Below, one piece after another: positions 1 to 64,000 of a stretch of 64,000 bases of DNA. The notes under the pieces are model-generated. The model made no database searches. It saw nothing but the letters and a program-made list of their open reading frames with translations, and was not told the DNA's origin. The stretch's first letter is position 1. The number at the start of each line of letters is the position of its first letter. This stretch comes from Podarcis pityusensis (Eukaryota), in NCBI GenBank assembly GCA_964106645.2, contig OZ067044.1, one strand, 5' to 3'. A program made the translations under genes and the position numbers.

Positions 1-67
1 CCTGGCGTGCTCTGGTCCATGGGGTCACGAAGAGTCGGACACGACTAAATGACTAAACAACAACAAA
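1..67 (+). mobile_element. BovB/RTE LINE 3' end (runs off window start)
   Basis: CCTGGCGTGCTCTGGTCCATGGGGTCACGAAGAGTCGGACACGACT followed by a (CAA)n tail, the characteristic RTE-BovB terminus. Confidence 0.8.
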
Positions 68-1548
68 GGAAGGGAGTACCAGAGCTCAAGCAAAGCCACT
101 CAAATGACCCTGCCAGTCACACTTCAAATGTTACTGGAACTGTGGGAAAGGTGCCCTCCAAAGACCTTAAAATACAGGCACAGTTTGTATGCAAGGAGAC
201 AAAAACTAGCAGACAATGGAGAAAGCTGATCTGAACTCATCTCCATGACATGCTAGCTTTCTGTTTGCAGGGAGGACTCTTCTCCCTCTCCCCCACTGCC
301 ACACACCCTGTCCTGCTTGGATATTGGGTATCATTCATCCACCACCTACAGCTCCTAATTCTACAGTCCATCTGTATAAAACTCTTTTACCATCTGATTC
401 TGTTAACTGTGTAAAGCCATCTTTTGTGCAAATCTTGCTCGGTTACTATTATTCACCATTTTTATTTACTAAAAGAATTGCATGTGAATGTACAGTTCCA
501 TAGTCATCATCCCATTGGGGGGAAATGTGTTTGTATGCAACTTGCATAGATCTTAAGACAACAAATTACAAGCTCCATTCTGAATAACAGAATGGGGCTG
601 AATAAATGAATTGGGGTGGGACCATGTGCATGATCACTTATGCCATTGAGAGAACTGAGAGCGCTTTCTTTACATTGGAAAGCTTAGTAGTAAAGTAAAT
701 GGTAAAAGGTGCTGGGCTGACATTGGATGAAAATCCTCTCTCCACAGCTGTCAGCAAAAAGAATGATTACATTTGGTCATACCCTTCCCTGGCTGAATAC
801 ACAGCTGATCAGCTGAGCTGGGTTTTATTTGGTTTATTATTCTTATAAATTCTACAGTTACCTGAACATCTGATCTATTGGCTCTCCATTCTGGCAGTGC
901 ACTTGGGAGAGAATGTAGTGTTCCCTTGCCTACGTTGGGCAATCCAGCATTCCTGCTTTTGGCTAGCCGCACAAAACCCCCAGCATAAACAAAGAAAATG
1001 GTTAACAAGCACAGGTAGTGATGCCCCCGCTTTTTCTGGGTCCTCTAGAGGCTTGCCAGTGCAGATGTACATGCAGCTGGCCTTAATTGCTATGTTCAAA
1101 AGATTATGCTCTGCAAATATTAGACAAGAAGCAGATTCAGGTGTTTGCCCGTGTTTTCGTGAGCAGTCAGCTCAGTTTATGAGAGCCTTTTTGCTCCGCT
1201 TCTGTGCGTGAGGCTCTTCCCACATGCACACAATGTGGTAATGTAATGCACTGCACAACAGGCTGCAGTTGTGTGTTGTGCTGCTGCTCAGTGGGGAAAG
1301 TTCCCTGCAGGTTTTGCTTTATTTGTTCTTTGAAACAGGGGTGGAGAGCCTCTGGCCCACTAGGCTCTCATATCCTGCCCATAGCCCTCTCTCCTAAGAT
1401 GTGGCTAGAATAATCACCTGTAGTGTGCCTGTTTTCTCGCTTTTTAAAAAAGAAACCTCACAAGTCAAGTACATGGAAGTTAGCATTTTCTCATACCACA
1501 CTATCTGCAGTCTAAAGTGATGCCACTTTAGTCTACTTAGAGGAATAT

Positions 1549-2112
1549 TGTCAGGAGCAGGTCAGTAATAAGTCACATGGTGTCTGAAGTTAACTCTTTA
1601 TTCAAGGAAGCAAGGTCAGCTCAGGAGGCCACGCCTAGTGAGCATAGCAACTCATCCCAGCAGGTCTTGCCCCAGTGAGGCAGTTGCGAGGACTGAAGGT
1701 CCCCACCACTCTCCAAAACTCCTTCTTCCCCTGGTCCTTCCGCAGGAACCTGAGGCTCCTTTGTCTTGCCTCTCTTTGCTCCACCGTCTTCATTCCTCTT
1801 TGTGTTGGGAGGAGCTGGTCACAGCAGCAGGAGGAGACCCCTTGGCTTCTTCACCAGCCTGACTCATCTCTGCCTCTTGGCCCACCTCTCCAGCCTCCTC
1901 TTCTGCCTCTGGTTCTGGACTGCTCTCTGCTACACTCTTCCTGCTCGCTAAACCCTGTTACCACTTTGGCTTCTGACATCTCCCCCTCCCAGTCTTCTCC
2001 CTCTGACCACTCATTGTTGTCCCACCACCAAACCCTGGGCTCTGAGCCTTTTTCCATTGGGCATTCAGCTGGTGCCTCCCACCACTTCTCGGTATCCAGC
2101 CACTTCATGATA
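1549..2112 (-). mobile_element. solo LTR (564 bp) in the last intron of LYRM4
   Basis: Ends TGTCAGGA...TCATGATA (imperfect TG..CA inverted ends); 5-bp TSD AATAT at 1544-1548 and 2113-2117; minus-strand AATAAA at 1597-1602 near the element end. Confidence 0.7.
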
Positions 2113-2169
2113 AATATGCACTCAGAACTCTGACCCCCCTTTTTTTTTTGAGAAGAGAATTTGAGATTT

Positions 2170-2390
2170 GTGCAAGTTTGTTTATTTTTGCATTTATATC
2201 CCACTTTTTTCTCAAATGAGCTCAAGGTGATCTACATGGCTCTCTCCCTCCCCAATTGATCCCCCACAACAACTCTGTGATGTAAGTTGGGTTGAGAGAT
2301 ACTGGCCGGCCCAAGGTCACCCAATGAGCTTTATGGTGGCCTCAGGTCTCAATACCCTGGTCCTTCTCCACTGCTCCTCTAAGCAATACA
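2170..2390 (-). mobile_element. degenerate MIR/CORE-like squamate SINE with L2-type tail
   Basis: TTTATATCCCAC..GAGCTCAAGG..CACAACAACTCTGTGA..GGCCCAAGGTCACCCA pattern; boundaries approximate. Confidence 0.5.
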
Positions 2391-2550
2391 GATGACAGCA
2401 GTCAGAAGAACAACTATAGCAGTTATTTTAAGTAATAGCAGTGCACTAAAGTCATTGAGAAAGTGGCAAGGAACCGTGGGAAAATGCAGCACGGGAGAAC
2501 TTTGGATTCTCCTTTTGAAGAGATCAATTAAACAATGCAGCTAAACAGTA

Positions 2551-2795
2551 CAGTTGTACCTCGGAAGTCAAACGGAATCTGTTCTGGAAGTCCGTTCAAC
2601 TTCCAAAATGTTCAGAAACCAAGGCACGGCTTCCAATTGGCTGCAGGAAGCTCCCACAGCCAATCGGAAGCAACATCAGATGTTCGGGTTCCAAAGAACG
2701 TTCGCAAACCGGAACGTTTGCGACATTCTGGGTTTGTGACATTCGGAAGCCAAAACGTTAGACTCGCACGATGTTTGAGAACCAAGGTACAGCTG
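2551..2795. mobile_element. Tigger/pogo-type MITE
   Basis: TIRs CAGTTGTACCTCGG / CCAAGGTACAGCTG flanked by TA on both sides. Confidence 0.8.
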
Positions 2796-4519
2796 TATTT
2801 GAAATGGTATGAGGCACTTGCTGCCATGAGACCAAAAAAGAGAGACTTTGATAAGGATGCAGCCGAAGCACAAATAGATGCTGAAGAACTCACAATATAA
2901 TTCAAGTGGAGGTGCTTTTTCTTTAAGAATCAGCACTGAGTTGCAGGCCTTGATCTCTCATTCTGAATAATTACTGTGTTTTTAAAGAGCCAAATCTTTG
3001 TCACATTTATTTTAAAAAATACAGTGCATTAGTGGAGTGTAATAATTTCACTGCAGAAATAATTACTAGCTATTATGGTATTGTTTGACAGATGTTGCAT
3101 TCAATTTAAATACAAGTATCTAGGATTTGACAATCAATTTCTTGTTATGAAGCTAAATGACTTCTGTATAGGCATGTTAGCAACAAACATTATTTTTTTG
3201 CCTGCTCGTGTAATTCATAGGCTGCTGTTGACATTTCTGGGTACTAAAGGAGCAGAATGCTTCCTTGCAGAGAAAACCAGTCTTGCCTTAACAATGGGCT
3301 GTAACTCTTCCCTCGTGATGAATAGCCCAGTCCAAAACCCAATCGTTTTATTGTGCATCTTGGGCCAGGTCAGTCACTCTGCAAAAATAGGATTCCCAAG
3401 GAGACAGCCCTGTTGAAAAGATGCCTCATAAAAGCCACTAGACTTTGAAAACTAGCTCGTGGTTGATTTGTGTTAGTAGCCTTCTTCAGGCATTCTTCTT
3501 CAGCGCTGAGACATCAAGGGAGGGGTGAGCTGTGGGGATGAGCGAGCCAGCTCTGTGTCCTTGTCCCTCCCCATCCTCCTTGACCTCAGCAAGTTGGAGG
3601 ATTAAACTCCTGAAGGAGGAAAGAGACTCCTGTAGATGAAGGCTCCCTGCAATTCTTAGAACCCAAGTTTTCCAGGGTTCTAAAGCACACAGAACCTCCA
3701 GCAGTACAGGTGGCTCCCCTAACAAGTTCATCCCCGAATTCAAAGCAAGTAATAGAAATGTGGCAAAGGGGTGAAGCTAGCACCGTGCCCACCCCACCCC
3801 TTGTGTGTTTTAACATCATAGATTGTCTGAAAGTGTTATCGGGGGGGGGGGGCACGAGTTGTGCAGCCATGTTTATATATTCGAAATTTTGTGCAAGGGC
3901 TTTGAAGTGGAGGGGAAGCGTTGACCTGTGTGAGCTGAGCATGTGAGCTAAGCAGTGAGCAGGAAGGTATGAAGGGAGCTTATAAGTTTGCATTTTCAGG
4001 GTTCTAAGCACAAGGCAGCAAGCACTAAATTCACGTCCAAACCCCCTTTCTACATTTCTGCTCAATGCAGGATGGTTGGGGATGGAGAAGATGAGCCAGA
4101 AGGCACAGCACCCCATCTTCGGTTTAAACTTCCCTGTATTCTTTTGAACATGTGAACAGGGGCTCTGTTTGCATATTAATGTGTAAAACATACACAACAT
4201 TAATTGCTCTGCTGCTGCTGAGCTGGTGTGATAGTGATGAGTGTTGTTACTAGAAAAGCCCCTCAACGATGAAGTATACATACAAGGAAGACTCTCTTTT
4301 TCTGCCTAACCTATTTTACCGAGTTGTGATGCCAAAACACAACAGGGAAGCAGCTTCCACATCAGTAAACATTAAGTATGATTTGTGCTTTTGCTAGGCT
4401 GTTTTAGACTAAACACAACACAGATGATCATCTTGTGCTTATTCTTTGTGCTTTCATCATTCCCTTGTAAGAAAAACTGTGTGGGAAAAGTTACAGCGCT
4501 TTTTTATTATTATTTTTAG

Positions 4520-4582
4520 GTCACCATTGGTCAACTTTATTCAACGGAGAAGTTAATTATCGAATGCCCACAGAACATCTGA
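4520..4582 (+). CDS. LYRM4: LYR motif-containing protein 4 (ISD11), last coding exon
   Basis: TTTTTAG acceptor, then VTIGQLYSTEKLIIECPQNI*, matching the vertebrate LYRM4 C-terminus (human VHIGQLYSTDKLIIEN...); expected syntenic position next to PPP1R3G. Confidence 0.92.
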   Translation, partial: VTIGQLYSTEKLIIECPQNI

Positions 4583-4836
4583 TAGTGCATGAACTCTTCT
4601 TTGCCTGTAGCAGTGGCGGATCAGCCTCAGTATTCTGGAACACGCACAGATTTTTACTTGAACATATTGTATTCTCTATGTATATTTGAGCTGTCTTGTT
4701 TCTCCACGTTGTTCACTAAGTCTTAACATAAGCTGTCCAGAATTTTTCATAGTGTGCTTTCAATATGCCAGTAAGATGATAACAATGTGTTGCCATGTCT
4801 GAGTGTCGCTATTTGCTTATATCAAGTTTTCTTGCC

Positions 4837-4842
4837 AATAAA
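4837..4842 (+). terminator. candidate LYRM4 polyadenylation signal
   Basis: AATAAA about 255 nt after the stop, followed by GT/T-rich sequence. Confidence 0.6.
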
Positions 4843-4972
4843 ATTCCATAAACTGAGGTTTGCTTGCTTCTGCTACTCAAGTTAATGTCTTTTCACCTAG
4901 CTCAGAAACTGGTAAATGAATATTTATTGCAACTTGGGGAATTCAGTGTAGAATTTGTGACAATCTCAAAAC

Positions 4973-5110
4973 CAGGTGTGGGAACTTGAGACTCTCCTCG
5001 TGTTGCTGAACTACAACTCCCCAAATCTCTGGCCATTGGCCATGCTGCCAGAGCTGAGGGCAGCTGTCCTTCAGCAACATCTGAAATGCCAAAGGTGTTC
5101 CCCACTCCTG
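4973..5110. mobile_element. degenerate palindromic hAT-type MITE
   Basis: CAGGTGTGGGAAC...GTTCCCCACTCCTG ends with an ACTACAACTCCC core, related to the 63311-63446 element. Confidence 0.55.
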
Positions 5111-5865
5111 TTCCAAACCATTTCGAGACCTCATTTCAGAGAATGCAGTTAAGACTTCAGTCCTAGATCAATTTTTACTAAGTTCATGCACTGCAGGCAG
5201 TTTGAACCTTAGCTTCCACTCCAGTACAAACCAAATTTCCTGAAGTATAGGGACCCATAGTTTTGTTGAACACTGCTTAAGCATTTCAAAATTCCATGGG
5301 GACTTAATCTACTTAAAACATGTTATCGGAAGAGCTATGAAATTTACAACTTAAAAGGATTGCTTTCAGGCACCTGAGCAATGGGGTGCTGTGTTTTCCA
5401 GAGGCTACAGATATACAGGTATTCACTTGGTATGCCATATCACAGCAGTGGCAAGGGCAGTTTGGCCCACAAGGCTCCCCCTCCCAAGCTGCATCAGGTC
5501 AGCAATGGGGCATGTAAACATGCAGCTCCCTGCCAAAAGTGTAGTTTGTAGGCACCATTAGTCAGCTGATCACTGATACTTGCAAATTCCTGCGCCTTTG
5601 TTCTGTTTGATTTCAAACCACACACATAAAAGAAAACACTTCCCTCGACATCAGGGTGATGCCCGGTGAATTGACAGGTGGGTCCTATGCACACAATCCC
5701 TGCCACGGCAGCTGTGTGGCATTCTCATACAAAACTGAACATGTACAGTGCCAAAAGAAAACAGTGACACCAGCATGAAAACAGTGATGAGGCAGAGGCC
5801 TGGCCAATGGGATACAGCCCACATATTACCTAGTGTTTTTTAAAATCAAACCTAACCTAAAGGTA

Positions 5866-6314
5866 CTGTATTTTTCGCTCCATAAGACGCACTTTTTTCC
5901 TCCTAAAAGGTAAGGGGAAATGTGCGTGCGTCTTACAGCGCGAGTGGCACTTCGCAACCCCCATTCAGCGAAGCGGGAGGAGGAACAGAAGGGTATCCTT
6001 CTGTTCCTTCTCCTGCTTCGCTTGAAGGGGCGCTGCACAGTTCTCCCTCCTTGCGCAGCGCCTCTCCTGCTTCTGTCCTGGCTTCTGCCTTAGCCGCATG
6101 CAGCCTCTTCGGGCAGGGGGAGCCTTCATCCCGCTGCCCTGAAGAGGCTTGGCGCGGTTATCCCAGAAGCCAGAACAACCACACGGTATCCCAGAAGCCA
6201 AATCCCTCTTGCTGTTCTGGCTTCTGGGATTCAGAATATTTTTTTCTTGTTTTCCTCCTCCCAAACCTAGGTGCACCTTATGGTCTGGTGCGTCTTATGG
6301 AGCGAAAAATACGG
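5866..6314. mobile_element. Tc1/mariner-superfamily MITE (449 bp)
   Basis: About 27-bp TIRs C(T/C)GTATTTTTCGCTCCATAAGACGCAC; TA at 5864-5865 and 6315-6316. Confidence 0.85.
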
Positions 6315-7653
6315 TACATCTAGCCTTAACAGTATGCCTCCCAATAGTTAAGCCAGTGCTTCTGAGAAGGTTACAAGCATGGTGAGAATAACCATTTGGT
6401 TGTCACCTTGTGAACTCCGTGACCATAGACTTAAAAAAAAAAAAAAAATTGGACACCATTGGACCTTGTGAAAATATACTGTGTGTGTTATGCATTATAA
6501 GTAGCGCTCTCACTTCAGCTGGGGATCTAGAAGCTACACAAGATTATGAAACAACCACTAGAAGCAAGTTTGACTGTAGCACCGCATTCAGCCTTTACTC
6601 TTCAGTAAAGCATTCAAGTGCATTGTTTTTAATCAATGCTTCCCCCTCCTTCCCCAAGCTCTTGGATCCTCATACTAGTTGACACCAGAAATTTGGTTTC
6701 TTTATAGACATATGAGGAAGAGATTCCCCCCCTCCCCCAGCCCCCTGTTTACAGCAACAAGAAATGTTCCAGTTTATTCATCAATTGATAAGCACTGTAC
6801 AAAGGTGGTGGCGAGGGGATGGGAGAAGGGAAGGAGTTGCTTCGAACATATTGCTGATCCTATCAGCCTCCTTATCGAGTCCAAATCTCTGCTGAAATGT
6901 CAGGCACCAAAATTAGGCTATTTGCTATTTCAAAGGTCAAAAGAACGCAACAATTTTCTGAAACTTACAAAAACATCCAGTCTTTTTACTAGCAAACATG
7001 ATTAACAATCTGCTACATCTGTAGACACCAGATTGCTCCCATGCACTTGAGAGTCCAATCAAAAAAAGGCATGGAGAGCCTTTAAGAAAGCAGGTTAAAC
7101 CTCATAGGCCATGTCCACAATTGCTAGATTTAAGGGAATGTTCCAAAGAATTTATGATCCACCAACCGTGCTTGGCACAATACCCAGGGCTAAGTAAACC
7201 TGGGTGTGTACTGCACTTGGCGTGCATTCATGGCCACCAAGCTGCAATCAATAGGTTTCGTCTCCTGTCATACAGACCTATACTAATTACAGAGGCTTGA
7301 GTTCCTACAGCGTGGCTACCAGCATGCAGCCGGACAGATCTCATGACACAGAATTACCGTAGCCATGCTTCTAAAGGAATTACAGTAAACAAAGGCTTCT
7401 TAACTATTGCACCTAAACAGTTCCACCATACAAGTTACATGACTCCTCTACAAAGCAGCCATCGCAGAACCTCCTCCAGACAAGCGTAATTGCAGTTTCC
7501 AGGCAGGCACACGTAGGGCAGCTTAGGGAAGAATGACAAAGCCAGCTCTGTATATTATTGTGAGTGTCTACCGTTCGTCAGACAGAATGCATTTACCTGA
7601 AGAAAGTGGTGTTCTGCAAGTTAATGGTATCCTAGAAGCGTTCATTGAAGCTG

Positions 7654-7940
7654 CAGAGCTGTCTTAAGCATATGCGGTGCCGGGGTGCAAAGATCTGCCC
7701 GGTGCCCCCCCGCCAGGTTGCCCAGTCCCAGGGGCACAGGAAGGCGGAGCCGGCCAGCCGCCTCAGTGCCTTGCTGGCCCCCAAACTCACAGCACAGAGC
7801 CACCCACAGCAGAAGAGCCCGCCACAGCGCTCTGACCGATGGGCGGGCTCCTCCCCCGACTCGATTCTCGGCCTGGCGCCCCTGAGAGCCCAGCACCCGG
7901 ATGCCCCGCACCCCTAGCACCTATGGACAAGACGGCCCTG
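7654..7940. mobile_element. GC-rich non-autonomous DNA transposon (hAT-like)
   Basis: Imperfect TIRs CAGAGCTGTCTT / AAGACGGCCCTG; similar 8-mers in the flanks (TGAAGCTG / GAAGGCTG); abrupt GC/CpG block in AT-rich DNA. Confidence 0.6.
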
Positions 7941-10900
7941 GAAGGCTGATATCCGAACGCAACCACCAATAGTTTGCTTGTACGAGTAGTGCCATCAGTG
8001 GTTTCAATCAATTGAACATCATTCCTACATGCTTACTTGGGCAGATGGAGATTCTATATAAGCCAGAAGATCCCAAGTTCCACCCCAAACTAAGATGTTT
8101 AGCATCCATTTTTATTTCTCTTCCTTCTCACCATATGCTGCTGATATTGTGATAATGGCAAGCGGCACAGAAAGCCACACCAGAAACGCATAAAAAGCCC
8201 TAAGTCGATTTACACAGTCTTAACTATATTCAGCAGTTTTGCCTGTCACTTTCATACACATGGCCAAGATCAGATTACAATTGATGGGTAAATTGCACTC
8301 AACCTTAAGCACTGTAAAATAAACAATCTAGTTGTTTAAAATGGAAATAACCCTGCACCTAAAGGCGAACACTAAAGCTAATTTATAATGCTTTTCACTT
8401 GCCTCTTCATTCCTACTGCTATCACCATTTTCAGCTTAACCTCTACTTAGACATGATACCATGACAGAAAATGTCAATACAGCATTAATAGTTTCTGGGT
8501 AAACGCCTGGCATGTCTCTATACTTTTGCATTTTCTTTTGTTTTTGATAAATGAAGGCACTTCCCTGAAGGCACTTTTAGCTTCAGGACATCTGCAGGAC
8601 AGACACTTATATGGTGCCTCTTACTTCAAATAAGATTTTAACCAGCTGCAGTATCTTTTAGAACCCAGACTGAAGTTTTAATATACAATATTTGTTTTGG
8701 CTTAATACACATTTTCCTTTTCTTTCTTATTTTAATCCAGATGGCTGCAGAATCTCTTATTGTTTCCAGACCTGGTACACACTAGCAAAGTTGAGAGTAA
8801 GCTCTGCTAGCACTCAAAATGCAGACATCTGGAACTGTACCTGCCAAAAAAGAGGAAAACATTAAATGAGTCTAAACATTTAAGAGTTAACTTCTTTAAA
8901 ATCTCCAAATTTCAGAAGAGTCAAAGAGCTTGAGATGTACTTTTAGGAACTAGACAGTATGTTTGGGAAATTTGGCAAACTCAGGCATAGAGAAGGGGCA
9001 GAAGTTTATTGGTCACATTATTTCATTCTATGTCTCAACATCTGTTAACACCGAAGTCCTAACTTAAGAAAATAAGAACCAACCATCTTGGGTAAAAGCA
9101 AATGAAAGCAAACAAAACCTTTGCTTAATTTGAGTCCCATTTAAAAGAAACATCTAAGGCTGCCAACCCAATAAGCCTTTATTGAACAAAGGGTTGTGGT
9201 GCTTGAAAATCTCCTCTCCTCCTCTACAATCTGGTTATGTTTGTACAGCAGTTATGGGATAGATATACACACAAGAAAGATTACACTGAAGACAAAAATT
9301 GATGTAGTCGTATGTAGCAGACAAGCAACCTCATTAACTCACAGGAAAAGGCATTTTTATTCATCAAGGTTTACAATTCTTGCTTATTAAAGCATCCGAG
9401 AGAATTCCTCCAGCACGTCTAACAGAAACAAAAAAACTCACCCACCCAACTCACCCTTCCCTATATTCCTCTAAAGGCACTAAAAACAGAAGCATATTTG
9501 ACATTCCTCTGGAAGGAGAGGGTGATCATTTACACGCAGAATGCAATCCATATTTAGAATACTGTGCACAATTCCAGATATCTCCGGGAACTCGGTCTCC
9601 TCTGAATGCTGTTCCAACAAGATTATTCACAGCAAATACAGGAGGAACTCTACAGTGTGCAAAACCAGTTCTTACCAGTTTTTGCCAGAATAGCATGCTA
9701 GAGATTTGCTCCTTGCTTGCTGAGAATGATCTTGTTCAAGACAGTATGCAGTTCTGACATATCGGCTAACAGCTCTGTTCATTCCCTCTGAATATCTCAG
9801 GCAAGAACTACCAGTAGTTTCTCTCGCCCCCCCCCCCAATAGTTTATGGAAATAAACGTTGGGGGGGGCAGAGGAAAAGGCACCCTAAGCCACCTGAGCT
9901 GGCAAGAAGTCAAAGGCTACCTAATTTTACATTTCTAAAAGTGCTTATTCAAGCCCTGTGGGGTTTTTTTAAAAAAGGTATCACATTTCCTAACCAAAAC
10001 ACTCACCTATGTCTTCCACTGGCTCTCGGGTATACAAAAAAATTATCCCATGGGAAAATATATATTTTCCCCCATCCCCCACAACCTAGCATCTTTACCA
10101 CTTAAGGTGGTAGGAGCGTCAAAGTTTATGCTGACCGCATTATGACTCACTGCGGGCTCTTTGACATGGCATCAGTTTTTTATCCAAGGAAAAGGAACGT
10201 GTGGTGTTCAGGAGAATTTGTGCACTCGTGCTTGCTTATTCATTGCTACATTTAATTTAATACATTTTGGAAACTAGTTTTAAAAGAAAAATAGAAACCC
10301 CGCAGGGTTTCTCTGCATCTGCAATATAGTATTTTTTTTTTCAAAAAGTGACCAGAACAAGTTCTTCCAAAATGTTGAGAAAACTGCTACTCTAGCTGAA
10401 GGAAAACAGTATTTTTCGAAGTACACTGAAAGGCAGTGTTGCTCTTGGCATGTACACAGAGATACCCTACACTTCTGTCCCACTGCCCTGCAACAAGAAG
10501 GCTTCAACTACATTTTAACTTTTGTCCCCAACAGTTATCAACTGCAGAGTCCAAGGTTACAGTAGGAGTCACAGTCAGCTTCTCTGTTTAAAAAATGAAG
10601 GGGGAAGAGCAGCCATTTAACACTTTATAAACACATCATAAAATTTCCAAACAAGAATCCAAATTATTATTTTGTAATGTTATATTAAGCGCAGAAGGAT
10701 TATGTTCTGCATAGCTAGTGCACCAAGAAGCAGCTATGGCAATGGTTCTGAATCAACTAAGTACTGTGGACCGCCTGTTTTTCAAAAGCCAAGCCATGGA
10801 CCCCTTACTTTTGAAAATTTTGATACCTCTGTGATAGGTTTAGTTATGTGAATGGTGCCATGGACCACCCCTGGGTGGGTTAAGTGGACCTCTTGGGGTC

Positions 10901-13349
10901 CACAGGTCACCAATTGCGTACCACTGAGATAAGGAATTCTCAACTGCTACATACACAACAGGGAAGAGCAGTGTCGTGGAAATATAACGTAAATAGGGAC
11001 AAGCTTCTGAAAACACAGTGCATGTGTGGCGCTCGGGAACCATGCCTGGGCGAGACCTTTAGACTGATGTGTGCACACCACAAACCCCATGTTCATTACA
11101 ATGCTAAGTGCCCCTTAATCTCCTAGAGATACATTCCTAAAGCAACCTTTAAGGTGATGCTTCATTATATAAGTTGTGGTTGCACAGTGCTACAACTGGA
11201 CAAAGTGAGGCATATATAAACCCAAATATGGCTCTGCAAAGCTTACCCCTGCTCACATCTCCCTTCACCTTGGAGGGTATGCCAGTCTATTGCATTCATA
11301 CAAACCCATACAGGATCCCTCAACATGGCAGATGTTTCATACTACTGACCTACTGAGTCACCTTACTTGAGAAAAGAAGGCTAAGGTTGACACCCTTATG
11401 AAGGGTGAAGAAAAGTACAAAAATCGGAAGTGGTGCCAGCAATATTTTCCCCAAATCCCAGGCAGGAAAGAGCCTACCATTCCAAGTTTTAGAAAGTGAA
11501 TACTGTAAGAAAGAGCATGCTAAGAAATGAGTTTGCCCTTGAAAGGCAATTCAATTAATTGTCACTTTTGGTCATTAGACCATTTTATCATGACTGGAGA
11601 GGAGACCTTAATACAATTTGACTGCTAGACAGGCTTCTAAAGGTGCTATTCAGCGGCCACTTTAGTTAATAGTAGTCCCAAAGACACCAATTAAGTGGTC
11701 ATCAAGTTGTTCCTGTTTTAGCAGCTAATTTCCCAGAATGATTGCTCCTACTAAACACTTCACAGCCTGAGTTGTAGCAAGGCTGCAGCTAGCTTTTGTG
11801 ATTGTTGTGGTTTTTTTTAACCATTTAGGGTTGTAAAAGTGCATTAAGTTTCAAAGTAAGAGGCCCTTCAAAGGACTCAACCAAGTTACAGAGATGGGAC
11901 ATCCAGAGGAAGTGGATCACACAAGAAAGTTGCTTGCTCTCTCAGCAGCTACTGCCACAGGTATGTCATCTCAAGAGAAGCTTCAGGAATACTGAATGGG
12001 TTTACATTTTAAAGCACCTAGTAGTCAATCGGCACACACCAAGGATGATGATCCACACAACAGCTATGCAGTAGTCCAGCTAAGGATTATTATTATTTAA
12101 TCCTGCTTGCCTTCCTCACTACCAGCTAGATACATGCAGCTGCCGCTACCACATGCATGCATCAACTTTTACAAAACCCTGAAGTGTGTGTCCACAGTTT
12201 GCAAAAAGCTTAATTCTGTGTGTTGGCAGCAGCTACAATCCAGCCAGAAGCAGGGAGCAAACATAAGCGGGATTGGATGCAAAGGAAGGCGGGGCTCCAG
12301 AACTTCCAATAGTTGTGGAGAAGGATGAATTTCAGCAGGAAAACCCAAACCTGCCGAAATTCCCTCTTCTACACAGCTACAGCAAGTTCATTTTCATTTG
12401 GTCACAGAACTCTAAACACCTTTCCTAAAGGGCTATTACATCCCAGTGTGGATTTTCTAGTAGACAGACATTTCACACCTCCTTAGACCTTGAAAGCCCA
12501 CATGTGATGATATGCTTTAAGTGATAATTTCTTAACATGCTATGTGACTGGAACCAAGACTAAATCACCAGTGCAAACAAAAACAACAAACAAGTAGCCA
12601 CAAAAGTTCCCTTTTTCAAAAACAGACCAAAAAAACCACAACTCCTCTTCATCAAGCCCTTGGCCAATATCTGTTAAGATTTCTGCCAAAAGGTCCTTCC
12701 CCATCTGTGTTACAGAAATAAGAGCACATTATCCCTCTGGTGGAAGACAAAGTGCCTCTAGTTTATTAGTGTAAAGAAAAGGCTCGGTGTTCAAGTTATA
12801 ACAGGGAAGTACTCAGCCGTGCATGTGTATTTTGAACAGCTCTGTTTGCTTGGTTCTCAGAGAGACTTCTGTAATTCAGTTGCATCCTTCTTGGCTTTCA
12901 CAGGTCATTTCCTGTACAGGAATAATGGAAGGCACAGGTCAGAAATGGTCCCCCACCCCCCACCACACCTCTTGCAAGCTTCCAGAACAGCAAACTCCAC
13001 TCTCTAGCTCCAGAGGGGCATACTTCCCCCCACAAAAAGGGATGTTTCACAGCATCAGTCACTCCCCCAGTTATAGACACCAGGTCATATCAGTGTTTGC
13101 CTGGAGCAGAAAGCAGGTAACATTCAGGTTGCTGCTTTGTCCTTCTCTCTCCCATTGTCAGGCCCTGATTTCCACATTTCCTTCTCACTTGATGCCCTAC
13201 AAGGCTTCTCCTTTGCTCCAACTTGAACTAGGTTGGCTGCAGCGAGGCTAAGGTAAGTGCAAAGGCACGGTTGGCCACCCCATCCGCTTTCCAAAGGATT
13301 GGGGTGGAAGGCACAAAGGCAAGGTGATGGCAGTTCCTGGAGGTCGCGG

Positions 13350-15000
13350 GGCTCGGAAGGCTGTAAAGCACGCGGTGCGAGGCAAAGCACAGCTGGCTCC
13401 TTGCTCCGAGGTTCTCTGGCAACCGAGGAAGGCAAGCTGACGGGCGCCTGGTCGGTGTCAATAAAAGGGAGGCGCGGATTTTTCCGGGCTGCTAAGGGTG
13501 TAATTGGCCCCGCCGTTGTTATCCCAGTACTCGCCCTGCTGGCTGCGGTAGCAGATGGCGAAATGCACGGCCGTGCCCTCTTGCAGACCGGGCGGGAGGC
13601 ACAGGGTGAACTGGTAGCGCTCGACGGGGCTGCAGGGCTCCGGGGGGTCCGCGGGCGGCGGCGGGGGCAGCGGCGCCGCGGGGGTGTCCAAGAAGGAGAG
13701 CCACTCGTTGAACGTGTAGCGCACCGTCACTTCTTTGGGGCCCGGGCAGCTGAGCACCCTCACCACGCCGCGCACGTCTGTGGGGGCCCCGGCCCGAGCC
13801 GTGCCCGTCGCCTCCTCCAGGCACACGCGCTGGCCCTGCAGCCGCCCGGGCCCGTCGGGCGGCGGCGGCGGCGGCGCCAACTGGAGCGCCTGAGGCAAGT
13901 GCAGCGGGCGCAAGGCCGGCGCGGCGCAAGCGCCCAGGCCCGCCAGGGCGGCGCTGAACTCCTCGAAGTCCTTCTGGCGCATGGGGAAGCTCTGCAGGCG
14001 GGACAGGACGGCGGGCGGCACCTGCGGCTCCTCGGCGGCGCTGAAGTGCTTCACGCTGGCCAGGCACAAGCCCAGCGAGTCGGCGAACTGCACCCGCTTC
14101 TTGCACTTGGTGCAGCAGTTGCCGCTGCCGCCCCCCGACGCCGACGGCCCCCCTCCGTCCTCGTCGTCGTCCTGGTCGCCGTCACTGTCCCCCTCGAGGC
14201 GGCCCCGCGGGAAGAGCCGCGCGGCCGCCAGCGTCGGGCTGGCGGGCAGGGAGAGCGAGCGCCCGCGGCGGCGGCGCAACTCCAGCAGCGCCTCCTCGGG
14301 AAGCTCCTTCTTCTTCTCCCGCTCGACGACGCTGCTGCCGCCGCCTCCTCCTCCCGCCTCCGCGCTGCCCGGCGCTCGCCATGGCGCGGCCGCGGCGACC
14401 TCCTCAGCCGCCGGGCGTTCGCCGAAGGAAGCTAGCAGTTGCCCCAAGCCCAGCACCGCGGGACCCCTGCTCTCCATAGCATGACGCCGACGCGGCGCCT
14501 CGCTCGTTCTCGGCCGAGTCCGGGGCTTCCGCCCTCCCTTCCTAAGTTTCCATCCGAGCGGCGGCCGTCGGGGGGTCCGGTCCGCTTTCCGAGCAGGGTC
14601 GCTTTGTCGCAGTTGCGAGGCTGCTCGCTGAAGCCCGTGGCGCGCTGGGCGAAGGGGGCGCGCCCCCTTTTCCCTGCCTCCTGCGCTCCCTCCCCACCCT
14701 CGGGGAAGTGTGGGGCGGGGCGGGACCTCCCACAGGAACCAGTCAGGAAAGACATTCGCCACAGGCTACAAAGCACGTAGCTGTTTCTCTCGCAGTCCCG
14801 GGCGGGGGAGCGTGCCTAACCCTTTCCTCGGGGTGTGTATGCGGCGGGGGCGAGGGGTGAGAAGTAAAAGGGGGAAGCGCCCCTTCGAATCCGGACTTGA
14901 AAGAGTCCTAGAATGCTTTTGGCTTGCAGGAGGCTTGGCCCCGCCACGCCCACCGGGAGTTCCCCCTCCTCATAAGTGGCGTTGCCGAGCAGTAGTAAGA
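13350..15000. promoter_or_regulatory. CpG island covering PPP1R3G and its promoter
   Basis: Very high GC and CpG density; tandem GC boxes GGGGCGGGGCGGG at about 14712-14724. Confidence 0.8.
13458..14477 (-). CDS. PPP1R3G: protein phosphatase 1 regulatory subunit 3G (glycogen-targeting), intronless, 339 aa
   Basis: ATG at 14477 (GCTATGG) to TGA at 13458. Motifs: RGRSLSLP; PP1-binding RVxF in CKKRVQFADSLGLCLASVKHF; CBM21 domain (GVVRV..GPKEVTVRYTFNEWLSF..HFAICY..EYWDNNGGANY). Synteny with RPP40/LYRM4. Confidence 0.95.
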   Translation of the reverse strand: MESRGPAVLGLGQLLASFGERPAAEEVAAAAPWRAPGSAEAGGGGGGSSVVEREKKKELPEEALLELRRRRGRSLSLPASPTLAAARLFPRGRLEGDSDGDQDDDEDGGGPSASGGGSGNCCTKCKKRVQFADSLGLCLASVKHFSAAEEPQVPPAVLSRLQSFPMRQKDFEEFSAALAGLGACAAPALRPLHLPQALQLAPPPPPPDGPGRLQGQRVCLEEATGTARAGAPTDVRGVVRVLSCPGPKEVTVRYTFNEWLSFLDTPAAPLPPPPPADPPEPCSPVERYQFTLCLPPGLQEGTAVHFAICYRSQQGEYWDNNGGANYTLSSPEKSAPPFY

Positions 15001-17683
15001 CTCCGTTTGGGCTGCTCCCTGGCGCAGGGAGGAAATGAAATGTCAGAGGCAGCCCTCTCTTCGCCACAGGAAGCTGTTCCTGAGGCAGCTCCCCCTTTTT
15101 CCTTCCTCTCCTGCTTTTGGCAACTTCGATGGATAATGCCCAGGGGAAAGCTGCAACTATTTCAGTCAGTGCCTTAGAAATGGTACCACTACAATCCTAA
15201 CTTAAGTACTGTACAGAGTTGAAGACTCTATGTAAAGCAAGACGCGCTGAGCTCAAATGTATCTAAAAGTCATTATCTCAGGCCCAGAAAGCTTTCTTTC
15301 CCCCTGCCTTCCTTTGGTGCAGCTGGTCAAGCAGAGAAGCTTAACTTGGCTGCTTGTTGATCTGCATGCGATTGCGATTAAATGATGGGCATCTTTCACA
15401 GTCACAGGATTTGTAGATTGTCTTCATGGCCACCCAGTTTGTAAATGATATTCTATTGCTGGAGTGCATGCCCTATTATGGCTAGACATGCTTGAATGAA
15501 TTGTTCCTCAATGGTGACCATATACTTTAACTCAGATTCCTGCATTGCGAGAGGTTGGACTGTATGGCCCCTTCCAACTCTACCACTCGATGAGTCTCTG
15601 TTAGGAAGTGTGGAAGTATGTGTTATCCTCAGACTCACTGTATTTTTACTTCACATATGCAGGTCAAAGCTTGTCTCTGAAAAACAGCATTGAGCTAAAC
15701 CCTGGCGCAAATTAAACCACATGCCAAACTAAGCCTGATGCTGTTATCTAGAATCAGGGCTGTAATCATAGGCACACTTTGGTGTTTGAAACTAATAATG
15801 GGATATAGTGGAACTAAACTGAAATATAGCACAAGTTTAGCATTCATTTCCATATTATTTGCAAACAATATTTGCAAACGATATTGGAGCAGAAAAGAAA
15901 GACCTTAAATCAAAATCACAGCCATCCATCTGAGGTCTATCTAGGCATTATTGAATGCACATTCACTTTATTAAGTTTGCAGCTGACTTACTTCAGGGAA
16001 GTGTGCCTCACAGTGCTTTGGCTTTATGTGAATTGTGTGTCAAGAAGCCAGACAAAATAGAGGACATGCTACACCTGCGGGAAATTCCCTCCTTTGAACA
16101 ACTAATAAAGGTGAAGAAGTCCTTTCCTTAAAAAAACACACACACAACTAGAATCTTTAAAAAGCATTTACTACACACAGATACATCCTGTGATAGGCTA
16201 CTGCTCATCCTCCAAAATGGAATTTGGTTCAGAAGTGAACTCCGGAGTATGTTACTTGAGACCAGCCCAATCCACCAATCTGTAGGGGGGTGTTAGTTTT
16301 AAAGATGCTTCAGTAAATACATGCTACAAAATTAAATCCCTCCAACACAGTAACAAATTGCACACACTCAAGTAGGACAAGATGGTTTCAACAATGGAGT
16401 GCATTGTTCAATAGCCAGCCACGTGTATGTGGTGGATCCCAGACCATATTGTTTTCATTTGAGAAAGTTAGAAATGGATGCCATACTTCAAAAAAGTCAT
16501 CAGCATCCTGAGAACTGCTCGGTGCCTTTACCTGTCTGTTAACTGTTGCTGCTAAGGGTAGCAACATGAATGCAAATTGTTTTATAGCCCAGACTTAGGC
16601 TGGTGAGCTGTCAAAGTACTAGCTAGCTTGCACGGGTACGAGCAGCGGCACAGTGGAGGCCATCTTTGCTGCAGCGCAAGATCATGCAGCCCCCATAATT
16701 CAAAACATACTGCTTTAAGTTCTCTGAATTTTTGCTTTAGTTCACTTTTACTGATGCCGCTTTATGCACTGAGAACTTCCACTGCCCAGATGTTTTGTAC
16801 CAATATAAATGAGAACAGAGTACAGCTTAGAGATCTTTAATTAAATCATAAACGGCAAAATCCTTTGGCAACTAAATTGCCAGTATGAACACTGAAAACC
16901 TGAGTATTGCTCTGAGCGTGCAGCCAGAAATTGGATAATTATTTTTCAATCACCTGGGACTACATTGCCATGCTTAATCAAAACTAAATTGAAAAAAAGT
17001 CAGACTACCCATTTCATTTCCTTCCCAGCAAATTACAGCATATAGTTTACTTTTAAGTCAGCTAATTTGGAAGGATGGTTGGCAAAGAAAAAAAATGTAC
17101 AATTACACTTCTATCTTGATAACCCACTGCATGTTCAAGATACATAGGTAGGTATTAAAAAAAACCACCCTAATCTTAATGTTGTCACTTTTACATTGTG
17201 TAGTCTTTCTTTATAAAGATAATAGGCCCGCAAAATCAATAAATGAGAACACGGCTTTGAGAAGAGAGGGCTAACACAAAGCAAATGAAAAGAAATTAAT
17301 TATAGGTGGTCAGAGGGGAATAAAATAGCAATAGAAAATAACTGCTATATGTAGCAGTTGAGAGAGATGAAGCCATGAGCATACATCAGACAAAGCCTAC
17401 ATGTTAGATATGCCCCTGAAACCAGTTTGGCACCTGCCTAGTGTGTGCCCTTTCAACTGCCCCCACCCTTACAGTTCCTTTAAAAAATGCCAAGGAAATG
17501 AAGAGGCTGGAGCAGCTGGAGGCTGGTACTTTGCATTCCATGGGATGGCAAGAGAGTGAAACCTGTGCTAAAAGATGATAAAGAGATTGCAGAGAATCTA
17601 AATGAATGATTTGCATCTGTCTTCACAGCAGAAGATATAGGGCAGATCCCACTGCCTGCATTGACATTGCTAAATTACAGCAA

Positions 17684-18032
17684 ATGCGGGTGGCACTGTG
17701 GGTTAAATCACAGAGCCTAGGACTTGCCGATCAGAAGTTCGGTGGTTCAAATCCCCACAATGGGGCGAGCTCCTGTTGCTCAGTCCCTGCTCCTGCCCAC
17801 CTAGCAGTTCGAAAGCACGTCAAAGTGCAAGTAGATAAATCGGTACCGCTCCGGCGGGAAGGTAAACGGCATTTCCATACACTGCTCTGGTTTGCCAGAA
17901 GCGGCTTAGTCATGCTGGCCACATGACCCGGAAGCTGTACGCCGGCTCCCTCGGCCAATAAAGCGGGATGAGCGCCGCAACCCCAGAGTCGGTCACAACT
18001 GGACCTAATGGTCAGGGGTCCCTTTACCTTTA
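17684..18032 (+). mobile_element. Sauria SINE
   Basis: GCGGGTGGCACTGTGGGTTAAA..GCAGTTCGAAAGCAC..CATGCTGGCCACATGACC..GGGGTCCCTTTACCTTTA. Confidence 0.9.
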
Positions 18033-18112
18033 TATGACACTAGTAAATGGTCTTGGAGTTTCTAAGGCTGTAGCATTGCTAAAACTAAATGAGATCATAG
18101 AAATTCCTAGTA

Positions 18113-18232
18113 CAGAATCATAGAATTGAAGAGTTGGGAGGGAAGAAAAGGATAATCAAGTCCAACCCTCTGCAATGTAGGAATCTTTTGCACTACATGG
18201 GGCTTGAACCCACAAGCCTGAAATTAAGAGTC
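18113..18232 (-). mobile_element. tRNA-derived short SINE with CR1-type tail
   Basis: AGAATCATAGAAT tail plus AGTCCAACCCTCTGCAATG plus decayed tRNA head; related to 63040-63177. Confidence 0.6.
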
Positions 18233-19156
18233 ATTACTTAGATATATGTACCTTCATTACTTCTGGAATATATGGCTGCTAGAATGTAGTATAACTACAC
18301 CATGTACTTCAGGCTTTTATATGAACAACTGTTTGAATGTAACACATAGGTTTCATTTTACCGAAGTAATTGTATGAAAATAATTAGAAGCACAAATGCT
18401 TGGAATACTAATATAGCACTCCAAAATGGTACAGTGAAAAATAAAGCATTTAAAGTATAGGAATAAATTTTATATAATTAGATTTTAATTATGCCCTTAA
18501 TTGCAACAGATTAGTCAGAATGCATGAAAATTAAAATTACATTACCCTTTAATTCAGTTTTCTGCTCTGTGCTGCAATCTGATATACTTCTTAGTATTCA
18601 AGCAGTAAGAAAGCCGTAAGAATGTGCCCGTGGCTGAAAAATACACAGAGGAAGTACTTGGCATATATAACAATGTTAGTAAGTAAATAGAATCCTTTCA
18701 AAATCATCATTTTAGGCAATAGCCTTCCCTTATGCTGAGGCTCCAGTCTACATTGGCTACTGTTACTGATGTTAGTCACAGAGGAGGAAACAGACAATAT
18801 TGATTTGGACAGGGGCCACAGCACAGGGGAAAGGCTTACACATACATACGCCATGGTATTATTATTAATAATATACTGCTATACCATGGCCACAATCCAA
18901 ATCAGGATTTTCTGTTGCAGTTTTTGTTATAAAATTCAATGAGTGCCTTTTGTTTAATTATCAAACTATCTCACAGCCAACATAAACTACCAGTACTTCA
19001 CATGGCTGTTGTGGGACTAAATGAGACAAAAATCCTAACACATTTCATACGCATAGAGGACAATCCTAAGGCAAGATCCACCAGGAGGATGAGCTTAGGC
19101 TGCAGTAGATCTCTGTCTCAGCTGACTGATTCCCAACTCAGCTTGGTCATGTGACC

Positions 19157-19365
19157 ATAGAATCATAGAGTTGGAAGAGACCACAAGGGCCATCAAGTCC
19201 AACCCCCTGCCAAGCAGGAAACACCATCAGAGCACTCCTGACATATGGTTGTCAAGCCTCTGCTTAAAGACCTCCAAAGAAGGAGACTCCACCACACTCC
19301 TTGGCAGCAAATTCCACTGTCGAACAGCTCTTACTGTCAGGAAGTTCTTCCTAATGTTTAGGTGG
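19157..19365 (-). mobile_element. CR1 LINE 3' fragment
   Basis: ATAGAATCATAGAGTTGGAAG..AGTCCAACCCC..AATTCCACTG..AAGTTCTTCCT, the CR1 3' end read in antisense. Confidence 0.85.
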
Positions 19366-20357
19366 CAACCCAACACACAACATTTTTAAAGGCTTGTTTT
19401 CCCTTTGCCAGGCTTAGGCAGAACAGCAGCTCTACTGCTGAATAGCATTTGGATCTGGTGTAACTTTATGCTAGCTTAATTTACACCAGCTTGCTTTACA
19501 CCAGATTCTTGTGCACAGAATTGCTCCCACAAAGTGTTATATAAATGCCAATAGTTACAGCTTATTTATTTTTACTCTATATTTCCTATAACCTTTGTTG
19601 ATATGTTCCATGAAAAATATTATTCCCTTTTGTTGTCACATATGAAAATATGTGCAACAGTTACTTGGTAACTCCTGCCTCAACCAGTATCCACAAACAT
19701 TAAGTATAATGTTCTTCTGCTGTTAAGATGCAATTACCTGGAACACTTTGCTTTTCTCTCCTGAGAGAACATGTCTTAGTCGCGTATAAAAGAGACATTG
19801 ATTGGAGATGTAACTTCAGAAGAAAGAGCCGAGTAAATACTGGCAGGCAGGCAAATCATCGATTTGTCACGTTCTTGTCCTTCAGCGTCTTCTAAAATGA
19901 TCAGAGTGGCATAATCTTATTTTACTCCAACAGCCCCATGTTAGGCTTATGTGATCCAAAGAGGTTAACGAATAGGGTTTTAACTTGCTTCCAGTTTCGA
20001 AAGTTGCCCTATGCCCATTGGCTGTCTTTCCTCAGTATCATTCTCTCCCCTTAGCAAACTCATGACTGAACAGAATCCAGCAATTGCATATTGCCAAGAC
20101 TACTTTTGGTCTAACGTGTATGTAAAACAATACGCTAGGTGCTGTACGGAACAGAATGGTGCATTTATTGTGCAGGGGACTTAAGTTTCAATAGGCTGGA
20201 CAACGATTTACAGGGGAAGGGAGCGCTGCAGTCGTACGGTAAGAAAGGTCCCCAAGTCACATTTGAACAGAAATAGCCGTGTTTCCATCTGTGTTATAAG
20301 AGGCCCAAGATATACACACACACCTAGGCATGATGCACATAGCAGCACCCATGAGGT

Positions 20358-20734
20358 GAAGGTAAAGGGACCCCTGACCATTAGGTCCAGTTGTGACCGA
20401 CTGGTTGCACGCTCATCTCGCTCTATAGGCCGAGGGAGCCGGCGTTTGTCCGCAGACAGCTTCCAGGTCATGTGGCCAGCATGACTAAGCCGCTTCTGGC
20501 AAACCAGAGCAGCACACGGAAACACTGTTTACCTTCCCACCGGAGCGGTCCCTATTTATCTACTTGCACTTTGACGTGCTTTCGAACTGCTAGGTTGGCA
20601 GGAGCAGGGACCGAGCAACGGGAGGAGCTCACCCCCACACGGGGATTTGAACTGCCGAGGATTTGAACCGCCGACCTTCTGATTGGCAAGTCCTAGGCTC
20701 TGTGGTTTAACCCACAGCGCCACCCGCGTCCCCT
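20358..20734 (-). mobile_element. Sauria SINE, full length
   Basis: Matches the other copies; 11-bp TSD ACCCATGAGGT at 20347-20357 and 20735-20745. Confidence 0.92.
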
Positions 20735-21543
20735 ACCCATGAGGTAGGTGGATGGAAATACCGTAATTTGAAATGCAACCCTAGGCACCAGATCGACACA
20801 TGCAGGGATATTATAAAGCTGATGAATGCTGAAGTTCTAACATGGGATGAATAAGTTCCAGCCGCTCAGCCCTGCTCCATTTCCTCAGTGGACCTGGGAA
20901 GGAGCTGTTGCCTGGCAACCGCCTCCAGAAAAGAAAGGCTGCTACCATCAATGCATCAACCAGCTAAGGCACCAGCTGAAAACCTGCCTTTTTGTAGCTG
21001 CAATACTGACCTGTGTATTGGGAAACCCAACAGAATATTGGCATGGCGTACCATTTTGTTATTATGTTTCATCATCATCATTAATTAAATTTATATGCCA
21101 CCCTTCACCTGAAGAACATAAAAATACAACATGAGAACACAAAATACATGCGGATACGAGAATAAAACAAAACCAATAACCCCTTCCAACAAACTGGCCA
21201 TATAATGAACTTTCAATGCAAGCCAGCTAAAAGTTTTGGAGATGTGGGCACTCTTATTAGCTCTGAAAAATTCCCATATGGTCAGCTTTCCAGATTCTGG
21301 GCCCTTTTTAATGGCGTTTTCACCACAAATGAGTGCACTCTTGTAATTTTCAGCCTTTTATTCAAATGTAACTCCGTTCAGCTCAAGACCCCTGAGCCTT
21401 ATTGTGCATAGGGCGAAGCGCAAATAAATGCCCTGAAAGGTTATATCATCACTATGAGGTCATTAGAGAAAAAAAGTTTCATTTTCAATTGTGTTCTTTT
21501 CGCATTGCGACTTCCCCTGAGTCAACTACAGTCACACTGAACT

Positions 21544-21577
21544 ATAATATAATATAATATAATATAATATAATAATA
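21544..21577. repeat. (ATATA)n microsatellite
   Basis: Pentamer run just upstream of the RPP40 CpG island. Confidence 0.9.
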
Positions 21578-21699
21578 TTTTTTATTAATTAATGAATGAA
21601 TTTGTGTTTTCACGAGTCCCATGATTCACTCTGAAGGGCTTTTATTTCTTTCCTCAGCACCCAGCCGCTTCCCTCTCTCAACCGTCCCTCAAACCAAAA

Positions 21700-21913
21700 T
21701 CAAGCGCGGGCAACCTTTGTAAAGCGACGGCGATCGCGCTTCCCTAACGGCGAGCGCGCATGCGCGTACCTCCTCCCCTCCGCCCCTTGTTCCCAACCCA
21801 CAGACCGCCTCCCTTACGAACGAGTGACGTCTTATGCCCCGCCTTCCTTTTATTGGCCGGTTCCAGCTTCCTCGGCGCGCGCGCGGCCGCTCGGAAAGGG
21901 AACGCGGCGCGGC
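21700..21913 (+). promoter_or_regulatory. RPP40 CpG-island housekeeping-type promoter
   Basis: NRF1-type palindrome CGCGCATGCGCG 21755-21766; GC boxes at about 21777-21786 and 21837-21843; CRE-like TGACGTC 21825-21831; inverted CCAAT 21852-21856. Confidence 0.75.
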
Positions 21914-22039
21914 ATGTTCGCCCCGCTGAGGTGGCTCCGCGAGGGCCCCCGTCACGTGCTGGTGTGCGAGGGGAGCCACGTGCGGCACGAGCGGTCCCGC
22001 CACGCGGCCCGCGTGCGGGACCACGCCTTCAATTGCCAG
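21914..22039 (+). CDS. RPP40: ribonuclease P/MRP subunit p40, coding exon 1 of 8 (joined CDS 21914-31075 = 1092 nt, 363 aa)
   Basis: MFAPLRWLREGPRHVLVCEGS...HAFNCQ|gtgagt, matching the RPP40 N-terminus; all eight exons join in frame with GT-AG introns. Confidence 0.93.
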
Positions 22040-22486
22040 GTGAGTGGGGGTTGGGGATGATAGTGCGGGTAGCGGTTCCCCCTGAGGAGAATCCTGAGCG
22101 CCTCAAGTCTGTGCGAACTTCGCTGGTGGCTTCCGAGGGATGAGGTGGTTCAGGATTGCACCGCCTCACTGACTTCCACGGGTGTATCTGCGATTACTGG
22201 TGTGGCGAATGGCCGTTTCTTAAAAGCCTTTATGTAAAATTGAAACCCCTAGGCGGTGCTTGCTGAGTTTCATGGCCATGTGGCAGTGATAAAAGGGGCG
22301 AATTATTGAAATGCGTGGTAACTCCTAGCGTCCTGCTCCTTCTAAGGCTATAGGGCAGGGTTTTGTTTTAATTTTTGGCCGTGTAGCTGTTAAGGCTTCA
22401 ATACCAAAGCAGTTCCCCCCCTCTATTGATTTATCCATCCTGATAAAGGGGGAGAGTGTTCCTTGCTTACTATTCTGTGGCTTTCT

Positions 22487-22682
22487 TTCTTTTTTCAAAA
22501 TGTTTTTTATTGATTTTCACCACATTATAAACAAACAAACGCATAAAACAAACAAACATAAATCATAACCTTATTAAAAATTACACTTATTAACATTATT
22601 AAGTGACTTCCTCGCTTCCCCTTGGTTGAATTTCATTGCATGTCTTTTTAACGGTTTTCCAAATCATAGTTCTTAAAATTAG
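22487..22682 (-). mobile_element. short 5'-truncated L1-like 3' end
   Basis: T-rich tail on the left; 16-bp TSD TATT(C/T)TGTGGCTTTCT at 22471-22486 and 22683-22698. Confidence 0.7.
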
Positions 22683-22959
22683 TATTTTGTGGCTTTCTGA
22701 TTGGTCCTACCTAATTTTTTTTCCTTTTCTTTCTTTCTGGAGAAAAAGGTGAGGGAATTCACCACAAAGTTTGTTTTTTTGTGGGCTCCCGCCGCCACAG
22801 AAGTGGCTCAACGTAAGATGTGATTAATAAACACAGGCAGACAATGATCTGGATTATTAATAGCCACAGCTTTATTGATTACAGGGTGTAGGCAATCTAT
22901 ATTTGGCTCAGGCATTGGGTGTATATCTGTTCCAGCCCCTCCCCCCAGACAATAATAAT

Positions 22960-23712
22960 TATTATTTAATTTTTATTTATTTTTTTGAATGATATTTATT
23001 CAAAATTTCATCAATACATAAACACAAAAAGAAAAACAAGAAACACAGAGGGGGAAAAAGAGGAAAAGTATACAGCAAAAAATAGAACAAGAGGAAAAAA
23101 ACCCAAAAAAGAAAGAAGAAAGATACAAATCTCAGATTGCAACTTTTCATTTGCTTAATTCTTGAACCTCCTCACACCTCCCTTTTTGTATTCTAGTTTA
23201 ATTCGTTATTTCAGCAAATTCTTCCCATGTTTCTCAATTTTAATTTAAATGATTAATCTTCACAATCTCTCTTATTTATTAATCAAGATAACCTTTCCAT
23301 CTTTTAATATAGTCTGTTATTCAATTTACCTTAATCTCTCTAACCTTATCTTATCTTAAAAATCGTAAATTTTCAAAATTTACATCATATTCATACATAT
23401 CTCCTTAAAATCATTTCTACTAAAGCCAATTTAATTCCTTTCCAGCATATTCCCTCAAATTTCATTAATGTTGCACTAATTCCAAAATTAACAAAAGAAT
23501 TTCCCTTGATATCTCTAATTTTTATCCAACGTCCCTTCTTCCTGGTTTCGGGTCATGTCAGTCCTTTCTGTCCATTACATCCAGTCCATCAATCTGGTGT
23601 TCTAATGTCTGAGGCCCTTAAATCTCTTCTAGGCCCCTTCTGCAAATTTTTTTGTTCCTGTTTGTGCTTGCGCACTTCTTTGTCAATTGTTGGTTTCTTG
23701 GGGAGTGGGTTT
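22960..23712 (-). mobile_element. L1-like 3' fragment (same family as 46241-47263)
   Basis: Shares long blocks with 46460-47030 (ACCTCCTCACACCTCCCTTTTTGTATTCTAGTTT; ATCCAACGTC..TTCTTCCTGGT..TGTCAGTCCTT; CTAATGTC.GAGGCCCTTAA); T-rich tail. Confidence 0.75.
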
Positions 23713-24699
23713 TTGTAATATCAAATGATGCCAGTTGGCTGCAAAATATGTGCCCATGGACACACACCTCTGCCAACTGAATATAGTGTTTTATGCCTTT
23801 GGTGAAATGTACCATTCTTCACAAGTGCTTATGCCACAATATATATGTTAGTTATTTAAGGTACTTGCAAGACTGTATTGCTTTTGCTGCAATACATTAA
23901 TAGTTTCAGACATTATCTTTAAGAATGTGGTATTTATTTAACGTTTCTATCTCATGAGAACAGCATTTTAAAAACTCAACCCATTCAAGACTGTATTATT
24001 TATTCAGTCTTTAACCAACTTACGGTACATATAAAATTAAATATCAACCAGCATGTTATACTAAAGAACAGCGCCAACACAGCCATCCAATGAAATTAAA
24101 AAGAACAAAACATAAAACAGATTAAAAACCACCAGTGTCAATTCTATTCAGTAACACAATCCAAAATCATGGCTTCAATAAGCACATACTTAAAACAGAA
24201 TATGGGCCAAACTAGATGTGACACACAGCTGCATGGCTATGAGTTTAAAGATAGCTTCACTCACCACCCTTACATGAACCTTTTGTTCTAAAAATCAGAC
24301 ATGAGTGGGGTTGACCCACGTTTAAACAAATCGGCCTATTACAAATCGGCCCTTAGTTTTAAAACCTAAAAGTATCTTGGCACATCACTCCAAAGCTACT
24401 GTATTATTTAATTTTTTGCTGGTTTCAAGTTTAAAATTCTGCTGAGGGTTGTGCAAAGAATAAAATATTCCCTGACAGAATGGTTTAACTGTCTAACAGG
24501 CATAACACTAAAGGGCTTATGAGACAATGAAGGGAAAAGGGAAAGTATGGATTAAATTAAAGCTTAATACCAACAGTATAATGTATTTAGTACTCACTGC
24601 CTTGCAGGATATCTTCAGGAGTGGAGTCCCTTAGATAGATGGATGGCATCTTGTATGCCTCCTTCTGACAACTCCTGCAGCCAAGCTGGTGCTAAATGT

Positions 24700-24972
24700 A
24701 TTGCTTTCCATTTCTTTGGACAACATCAGCAGGCTGGGGAGCAGGATTATGTAGTTTGGGCAGCCTAGGACTTCCATACCCATTGTCCAAGTTTTCACCC
24801 CAGAGTGGTCACTTCAGTGCTGCTAACACAGTGAAAACAACAGAGGAGGCAGCAGTTACGAGTTACCAGGCTCTGCAACCAACGGGCACTGTGATTCTCC
24901 AGCAGTTTAGCTCCGCCCCCAGAGGCACACTCCATTGTCTCTTGAGACAGATGGATGTCAACAACAACAAAA
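24700..24972 (+). mobile_element. probable RTE-related non-autonomous retroposon fragment
   Basis: Ends ..CTCCATTGTCTCTTGAGACAGATGGATGTC(AAC)n; an (AAC)n tail is typical of RTE-mobilised elements; left boundary unclear. Confidence 0.35.
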
Positions 24973-25482
24973 ATTATTTAGGCATGTAACGTGGACATAT
25001 CACATGTGGCCTTTTGTATCCAGTCCATATTGCTTGTAGAGCTACAGTTTTCCTCTTGCATGCTTTCCTTGGGGAGGAGGGGATACTTGTGGCCCTACAG
25101 ATGTTGGAGAACTCCAGACTTCGATCAGTCCCAGAAACTTTGTTGCAAACATTTGCAAATGTGCAGAGGTAGTTTGTAACTGTGTTAAGCCTGAACAAGC
25201 CTACAGACAGCATACCTAACACAGGAATGCTGGGAGAATAAAGCAGGATAAATCCTTGTCATCTTGACTTTCTTGGTAGAAGAATTGGTTACAAATGCAC
25301 AAGTATTTGGATACTAACTGTTCATAATAGGTTAAAAACACTACTTTGTTTGAGGTATTATTTAATATAAAACAGCCAGCATTGTATTAATGTTTATCTG
25401 TGGAGCTGTATAAAAGGTATTTTGCAGTCTGTTTATTAATGATCATAATACCTCATTTATATCCCAAATGTTCTCTGAATAG

Positions 25483-25627
25483 GTGTCTTTTTTTATCCCT
25501 GACTGTGGAGCAGTCCCAGAAGCACTAAAAAATACAGTTGCAGATGTTGGGCAGTACTACTTGGTGAAGAATTTGTCACTTCATGAGTTAGTTACGCAGG
25601 AATTTATTAACACATTTGTGAAGAAAG
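25483..25627 (+). CDS. RPP40: RPP40 coding exon 2
   Basis: ag|VSFFIPDCGAVPEALKNTVADVGQYYLVKNLSLHELVTQEFINTFVKK G|gtaaga, 145 nt. Confidence 0.93.
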
Positions 25628-25991
25628 GTAAGAAACCATTGAAATAAATAAGCAAGCATGACTGAAATTCTGTTTCGTAAAGGTGGAATGTAATTAATTT
25701 AAGGAAAATCTTTGGCTCCTGAAGGATTTTTGAAGAGAAGCACCTTAGAAAAATTGGGTGTTATTGTTTGTTTTTGCTTTTTCGCATTTCATTCAGTTGT
25801 AACAGCCTCGGAATACTTTGGCTCTAATATTGTGTCCAATATAACGGTTCTGAGGGTTTTGAGTGCACTGGTGCCTTGTCTTCTGGCTGCAGGAGTTGTT
25901 TGTTTGTTTGGTTTTTTGCTGCAGTAGATGTTGAAAGCTAGGTGTTGTAGTCCTTGATTGCAGTATTTTCTTGTGATGTTAATAGAAGTAA

Positions 25992-26365
25992 AGGTAAAAG
26001 GTAAAGGACTCCTGGACAGTTAAGTCTGATCAAAGGTGAATATGGGGTGTGGCGCTCATCTCACTTTTAGGCCAACAGACAGCTTTCCAGGTCATGTGGC
26101 CAGCATGACTAAACTGCTTCTGGTGCAGTGGGACATGGTGACGAGTGCCAGAGTGCACGGAAACACCCTTTACCTTCCTGCCACAGCAGGATCTATCTAC
26201 TTGCACTGGTGTGCTTTCGAATTGCTAGGTTTGCAGAAGCTGGGATAGAGCAACGGGATCGAGCAACCCCATCACACAGATTCAAACTGCTGACCTTCCA
26301 TTCAGCAAGCCCAAGAGGCTCAGTGGTTTAGACCACAGCGCCACCCATGTCCCTTTACCTTTACA
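25992..26365 (-). mobile_element. Sauria SINE, diverged
   Basis: Matches the family; TSD TAGAAGTAA at 25983-25991 and 26373-26381. Confidence 0.85.
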
Positions 26366-26530
26366 TTTTTACTAGAAGTAACATCACAACAAGTAGAAGT
26401 GGCATTCCCAGATTAGTTTAACTATTGCAGTTTCTTTGAAGAACATGATATTAGTTTTTGTTTGTTTGTTTTTATTATAACGACTTTTAAAAAAGAAGCA
26501 ATTAAACTCTGAAGTCTTTCTGTGTTTTAG

Positions 26531-26599
26531 GTTCATGTTATGCTCTTACGTATAAAACAAGGATTGACCAAGACAATACAGCTGCTCTGCTACCAACAG
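26531..26599 (+). CDS. RPP40: RPP40 coding exon 3
   Basis: ttttag|(G)SCYALTYKTRIDQDNTAALLPT G|gtatga, 69 nt. Confidence 0.93.
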
Positions 26600-26702
26600 G
26601 TATGATATCATGCTGAAAACAAATAGATTTAGCGTTTTTCAAATTTTATAGTACTAAAAAGTATCCTTCAGTTCAGTTAGACTAGTTAGTGGTCTATAGA
26701 AG

Positions 26703-26703
<1 letters not shown>

Positions 26704-26741
<38 letters not shown>
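26704..26741. repeat. (TG)n microsatellite
   Basis: About 19 perfect TG units. Confidence 0.95.
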
Positions 26742-26744
<3 letters not shown>

Positions 26745-27241
26745 ACAGAAGAGAGAGGGGGATGTAATTCATATACTCACCTGGCCCAAAGATCATGTTT
26801 TTAGGTAGAAAATCTAGTGTGCATGTTTGTACTTCTCAACACACATATAAGAAAATGTGCAACTAAGGTATTCCAGGCCTAGTCTTGATTCGCGTTGCCT
26901 TTTATTTTCTTTTTGAGTATTAAGGGTTGTAAGATTCAGGCCTCAAAGCATATAGACCTATGTCTACAGCCTTCACATCATATTGTATGCCAGTACACAT
27001 AGGCAATCCTTAGCCAGGTAAGTGTATGAACCACTCCACAGAATGTGTATACGTAACAAGCTGCTTTCCAAAATAGAGTAGAAAATGAGAATCAATGTAG
27101 TTGATCCCTGTTATCTTCTGGTAATAACTGTTCACAATTTTAATTCAGCGTTATTAGTTCATTTTGTGTTTGTGTTTTTACTTTGTAGTATGTATTAAGA
27201 AGTTAGAAAATATGGTTACTTGCAATTATTTTTGTTTATAG

Positions 27242-27337
27242 GCAAATTAATTATATCAGTAGACAAGGATACTTATGAAGAGCTTGGACTGCAAGGCCGT
27301 CCTTCTCTGTATTCTGGTAAAAAGCCGATGAGATACA
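27242..27337 (+). CDS. RPP40: RPP40 coding exon 4
   Basis: tatag|(G)KLIISVDKDTYEELGLQGRPSLYSGKKPMRY|gtaagt, 96 nt. Confidence 0.93.
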
Positions 27338-28364
27338 GTAAGTACCTATTTATTAGATAACACCTCAGTTCTTGGCTTTCTTATGAATATAGGACATCAC
27401 ACCCTCAGCTTTTGAGGTTTGGAATTTGAATTGGATTCTGCTTGAATAAACAGATTTGCCCCCTACAGATCAATTTTCCTGATCAAGCAAGGGAAATACT
27501 TAAATAAGTAGTTCTCAACACATGTAGCTTGTGCAGATGCATGTGCCTACTTCAATGTGCATCCCTATTTATATCATAATACTCAACTCATTGGACAGCC
27601 CTCCTAGTGATGCAGCAATAAAATTGCTAGCTCATTTGCAAAGCTAGGCAGGATCCGGTAGGGTTTCAAGTTGGATGGAAGACCACGTATTGTGTGTGCT
27701 GCATTGCAGAGTGTTGGACTAGATGACCCTCGGGGTCCCTTCCAACTCTACAGTTCTATGAGTCTATGGCTCAGTCTGCCTTTTGATACAGACTAGGATA
27801 CTTATGCCCATCTTGGGTCAATAAACGTGTAGAACTAGAGATGAGTTGAGGTCAGTATTCATTACCAGCTTGTTTCACAGTGCTTTAATGGCATGTACAA
27901 TCTGAGATCGATATATATCACAGGGCACATGCTCCTATTCAAACTCCTCAGTCTCACAAAATGTGCTAGTGAGGCCTTGTTGTAGAACCCTTCCTCTAGG
28001 GAGGTAATGTTATTCTCTCCTAGGAGCAGGACTTTTTGTGTGTGGCTCCTGTGGAATGCTCTTCCTGAGGAAGTTTGCATGTCTCCTGGTCTCATTTTGT
28101 AGTCAGGTGAAAATACCTTCATTCCATCAGGCATTTGGGGATTAGTGAAGATTCTGAATGTTTTCTTATGGAATCTTTTTTGTTTTCTGTTGAAAGGTGG
28201 TCTATAAATACTGTAAATAATGAATACCTGGTGTATAGTCATTAATGTTTTTTATCGCAATGTTTAGCTTCTTTTTAGAAAGAGTACCTGCTTAGTTATC
28301 CAGGTAGCATAAGATCTACTGATACTATGTTCACATCAAAATTTATGCTTTCTTCTTTTAATAG

Positions 28365-28490
28365 TTATTACTGTTGACTTGACTGATTCAACCTTCAGTC
28401 CTGATAGTAAGAAATACAACAGAGTGATTTGGGCCTTGAAGGAAAAAATGCCACTAGAGTTTGATTTCTTGATGGCTTGGCACCAAACAG
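28365..28490 (+). CDS. RPP40: RPP40 coding exon 5
   Basis: atag|(I)ITVDLTDSTFSPDSKKYNRVIWALKEKMPLEFDFLMAWHQT G|gtaaca, 126 nt. Confidence 0.93.
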
Positions 28491-29369
28491 GTAACAGCAC
28501 GTTAACCATAAAAGGGAATGGTGGAAGACATACATTATATATACCATTCTATTTTGAAGGCTGATCCTGGTGTTTTTACATGTGACCGATAGGTGTCTAT
28601 ACACATTTAAGGTGCAAGAAAATGTAATATAGGAAGGGTAATCGGTCTGTCAGGAGAGCCCCTTGTTTGGCAAGACTGCAGACCTTAGTTTGGGAAGTGC
28701 ATGTCTTTTCTAAGTAATAGGGTTTCTTTTATGCAATAGGCTGGAATGCTTAGGCATCGAAAGTAGAACTAAATTTGTGGGAGATGATAGTACATATTAG
28801 ACACCAAAAACAATGGATTTTTTGGTTTTGGAGAAATCAGTAAATGAGGGAGTACATATATAAATATTTTAAATGTACAAAATAATAATAAGAAGAAGAA
28901 GCAGCAGCATTATTATACAAATAATCCTTAAACATTGTGTGGATGGGATAAGGAGTGTATTAGAATTATGACCTTGTGCACTTCCTAATTTGCAATTATT
29001 CTTCCTGTATTCTTGCATTTTTCCAATAATTTCATTTTTCAGTTTAAACCTCTAATAATGTTGATCACGCAAATTCCAGCAAAGTGGCACAGTCTGGTTG
29101 CTCTCCTAAGTGCTAAATGGATCTGAAAGTACACTTTTTATCCTAAAAGGAATGTGACAACTTGTGGGATTAAGAGGAGGAGGTTGGAAATCTTAGGCTC
29201 TGGCATGGCATAGATAAACAATAGATTTAATTTCGACACTGTATTTCACTAAATCTATCTTTCCAAATTGCATACAATCATAAAAGAGTTTGAATAGTGT
29301 GGAAAAAAATGCTCCTTTTAAAGTCTGTTTCTTTTTTTTAACTTTTGGGGTGTGTTGTTTGCATTCAAG

Positions 29370-29568
29370 GATCAGAAGAATCAAGTTTGATGTCATACTT
29401 TTCCAAAAACCAAATACAGGCCCTTCAGCCAAAAATAACATTCAGCACATTAAGAAATGTGCAGTGTCCAGTTCTGGAGAGCAATAAATTGGAAGGAGAG
29501 CCAGAAACAGCATGCAGTGCTCAGGAATTATTTGAATGGCTAGGTGCCATTTTCACTCACACTGACTT
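29370..29568 (+). CDS. RPP40: RPP40 coding exon 6
   Basis: caag|(G)SEESSLMSYFSKNQIQ...CSAQELFEWLGAIFTHTDL|gtaagt, 199 nt. Confidence 0.92.
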
Positions 29569-30268
29569 GTAAGTATCTGTTGCTTGTTGTAAGTATCCAA
29601 CTATTTTTCTTCAAAAGAACCCCAATTGGCTTAACATCAAATTATACACACACACACACACTCACGAGTATTAAAAATAGTAGGAAAAACATCACTATAA
29701 AATGGCAAAACCCATCATATTTTCAAAATGAAAGGAGCAGCCAAGCAAAAGGAGGAGTATCCACAACACAAGACATCCACTTTCAGACATCTGTTGAAGT
29801 CCTTTTTCTGCCGACAGAGCCAAGCCCCTGCTTAAACTTCCCAGCCTTTTTAATGATTATTTTCTATTGTTTTTATTGTCTTTTGTGTTTTATTATGCTT
29901 GTATAAATTGTTGTACACTGCCTCGATATTTTAAGTGATTTGGTGGTATATAAATATTTTTATAAATTAAAGTTGTTTAGACACTGTAGTACATAATGTC
30001 ATTTGGATAGTTATTATCATATCTGGGTTATTAAAAAGTAAGCTGAATTTTTCTGCTGAACATCACTGTTGTCCACAGATCTCAAAGGGCACAATCTACT
30101 GACACAATGGGAATTGTACAGGAGAATTTACTAAATGGATTTTGTCCAGTGAAAGGGGAAATTATTCAGCTCTTGGTGATTTAGCTGTATGGTGCACTAG
30201 CAGAACAATTATTTAGCAGTTGGAATGTTAAAATATTAAAAGAGTCTTGCATATCTTCTTTTTTGCAG

Positions 30269-30403
30269 AGAAAATACATCTTCTAGTTTCTTATCAACAT
30301 ATTCATGTCCTCAACCGAGCACAACAGTAGAACAAGCTTTGTTGTGTACAATAACCGGCTTTATACTTCCAGAGAAGATAATTCATTTGTTTGAACAAAT
30401 ATG
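30269..30403 (+). CDS. RPP40: RPP40 coding exon 7
   Basis: tttgcag|ENTSSSFLSTYSCPQPSTTVEQALLCTITGFILPEKIIHLFEQI|gtaagc, 135 nt. Confidence 0.93.
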
Positions 30404-30879
30404 GTAAGCAGTTAGCTATACAATCTGTCCTATTTAGCATGTTATAACTACACCTGGAGTTGATCAAATTGAGCCCTAAACACACAACAACATAAATACC
30501 ACTGAACTGATTTCTGAATATACATGCATTGGGTTGCACTGCATGTGTGTTCATGCAAAACTGAACAGAGTATTATATTTGTTTCAGTGTTTTTCCAATC
30601 ATTTGATTCACAGCCAATTTCAGGGAGGGGGTGCAGGGGGAAGCCCTGTTACACAAGCAGAAGTCCTTGTGCAGGGTTTCTACTGATGGTGCTGGTTAGG
30701 TGAATCCCTCCCTGTGTGTTTATTTGAACAATCTTATGTACATACTCTTTATCAATAAGACTTATTTCTCTGTATATATCCATAGGACCAAGCTGTTTGC
30801 TTGAACAGCTATGATCTAACTTCTATTGCAAAGCTTAATATAATTTATAGTTTTGCTTCTCTTTTCCTACCCACAACAG

Positions 30880-31075
30880 TTCCTATTTTGAAGAACCAAA
30901 GTTGGCTCACTGGATATCTCTCATTGTTCATGGCTTTGCTGACAGCCCTGTTTCCTGGAAAGAAAGTGAACATGGTTTCCTAAAAGGCGGGGAGAATTTA
31001 TACAACTTCGTAATTTTTAGGAGCTTGGACTACTGGCTTCAAATGGCAGTTGGAGCATATGATGATTGTCCTTAA
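30880..31075 (+). CDS. RPP40: RPP40 coding exon 8 (terminal)
   Basis: acag|SYFEEPKLAHWISLIVHGFADSPVSWKESEHGFLKGGENLYNFVIFRSLDYWLQMAVGAYDDCP*, TAA at 31073-31075. Confidence 0.93.
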
Positions 31076-31381
31076 ATAATGACTACTGAAGGCATTCAAA
31101 GGTGTTGCATTATTAAATAGACATTTTTGTAAAATTATATTAAAAAAGTACCCTTTAAAAGGGTAGGTTATCTGGCTTGAAATCAAACACAAAGGTGAAA
31201 TGATTTTCATCTTAATTATTTTCTTTTTAAAATTAGTTGTATATTTAAGTGTGTGTGTGTTTGTAGGGGTTTAAAAAATATAGTTAACGTTTGAGCTTTA
31301 AATTTGCAGCCATAAAAAATGTTGTGGAACATGTTGGTTTGAAGTTGGTTTAAAATCCTGGTATAAAAATAATGATATGTA

Positions 31382-31387
31382 AATAAA
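31382..31387 (+). terminator. candidate RPP40 polyadenylation signal
   Basis: First AATAAA after the stop; alternatives at about 31678 and 31782. Confidence 0.5.
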
Positions 31388-34300
31388 AACATTTATTCTA
31401 CCTTTTGGAGAAAAATGTTTTGAATTTACGTAAGAAGTTGCAGAAGCAACAATTACTAGACTTTGCTCTTACCAAGGTGGCAGCTAGTAGGAAGGATTGT
31501 ACCAGTTCTTAGAGCCAGCATATCGGTACAACTAGAACCCTTGCCTTATCAGAGACACCCATATCAATTCCTTTTCCTAGCCCCTTGTGCTGTGCTGTCT
31601 TTTTTATTGGGCTGTGTGTGTGTGAATCTGTGCGTGTGAATTCTAATTACAACACAATACCATTGGAAATTACTAAGAATAAAATGACATTTATATAATG
31701 GGAGGCTACTTTGCAACGTGTCTGCTGCTTGTATCATGGGAACCATTTTTATAATTTCCCGTGATCCAATGAAATGACTGCAATAAAACACAGCTGAACT
31801 TACTGGATGAAGAATTGCGAGTTTACCAGCAACTGTGATAGTTGGGTGGAGATCTGGTAAACAGCATTACTACTATAATGGAAATGGTTGCTAGGACAAG
31901 ATCTTGTATGGTGGCATCTGACACTCTGACGGTAAGCTCCTGGGAGTAGAAAGGTAAAGCTGAGTCTTACTTTCTAGGTTTACCAAATTGTGACCTATTC
32001 CCAGTGCCTCTTGTTATAATAATTTCAGGACAGCAAGATTTTCAGGTGCCTCAAGTCCCTATTCAATCTTGCGCCATCTTGTCTGTTAGGAAGCAGAACT
32101 AGAGTCCTTTAATTTAATAATTACAGGTTCCTTTTATATCATAGCTCTTACAAGGTGATCATAAAATGTTAAATACATTTAAAACATGATATTCTAGACA
32201 TTAACTTCCGAACAGTGGCATGCTGCACCAGTAGAGTTGGGTTCTCCCAGAATATTGCATTGCTGTTCTTGAGCTTTGACTCAACAGGTTAGAATCTGGC
32301 AACTTCCATGGCATTTCACAGCATACTCAGAAGCAAATACTGAATTGGGTGGAGAACATGCAGACTGAATAGTTGGAAAGTGATTTACCTTCGACATGAC
32401 AACTTGCAAATTACTTCAACCATTACTTCAACCATATAAAGTAAAATAAATAGGACAAATGCAACAAACTATAGTAGATAAACTCACTGTAGCATAATAA
32501 GTTGAGCCTGTTAAGATCAAAGCAACTGCAGTTGCCTTAAAGACAGCCTTTTCTCTAATTGCTGTGCTGAGATCTTGGTCCTTGCTTGTCAGTAAAGTTC
32601 AGAGCCAGACAGGAAGGAAGTGAGCTCAGTTGTGGAAAGGAGTGGGTGTAATATACTTAATGAAAACCTTTCAAGAATGGAAATCTAGACCAGGGAGATT
32701 GTGACCTTATCCAATTTGTTAGACATGAATTCAGCAAAAAATAATTTTACTCTGCATTTTGCAACAGATTACAGAAGCAAAATATTAGGACCAGAAATTA
32801 TTACAACATCTCTTGGCATTGTTAAAACAAGTTGCGGGGGGGGGGGGGGGCTCATGATGCTATATACAGGCAATCCTAGGAGCATCGTTGCTCTGTAAAT
32901 ACTCGTATTATTATTTTTGGCAGAGGAGAGCATGTTTTGGAAATCCTTGCTTGACATTATTTTGTTTGTTTTAAACATTATTAACCAGAGTATTTTTTTA
33001 GTTGGCATATTGACCTTTCAGACAGTCTGAGCTTCAGCTTTGAGCTAGGCTGAGCATGTAACATTATACAGCAATAAGATTCAGGTGCATGCACCCTCTC
33101 ATGTCACATATAAAATCTTCAGTTTGAATCAGAACCTCTTCCCATGTTCATTATTGGATGAAGAGGCGATAGTCCCACTTGTGCCATTTGTCCACTCCTT
33201 TATTTCCTAGCAAGAGCATTGCGAACAGTGTCTGTGTGCAAATGCAGATGGAGTTAACATGAAAAGATGCAATGAATGGGAAGAGGTGGGATATATCTGC
33301 TGAAGATTTGCTTCCACATACAGATATCTGTGAACTGGCCTTTTACTACATGCACCCAACATGCTTGTTTTGCTATTCACAAATGTATGAAAATATGCTA
33401 TTAATTTCTTATAGCAACTTTTTTGGTCATATTAAAAAACAACAACCCCAAAACTCCAGAGTTTTATTTATTTTAAAATCTCATATTCTTACGTTATGGA
33501 TATGCATGGAGAAACAATCAGACGGTCCTCTGCCCTATCTACTCCAAATCTAGACAGTTTGTCACCATATCAGTTCAGCTGTAATCGGTAGCAGATAAAC
33601 AACCATACTTTTCCATCTCCCAGCTTAAATATCAAGAGTGGGGACTTAGAAGGCTGTGCTTAGGTAGCTTAAATATTATTGTAATAGGGATTCAGAGGTG
33701 TTCTCTAGCTTCCACCTAGAGTAGGAATAATGTCTTATAAAATAACCTGAGCTCTTATTTTAGAATAAAAACAGTTGTTTACTCCTAGAGCCTCCAGCTA
33801 CAGCTGGCCATCTTAACAATAGCAAGCATTCTGCTGAACACAGTGCTCCTGGGAAGCAGGAAGCAAATTGTAGCATTCTGCGCTCTCCAGTACTGTTTGC
33901 ATGCACTTTACAACATTTTTTAAAAAAGAATATTTATCATCTGATACAATCAGTTATTAATTTTCATTTACCCCTTTAGATTATAATGCCTTAATTACTA
34001 TATATTCTCTAACGGCATATTGATTGAGTTAGCATTTAGGGCCACTTCATGCATCAGATTTTTTCCTAGGACGCATGTGGTGAAAAAGCTATGTGAGAAT
34101 GTGTTCTTGGTAAAATGTACTGTCAGTTTAAATGACAGCAGTGTAGGATATGGTCTTTTGTGAAGTGGTCCTAACAAGAAAGTGCATTTAGGAACCAATT
34201 CTTATTCCAGTCAGCTTTCACAAAAGCTTGCAATTTTCAAATTAATATTCCGATATAGAGCATCAAATGGGGTACTGTGGAGTCCATGACATGGACATGC

Positions 34301-34771
34301 AGCCTGTATATAGTTCTATCCCACCAAGATTTACTACATGTTTACACCAAGCTGACACTACAGAACAAGCCCATATACACATGCAATTACAGGCACTTCT
34401 TTAAGAGGTGGCGTTCTTACACACACCCTTCCCATTTGCTGTGGTAGGATAGGGTGTGCAGACTTTCCATGAATGCAGTTCCAGTTCTGTTCTTAGAAGT
34501 TTGGTATTCCTGGAACTGTCATGGAGCAATCTGATGAGAAAAAAAGCATTTGTGTATCTCTCTAGTCTCTGCCTACCTGTACAGCAGGATTATGTAGAAT
34601 AGATAGTGACTGATGAGAGAAAAGTATGCCTATCAGGTCCAGTTGAAATGTTACAATAGACACAAAAATATATAATTAATTCAATTTTCACTATTATTAA
34701 TTTAATTTATATACTGCCCTTTATCTGAAGATCCCAGGGCAGAATACCATATTAAAAGCATAATTTACATA

Positions 34772-34830
34772 TATCGCAATATTTTTTGTTGCTATGGCCG
34801 ATGGCTGATGCAAATAAAGTTCCATTCATT
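34772..34830 (+). mobile_element. 59-bp extremely truncated retroposon 3' end
   Basis: 13-bp TSD CATAATTTACATA at 34759-34771 and 34831-34843; internal AATAAA then a (CATT)n tail. Confidence 0.7.
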
Positions 34831-34949
34831 CATAATTTACATAGTGTAATGATAGAAGACAATAAAACAGTCACAGAAAAAAATTATCGTTAACAGCCAC
34901 TCCACACAAACTTAAAAAACCATAGGTAGTTTGGTTGAACCATAGGTAG

Positions 34950-35508
34950 GTTATCTCCCGCTTGGATTACTGCAATGCGCTCTACGTGGGGCTACCTTTG
35001 AAGGTGACCCGGAAACTACAACTAATCCAGAACGCGGCAGCTAGACTGGTGACTGGGAGCGGCCGCAGAGACCACATAACACCGGTCTTGAAAGACCTAC
35101 ATTGGCTCCCAGTACGTTTCCGAGCACAATTCAAAGTGTTGGTGCTGACCTTTAAAGCCCTAAACGGCCTCGGCCCAGTATACCTGAAGGAGCGTCTCCA
35201 CCCCCATCGTCCAGCCCAGACACTGAGGTCCAGCACTGAGGGCCTTCTGGCGGTTCCCTCACTGCGAGAAGCCAAGTTACAGGGAACCAGGCAGAGGGCC
35301 TTCTCGGTAGTGGCGCCTTCCCTGTGGAACACCCTCCCACCAGATGTCAAAGAGAACAACAACTACCAGGCTTTTAGAAGACATCTGAAGGCAGCCCTGT
35401 TTCGGGAAGCTTTTAATGTTTGATGTATTATAGTATTTTAATATTCTTTTGGAAGCCGCCCAGAGTGGCCGGGGAAGCCCAGCCAGATGGGCGGGGTATA
35501 AATAATAA

Positions 35509-35547
<39 letters not shown>
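34950..35547 (+). mobile_element. young 5'-truncated L2 LINE (ORF2 C-terminus, 3'UTR, (TTA)n tail)
   Basis: Open frame LDYCNALYVGLP..KLQLIQNAAARLVT..HITPVLKDLHWLPV..RAFSVVAPSLWN, typical L2 ORF2; CpGs retained. Confidence 0.92.
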
Positions 35548-36000
35548 GATGGCTAAAAGCCTGGGTAAAGAGGAATGCTTTCCCCTGGCGCCTAAAGACA
35601 TGTAATATTGGCTCCAGGAGAGCCTTTCTGGGAAGAGCATTCCGGTGCCACCACAGAAAAGGCCTGTTCTAGTGTTGTCACCCTCTGAACCTCTTGGAGC
35701 AGGAATGCAGAGAAGAGCCTTGGATGACAAGCGCAGGGTCCGGCTCAGTTTGAATGGGGAGAGGTGGTCCTTAAGGTATTTAGGTCCTGAGCCATGTAAG
35801 GCTTTATAGGTCAGCACCAGCACTTTGAATTGGGCTTGGAAACTCATTGGCAGCTAGTGTCGGGCCAGGATCAGTGTTATAGACGCAACAGGTCTTGCCC
35901 CAGTGAGCAACCTGGCTGTCAAATTTTACACCATCTGAAGTTTTTGAACCATCTTCCGAGACAGCCCCACATAAATTGCATTGCAGTACTCTATGCAAGA
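35548..36000 (-). mobile_element. older antisense L2 fragment (its 3' part continues at about 34690-34930)
   Basis: FQAQFKVLVLTYKALHGSGPKYLKDHL on the minus strand, with frameshifts. Confidence 0.8.
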
Positions 36001-39000
36001 AACCATGGATGACATCATGTTTAAAACCGGTTGCCTAAGTGTACAGTGTTAACACATGACCATGACATACCCCCCACACCATAGATCCATGATTTGCTAA
36101 TGCTTACATATTTATATGCTAGCAATTTGTTTCAGATGTGATGCTGTCTATGCGTATCCCTGCATGGATCATGTTTCATTTATTTTATGTGCCCAATGTC
36201 ACATTTGAATTGCTGCATAATTATTTTTGCCTTTTTTTCTGGGTGGTGATACAAAATAAGTCACACTAAAAATATTCAGGAAGGAAGACAGCATAGACAG
36301 GTGGAGCTGAACACATTTCTGGCAGAGCTCCACAGAAGGCAGTGGAGCTCTACAAGATTGGAATTTGCTCCATTTTAATCTTCACAGCTGTTTGCTGTCT
36401 CTCTTGAGGGGGAAAACACACACCGCACATCCATAAAAAAATATTAAATCCCCCCCAAACTAAGAAAGTTGCCAGCAAAGTAAATGTTTACACCTTTTCT
36501 TCATATTTATGGAGATTTAATCCAAATCATTCCACTGCACATTTTTAAAAAGTTTTATTTAAACAGGAGAGGTAGAACTAAAGGACAAAAAGAAATACAC
36601 AGAATAGGATTACTGTAAACATGTTAAAGCAGCTTGGCTTTTACTGAGAAGATGTACACCTCTCAATATAAGTCCACTTACACGTTCTTTTGGATCGCCA
36701 TTAGAAAATGAAACCATTCACTTAAGAAAAACTGATGCTAGCTTAAATTGCTCAATCCTCGTAATAGTGACAGTAGCCTTATCTAGTGAGCTCAACCAAT
36801 TTATGTTTTAAAATAGCCGTAAGACAACCTTATAGAATCTATAGCAGATCTGTGAGCGACTATGTAAATAAACAGAAGAGATACTGAGTGCTTAACCTAA
36901 GGGAGGCTTAAATTGAAAAAGGCTCAAGGCATGTGGATCTGAAAGCATTTTGGGGGATTTAAATTATGGATTAGATACATAACATCATACTTCTGAAAGC
37001 CTCATCATGGTCTGAAACACTGCTTTATGTCTTCTGAACACAATGCCAACTGTGCACTGAATCTGGCACCTGCTGTTGTAATTAGCTTTTCTGAAATGGT
37101 TTGTAACACGCTCTGGCCAAAGGCTTCTCTCTCCTTCCTTCCCCCTCTCCACCCCCTCCTGGGCTGCTGTGGTGGCAAAACCCAACACTCTTCCTTTTGC
37201 AGTTTTCCATCTATTGATCCTTTTCTACTAACTGTCAGCAACATAAGACAATATTTTCAGGTGATGAAACCCAATTTTGGTCTATTAAAAAAGAGCCAAG
37301 AAGGCTTTCTACAAGCAATAAGAGTCAACAGAAGTGAATAGTGGGTACTAAATTAAACGAAAGAAGAAGCTTCTGAAATAAAAAATTGAAGCACTGTCAA
37401 AATATAGCCTTTGATATGAAACTGAATTGGCTGGAGCTCAATCATCTGTGTAGGTAGTTTGGAGATGAATTGCATATATCTATGCATTTTTTCCAAGTAG
37501 AAAGTTGACTTTGTAATTCTCCAAAGCAGAAGAATCCAATAGTTTAGGTTCATATTTGTTTCATTTTGAACTGGAAAGGCCATCCAGATATTTCCAGTGC
37601 AATGTGCTTATGTAGAATAAGTGTTGTGACCTAACAATTTTTGCTGAAAGGCAAACAGCCATAAACCTTTAAAAAAATGTGTTTTAGAGAAATAATGCAT
37701 GAACCAACGCACTGTGCCGTTAGTAACATAATGCTTAGTATACTATTGCTCCAATTTAGCAATAGAGAACTTGCAACATTGTTTGGAGAGTTCATGAGAA
37801 TTCTCATTCAGATGTAGAGGGACTTTGTGATATTCATCTGGGCTTGATTAATACAGCCAGTGAAAGTGGACATCATCATTTGGGTCCAATTGGAAACAAC
37901 AAAGTTAAGCTACACCAGGATCAAGCCTTGTATAGGCGACAGTAGAGATGTGTTAGGGAGTAACTGGGTATTATGATGAATACAGATATGTTTTAGTTGC
38001 TTGGTTTAGGATCCTGCAACACTTTTTCATATCTTCATAAGCTTAAGTCCTGGCTGCTGTAGGTAAATTCAAATCAGGTGACAATAGCCAATTGAAAAGA
38101 TCTTTTCGTTGTGCACTGAAGCAGTCATTTGTAGCTTCCTGACATACATATTGTCAAACTTTATCAATCCTTCTGTCCACCCCCCCCCCCCGAATTTTCT
38201 AGCAACTGCAAAGGGGTGACAAAGTTGGGCTTAGCATTCACCAAGGCATTAAATTGCTACCGTATGACTCTTCTGAATCTACTTTGTAATGTACCTTCAT
38301 GGGGCTGATCTAGAAGACTGTTGATAGAATTGATACCTCCTTCCCTAGGGTGATCTGATGAGTACATATTACACCAACAAGTTGGCACTGATTTACTAGA
38401 GATCTGGGGGGGGGGGGGGGCGGAGGGAGAGAGAGAGAAAGAATGGAAACTGCTGTTTTTTGACATGCTTTAAAGCCTACCTTGCACACAGCCCAGAATT
38501 TATTGTTGCCATTAAGTGCCATCATGATATTCTAAGAACAGTGTGTGTCTTCAGGCAATTTTAGCTCTTAAAATAAATACATTATCAGTTGCCACAACTC
38601 AATGGCTTGCTAGGGTCTTGCATCTTCTGAAAGAACACAAGACCTTTCATATGAGGTGTTTTAATTCTGTGGTTTTTTTAATTCACTATATATTTTGGAA
38701 AGTTGTTTGCCTCCTCTCTGTGCATTAACCAAATTTTTCATGATGGTTCCTGAGATCAAGGAGTGGGCTTTCTTCTGTTTGGATACAGTTGGACACCATT
38801 TTGAATCAATATGGCAAACTAGACCTTTCAAAACCACTGATTTTCCCTACTGATTTCAAAACTCCACTGATTTTTTTATTTTTTGGGGGGTGGGTTCTTA
38901 GAATTCCCAAGCAATAGCAGGTATGAGGCTGCTAGATCACAATATTTTATCTTATAAAAATATGCAGTCCACATTGGGGATGCTCAAGCTATGTAGTTAA

Positions 39001-39521
39001 ACATCATTCAGGACATTGTGGTACGAAACAGAATGGCTTGGTCTGATGCAGGAAGGCTTTTCTTGTGGTCCCTTTAAGCAACTTAATTCTACTGCAGCAA
39101 TTAAAATATATTTCCTGAAATTGTCATCATGTAAAAACCTGAAGAAACGAAACTGAATTATTTTTGAAAAAAATAGTCTGAAGCCCTTGGTGAAATGTCT
39201 GTTTCCAAAAGTGACCATGGACTGTTGATTTCTTCAAAACACTTTCTAACTCCCAAAGTGAAATATTGTAACTTGCTTGTCAGTTGAGTTGATGCAGTGA
39301 TTTTGGTTCTCGTGGGCTTCTAGCCAGACAAGCCTTAGAACCGGCAATTACTGCTATCCCGGGAAATACAGAAACAGTTCTTCATTTTCTGTTCCTTCAA
39401 GAAGCCCTCTATTTTATTGTCAGAGGTCTGAAGGTCTTCCTCTGTGTCAATAAGATATCAGGAGGAGCATATGTTGTCCTGTTGATGATAGCGTTTTAGA
39501 TAGTATTGTAATGGCAGTGTA

Positions 39522-39761
39522 CAGTGGTACCTTGGTTTAAGAACAGTCTGGTTTAAGAGCAATTTGGTTTACAAACTCCGCAAAACTGGAAATAGTGTAT
39601 TGGTTTGAGAACTTTACCTCGGTCTAAGAACAGAATCCAAATGGTGGAATGGCACCGGCGGCAGGAGGCCTTATTAGGGAAAGCTGCCTCGGTTTAAGAA
39701 CGGTTTTAGTGTAAGAATGGACTTCTGGAACGGATTAAGTTCGTAAACCGAGGTACCACTG
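39522..39761. mobile_element. Tigger/pogo-type MITE
   Basis: TIRs CAGTGGTACCTTGGTTTAAGAAC / GTTCGTAAACCGAGGTACCACTG; TA on both sides. Confidence 0.85.
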
Positions 39762-42069
39762 TATTCTTAAACACACTTAATAGCAACTAATGTTACTTCC
39801 GAGTAAAATGTGCTTAGGAGCACAGCCAAATTTTAAAAACATCCTCACGTGCCCTTCACCCAATGTATTTCACTCTTCTCCCTGTATCTACAACAGAAGA
39901 CTGATTCACCCTGATCCATGAGTGCTCTGTGCCCAGGGAACCTCTCTCATTATTTCCTGAGCAAATTATCAGAACTGCCAATTCAGAAGAGCACACAAAG
40001 TTAACACATGGCAGCATATTACATATATAATTGGGGAGTTACGTATGCGAGGCAACTGGATGCCCAGTCAGCTGAATTGAGTAATTTCCTTGAGTTACTA
40101 CACTTCCTTGGAATGGAGGTCATTGGCATGGGCATCTCCAGGAATTTTCCCTGCAAATTAAAACACCAAAAGTTAGCCCTTGCCACACACCCCTCGTGCC
40201 CCATAGATGCCCATGGTCACAGGTGGTGTTTCTGTGATACAAGCTTTATTTGCATGTATACATAGCCAGAACATGAAAGCAGCTTCACCTCATTAACTTT
40301 CCAACATGTCCTGCTCACCCACTAGGTTTCTAGGGTCATAGCTTTCTCTTTCAGACGTAGTTTCAAGAATGGCAGTCTTTTTTGTTCTCTTTCAGACACA
40401 GAAACATTGATTACATCTCCAGCCACGGCAGGAGGGAAGAAAGACATGCACCCTTCTACATGGAGCCCCAGGTATTTTGTTTCCGTGGCAACACTTCACC
40501 TGTACTTGGTCATCACTTTAGTTGTGCAAAGACAGGTTGTCTTTTAGTGATCCATGATGACTGGGGTGGGGGGATATCAACTAGAGCCTTGATTTCTCTT
40601 CTGTCTTCCCTCCCCACCCCCAGCAAAAAAAAATGGTGGTTGTAGCACATACAGCAGATTACAAAACAGAAGCATTCCCCTTCAAAACAGCGTGAGGATA
40701 GAGGGGGGAGCCATGTATCATTCCTTTATTCAACATCATTCAGTCCCTCTACTCCTTAATTGGTGGAACAAAGACTAAGTAAAATCTTATAAATTCTACT
40801 TGGGGTGGGGGTGGGGATTAAGATCTGTAAATCTTCCAAGTTTTACTGCAGCTCTGTTCATTTAAATGGAGGTTGTGCAACATCAGTATTTGGAGGATTG
40901 TGTCCATAGAAAATAGCAATCTATGTTATGTCTGGATGTTTTTAAAGCTGGTTGGATCTCCATTCTCAATATAATGTATCATGACCCTTGAGTTAATAGA
41001 AACAAGCCCCATTGCTATGAGTACCAGAGCTTTTAGAGCAGAGTACTTGCATTTACCCATGGAGGGGGCTCCTAAGAGAAGAAGTCACACCTCTTCAAAA
41101 GGTAAAATATGAACCACACTCTTGGCTTCTTTGTAAAAATAAAGAATCAAATGGCTTATTGTTGTGTCCCAGTTCACAGCTAGAACATAAATGGCTTTGA
41201 ATTAACCCCTTTTGATTGTGAAAGTGCCCTTATTCAGATTTGCAGCAATGTTGCATGTTCAGGATTAAGGTTTAGTTCAAATTAACTTGTTTATTGCCGA
41301 ATGTCATATGTGGTCTTAGACACAAGTGTCTATAAAGCTCATACAAACTCATTTGCAGATAGCTCATACATCACTCAGTGAAAACCATAGGCATTGTAAA
41401 TTATTAGCTCAGGCCAAAGGTATCTTTATTAGGTCAGTCTAAGGCATGTGTGTAATCTTTGCAGGGCTGTAACTCTAATGCTGCATAAAGCAAATCATAC
41501 AGCAAGATCTTAAAGAGCATTTGAGACATTCTGCTATGTCAGTTGTCAAGTGAGAGGTCATATTTCATTAATTTGCATTTTCCTTTCTCCTTTGAAAATG
41601 GGCAAGGGAATCAATCTGACATTCAAATGTGAAACCTAGAAGTGTGCCCTAAACAAATCTGCCAGGCTTCATTCCAGAATCTCTGGTGACCAGTGGAATC
41701 AAAACATTTACAAGGTGAGAAATAAACCAACTTGCTCACTTTGGTCTGTTAGCTAGAAATGACACCAGTACTATACAGTGGTGCCTCGCAAGACGAAATT
41801 AATTCGTTCCGCGAGTTTTTTCGTCTAGCGAATTTTTCGTCTTGCGAAGCACGAAATCCCATAGGAATGCATTGAAATCCAATTAATGCGTTCCTATGGT
41901 CAAAAAAAGTCAAAACAAAGCCAAATTTGGTACAACAAGAGTTTATTAAGTGCTCTTTAAAGTCACACATACTGTAAAGAGCATTTCAAAAATTGAAGGA
42001 ACAATAAATTAAGTTTCTAAACATGACAGGAAAAACATTTAAAAATCAACAAAGTGTACATTACATTTT

Positions 42070-43770
42070 CTAAGACTCTGGGGGACCACTCGAAGAAGGT
42101 TCCTCTTCCACTCTTTGCTTCTTGCTGAAGAACCTGTCCATGGTCTGCTGCTTCATCCGCCTTTTCAGCACCTCCCTGAAAGGCGACATGACCGTCGTAT
42201 CAAAAGTGTTCGCAAGGTCATGTGCCACGTGCTTGTTAGGGTGGTGCCGCTGTGCAAAAGCCTGCACATCCTTCCACTTCATGCAAATGTCCCTCAGTTC
42301 TTTGGAGGACAGCCGTTCCTCAGTTGCTTCCTCCTCTTCCAGCGAGGCCTGCTCCTGCGCAGCCTCTGCCTGCAGTTCGACCAGCTCCTGGGTGGTCAGC
42401 TCGTGGTCGTGCTCCTCCACCAGCTCACTGATGTCCTCCTCTGTGACCTCCAGGACCATGGTCCTCCCCAAGGCAACAATGTCCTGCACCACTGTTGACT
42501 CTGGTGCATCAGAGTCACTTGGTGCCACTCAGTCCGGCCACAGGCTGCGCCAAGCGCAATTCAGATTTCTCTGGCTGATCCCTTTCCAGGCCGTGGTGAT
42601 CATCTTCAAGCAGGTGACGATGTCGAGGTGGTCCTTCCAGAATTCCCACAGGGTGATGGTGGTGCAATCAGTCACCTCGAAGCATCGCCTGAAAAGCTCC
42701 TTGGTGTAGAGTTTTTTGAAATTGGCGATGACCTGCTGATCCATCGGCTGGAGCAGTGGCGTGGTGTTAGGCGGCAGGAACATGATGTTGATGAAGCTGA
42801 ACTCCTCCAACAAGTCCTCTTCAAGGCCTTTAGGATGAGCAGGAGCATTGTCCATCAGAAGCAAAGCCTTCAGCGGCAGGTCGTTGTCCAGCAGGTACTG
42901 TTTGACAGCAGGGCCAAAAGCAAGATTGACCCAGTCCACAAACAGCACACGTGTGACCCAAGCCTTACTGTTGGATCGCCACATGACACTCAGCTGCTCC
43001 TTGTCGACCTTGTGTTTCTTGAAGGCCCGTGGGTTCTCCGAGTGGTACACCAGCAGGGGCTTGATCTTCAGGTCACCGCTTGTGTTGGCACAGAAGAGCA
43101 GGGTCAGACGGTCCTTCATGGGCTTGTGGCCAGGCAACTTGGCCTCCTCCTGAGTGATGAAAGTCCTTTTGGGCATCCTCTTCCAAAACAGCCCAGTCTC
43201 GTCGCAGTTGAAGACCTGCTGTGGAATGTAGCCCTCCGTCTTCACAGCCTCCAGGAACTCCAATGCAAAGTCTTCAGCCGCAGGAACATCAGAACTGGCA
43301 GCCTCTCCATGCCTGACCACGTTGTGGATTCCAGATCTTGTCTTGAACTGGTCAAACCAGCCTCTGCTTGCCTTGAAGACTTCTGGCTCGCCTGAGGTTC
43401 CTGGCTGTTCCCGGACGAGGTCTGCGTGCAAGGCCTTGGCCTTCTCACAAATCACGGCCTCAGTCACTGTGTCCCCTGCACGCTGCTTCTCTTCTAACCA
43501 GATGAGCAGCAACTTCTCGACCTCCTCCAGAACAGCTGGGCGGTTCTTCACGATCCTGGTGACTTCCTTGGCTGCATCAGTCGCAAGGATCTTCTCCCTC
43601 ATCTTCAGGATGGTGCCGATGGTCGATGGGTTCCTGCCATACTCCCTGGCGAGGTCTGTCACACGCATTCCACCGTCGTGCTTCCGGATGATCTCCTTCT
43701 TCATTTCCAGCGTCACCTTCTCCTTCTTCCTCTCGCCGGCCTCTGCAGCAGCAGTCTTCTTGGGTCCCAT
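42070..43770 (-). pseudogene. Tigger-type DD36D transposase (about 566 codons) interrupted by one in-frame TGA at 42529-42531
   Basis: HTH-psq/CENP-B-type N-terminus (KVTLEMKKEII..; FKASRGWF); catalytic FNCDETGLFW, LLMDNAPAH and LQPMDQQVI; ORFs 42529-43770 and 42070-42528 abut in the same frame. Confidence 0.92.
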
Positions 43771-44110
43771 GGCAGCACAGCTCCTAGCTTCGTAAACTCA
43801 GGGGGGGAAAAAATCAGTGCTTTACACCCAAAAAATTCAAAAGCACCCAGCCACCCACCACACAGGAATTCAAACCCAGAACCAAGTCCTTGAATTCCAA
43901 ACACCCAACCCAAAATCCAAAAACCCCAAAAAAAGTTTTAAAAGTTTAACTTACGAAATGGCTGCAAATCACCAAAGTCTTCAAAATCCTCAAATGGCTG
44001 CAAAAGAAGTTTTGGAAAAGCTTTAAAAATCACCAAAGTCTTCAAAAACCTCAACTGTTCCCCCAGCCACCCACCCATCACACAGAAATTGCAAACCCCT
44101 CCCCAACTGT

Positions 44111-44565
44111 TGCAAACCCCTCCCCAACTGTTCCCCCAGCCACCCACCACACAGAAATTCAAACTCAGAAACTTTTTTTGAAAAAAAAACAACATGGCCC
44201 AATGGTCACAGAAAATCAGAAAAATTCAGAAAAACCCACACAAGCTCCCAGATTCTTGCAAACCCCTCCCCAACTGTTCCCCCAGCCACCCACCACACAG
44301 AAATTCAAACTCAGAAATTTAAAAAAAAACAAAAACAACATGGCCCAATGGTCACAGAAAATCAGAAAAATTCAGAAAAAACCACACAAGCTCCCAGATT
44401 CTTGCAAACCCCTCCCCAACTGTTCCCCCAGCCACCCACCACATAGAAATTCAAACCCAGAATTTTTTTTTAAAAAAACAGCAGAGTGCCCCAATGGTCA
44501 CAAAAAATCATAAAAATGCAGAAAAAACCCACACAAGTTCCCAGATTCTTGCAAACCTCTCCCCA
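44111..44565. repeat. about 146-bp tandem repeat x3 inside the Tigger 5' region
   Basis: TTGCAAACC.CTCCCCAAC recurs at 44111, 44256, 44402 and 44549. Confidence 0.9.
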
Positions 44566-45548
44566 ACACCAAGTCCTTGAATTCCAAACACCCCAACCCA
44601 AAATCCAAAAACCCCAAAAAAAGTTTTAAAAGTTTAACTTACCGAATGGCTGCAAAAGAAGTTTTGGAAAAGCTTCAAAAATCAGCAAAGTCCTCAAAAA
44701 CCTCAAGAAAGGCTACCACACCGCGTGCTATGTGTTGCTCCTCGAAGTCAAGTCGCAACTGCACCTCTTCAAGCAATGCACCCTGGGTATTAACGGTTTT
44801 ACGAAAAGGGAAACAAACTTGCAAGACGTTTTCGTCTTGCGAAGCAAGCCCATAGGGAAATTCATCTTGCGAAGCAGCTCAAAAACGGAAAACCCTTTCG
44901 TCTAGCGAGTTTTCCGTCTTGCGAGGCATTCGTCTTGCGGGGCACCACTGTACAGTGTGTGTTACACTTTAGATTGAGGGAAAATATAGTACGTAGTGAT
45001 TTTTTGTTGTTCACTTTTGCATGAGTGGGTGAAAGACACAAAAAGTTACAAAATAATTTGACCAATTAACATATTACATTAATCTGCCAGTTGCCCTGTG
45101 CCTGCAAGGGGAAAGGGCACTCAGGCCAAAGGAACAAGAGTCCCTGCCTGCTATTCAGACAAGAACAGGTGCAAGGGAAGAGCATCTAGTCCCAAATGCT
45201 CATTTATAGCTCACCACTTTGTTCTTGCACTGAAGAATTGATCTTCCTTCTCTACCTGTTCACCCTGCTTCCTTTCCCTTTAGTATATTTGAAAGCCTGA
45301 TGGCAGTGCCTGCCTCTGCTTTATTGAAGCAAGTTGCTTTGGAAGAAAATAATGGTTTGAAAAATGGGTTAAATAGGGTTGTAGTTGGCCAGCTACAGTT
45401 GTGCCTGGAGGAAGCAGATATTTGAGACCCATTTTAGTCTGGTTTCAGACCTGGTTTTAGTACCCTTGCTCAGCTTGACTGATTATCTTTATCAGGAAAG
45501 ATACAGAGTGTCAGTATCGGTATCAAACTTTATTTTGGTCACAGGTTA

Positions 45549-45789
45549 AAGGTAAAGGTAAAGGGACCCCTGACCATTAGGTCCAGTCGTGGCCAACTCT
45601 GGGGTTGCGGCGCTCATCTCGCTTTATTGGCCAAGGGAGCCGGCGTACAGCTTCCGGGTCATGTGGCCAGCATGAGTAAGCCACTTCTGGCGAACCAGAG
45701 CAGCGCACAGAAATGCCGTTTATCTTCCCGCCGGAGTGGTACCTATTTATCTACTTGCACTTTGACATGCTTTCGAACTGCTAGGTTGG
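45549..45789 (-). mobile_element. Sauria SINE, 5'-truncated
   Basis: Matches the family; flanked by CAGGTTA at 45542-45548 and 45790-45796. Confidence 0.9.
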
Positions 45790-46240
45790 CAGGTTAGCAT
45801 AAGATAAAACATACGACTTAAAACACACAAGACTTAAAACAGGTAAGGAATAAAAACTAGTAATTAAAAGGTGATTATATTATACATACGTAAAAACATA
45901 GAAACAGAGACAAACAGTTAAAAGTGACTATAAGGGAGGGAGTGTGAAGGAGCACAGGTCTTGCATTTTGGGCCTAGTTTGTGGCACAAACCATCCTTTG
46001 GATGAATATCCATCGTGGCAGTGCAGAATCTAGCAACTGAGTATGTAACATGGGTTTTCATCTTGGAAGTAGCAGGGAGGTATAAAGTTGTTCTGTGTGA
46101 CCTGGGAATTTATGTAATACAGGCAAGATGAACCTAGCTCGTATATCTGTATAGTATTGGCAGAGATAAAAGACATGTTCGGTTGTTTCCAGTTGCCCAG
46201 AGCCACACGGGCATTTCCTCTCCCCAAAGGGTGTCTTCCT

Positions 46241-47263
46241 TTTTTTTTTTTTTTAAAAAAGTAATATTTATTAATAATTTCAAAATTACAGAAAAAAAAG
46301 AAAAAAAATTAAAAACAACACCACAATACATAGAAAAAAAAAACAAGAAAAAAAAAAGACATAAAAACCAATGCAACAATACAGCAAAAAGATAAAAAAG
46401 AAGGGGAAAAAAGACACAAATCCCATATTACATATCTTTAACTTCCATTTGCTTGTTTCATTGACCTCCTCACACCTCCCTTTTTGTATTCTAGTTTGAT
46501 TGATTATTTCAGCAAATTCTTTCCATCTTTCTCAATTTTTACTAAATAATTTATCTTGACAATTTAACCTATTAATTAACTCAACAAATCCTTTCCATCC
46601 TTTCCCCATATTCTGTTATTCAAATTACCTTAAGTTGTTTAACCTTATCTTACCAAAAAATACTTTAGAGCTTAACGCTTAATACTTGATTATACATAAC
46701 TCCTGATATCTTTTCTACTAGAGTCATATAGTTTCATTCCAACATTTTCCCTAATGTTCATTAATTTTAGGCTAATTCCCTAGGAAAAAAAATTTTCTTT
46801 ATAAATTTTCTTCCAATCTTCATCCAACGTCTCTTCTTCCTGGTCTCGGGTCGTGTCAGTCCTTACTGTCCATTCCATCTAGTCCATCAACCTGGTAATC
46901 TAATGTCCGAGGCCCTTAAGTCTCTTCCATGTCCCTTCTGCAGATCTTCTTCTTCTTGTTTATACTTGCCCTTTTCCTTGTCTTTTGTTGGTCTCTTTCT
47001 TAGTTTCTTTCCTTTCTCGTTGGGGAGTAGGTCTCTGGGGGATTCCAACCCAAAATTATCTTCGTCTCCCTTCATCCAACCAGCCCATTCCCCAGAGTCC
47101 CACTCCCCACAATCATCAATGTAGTCCAAAAAATATTTAAAAACATATTTCGAGGTCTCTCCAAAGTTAAGAACCTCCTCAGCTCCAGACTCCCCCTGGC
47201 TGACTCCAACTTCAATCTTCAAAGACAGCGGCTTATGCTCCTGTAGGGCCTCGGGTCCCATAT
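46241..47263 (-). mobile_element. L1-like 3' fragment with poly(A) tail
   Basis: Poly-T at about 46240-46254; 11-bp TSD GGTGTCTTCCT (46230-46240, 47264-47274); decayed RLMD*ME..RDQEEETLDEDWKK resembling a squamate L1 ORF2 C-terminus. Confidence 0.78.
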
Positions 47264-47365
47264 GGTGTCTTCCTAAAGCAGCCCTCCTAGATGGCTGAAG
47301 GGAGGGCCTGGCAACAGGCCAGAGTGAAAGCTCTTCGCTGTTTTGGAATTTCAAGGTTGGTTATA

Positions 47366-47577
47366 CAGTGGTACCTCGGGTTACAGAAGCTTCAGGTTAC
47401 AGACTCCACTAACCCAGAAATAGTACCTTGGGTTAAGAACTTTGCTTCAGGAGAACAGAAATCGCGCGGCGGCAGCAGGAGGCCCCATTAGCTAAAGTGG
47501 TACCTCAGGTTAAGAACAGTTTCAGGTTAAGAACAGACCTCCAGAATGAATTAAGTTCTTACCTCGAGGTATCACTG
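47366..47577. mobile_element. Tigger/pogo-type MITE
   Basis: TIRs CAGTGGTACCTCG / CGAGGTATCACTG; TA on both sides; shares GGCAG..GGAGGCC..ATTAG with the 39522 MITE. Confidence 0.85.
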
Positions 47578-50500
47578 TATATGGCATCTGGGAGGTGAGG
47601 TATCTTCTGGTTTCACTGATTAAAATTTTTGGGGACCTGGCTAGATCTGCTTGGCGTTTGGTATCTTCCACGTGCTGTTTGATGCTTTTTTTGGCTTGTT
47701 CATACCCCATGTCGAATAGGATCTGCGGGGTGAAGCCTAGAGTTGTTATTATGTTTATCATTGCACGTTTCCATGTCGTTTGGAAACTGACCTTAAAAGT
47801 TAAGGGAGGAAGGAGCAAGGCTTTGGAGACGTGTTTAGGCACTTGTAGGGCTGATCTTAAGAATTTAGATTGTACCAGTACTAATGGCGCACAATTGGCA
47901 AGGGGACCTAATTGGGCACCATATACAAGCTGCACGATGGATTTGGCCTCAAACAGTTTGAGGGCTGAAGGTATATATTGTCCGCCTTTAGTCCTGAGGT
48001 ACCTGAGCATTGCATTTGCGCTTCTCTGGGCATTCCCTACAACATAAACCTTGTAGGCATTTCTACTTTCCGAGGAGTGAAGGGTTATACCCAAATATTT
48101 GCATCAGGTGAGCTGCTCAGTCTTATGGCCACTGAGCAATCTTATGGCATGAGCAAGGTTTGGGCCTTTTGGCAAAGCACATGATCTTGATTTTCTGATA
48201 ATTTAGTTCTAGTTTGCTCTCCTTGCAGTATGCTGCCAGTGTTTTCAAGCCTATAGGAGTTCTTGAGAGGATTGCTGCGTCATCAAGTTCAGAGGAAGTG
48301 CAGCCTTGTTGGTGTTCCTTGATCTCCCAGTGACTTTAGACACCACTGACCATGGTGTCCCTGTGGAATGACTTGGGGATGGGGAGTTGGAGGCACCATT
48401 TTACTGTGGCTCTGCTCCTATTTGCAGGGTCAGTACCAGAAAGGGCTCCCTTGGGAGGAAGGGTGGAATAGAAACTTCATACATAAAATGCAAAATATAT
48501 TAATATACAATCTGTGTGCCAGAGTTTCCCATATGGCTTGGGTAGTGCTAGTTTCAACCAAGTGTTTGTGGGCAGAACAACAAGCCAGGCACCTGTTCCT
48601 ATGATTGTGGAACCTCTTCCCTTCCTATTGGCAACAATAATGTTAAATGCATTTATCTGAAGTGCCATTTCAAGGTACAGTTTTTTGAAACAGGTTTCAA
48701 GACCTTCCTACTTGATTCAAGTTCCAACTTAACCTTAATTATTCTTTTAAAATAATTGGTATGTTTAATGTCCAACCACAAGACGTTCCCAGATGAATGC
48801 ATCTTGCTTATAACCATGGACAGTCCATGAGATAATTTCAGACTCATTGGTAGAGTTGCACAATTTTGCTTCCTGGATGCAACTAGAGACTGGAGAACAG
48901 GGTGACTCAGTGATTCATAAGTGAAACCAATGCTTAGTGATGTAATCCAGAGGCCATGGCTGCAGCCATCTATGAAGCTATTCATAACAAGAATAAAACT
49001 ACTGATCAAGTGTTTAACAGAGTATCTCTGAATGAGCAACATGCTGTAATTCAGCGATGTCACATTCTGCTTGCATCATTGCTTTCTACAAAGCAGAATG
49101 TGCAACACCCTAAAAAAAAATGCTGTTAAAATTTTGTCATTAGAGTCTGACAATCATTCTTTATTGTCTACCACACAACTGTGGGCTGAGAGCCTATGAG
49201 AGGTTGCAAAATACGTGCATGGAGTAATGAATGTTGGGATTCTTGGTATGATCTCTTACTGTTGAGAGAGGTAACATCTCAGAGATCCCCTTTGAGACCC
49301 TGACTGAGAACTCTGGAAGTGGCAGATGGGAGAAAGAGCTGCTCCATTCCTGTCCTTTGGGTCATTGCCTCTAGAGTATGAAAGGATAACAAATAGGACC
49401 AAATCCCACCAAGAAACTAAACAAAGTAACAAATGCAGGGAGGACAGGGAGGGGAAGAAAATGAATATTAGCCAGTCAACAGGTGCAAGAAAAATCGAAT
49501 TTATTAAGCTTAAACTTCCCCAACATCTCAGCAATCCTGAGTTCCTGAAAGAATGCCTTTCCTCACATTTACCAGCCTGTGTATTGAGAACATATAGTTC
49601 AGTATGATTTGCAGGAGTTTCTCAAAAAAATATTCCAGAAATACAAGATGTCTGCTCTACAGTAACTTGGAGCATGGCTTTCAGTATGTCTTCCCCTGTT
49701 CTGTGGAATGGCATTGTGGCAGAGACATGAAAGGCACCCAGAATCTGTACCTTCCAGAAATAACTGAATACGTTTTTGTTTTGACGAGCATTTCCATCTG
49801 GATAAAAAAGCCTGTCTTAGGTTTAAGAACAATACAAAATTAACCCCTATCTTCAGTTGTTTTTGTGCAGTCTTTAAAATGATTTTAACTGGGGGGGTTT
49901 TATGGTGTGTCAATAAATCACCTTGAAATGTATGTAGGTGATTCATAAATTGTTATTAATAGCAAAAACTCATCAAAAGCCTTCTTCTGGGTGCAACTGC
50001 ATTCCAAAGTAAGGCAGATGGTGACAAGGAACAGGACCCTTTAGGCTGTGGCACTATCTTTCTTCCAGAATTAGATGGCATGCTCCTTAGAGGCAGGAAT
50101 CACTATATGTTTTTGTCTATACAAGGTTATGTATTGGTAAGTTTATTTTCGTTTAATTTGAACTATTTCAGTGTTTCAAATTATTGAGCAATGGTTGAAC
50201 TTCTAGATGGTCCCACTCCTAAAAGACCTGTACTTTGTCAGCTGTATTGGCTGCAAGTCTGTTTCAAGGCCCAATTTAAAGGGCTGGCTTTAAACCTTAA
50301 AAACCTGAATTGCTTGGGTACCTAAAAGGACACTTTTACCTATATGCATTCACTTGAACCTTAAGATCATCTTTAGAGACCCAGCTCTTAGTTCCCCCCA
50401 CTAAATGAAGTGAGGTGGAGAGCCACCTTTTTGGTACTAGCACATTATGGAACAACCTTCCTGTTCCATACACCTCTTTGTGCTAGGTGCAGCTCCCAAA

Positions 50501-51588
50501 TAACTTGCATCTTATGGCCTGATCCTGATTTTTTTAAAATAGAAAAACACCTTTTCTAATTGCTTTTATTATTGTACATTTTAATTATTTGTGAGCCGCC
50601 CAGTTAATAAACGTTAAACGTTAAAACGTTAAAAAAATATTCTGAACATGATGGGCAGGGGTGCTCATTATCCAAATCAGCCAGGTGGGCCCTATGGACA
50701 GGCAAATGGATTTGTGTGGTAGGGTGTGAGTAGAAGGCCCGAGGGATAACTATCCAAAATACTCTGCATGTTTTTCTTCAGATCTGTCTATTCTCATGTA
50801 CAGCAGGGAGATACAAGCCAATGTAGTAAAATCTCCACATACTTGACAACATGGCTGCTTTCAGGTTGGTCCGCAGATTACAGAATACGCTTTTTAGAAG
50901 AGGAACTGATTTTTATTTTTTTAAATGGAACACTAGCCTAGCAGAGTTTACTGAGCCAAACTGGAAGTCTGTACAACTCACTGTTGGGTAAAATAATGTT
51001 AAAAAACACAACAACACTGAAGGTTTATCATACTGGTTCACACCATCAAAAAGACTCTCTTCCTTTTTTAAAAATAACTAGGAATAGAAACTTAAAACTC
51101 ATTTAAAAAAAAAACATGGTACAATGAGATGGTTGGGTGGAAAACCAAAAATTGGCCTAGATTCTAAAATGTAGAAAAAGTTCCGCAATTGCTTCTGGTA
51201 TGTGAAGATAACAGTCATTTGGAAGAATATCATCATGTGTGTTTTTCTGTACTTTTTTTTTTGCCTAAGGCCTAAGAGTCAATGCAAGTGAAGTTTGTAG
51301 CTGAGACTGAACTTTCCACTTGACACCGATGGAAAGAGCTAATCCTGTTATATCTACACTGAATCATCTAAGAGGTATACCAGATTGAAGTGTTAACCTC
51401 CTGACCTTTTCTATAACTGTTTTAATTTGCTATGTCTGCAAATGAGGAAATTAAGTAGAACAGTCTCAGGATAACTAGTAGTGTTTACAGGAAAACTGCA
51501 ATTTTAAAAGGATTTGTAAAGCTGGAATGAAGTATTTCCTGGGGGAGTGAAGGCAGGGAGATGGAGGAGAAAGAGAGCTACACACTGC

Positions 51589-51764
51589 NNNNNNNNNNNN
51601 NNNNNNNNNNNNNNNNNNNNNNNNNNNNNNNNNNNNNNNNNNNNNNNNNNNNNNNNNNNNNNNNNNNNNNNNNNNNNNNNNNNNNNNNNNNNNNNNNNNN
51701 NNNNNNNNNNNNNNNNNNNNNNNNNNNNNNNNNNNNNNNNNNNNNNNNNNNNNNNNNNNNNNNN
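51589..51764. other. assembly gap (176 N)
   Basis: Run of N. Confidence 1.
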
Positions 51765-53463
51765 AGATTTACACACTGTACAACTCTCCACTAGGATGAG
51801 GTGGTCAGGCTCCAAGTATAAAGTTCCAAACTGTACAAAAATAATGTCTGATTCCTTCCCCCCACCCACCCGCCCCCATTCTTCATACATTCAGTAAGAT
51901 TGCAAACAGATACCCAAGTATAGATATCTGGAGTCGGGAATCATCACACACCCCTGAAAGGAATGCAAAATAGGTATTGTTTACAAAGGTCACTCTTGTG
52001 CATCAATACTGCATATTTTATGCATGCTGATCCAATAATGGCAATCTGCACATGGAAAACAAGCTTTCATGGGCATAGTGCCTTTCTGGATGCAGTCCCA
52101 TGAGCACAAAAGGGCACTGTGTGGGGGGCGGGGGCAGGGAAGAGAAAATTGCATCCAGCATCTGGGTGGTTGCAGTGTGGTACTCTTGTATCAAGTATGC
52201 ACTGCCAAACAGATGGATGATTCTTCTAACTTGAAGGCAGAGGAGCCGATTCCAAGAACCCACTCTGACATGAAATCAGCTGACAGTGCTGATCGTCTGG
52301 CAGTGGAGATCCTCATCCACTGCAGAACGCATGCAGCCTGCTGCTGCTTCGTGGAAAGATCTCTGGATCAGGGCCATAGTGTATAATTCAAACTAAAAAC
52401 AAAAGATATTAAACATCTAATATAAGGTAAGGTTGTTTTTTTTTTTTTGTAAAGAAAGGGAATATTTAATAGTGTGCCAAAAGAAATTTTAACTTATTAA
52501 ATTAAATAAAATACATTTTTTGGTGTAATTCAAACAGAAGAACAAAAAGAGCAAACCAAAGAATCAAAAAACAACAACAAAAACTTATATAGAGTTGTTT
52601 TCTCACCCAGCAACAGAAGCAATTATGTAGTTAAAATAATAAAACCCGCTAAGACTAAGCTATCCATAGTATATATGGTATTTCAGTGATTCACTAATAC
52701 TGCAAATGAAGCTTCTTTTTCAACGACAGACTGGCTTCTTTATGCTCTCTGGGTAGGAATTGGGCATCCTCCCCCAAACAAGAAGGGCTGAGTGTTTTTT
52801 ATAGCATAAATCCTGAGCACACTCATTTTTTTAAGGAGGTGGGGATTGGGGGGGGGGGCAGGGAGAAGAGACAGAGAAAATAGACCATTTAATTACAGGG
52901 TTTTCTTTTAAAAAATAATTGTTTGTTTTTTTCTGAATGCATCATTACTTGAGGTATTTAGAACCTTCCTCAGAATTCAAGGCAATGCCTTCTTCTCAAC
53001 TAACTCTTTTTGGGCAGTGAAAGTAAGGGCTGGCCAATACCCGTTTCAATTCTGTACTCTAGTGAAAAAATATCTCATTGCTTCAGGACCTTCCTGCCAC
53101 ATACAAAATAACGCAACACCTCATTTTATCCACCTTTTTCTTCCGATACAGTACTAGCCAATGATAAAGTAGAAGACAAAAGTTTGGTAGTGCACTCCAT
53201 TATAGTTTTTTTTTTAGTTCGTGTATATAAAGAAATATAATATATATATTTATAATCTATATATGGAGAAAGGAAATTTGTTCAATGCTTAACATACAGT
53301 ACTTCTTTAATTTTTTTTAAAAAAACCTTGACAATAAAAAGAAGTTCTCCTCAAGCTTTAGTCCCACTCTTTTCTGAGCGTTGGACTTTTAAATTCGTTT
53401 AGAGCATCCATAAAACCCAGATGTCCCAAAGTAAATACAATTCCAGTGTCAATGAGCATCTCT

Positions 53464-53622
53464 TCAAAATTCATCAATCTTCCTCTGCAAATATTTCAAC
53501 ATTGAGTCCATTCCTTGAGCAGAACCCCAAATTTTCTTTAGAACTTCACACTCCTTGTCATTTGCTTGTTCCAAGTCCACCTTCATAATACTACGAACTA
53601 AACCTTTGGATTCTTCAAGTAC
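53464..53622 (-). CDS. CDYL: chromodomain Y-like protein, terminal coding exon
   Basis: tgtag|VLEESKGLVRSIMKVDLEQANDKECEVLKKIWGSAQGMDSMLKYLQRKIDEF*, the CDYL crotonase-fold C-terminus. Confidence 0.95.
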   Translation of the reverse strand, partial: VLEESKGLVRSIMKVDLEQANDKECEVLKKIWGSAQGMDSMLKYLQRKIDEF

Positions 53623-54254
53623 CTACATAAAATGAAGAAGATACAATAAGCATGTGGTTATACGAAACAGGAAATATGGCGTGGTTAGGCATAGTGCAAA
53701 GATGAGTGTGTGTTGTACACTCATTGGTTAGGGCAGGTGGCTTCATGTCGTGGGTGGAGGACACTGCCCCCTTTGCAATATATGAGAGGAAGGGTGAAGC
53801 TCAATGGCAGCTATTCTGTTGCAAATGACAATTTTAATGATCATTTTGGCTGCTGTACGTTTTCACTGTATATATTGATGGAGGCCACCATCCAATATAT
53901 CAATACTTATATAAATAATTAAATTATAAGAGAAAGAGAGCAGGTAACAGGCGCTGCAAACAGAGGCACCTCGCCACCAAACACAATACATAGCCACACT
54001 AAGGGAGGAGACAGATCACTGAGGGACGGGAGAACTGAATTTTACCCATTCCTGTGTTAAGTGAATGGCTACCATTTGTTTCCATGAGGGAAGGGAATCA
54101 AGGCATGCATAGTCTTCGAGTGGGGGTTTACCCCTCTCTGCATTTACCTGATCTGCTTTCTGTTTCTCAGCCATGCTTGAGAGGGATGGAATGTTGGGAA
54201 ATGGCTGGCTAACATGGACAGAGAGAGACTTGAGGAGTCCCTAAGCTTTATCCA

Positions 54255-54603
54255 GGGTGGCGCTGTGGGTTAAACCACTGAGCCTAGGACTTGCCGATCA
54301 GAAGATCGGTGGTTTGAATCCCCGCGACGGGGTGAGCTCCCGTTGCTCGGTCCCTGCTCCTGCCAACCTAGCAGTTCGAAAGCACGTCAAAGTGCAAGTA
54401 GATAAATAGGTACCGCTCTGGTGGGAAGGTAAACAGCATTTCATTGCGCTTCGCTGGTTCACCAGAAGCAGCTTAGTCATGCTGGCCACATGACCCGGAA
54501 GCTGTCTGCGGACAAACGGCGGCTCCTTCGGCCAGTAAAGCGAGATGAGCGCCACACCCCAGAGTCAGCCACGACTGGACCTAATGGTCAGGGGTCCCTT
54601 TAC
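54255..54603 (+). mobile_element. Sauria SINE in the last intron of CDYL
   Basis: Matches the family; TSD CTTTATCCA at 54246-54254 and 54604-54612. Confidence 0.92.
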
Positions 54604-55009
54604 CTTTATCCAAGGACAGCCCAGCCTCCTCCACCTCAGCTTTCCCAACCTGATCAGGAGGGTCTGAAGGGGAACTGTGAGCAGGCTCAACTAAATGTGT
54701 TTACAGTTCACTGCACAATCAGGGACATTACGCACAATCATAATATTTGGTAACTAGAAAGATGTAATTCTTCCTCCAAGTTAAATAGGCCATTGCTCTC
54801 TTTGTCTGCCACATGGAGAGTAGAAATGAGCAAGTCATGAGCACCTGTCAGATGGATGAAGGGAAACACCTCAAAGCTGATGGTAAGGTCGTCTACGCCA
54901 GCTGAGCTGAAGATAAGCTGGCATAGCTTGCTTATCCTGGCCCAGCCAGCTAAGCTGAATGCAAGCCTCTTCAAAAGGAGTGCAACCAGAGGGTTAAGAA
55001 GTAGGCTTC

Positions 55010-55140
55010 AGACATCTGAAGGCAGCCCTGTTTAGGGAAGCTTTAAAAGTTTGATGGACTATTGTATTTTAATATTTTGTTGGAAGCCACCCAGAGTGGC
55101 TGGGGAAACCCAGCCAGATGGGCAGGGTATAAATAATAAA

Positions 55141-55179
<39 letters not shown>

Positions 55180-55189
55180 TATTATTATT
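55010..55189 (+). mobile_element. L2 3' end with (TTA)n tail, same family as 34950-35547
   Basis: AGACATCTGAAGGCAGCCCTGTTT.GGGAAGCTTT..CCCAGAGTGGC.GGGGAA.CCCAGCCAGATGGGC.GGGTATAAATAATAAA. Confidence 0.88.
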
Positions 55190-56388
55190 GTGACCTAGCA
55201 ACTTGGCTTGTTTTCCTTCCGCAGAACAGCAGCAGCTGCCTCACTGCTGAACAGGATTTGGATCTGGTGTAACTCTATGCTGACAACTTACACCAGCTTG
55301 CTTTATGCAGGCTTCCTGTGCATACAATTGCTCCCCAAATGCCTTAACTGTGCTGGAACCCAGGTGTGTGAGTTTAAGAATTATGACAGAAAAATAGTAT
55401 TTTCAGTAATGATTATGTAACGCAGAAAAAAACCAAATAATGTTTGTTGCATCTCTGACTCTGGTTCATTAATAAGAAGCTCAACCTATGCATAGCGTAG
55501 CCAAGAGGGTTGCATTGAATACTATTTTTTATTATGTAAGTAGGACTTATGCAGGGTGGAACCCTGTAGATTTAACCCTAAATATTTCTTTGTTGTGATG
55601 GCAGGGTGGTGGGGGGTTGGTTATTTTTGGTCTGTCTTATCCAAGCAAATATAAACAGAAACAAAACACCACTTTGGACACTCTGTTCAAATATCAAAGC
55701 AGTTAAAAGGAGCTCTTTCTATCTACAGTTTAGAACAAGATATTTTTGGCTAGCTACCTCAGTACAACTGTGATCCTTACTCTAAAATGTAAGACTAACT
55801 TTATAAAGCTGCCGAACTTCACTTTCCAGATTTATATAAAAATTCCCACAACATGTGAAAGAGCTTATTTAAAAGCTGTATTACAAGTGTGGACAGCTTT
55901 CAGGTGGACATTAGGATAGTTAAATGTTCACGGGATCAGTTCACACTCACTCCCCCCTCCAAACAAGCTGTTCCATGATGTAGTTGGGCATGACTTTATG
56001 CAGATACAACAGCTATTCTTGCATTCATGGCCACTGGGGAAAATGCTGGCATAATTACGGAAATTGCTTCTACCTGCATATTTTTAAATTTAATTTAATT
56101 ATTGTTTGATTTTATACCCATGTTATATATCTGATGTTAGCTGCCCTGAGCCTAACTTCGGCTGGGGAGGGCGGGATATAAATAAAAGTTTGTTATTTAT
56201 AATGTTGTTGTTGTTGTTATCACACAACCCAATTGGCTTCCCCATGTTTTGGGGCGTATTCAGGGCTTAGGAGGGCTCAGCCCTGCTCAAACACTGAGAA
56301 AATTCACTATGCGAAGTGTTCCTTAGCCACTATAATAACTACAAATCACTTATTCAGCCTTAAGTGAAATAAGGTAAAAGAAACTTAC

Positions 56389-56532
56389 AACTGAATTACA
56401 TGTGACAAGTTCCTTAATTCGAACCATGACTTCTTGTGTGAATGTTCCTGGCCAAAAAACTTGCGACACCAGTCCCTTGGCACATGCTTCTTGTGCAGTC
56501 AGCTTCCTTCCACTGAATAACATTTCATTCGC
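56389..56532 (-). CDS. CDYL: CDYL penultimate coding exon (upstream exons lie beyond the window)
   Basis: cctcag|ANEMLFSGRKLTAQEACAKGLVSQVFWPGTFTQEVMVRIKELVTCNSV|gtaagt, 144 nt, phase 0-0. Confidence 0.95.
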
Positions 56533-59500
56533 CTGAGGAAAATAGCAATGTTTTTTTGTAACATGAAATATGATGAGGTTATCAAAACATTTTGAATACA
56601 AACCTTGCTGTTTCTAGAAATGCCTCTACAGGTTGGAACAATTTACTGGCCTGGACTATTTCTTCTTGTTTTGTTTTTCCTTTTCCATGGACTGAAACAA
56701 AATCAAAGACTAAATCTACCACTAATAAATATTTGGTGCTAGCGTGCAAGGCCCTGTCTAGAAGTGACACAGTTACAGTGCAAGGGGTTTGGCATGGCAT
56801 ACAATTTAGGTCTCTCAACTGAATTGCTTTTAAAATGTGCACTCTGCTAAAATCTCAGTATAGATCTTTGCATCAGATAATGAAGGAATTGGGAAACAAC
56901 CATTAAAGAAAGAAAGAAAAATCCCAAACATTCTTAGAAAGGTATTTTTTAAAATATATTTTCTTCGCTGTCCTCATCATTGTTGAATAAACGATCAAAA
57001 CAAGCAAGTATGCCCTTAATTACAACCTTCACTGATTCAGACTGGCTTAGTTGATTGACCAGCCAATTAAAGCCTGTAGCACTAGAGAAGCATGAAAGCA
57101 AATGGCATGGTGGGATAAACAGAAACTCTGCATAAGCAGCAGATACTAAATGATGATGCCAAAAATTTGCTTAATAAATAAATAATGCTCTTAAAAACTT
57201 TTTTTATCCTGTAAATATATTACATACTTGAAAGATCCTGCAAATACAATGAGTTTCACATTTTTAATTGGCTTGAATCTAGACAGTATTATTCATCTTT
57301 AATTATGAAAATTTGGTATATTTTCATATTGGATGCCGATGAGAATTGCACACCCAAATTCCTCACATCAATGGATCTTGTAGGTAAAGTTGTTGGTGCC
57401 AAAGTAAGGTAAACACATACTGCATTGTGACATATCCATTTATAATAAGAGACTATGGGGACAAGTAGTGCATAAATCATCCAAATAAATAAATAAATAC
57501 CTAACTTGTTCCTGAAACAGAGCTCGCTCCATTCAATGAGAGCATCTCTTCTTTTTTTAGACTGAGACAAAGCATTATTATAGGCAGATCACAAACTTTG
57601 AAACAAAAGTTTGTAAAAATAGGCACTTTGATTTCTGTTGTTCTTGTTTAATCTGGAAAGTAGTCTAGTTCGTACAGGTAAAATTGAGAACAATTTCCAC
57701 TTGAAATCATTTCAGCTAGCAGGACTTTGGCTTAAATGATCCAGTGCTATCACAGTCCGCTGCCCATTTAAGTTTCAGCCAAACACCCACTTGCATACAT
57801 TTGAGTATCAAACTTCTTTGTGCATCAGATTATGGCATACTGTTTTTTTCAGTGAAAGCCATGTTTGATTGCACGCAACACAAGCAAGTTTGGGTGAGGA
57901 CACAAATGCCAATTTTTATTTTTATGACTTCAGAAATGGGACAAATTGGGGGCCAAACAGGACAGGGGGCTCTGTACTGCCAAAATGGTACTGTTCCCCT
58001 TTTAAAGGGAAGGGGTGGCAACCCTGGTTCCAATGCAACTGAGCTGCTACTTCTTACATAAAATACTGGGGATGCCAATTGTTATACAAGTTACCATGCA
58101 AATATTATAGATGTATTTTAATTTGGACACACTAGCTTTTCAGACTTTAAAATAATGGCTTGAATGGATTTAAACTGTGATAAAAATTTCAGATATTGTG
58201 AAAACTGAAATATGGATAGTGAATTCAAATTAATTTGTGAACTAAACATGATGCATGAAAAGAGCCGACAGACTGAACATATTTTAGCATGACTAATACT
58301 TGGTTAAATAATGGAGTGGCTTTGAGCCATATCACAAAATGACTCACAGACATGCAAATGGGCGTCCCCAAGTTTACAAATGTGCAAGCTAAGGCTCAAG
58401 AATATAAGATCCTCTCTCATGGCTGTGGGGTGAAACAGTGCTAGTGTTGCACAAGAAAGCCCACAAACCTTTGATTTGTAGCCATAGTCTCACCAAAATG
58501 TGTTATCTAATATCCAACCGCACAGTCACTATCAAATATACCATAAAAAAGATGTTTATATATGATTTTTTAATGTGTTAAAGATCCCTGATGCCAGGAA
58601 ATGTAAAGCTTTTTTTTTAAAGTGTGTTATACAAGTTGAAAGGGGAAGCTGTGAATCATATAAACAAGCCGTGCAAAATTCCAAAATGCATGTACACATT
58701 CATAAACTCAAAGCATGATGAAGACCCTCACCCAGGAGTCCAAAACTCAACTAGCATTGTTGCAACTTCCTGAAATCAAAGCATTTTTTTTTACTCTTTG
58801 GAGGGTTGAAGAAATTTGAATAATTAATACAGAGACTGTAACGAGATAGCCACACAAAGGACTTCTCACAACAAAGGACACCCAAAATGTCACCAGCGTT
58901 ATCACAAAATCAAATCAGTGCTACTATTTACATATGCCATTCAGCTCAGTTTACAAGCTTGCTAAACTGCAATAGTTCCACTGATGTCACTAACATCCAA
59001 ATCTTGACAGGACCATTACTATCCAAAGGAGGTATTTACACGCCCAAAGAATGTTCTGCATGAGCATCTATGGAAATGTGATTACAGCTGTAAAATCACA
59101 GGAGGTTTGGAAATTCCTTTTTTTAAAAAAAATAAAAAAGGGGGGGAAAGGAGAAGCAGCAGCTTTAACAATTCCTATACATCTCAAGAAAGAAAATGTA
59201 AAAAGGCAGGGGGAAGGGTGTATGAAAACACCAGGCTTCAAACAAGAAGCTGTGATTAGATATCAGAGGTTTTCCTATTATTATGTTATCTGAACATGCC
59301 AGAATGCAGATATAAGCATTTCAGTGCATGAGAAAATATGAGCAAAAACTGAGCTGTCAACTTTTAAAGATGCCAACTGATTAGACAGAAACTCTATTCA
59401 AATGTCATCAATTTTACCCTGTGTAATTAAATGCATTTCTAAACCTATGAGAGTTTTATCAGCAGGAGCTTGCAGAGAGGAAGACTAAATTTAAGCAAAC

Positions 59501-60262
59501 GTTACTTCAACAAAAATGAACGGTTCAGCCACATGTGTTTACAATGGTATTCAAGACCAATTAAATGTCATTTATCATTACAAATGATACTGTTCCTTTT
59601 TGACAATGGGAAATCTGATCACAGATCTGCCATGTAATGTGTAGTTTAGCCTTCCTGGGAAGCCAAATCCCATGACAAATATTTCAGTGCTGCTTATTTC
59701 TGTCTATCCTGGGGAGGGGAGAAACGACTACATTGGCATTTTTATTATCGTCTATTCCTAGCTCAAGCAAGTCTGAAATATCTGTGAAGACCGCACTGTA
59801 GGTCTATCAATGAGAAGCAATGCCCAGCCAACGGATTATTTTGCCCTTTACAATCATGCATCTTGGCTCTGAGTATTTGAAGACTTGTTCCCTGCCTTGC
59901 TAGACTTTTCCCACCTGGCCTGGGAGGGTGGGGCCCTGACAGCTACAAAAGCTGAGGCTGCTGAACAGAATCCTTGGGTCGGGTATTGTTTGGGCGGGAG
60001 GTCGTTGCTGTTAATTTTTTGTGCCTTTATGTGGCTCTTATATTGTTTAGTTTGGTTGTGTACTTTTTGATGTTTTGTCTACTGTTTATGACTACTTTTG
60101 TTATGTTTGGAGTTACATAATTTTCCATATGTTGTAAGCTGCCTTGAGCATGGTGTAAACTTTGGCAATACAAATAAAATGACTGATTGATGTATGTATG
60201 CAAAGACTGAATATATTTTTATTTATTCCAGAAATAATACACAAAGCTTTATTATTTTTATA

Positions 60263-60600
60263 CAGTGGTGCCCCGCAAGACGAATGCCTCGCAAGACGAA
60301 AAACCCGCTAGACGAAAGGGTTTTCCGTTTTTCGATGCGCTTCGCAGGACGAATTTCCCTATGGGCTTGCTTCGCAAGATGAAAATGTCTTGCGAATCTT
60401 GAGATTTTTTTCGCTTTCCCCCCCTTTTTCTAATCCGCTAATCCGCTAATAGCCTTTTAGCCACTAAGCCGCTAAACCTTTAATAGCTGCTAAACCGCTA
60501 ATAGCGCTAATCCGCTAATAGGGTTGCTTCGCAAGACGGGAAAACCGCTAGACGAAGAGACTCGCGGAACGGATTAATTTCGTCTTGCGAGGCACCACTG
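60263..60600 (+). mobile_element. 338-bp MITE derived from the 41776-44950 Tigger family
   Basis: Same TIRs and subterminal sequence as the large element, in opposite orientation; TA at 60261-60262 and 60601-60602. Confidence 0.93.
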
Positions 60601-61779
60601 TACTAAGACTTCTTTATCTAATAATGTGGAAATGGTACCAACTGGGTGAATCTGATCATTCCTGGATAAAATTACAAGCATGTTGGGATAAGCAATAAAG
60701 TAATGTCTACAAATGGAGACCATTTGTCTACAAATGGAGACCATATTGTACCTGACAATATCCATATTCCAACAAACAATTCGCTCCACTTTTCCATTCA
60801 CAATGAATCAGATAATCCAGAGTCTATTCTTTCTTATTAGAACCTGAGCAGGCAAGTTTCTTCCTGAATACTAATTCTATTGCATGGCATCTATGGCGTT
60901 GCTTATACTTTTTCTCCAATTTAGTAAGTTTTTCAAGATCCTGTATTCATTCTCCAAGGACTTTTAAACAAGGGCTGCCTGACTAATAAATATATCCCAC
61001 ATTAATATCTTGAAGGCATTCCCTCATGTCCTATTCATCACTAAAATGATCTATCACTAATTCATTAAATTTCATAGATATAGGGGGAAGTGATCTAGCT
61101 AAAGTGATTCAAAAACTTGTAGAATTTTGTAAATTATATATACATTTGAATCTCTAGACAAGGGGAGTATCAATAACGGTTTAAACTCTCTATGACACTG
61201 GAAGTTAAGGTCTACGAAAGCTTTGGGGGGAGGCACAACTACCAAGACTCCAGGCTGTGATTAATATAAGCTAGGCACCAAATGTCTCCTTAAATCAGGG
61301 TTACAGTTGCCAAAACGGAATGCCTAGTTGCTGTTTTGGGGCCAGATGCCTCAAAAGTCATATTTTTTAATATAACTTTTGGTTCCTGAAATTTGTTCTG
61401 ATTGTGCAGATAAAATATCAGAGAGAGAATTCAACAGGATGTGTTGTTAGTATGTGAAAACCGTCAGGATCCAAGGATCCCCAGGCATGCACCTCCAGAT
61501 AGTAGAGACATCAGGTGCCATCCTGGCACCTGGGTATCTCCACTTGGTTGCAAGTGGCCGATGACCAGGTACAAAATGCACCTGGCAAATTTTGAACGCT
61601 GCATGTATTGTATTTGCAGGATGTGTACATTCTTTTACTTCCATCCTGATACATACTCCTTAATGAAAGTATACATTCATCCTGACCAAATTAAGCTATT
61701 AACAAACAAGCTAACATACATAAATTATATTTCAGACAAAGAAAATCAACACAGCTAAATACATAAAAAACGTTTGATT

Positions 61780-62640
61780 AATCAGTATGAGAATTTTTTA
61801 CATTTCCGAAGCCCTTGTTAATTATATTTAGTTTTGATCTCGCATCTCTTTATGACATAGAAACTGGATCACTTATTTGAATCTGAGGGCTGATGGCTTC
61901 TACTCTGAAAGTTTTCTATTGTACATGGGCATATGTCAGGGGTATCCACTCTTCCCATTACTGTTTGCTATAAATATGGCCAATGACTGTAGTAGTAAGA
62001 AAAGAACCCATTACTTTCAAGGCTGTTAATCAAAAGGACAGAGAATTTAGCATAAGAAGCTTTTCTGCTATTTGTCTAGTCCAGAAGAGTCAATCTCAGC
62101 ATTACTTGCAGAAACAGAACCATTAAGGAACGTATCCAGACTTAACATTAATTGCAGTGGGTTGGATCCAAAGGTTCTCTTCCGCTGGAATGACTCCTTT
62201 AGAGAATTGGAACCTTTGGGTCTGACCTAGTTAAGTCTGAATTATGTAATATGGGTATTCCTCCAGGCTGCTCTGCTAAATTACAGAGTACTGAATGTTT
62301 CTCCTGGGCAGGTATACGGTGGAAGTACTGCACCTCGGAATATATATATGTTTGACTCAATAGGAAACATTTCATGCAAATAATTTCCCTTCAAGCAGCT
62401 TTAAATGTGGAAAGATTTAAAAGCTTGGACAAGGTGCAAGTTACTTCTAACTGGCACATGGCTGCTATTTGCTTAATGGTGCTCAAGTGCTACCTAATTC
62501 TGTTTCACTTGCCAGGACATTACTGATAGATACTTACAGGCCAAGATGTTTCTGGTTAAATACCCTACAATTGTAAGGCTATTTTGAAATGGAGGCCTGG
62601 GATCACGGAACCAGCTTTATTACAAAGCACAACAACTTAG
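61780..62640 (+). mobile_element. ancient decayed L1/Tx1-like reverse-transcriptase fragment in a CDYL intron
   Basis: CAGGGGTATCCACTCTTCCCATTACTGTTTGCT = QGYPLFPLLFA (RT QGCPLSPLLF motif) at about 61937-61970; GGLG-like remnant at about 62590; many stops; boundaries approximate. Confidence 0.5.
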
Positions 62641-63039
62641 TCACCTATTCAATTTTATGAACACTTCAAAGAACAAACCGTTTTTTATCTTTAGAGGATT
62701 TTACAGGGCCATGTTTCCCTTTCAAAGTTGCAATGGTCCTTCCAGCTAAAGGTAAGGCCAAAGAGTTAAAGGCACACCCATAAACTAAGGCACAGGCCTT
62801 CAACTAGTAGGTCAGGACCCCAAACTCGGTTGTCAATAGCAACATCACCAGTTAGTTGTCTTAAAAAGAAAGAAATAAGCCATCACCTTAAGAGGAGAGA
62901 GGGGGGGGGGAGGGAAGGGGGAGGAGATTGAAATATGGATCTATATAGTAAAATAAATAAAAGTGGCTCTATGCTTCTATATTCATAAACCCAACACCTA
63001 GGTTACTGCACCCTGCCATTCAATAGGCCTAAGGATATC

Positions 63040-63177
63040 GTTGCCTTGGGATAACTCAGTCGGTAAAGCATGAGACTTTTATTGTGGTTTCAAAGCCCTA
63101 CGATGGGCAAAAATTCCTGCATTGCAGGGGATTGGACTAGATGACCCTCATGGTCCCTTCCAACTCTACGATTCTAC
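63040..63177 (+). mobile_element. tRNA-derived short SINE with CR1-type tail
   Basis: TAACTCAGTCGGTAAAGCATGAGACT head plus TTCCTGCATTGCAGGGGATTGGACTAGATGACCCT..CCTTCCAACTCTACGATTCTA; tail-only relatives at about 15536-15582 and 27700-27767. Confidence 0.75.
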
Positions 63178-63310
63178 AGGTCACATGCTGCCAGAAGGGG
63201 TGACAAGCGTGTCATGAGTCTGAAAAAGTTGTCCAGAAGAAGAAATGGAAGACAATGATTGATTGATTAGATGCAGTGGGACATAATTGACATTTCCACA
63301 ACGCTAACAG

Positions 63311-63446
63311 CAGGCATAGGTAATCTCGGTCCTCCAGATGTTTTGGGACTACAACTCCCATCATCCCTGACCACTGGTCCTATTAGCTAGGGATGATGGG
63401 AGTTGTAGTCCCAAAACATCTGGAGGGCCGAGGTTGCCTATGCCTG
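63311..63446. mobile_element. palindromic hAT-type MITE (136 bp)
   Basis: About 59-bp arms CAGGCATAGG..CATCATCCCT / AGGGATGATG..CCTATGCCTG; 8-bp TSD G(C/A)TAACAG at 63303-63310 and 63447-63454. Confidence 0.88.
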
Positions 63447-64000
63447 GATAACAGGAATGTCTATTAAATTTGGTGATAGCCTAATACTGAATAGGATTTG
63501 GTGATAACTTAATATTATGGCCACGATGTGTGCAACACCCCATAGGACTTTTTTCCTTTGCATGCTGGCATTACGAACCAGAATCTTGAAAAACAGTTTC
63601 ATGTTGGTTTGCTCCTGATTAGCAAACTGACATTTAGCCACTAATGCTTTTTCAGATATAACACAAGCCAATAGTTTAGACAGAAGGGGATTGAAATATG
63701 GTAGCTAGCAGGTAGAGGAGACAAAGTGGGAGCATGTGGTCCCAGCACTAGTCCCAGACAGGAATCTGAAATTCAAAGTGGGCATTATGCCTCCATATAA
63801 TAATAATATGATTTGTACGAGAATGATCTGTGGTCAACAGTATTACAGATAATTTTACTGTAAATTTGTCTTTGTCTTCTAAACTCTTAAGTTTATTTAA
63901 AAGTATATTATATGTGTTTAATCATTTATTTATTTTTTAAAAATGTTAAAAATCCTTTTATTTACCAGATGGCATACTACATTCCTTTAAAGGCAACTTG

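Follow-up and report, generated by a model that had tools for sequence, protein, structure and literature searches.

The window analysed is one strand of 64,000 nucleotides of contig OZ067044.1 (assembly GCA_964106645.2) from the wall lizard Podarcis pityusensis. At a TA between RPP40 and CDYL it contains a Tigger (pogo superfamily) element of 3,175 bp, lying on the minus strand at 41776-44950 and free of N bases, and further along a short non-autonomous relative. The features are as follows.

44951..44952, no strand: TA target-site duplication (TSD), 5' end of element
44929..44950, minus: 5' terminal inverted repeat (TIR), 22 nt, identical to the 5' end of the MITE
44831..44944, minus: inner TIR motif of 16 nt, present subterminally five times
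43771..44830, minus: 5' non-coding region
44110..44567, no strand: internal tandem array, period 146, 3.1 copies, 90% matches
42070..43770, minus: transposase reading frame, 566 codons plus stop, one internal stop
43582..43731, minus: CENP-B_N DNA-binding domain, aa 14-63 (Pfam PF04218, E=4.5e-6; CENP-B structure 1hlv, E=4e-9)
43321..43527, minus: HTH_Tnp_Tc5 DNA-binding domain, aa 82-150 (Pfam PF03221, E=2.8e-11)
42550..43203, minus: catalytic region; Pfam DDE_1 spans aa 219-407 (E=1.4e-36)
41942..41947, minus: AATAAA polyadenylation signal
41820..41851, minus: subterminal motif copies toward the 3' end, an exact one at 41836-41851 and a degenerate one at 41820-41835
41776..41797, minus: 3' TIR, 22 nt, identical to the 3' end of the MITE
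41774..41775, no strand: TA TSD, 3' end of element
60263..60600, plus: non-autonomous derivative (MITE), 338 bp, with TA on both sides

Ends, non-coding region and transposase

The bounds of the element, both TIRs, the TA duplication and the AATAAA reported in a first-pass annotation were confirmed. The two TIRs differ by one mismatch, at position 11; decay was rejected as its source since the same asymmetry is present in the MITE, and the TIRs of both local elements are unmutated. At the 5' end the inner motif occurs at 44929-44944, 44913-44928, 44897-44912 (degenerate), 44861-44876 and 44831-44846, and the subterminal copies are probably extra transposase-binding sites. The MITE shares both TIRs exactly, differs from the element at 16 of 200 compared terminal bases and has an interior of unrelated short-repeat filler. 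With up to three mismatches allowed, the 16-nt end motif has no match in the remaining 60.5 kb of the window; because of this, and of the DDE_1 score, the element is not a chance pattern.

The 5' non-coding region contains a duplicated block (44562-44706 and 43875-44054), donor-like GTAAGT sites at 44642 and 43954, and a pyrimidine tract preceding the transposase ATG. A putative 5'-UTR intron would possibly take out five upstream ATGs. Since the units of the 146-period array diverge more than the copy has decayed, the array is probably older than the insertion.

The transposase frame runs from an ATG at 43770, in the context GCCATGG, to a TAG at 42070, and its 566 codons align gap-free with a 566-amino-acid Lacerta agilis protein, which bears out the earlier description of about 1.7 kb of frameshift-free transposase. 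The catalytic triad comprises D190 (43201-43203), D307 (42850-42852) and D344 (42739-42741), with the 36-residue interval from the second Asp to the third that had been counted at first pass; this DD36D spacing recurs in 60 of 64 aligned rows. The Tigger definition includes a DD29-36D triad (PMC7386202), and a TIR range of 8-33 bp, typically beginning CAG, is given for Tigger/pogo elements in the portion of PMC9219625 available. A TA TSD, 22-nt TIRs and a single ORF with CENP-B_N/HTH_Tnp_Tc5 and DDE_1 domains and a DD36D triad thus place the element in Tigger, as originally proposed.

Decay of the copy

An autonomous element has an uninterrupted transposase ORF; here the frame is broken by TGA at codon 414. 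The principal changes in the copy are listed below.

42529..42531, minus: premature TGA, codon 414, in LWPD*VAP; Cys in close family copies
43564..43566, minus: private substitution G69E; G in 9/9 covering family copies and 58/58 distant named relatives
43081..43083, minus: private substitution A230T, catalytic domain; A in 7/7 family copies and 58/59 distant relatives
42625..42648, minus: private substitutions R375W and F382L; among distant relatives R in 43/59 and F in 51/59, neither W nor L in any
42454..42456, minus: private substitution G439V, lying downstream of the premature TGA; G in 4/4 family copies and 55/58 distant relatives

The TGA, located exactly as first described, had been read as a TGY codon lost from a typical LWP-x-C-V motif. 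The codon change stands, as Cys is found in all three close family copies covering position 414. The residue is not invariant, however: Cys is the commonest, occurring in 32 of 63 named relatives, the remainder having mostly A, S or V. Nor is the stop the only lesion, as had been thought, since 13 of 566 positions carry private changes, namely the stop and 12 amino-acid substitutions found in no other family copy, several of those in the C-terminal half being judged against 2-4 covering copies. G69E, A230T and G439V fall at columns 94-100% conserved among 54 distant relatives and, to judge by column conservation alone, may be damaging. The CpGs, described at first pass as abundant and undecayed, are indeed enriched (observed/expected 0.47 in the ORF, with 60 CpGs; most 2-kb windows lie at about 0.1-0.4, the right flank at 0.29), but not free of decay, as 4 of the 12 private missense changes look, from their codons, like CpG transitions.

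The copy lies about 3% from the family majority (18/565 residues) and, estimated from the protein, would carry approximately 17-25 point mutations in the ORF (1-1.5% nucleotide divergence), the stop among them. At 1-1.5% decay the probability of at least one stop is 0.42-0.60, roughly even odds. As a measure of age this divergence is nearly uninformative, two rates (PMC6381762, in part) converting it to roughly 2-50 My.

Private changes were compared with simulated neutral change in the codons of this copy. With singletons defined more strictly (n=11), mean column conservation was 0.690 against 0.686 in the simulation, and 3 changes, against 3.1, fell at columns conserved to 90% or more, although with 11-12 changes the test has little power. 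The direct contrast of private with between-genus changes gave p=0.14, and the pooled contrasts p=0.10 and 0.81, none being significant. The 12 private substitutions appear to be placed as neutral decay predicts.

We propose, with a probability of about 0.85, that this is a once-autonomous wall-lizard Tigger DNA transposon which entered a TA site between RPP40 and CDYL and whose later decay has been neutral. The copy is full-length but decaying, an ordinary fossil. By analogy with pogo/Tc1-mariner biology, its single-ORF transposase would have bound the TIRs via the two CENP-B-type HTH domains, and probably the subterminal 16-nt repeats also, paired the ends, cut and pasted with the DD36D centre, and duplicated the TA; it may also have worked in trans on short MITEs such as that at 60263-60600. 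The copy itself is most likely inactive, though its ends could be moved by an intact enzyme.

The lacertid family and alternative explanations

Twelve named copies from Podarcis, Lacerta and Zootoca are 89-98% identical in protein comparison; 11 of these are truncated, frameshifted or internally deleted gene models, the remaining one is full-length with D190N, and none of the 12 is both full-length and DDD. An uninterrupted 566-amino-acid Lacerta agilis relative (P0003), 92% identical, has D190N and stands for a cluster of 45 members. The copies, which are cluster representatives and from which family age is judged, lie 0.9-7.6% from the per-column majority at the protein level, with a median near 4% of residues. 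The lacertid family is young (about 1-3% decayed), as the first-pass annotation had it, and multicopy; with copies no further than 7.6% from the majority, this is not a family more than 10% diverged with no intact ORF anywhere. Should other members of the P0003 cluster prove intact and nearly identical, the family may be younger than the representatives suggest.

Pooled over all family copies, singleton changes show a deficit at conserved columns (0.593 versus 0.692, p=7e-4), which speaks against pure neutrality. Splitting by lineage located this deficit in the L. agilis copy, the Podarcis-type copies being compatible with neutrality (p=0.19), with a slight deficit at highly conserved columns (p=0.06-0.09).

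The 45-member cluster around a full-length protein, a P. lilfordi copy only 3/352 residues from the majority and the mutation-free TIRs of both local elements would all suit a family that other, intact copies keep active today in certain Podarcis or Lacerta genomes. We consider this unlikely: full-length DDD copies are lacking among the 12 named ones, the median distance from the majority and the differences between MITE and element ends count against it, and so does the presence of the family in Podarcis species whose split dates to about 18-20 Mya (PMC10214862, in part). Crown ages of 15-47 Ma are given for Lacertini in the available part of PMC6733905.

Differences between Lacerta and Podarcis copies avoid conserved columns (0.515 versus 0.687 under neutrality, with 0 of 5000 simulations as low). 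They look purifying-selected, a hint that transfer among lizards is possible, and genus-specific subfamilies separated by purifying selection are what would be expected if the Tigger moved horizontally between lizards. A bolder version, in which the lacertid Tigger was repeatedly re-founded, the Podarcis burst is among the youngest and fully functional copies persist in some lacertid genomes, seems to us quite unlikely.

It is doubtful that a single base separates the copy from a working transposase, with its further substitutions tolerated or the TGA an assembly error. The gap-free frame, all three Asp residues, the intact ends, the closeness to the family majority and the lack of N bases are in keeping with it. 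Against it stand the three private changes at 94-100% conserved columns, together with F382L and R375W, and a stop is an expected product of this much decay. The earlier phrase "one nucleotide from a complete transposase" therefore fits the open frame; for a working enzyme it is unsupported, given the 12 private changes, three of which lie at columns conserved to at least 90%. Were only the stop reverted, the copy would probably remain impaired. Nor is there support for the copy being special, a natural uninterrupted relative, P0003, being already in public databases.

Recent horizontal acquisition from a distant animal, which had also been raised, found no support in protein searches and is very unlikely. 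Horizontal transfer of Tiggers is common (PMC9219625, in part), and purifying selection of the kind seen between Lacerta and Podarcis is a signature of it. However, no named non-lacertid relative exceeded about 71% over the full length, or 78% over fragments. In a quick protein tree of database matches only, nearly all named TIGD1-like and with pogoR, Passer, Lemi, Mover and Fot references left out, the closest branch is Lacerta, followed by Zootoca and next by Pogona, an order that roughly tracks host relationships. One feature of this tree favours transfer: Pelobates (spadefoot toad) transposases, at about 71%, share a starred clade with the lizard ones. PPP1R3G was tried as a host benchmark and rejected as too fast-evolving and indel-rich (63-71% to Pogona).

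A domesticated TIGD-type gene, a functional truncated product or a recoded TGA (selenocysteine or readthrough) is highly improbable: the 413-amino-acid N-terminal part does retain both HTH domains and the entire Pfam DDE_1 match, the start context is good, a polyA signal is present and the TGA stands in for Cys, but intact TIRs and TSD in a multicopy family are the opposite of Gao's domestication criterion (PMC7386202), the substitutions look neutral, the lost C-terminal part holds conserved residues (I431 in 57/59, L440 in 58/58) and other copies carry Cys at the stop position. Selenocysteine recoding was rejected, as Rfam searched to an E of 1 gave nothing in 41700-45000, neither SECIS nor any other match.

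Significance and comparison with known systems

The copy belongs to the known Tigger family, and its lacertid family is absent from two published Tigger surveys, the supplements of PMC7386202 and PMC9219625 having no Podarcis or Lacerta entries. A Podarcis Repbase library exists (PMC10214862, in part). Literature searches on lacertid repeat landscapes, with bioRxiv supplements outside their scope, returned nothing about this family, and the available parts of PMC9498476 and PMC6050309 give class-level repeat figures only. Being young, present in several sequenced lacertids and accompanied by a matching MITE, the family is moderately useful. It is a manageable system in which to ask if a Tigger transposase functions in vertebrate cells, a question that bears on human Tigger1/TIGD ancestry and on transposon tools, and if horizontal hops between genera keep DNA transposons going in lizards; for both, the starting point is the set of family copies rather than this copy. 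Literature searches on the subject found no cell-based demonstration of an active amniote Tigger transposase, and functional lacertid copies, or a nearby majority sequence, might provide one.

As in other Tiggers described in the available parts of PMC7386202 and PMC9219625, the element has a TA TSD, a TIR of about 20 bp beginning CAGTG, a single ORF, a CENP-B-type HTH with DDE_1 and a triad within DD29-36D, and its 3.2 kb lies inside the 1.0-4.5 kb range; the same first 10 TIR bases are listed there for Myotis and Colletes Tiggers. What sets the lacertid family apart from the surveyed Tiggers is an inner TIR motif of its own, repeated subterminally, together with the array of 146 bp in its 5' region. 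The NCBI/UniRef "tigger transposable element-derived protein 1-like" models of L. agilis (P0003), Podarcis lilfordi, P. muralis and P. raffonei belong to the same family, being 91-98% identical and colinear without gaps. P0003 differs in being uninterrupted, but with D190N and about 29 lineage-specific residues, whereas the Podarcis models are partial. All of these models stand in the databases as genes and not as a transposon family. Passer (PMC9976928, in part) is a sister pogo-superfamily family, likewise with short TIRs and a single ORF, and exemplifies an active pogo tool; it differs in its DD35D triad, its length of 400-500 amino acids and its native copies active in human cells, the lizard family being known from sequence alone. 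The young non-autonomous Tc1/mariner families of Anolis (PMC3014272, in part) are likewise TA-flanked MITEs of a lizard genome; some have diverged by less than 5%, and Tigger-like ends occur in some. No autonomous partners turned up there, whereas here a full-length partner and its MITE lie within one window.

Anatomy and setting of the element

The Tigger element has the position and strand given in the first-pass annotation, with TA flanks and both terminal inverted repeats (TIRs) visible. Also recovered were the single in-frame TGA, at codon 414, the AATAAA, and the three catalytic Asp residues with a 36-residue spacing, namely D190, D307 and D344 (DD36D). The CpGs, described there as abundant and undecayed, are enriched, the observed/expected ratio of the ORF (0.47) exceeding the local background; being below one, this ratio does not fit an undecayed state.

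Features of the element and its surroundings
41776–44950, minus: Tigger element, 3,175 bp, TA flanks, 22-nt TIRs
43770 (ATG) to 42070 (TAG), minus: transposase frame, 566 codons, one internal TGA
42529–42531, minus: TGA at codon 414, sole internal stop of the frame
Transposase aa 14–63: CENP-B_N domain (Pfam)
Transposase aa 82–150: HTH_Tnp_Tc5 domain (Pfam)
Transposase aa 219–407: DDE_1 domain (Pfam, E=1.4e-36)
41942–41947, minus: AATAAA
60263–60600: MITE, 338 bp, TA-flanked, both TIRs identical to those of the element
13461–14477, minus: PPP1R3G, single-frame gene in a CpG island
27199–31072, plus: later coding exons of RPP40, five frames in order (Pfam Ribonuc_P_40)
56353–56613, minus: enoyl-CoA-hydratase-like exon, weak ECH_1 match (E=1.5e-4, below the Pfam curated cut-off)

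The 22-nt TIRs of the element show a single mismatch. Since the MITE, a non-autonomous derivative of the same family, carries the asymmetric base too, this mismatch is a family trait. The interior of the MITE is made up of short CTAATCCG-like repeats, and 16 of the 200 bases compared differ from the ends of the element. A 16-nt motif of the inner TIR recurs at both ends, with five copies towards the 5' terminus and three towards the 3' terminus when those in the TIRs are counted; two copies are degenerate. It has no further match at up to 3 mismatches in the 60.5 kb outside the element and the MITE. Within the 1.18-kb 5' region are a 146-bp array (3.1 copies), a duplicated block and, at two places, a donor-like GTAAGT; the GCCATGG start of the transposase frame follows a pyrimidine tract. 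The 5'-UTR may contain an intron.

PPP1R3G is 95% identical to its counterpart in Podarcis raffonei, 92% in P. muralis, 89–90% in Zootoca and at most 74% in non-lacertids. These values point to a lacertid host, probably a Podarcis, in keeping with the Podarcis copies nearest to the transposase. The RPP40 frames were five of 148 scanned, from 294 plus-strand frames listed; the ECH_1-like exon, one of 125 frames scanned, is presumably part of CDYL. The 3' ends of RPP40 and CDYL seem to flank the element, and the MITE is probably in a CDYL intron.

Other repeats were noted. Five copies (68–93% identical) of a 250–370 bp interspersed repeat, which we take to resemble a Sauria SINE, lie at 17686–18033, 20354–20732, 25989–26353, 45547–45793 and 54255–54609. 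A 730-bp repeat (22972–23699 and 46240–46997, 73% identity), one copy of which adjoins an A-rich tract (46295–46402) with a 193-aa open frame nearby (47522–48103), may be a LINE fragment. The 157-aa open frame at 34950–35423 (plus), presumably akin to the C-terminus of an L2/CR1-type LINE ORF2, is followed by an ATT microsatellite also found at 55010–55189. Self-complementary stretches at 63311–63446 and 5954–6036 (87% over 136 bp and 83% over 84 bp) are probably other palindromic MITEs. The only N run in the window (176 bases, 51589–51764) is 6.6 kb from the element.

Lacertid copies and decay of the transposase

The closest match to the window transposase is P0003, an uninterrupted 566-aa protein of Lacerta agilis standing for a cluster of 45 sequences (518/566 identical, gap-free). 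This search gave 120 hits; counts use the 63 with an organism name, excluding 57 without one. The Cys expected at the TGA codon is present in P0003 and in 32 of the 63, the other residues at position 414 including A (11), S (8) and V (5). P0003 has Asn in place of D190, as do 9/63 named relatives at the first catalytic Asp (P0003 and the Pelobates protein P0007 included). The codon of this Asp lies directly 3' of a Cys codon, and because of that a CpG hot spot here may recurrently inactivate this transposase lineage.

Twelve named lacertid copies (two L. agilis, one Zootoca, one P. lilfordi, four P. muralis and four P. raffonei), including matches from an additional search on shorter proteins, are 89–98% identical to the window copy over in-frame parts. 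Eleven are partial, and none combines full length with DDD. They depart from the per-column majority by 0.9% (3/352) to 7.6% (20/262), and the window copy by 18/565 positions; as cluster representatives and annotated gene models, these copies under-represent both extremes, the very young (concealed within clusters) and the heavily decayed.

The TGA had been called the only visible lesion, which does not hold: against all covering family copies, 13/566 positions are private to the window copy, i.e. the stop and 12 missense changes, although some calls in the C-terminal half rest on 2–4 covering copies. G69E, A230T and G439V fall in columns 100%, 98% and 94% conserved in 54 named relatives outside the lacertid family, and the residues introduced by F382L and R375W occur in 0/59 relatives. 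A CpG transition fits four of the 12. The copy is one nucleotide from an open frame, as claimed, and probably further than that from a working enzyme.

In neutral simulation with the copy's own codons (n=11), mean conservation of mutated columns was 0.686 versus 0.690 observed, with 3.1 highly conserved columns mutated versus 3. The 12–17 missense changes imply 16–25 substitutions (1.0–1.5% of the ORF), at which the chance of at least one stop is 42–60%. Judged from these sequences, the TGA is therefore an ordinary outcome of decay, with no need for an assembly error.

Age, origin and proposed working

The family is young, as had been proposed, at ~1–1.5% divergence for the window copy and a few percent family-wide; divergence above 10% with no intact ORF anywhere was not what we found. 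P. muralis, P. raffonei and P. lilfordi also carry the subfamily of the window copy; the text available of PMC10214862 places the P. muralis/P. lilfordi split at ~18–20 Mya. Lacertid rates in the available part of PMC6381762 convert 1–1.5%, by our arithmetic, to 2–50 My. The copy is likeliest millions of years old and fixed.

A quick tree built from 63 rows (the window transposase and 62 named proteins, seven redundant named matches excluded) placed the window transposase among Podarcis copies; the next branches were Lacerta, the Zootoca subfamilies and Pogona, in that order. Protein searches found no close relative in named distant taxa and lend no support to recent acquisition from a non-lizard source. 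The starred clade with the window transposase also includes Hemicordylus, Phrynocephalus and, in an otherwise lizard-only group, Tiggers of the toad Pelobates (P0007, P0051, P0106 and P0129; ~71% identical to the window transposase), a candidate old lizard–amphibian transfer. In the L. agilis copy, the 29 lineage-specific residues tend to spare conserved columns (0.515 versus 0.687 simulated; 0/5000 simulations as low), and so do 80 fixed differences to a Zootoca subfamily (0.577 versus 0.692, p=3e-5). This pattern looks like purifying selection, the signature of horizontal transfer, and hints at exchange among lizards. Direct contrasts of private with between-genus changes gave no significant difference.

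By established pogo biology, the HTH domains would bind the TIRs, the DDD centre would cut and paste into TA, and MITEs would be mobilised in trans. Element and MITE have their ends in common; the element further has the TSD, domains and triad, and the family is multicopy. The window copy would make a protein of at most 413 aa, lacking a conserved C-terminal region and carrying several probably damaging substitutions. We put at roughly 85% the probability of this reading as a whole, in which a once-autonomous Tigger of the pogo cut-and-paste type has decayed neutrally, the window copy being a dead helper and possibly a movable substrate.

Comparison with described Tiggers

A full-text literature search found nothing on Podarcis and Tigger together, and both Podarcis and Lacerta are absent from the supplements of Gao et al. 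(PMC7386202) and Diaby et al. (PMC9219625). Within the literature searched, this family of lacertids appears to be undescribed, a comparison made without Repbase and Dfam; a Podarcis Repbase library exists (PMC10214862, available text). Passer is described as an active pogo tool (PMC9976928, available text); no Tigger cell assay was found in a search that lacked a 2024 survey of 130 transposons. A test of activity built on a consensus could reasonably start from the lacertid family.

The available text of Diaby et al. reports at least one intact Tigger in 231/325 species, among them reptiles; copies close to intact are therefore common. Gao et al., in the text available, regard multicopy TIGD1-like sequences as pseudogene-like. 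The window copy is a real, correctly classified Tigger, young, ordinary and not unique, and the element agrees with the Tigger criteria tested from the available text of Gao et al. 2020 (PMC7386202) and Diaby et al. 2022 (PMC9219625).
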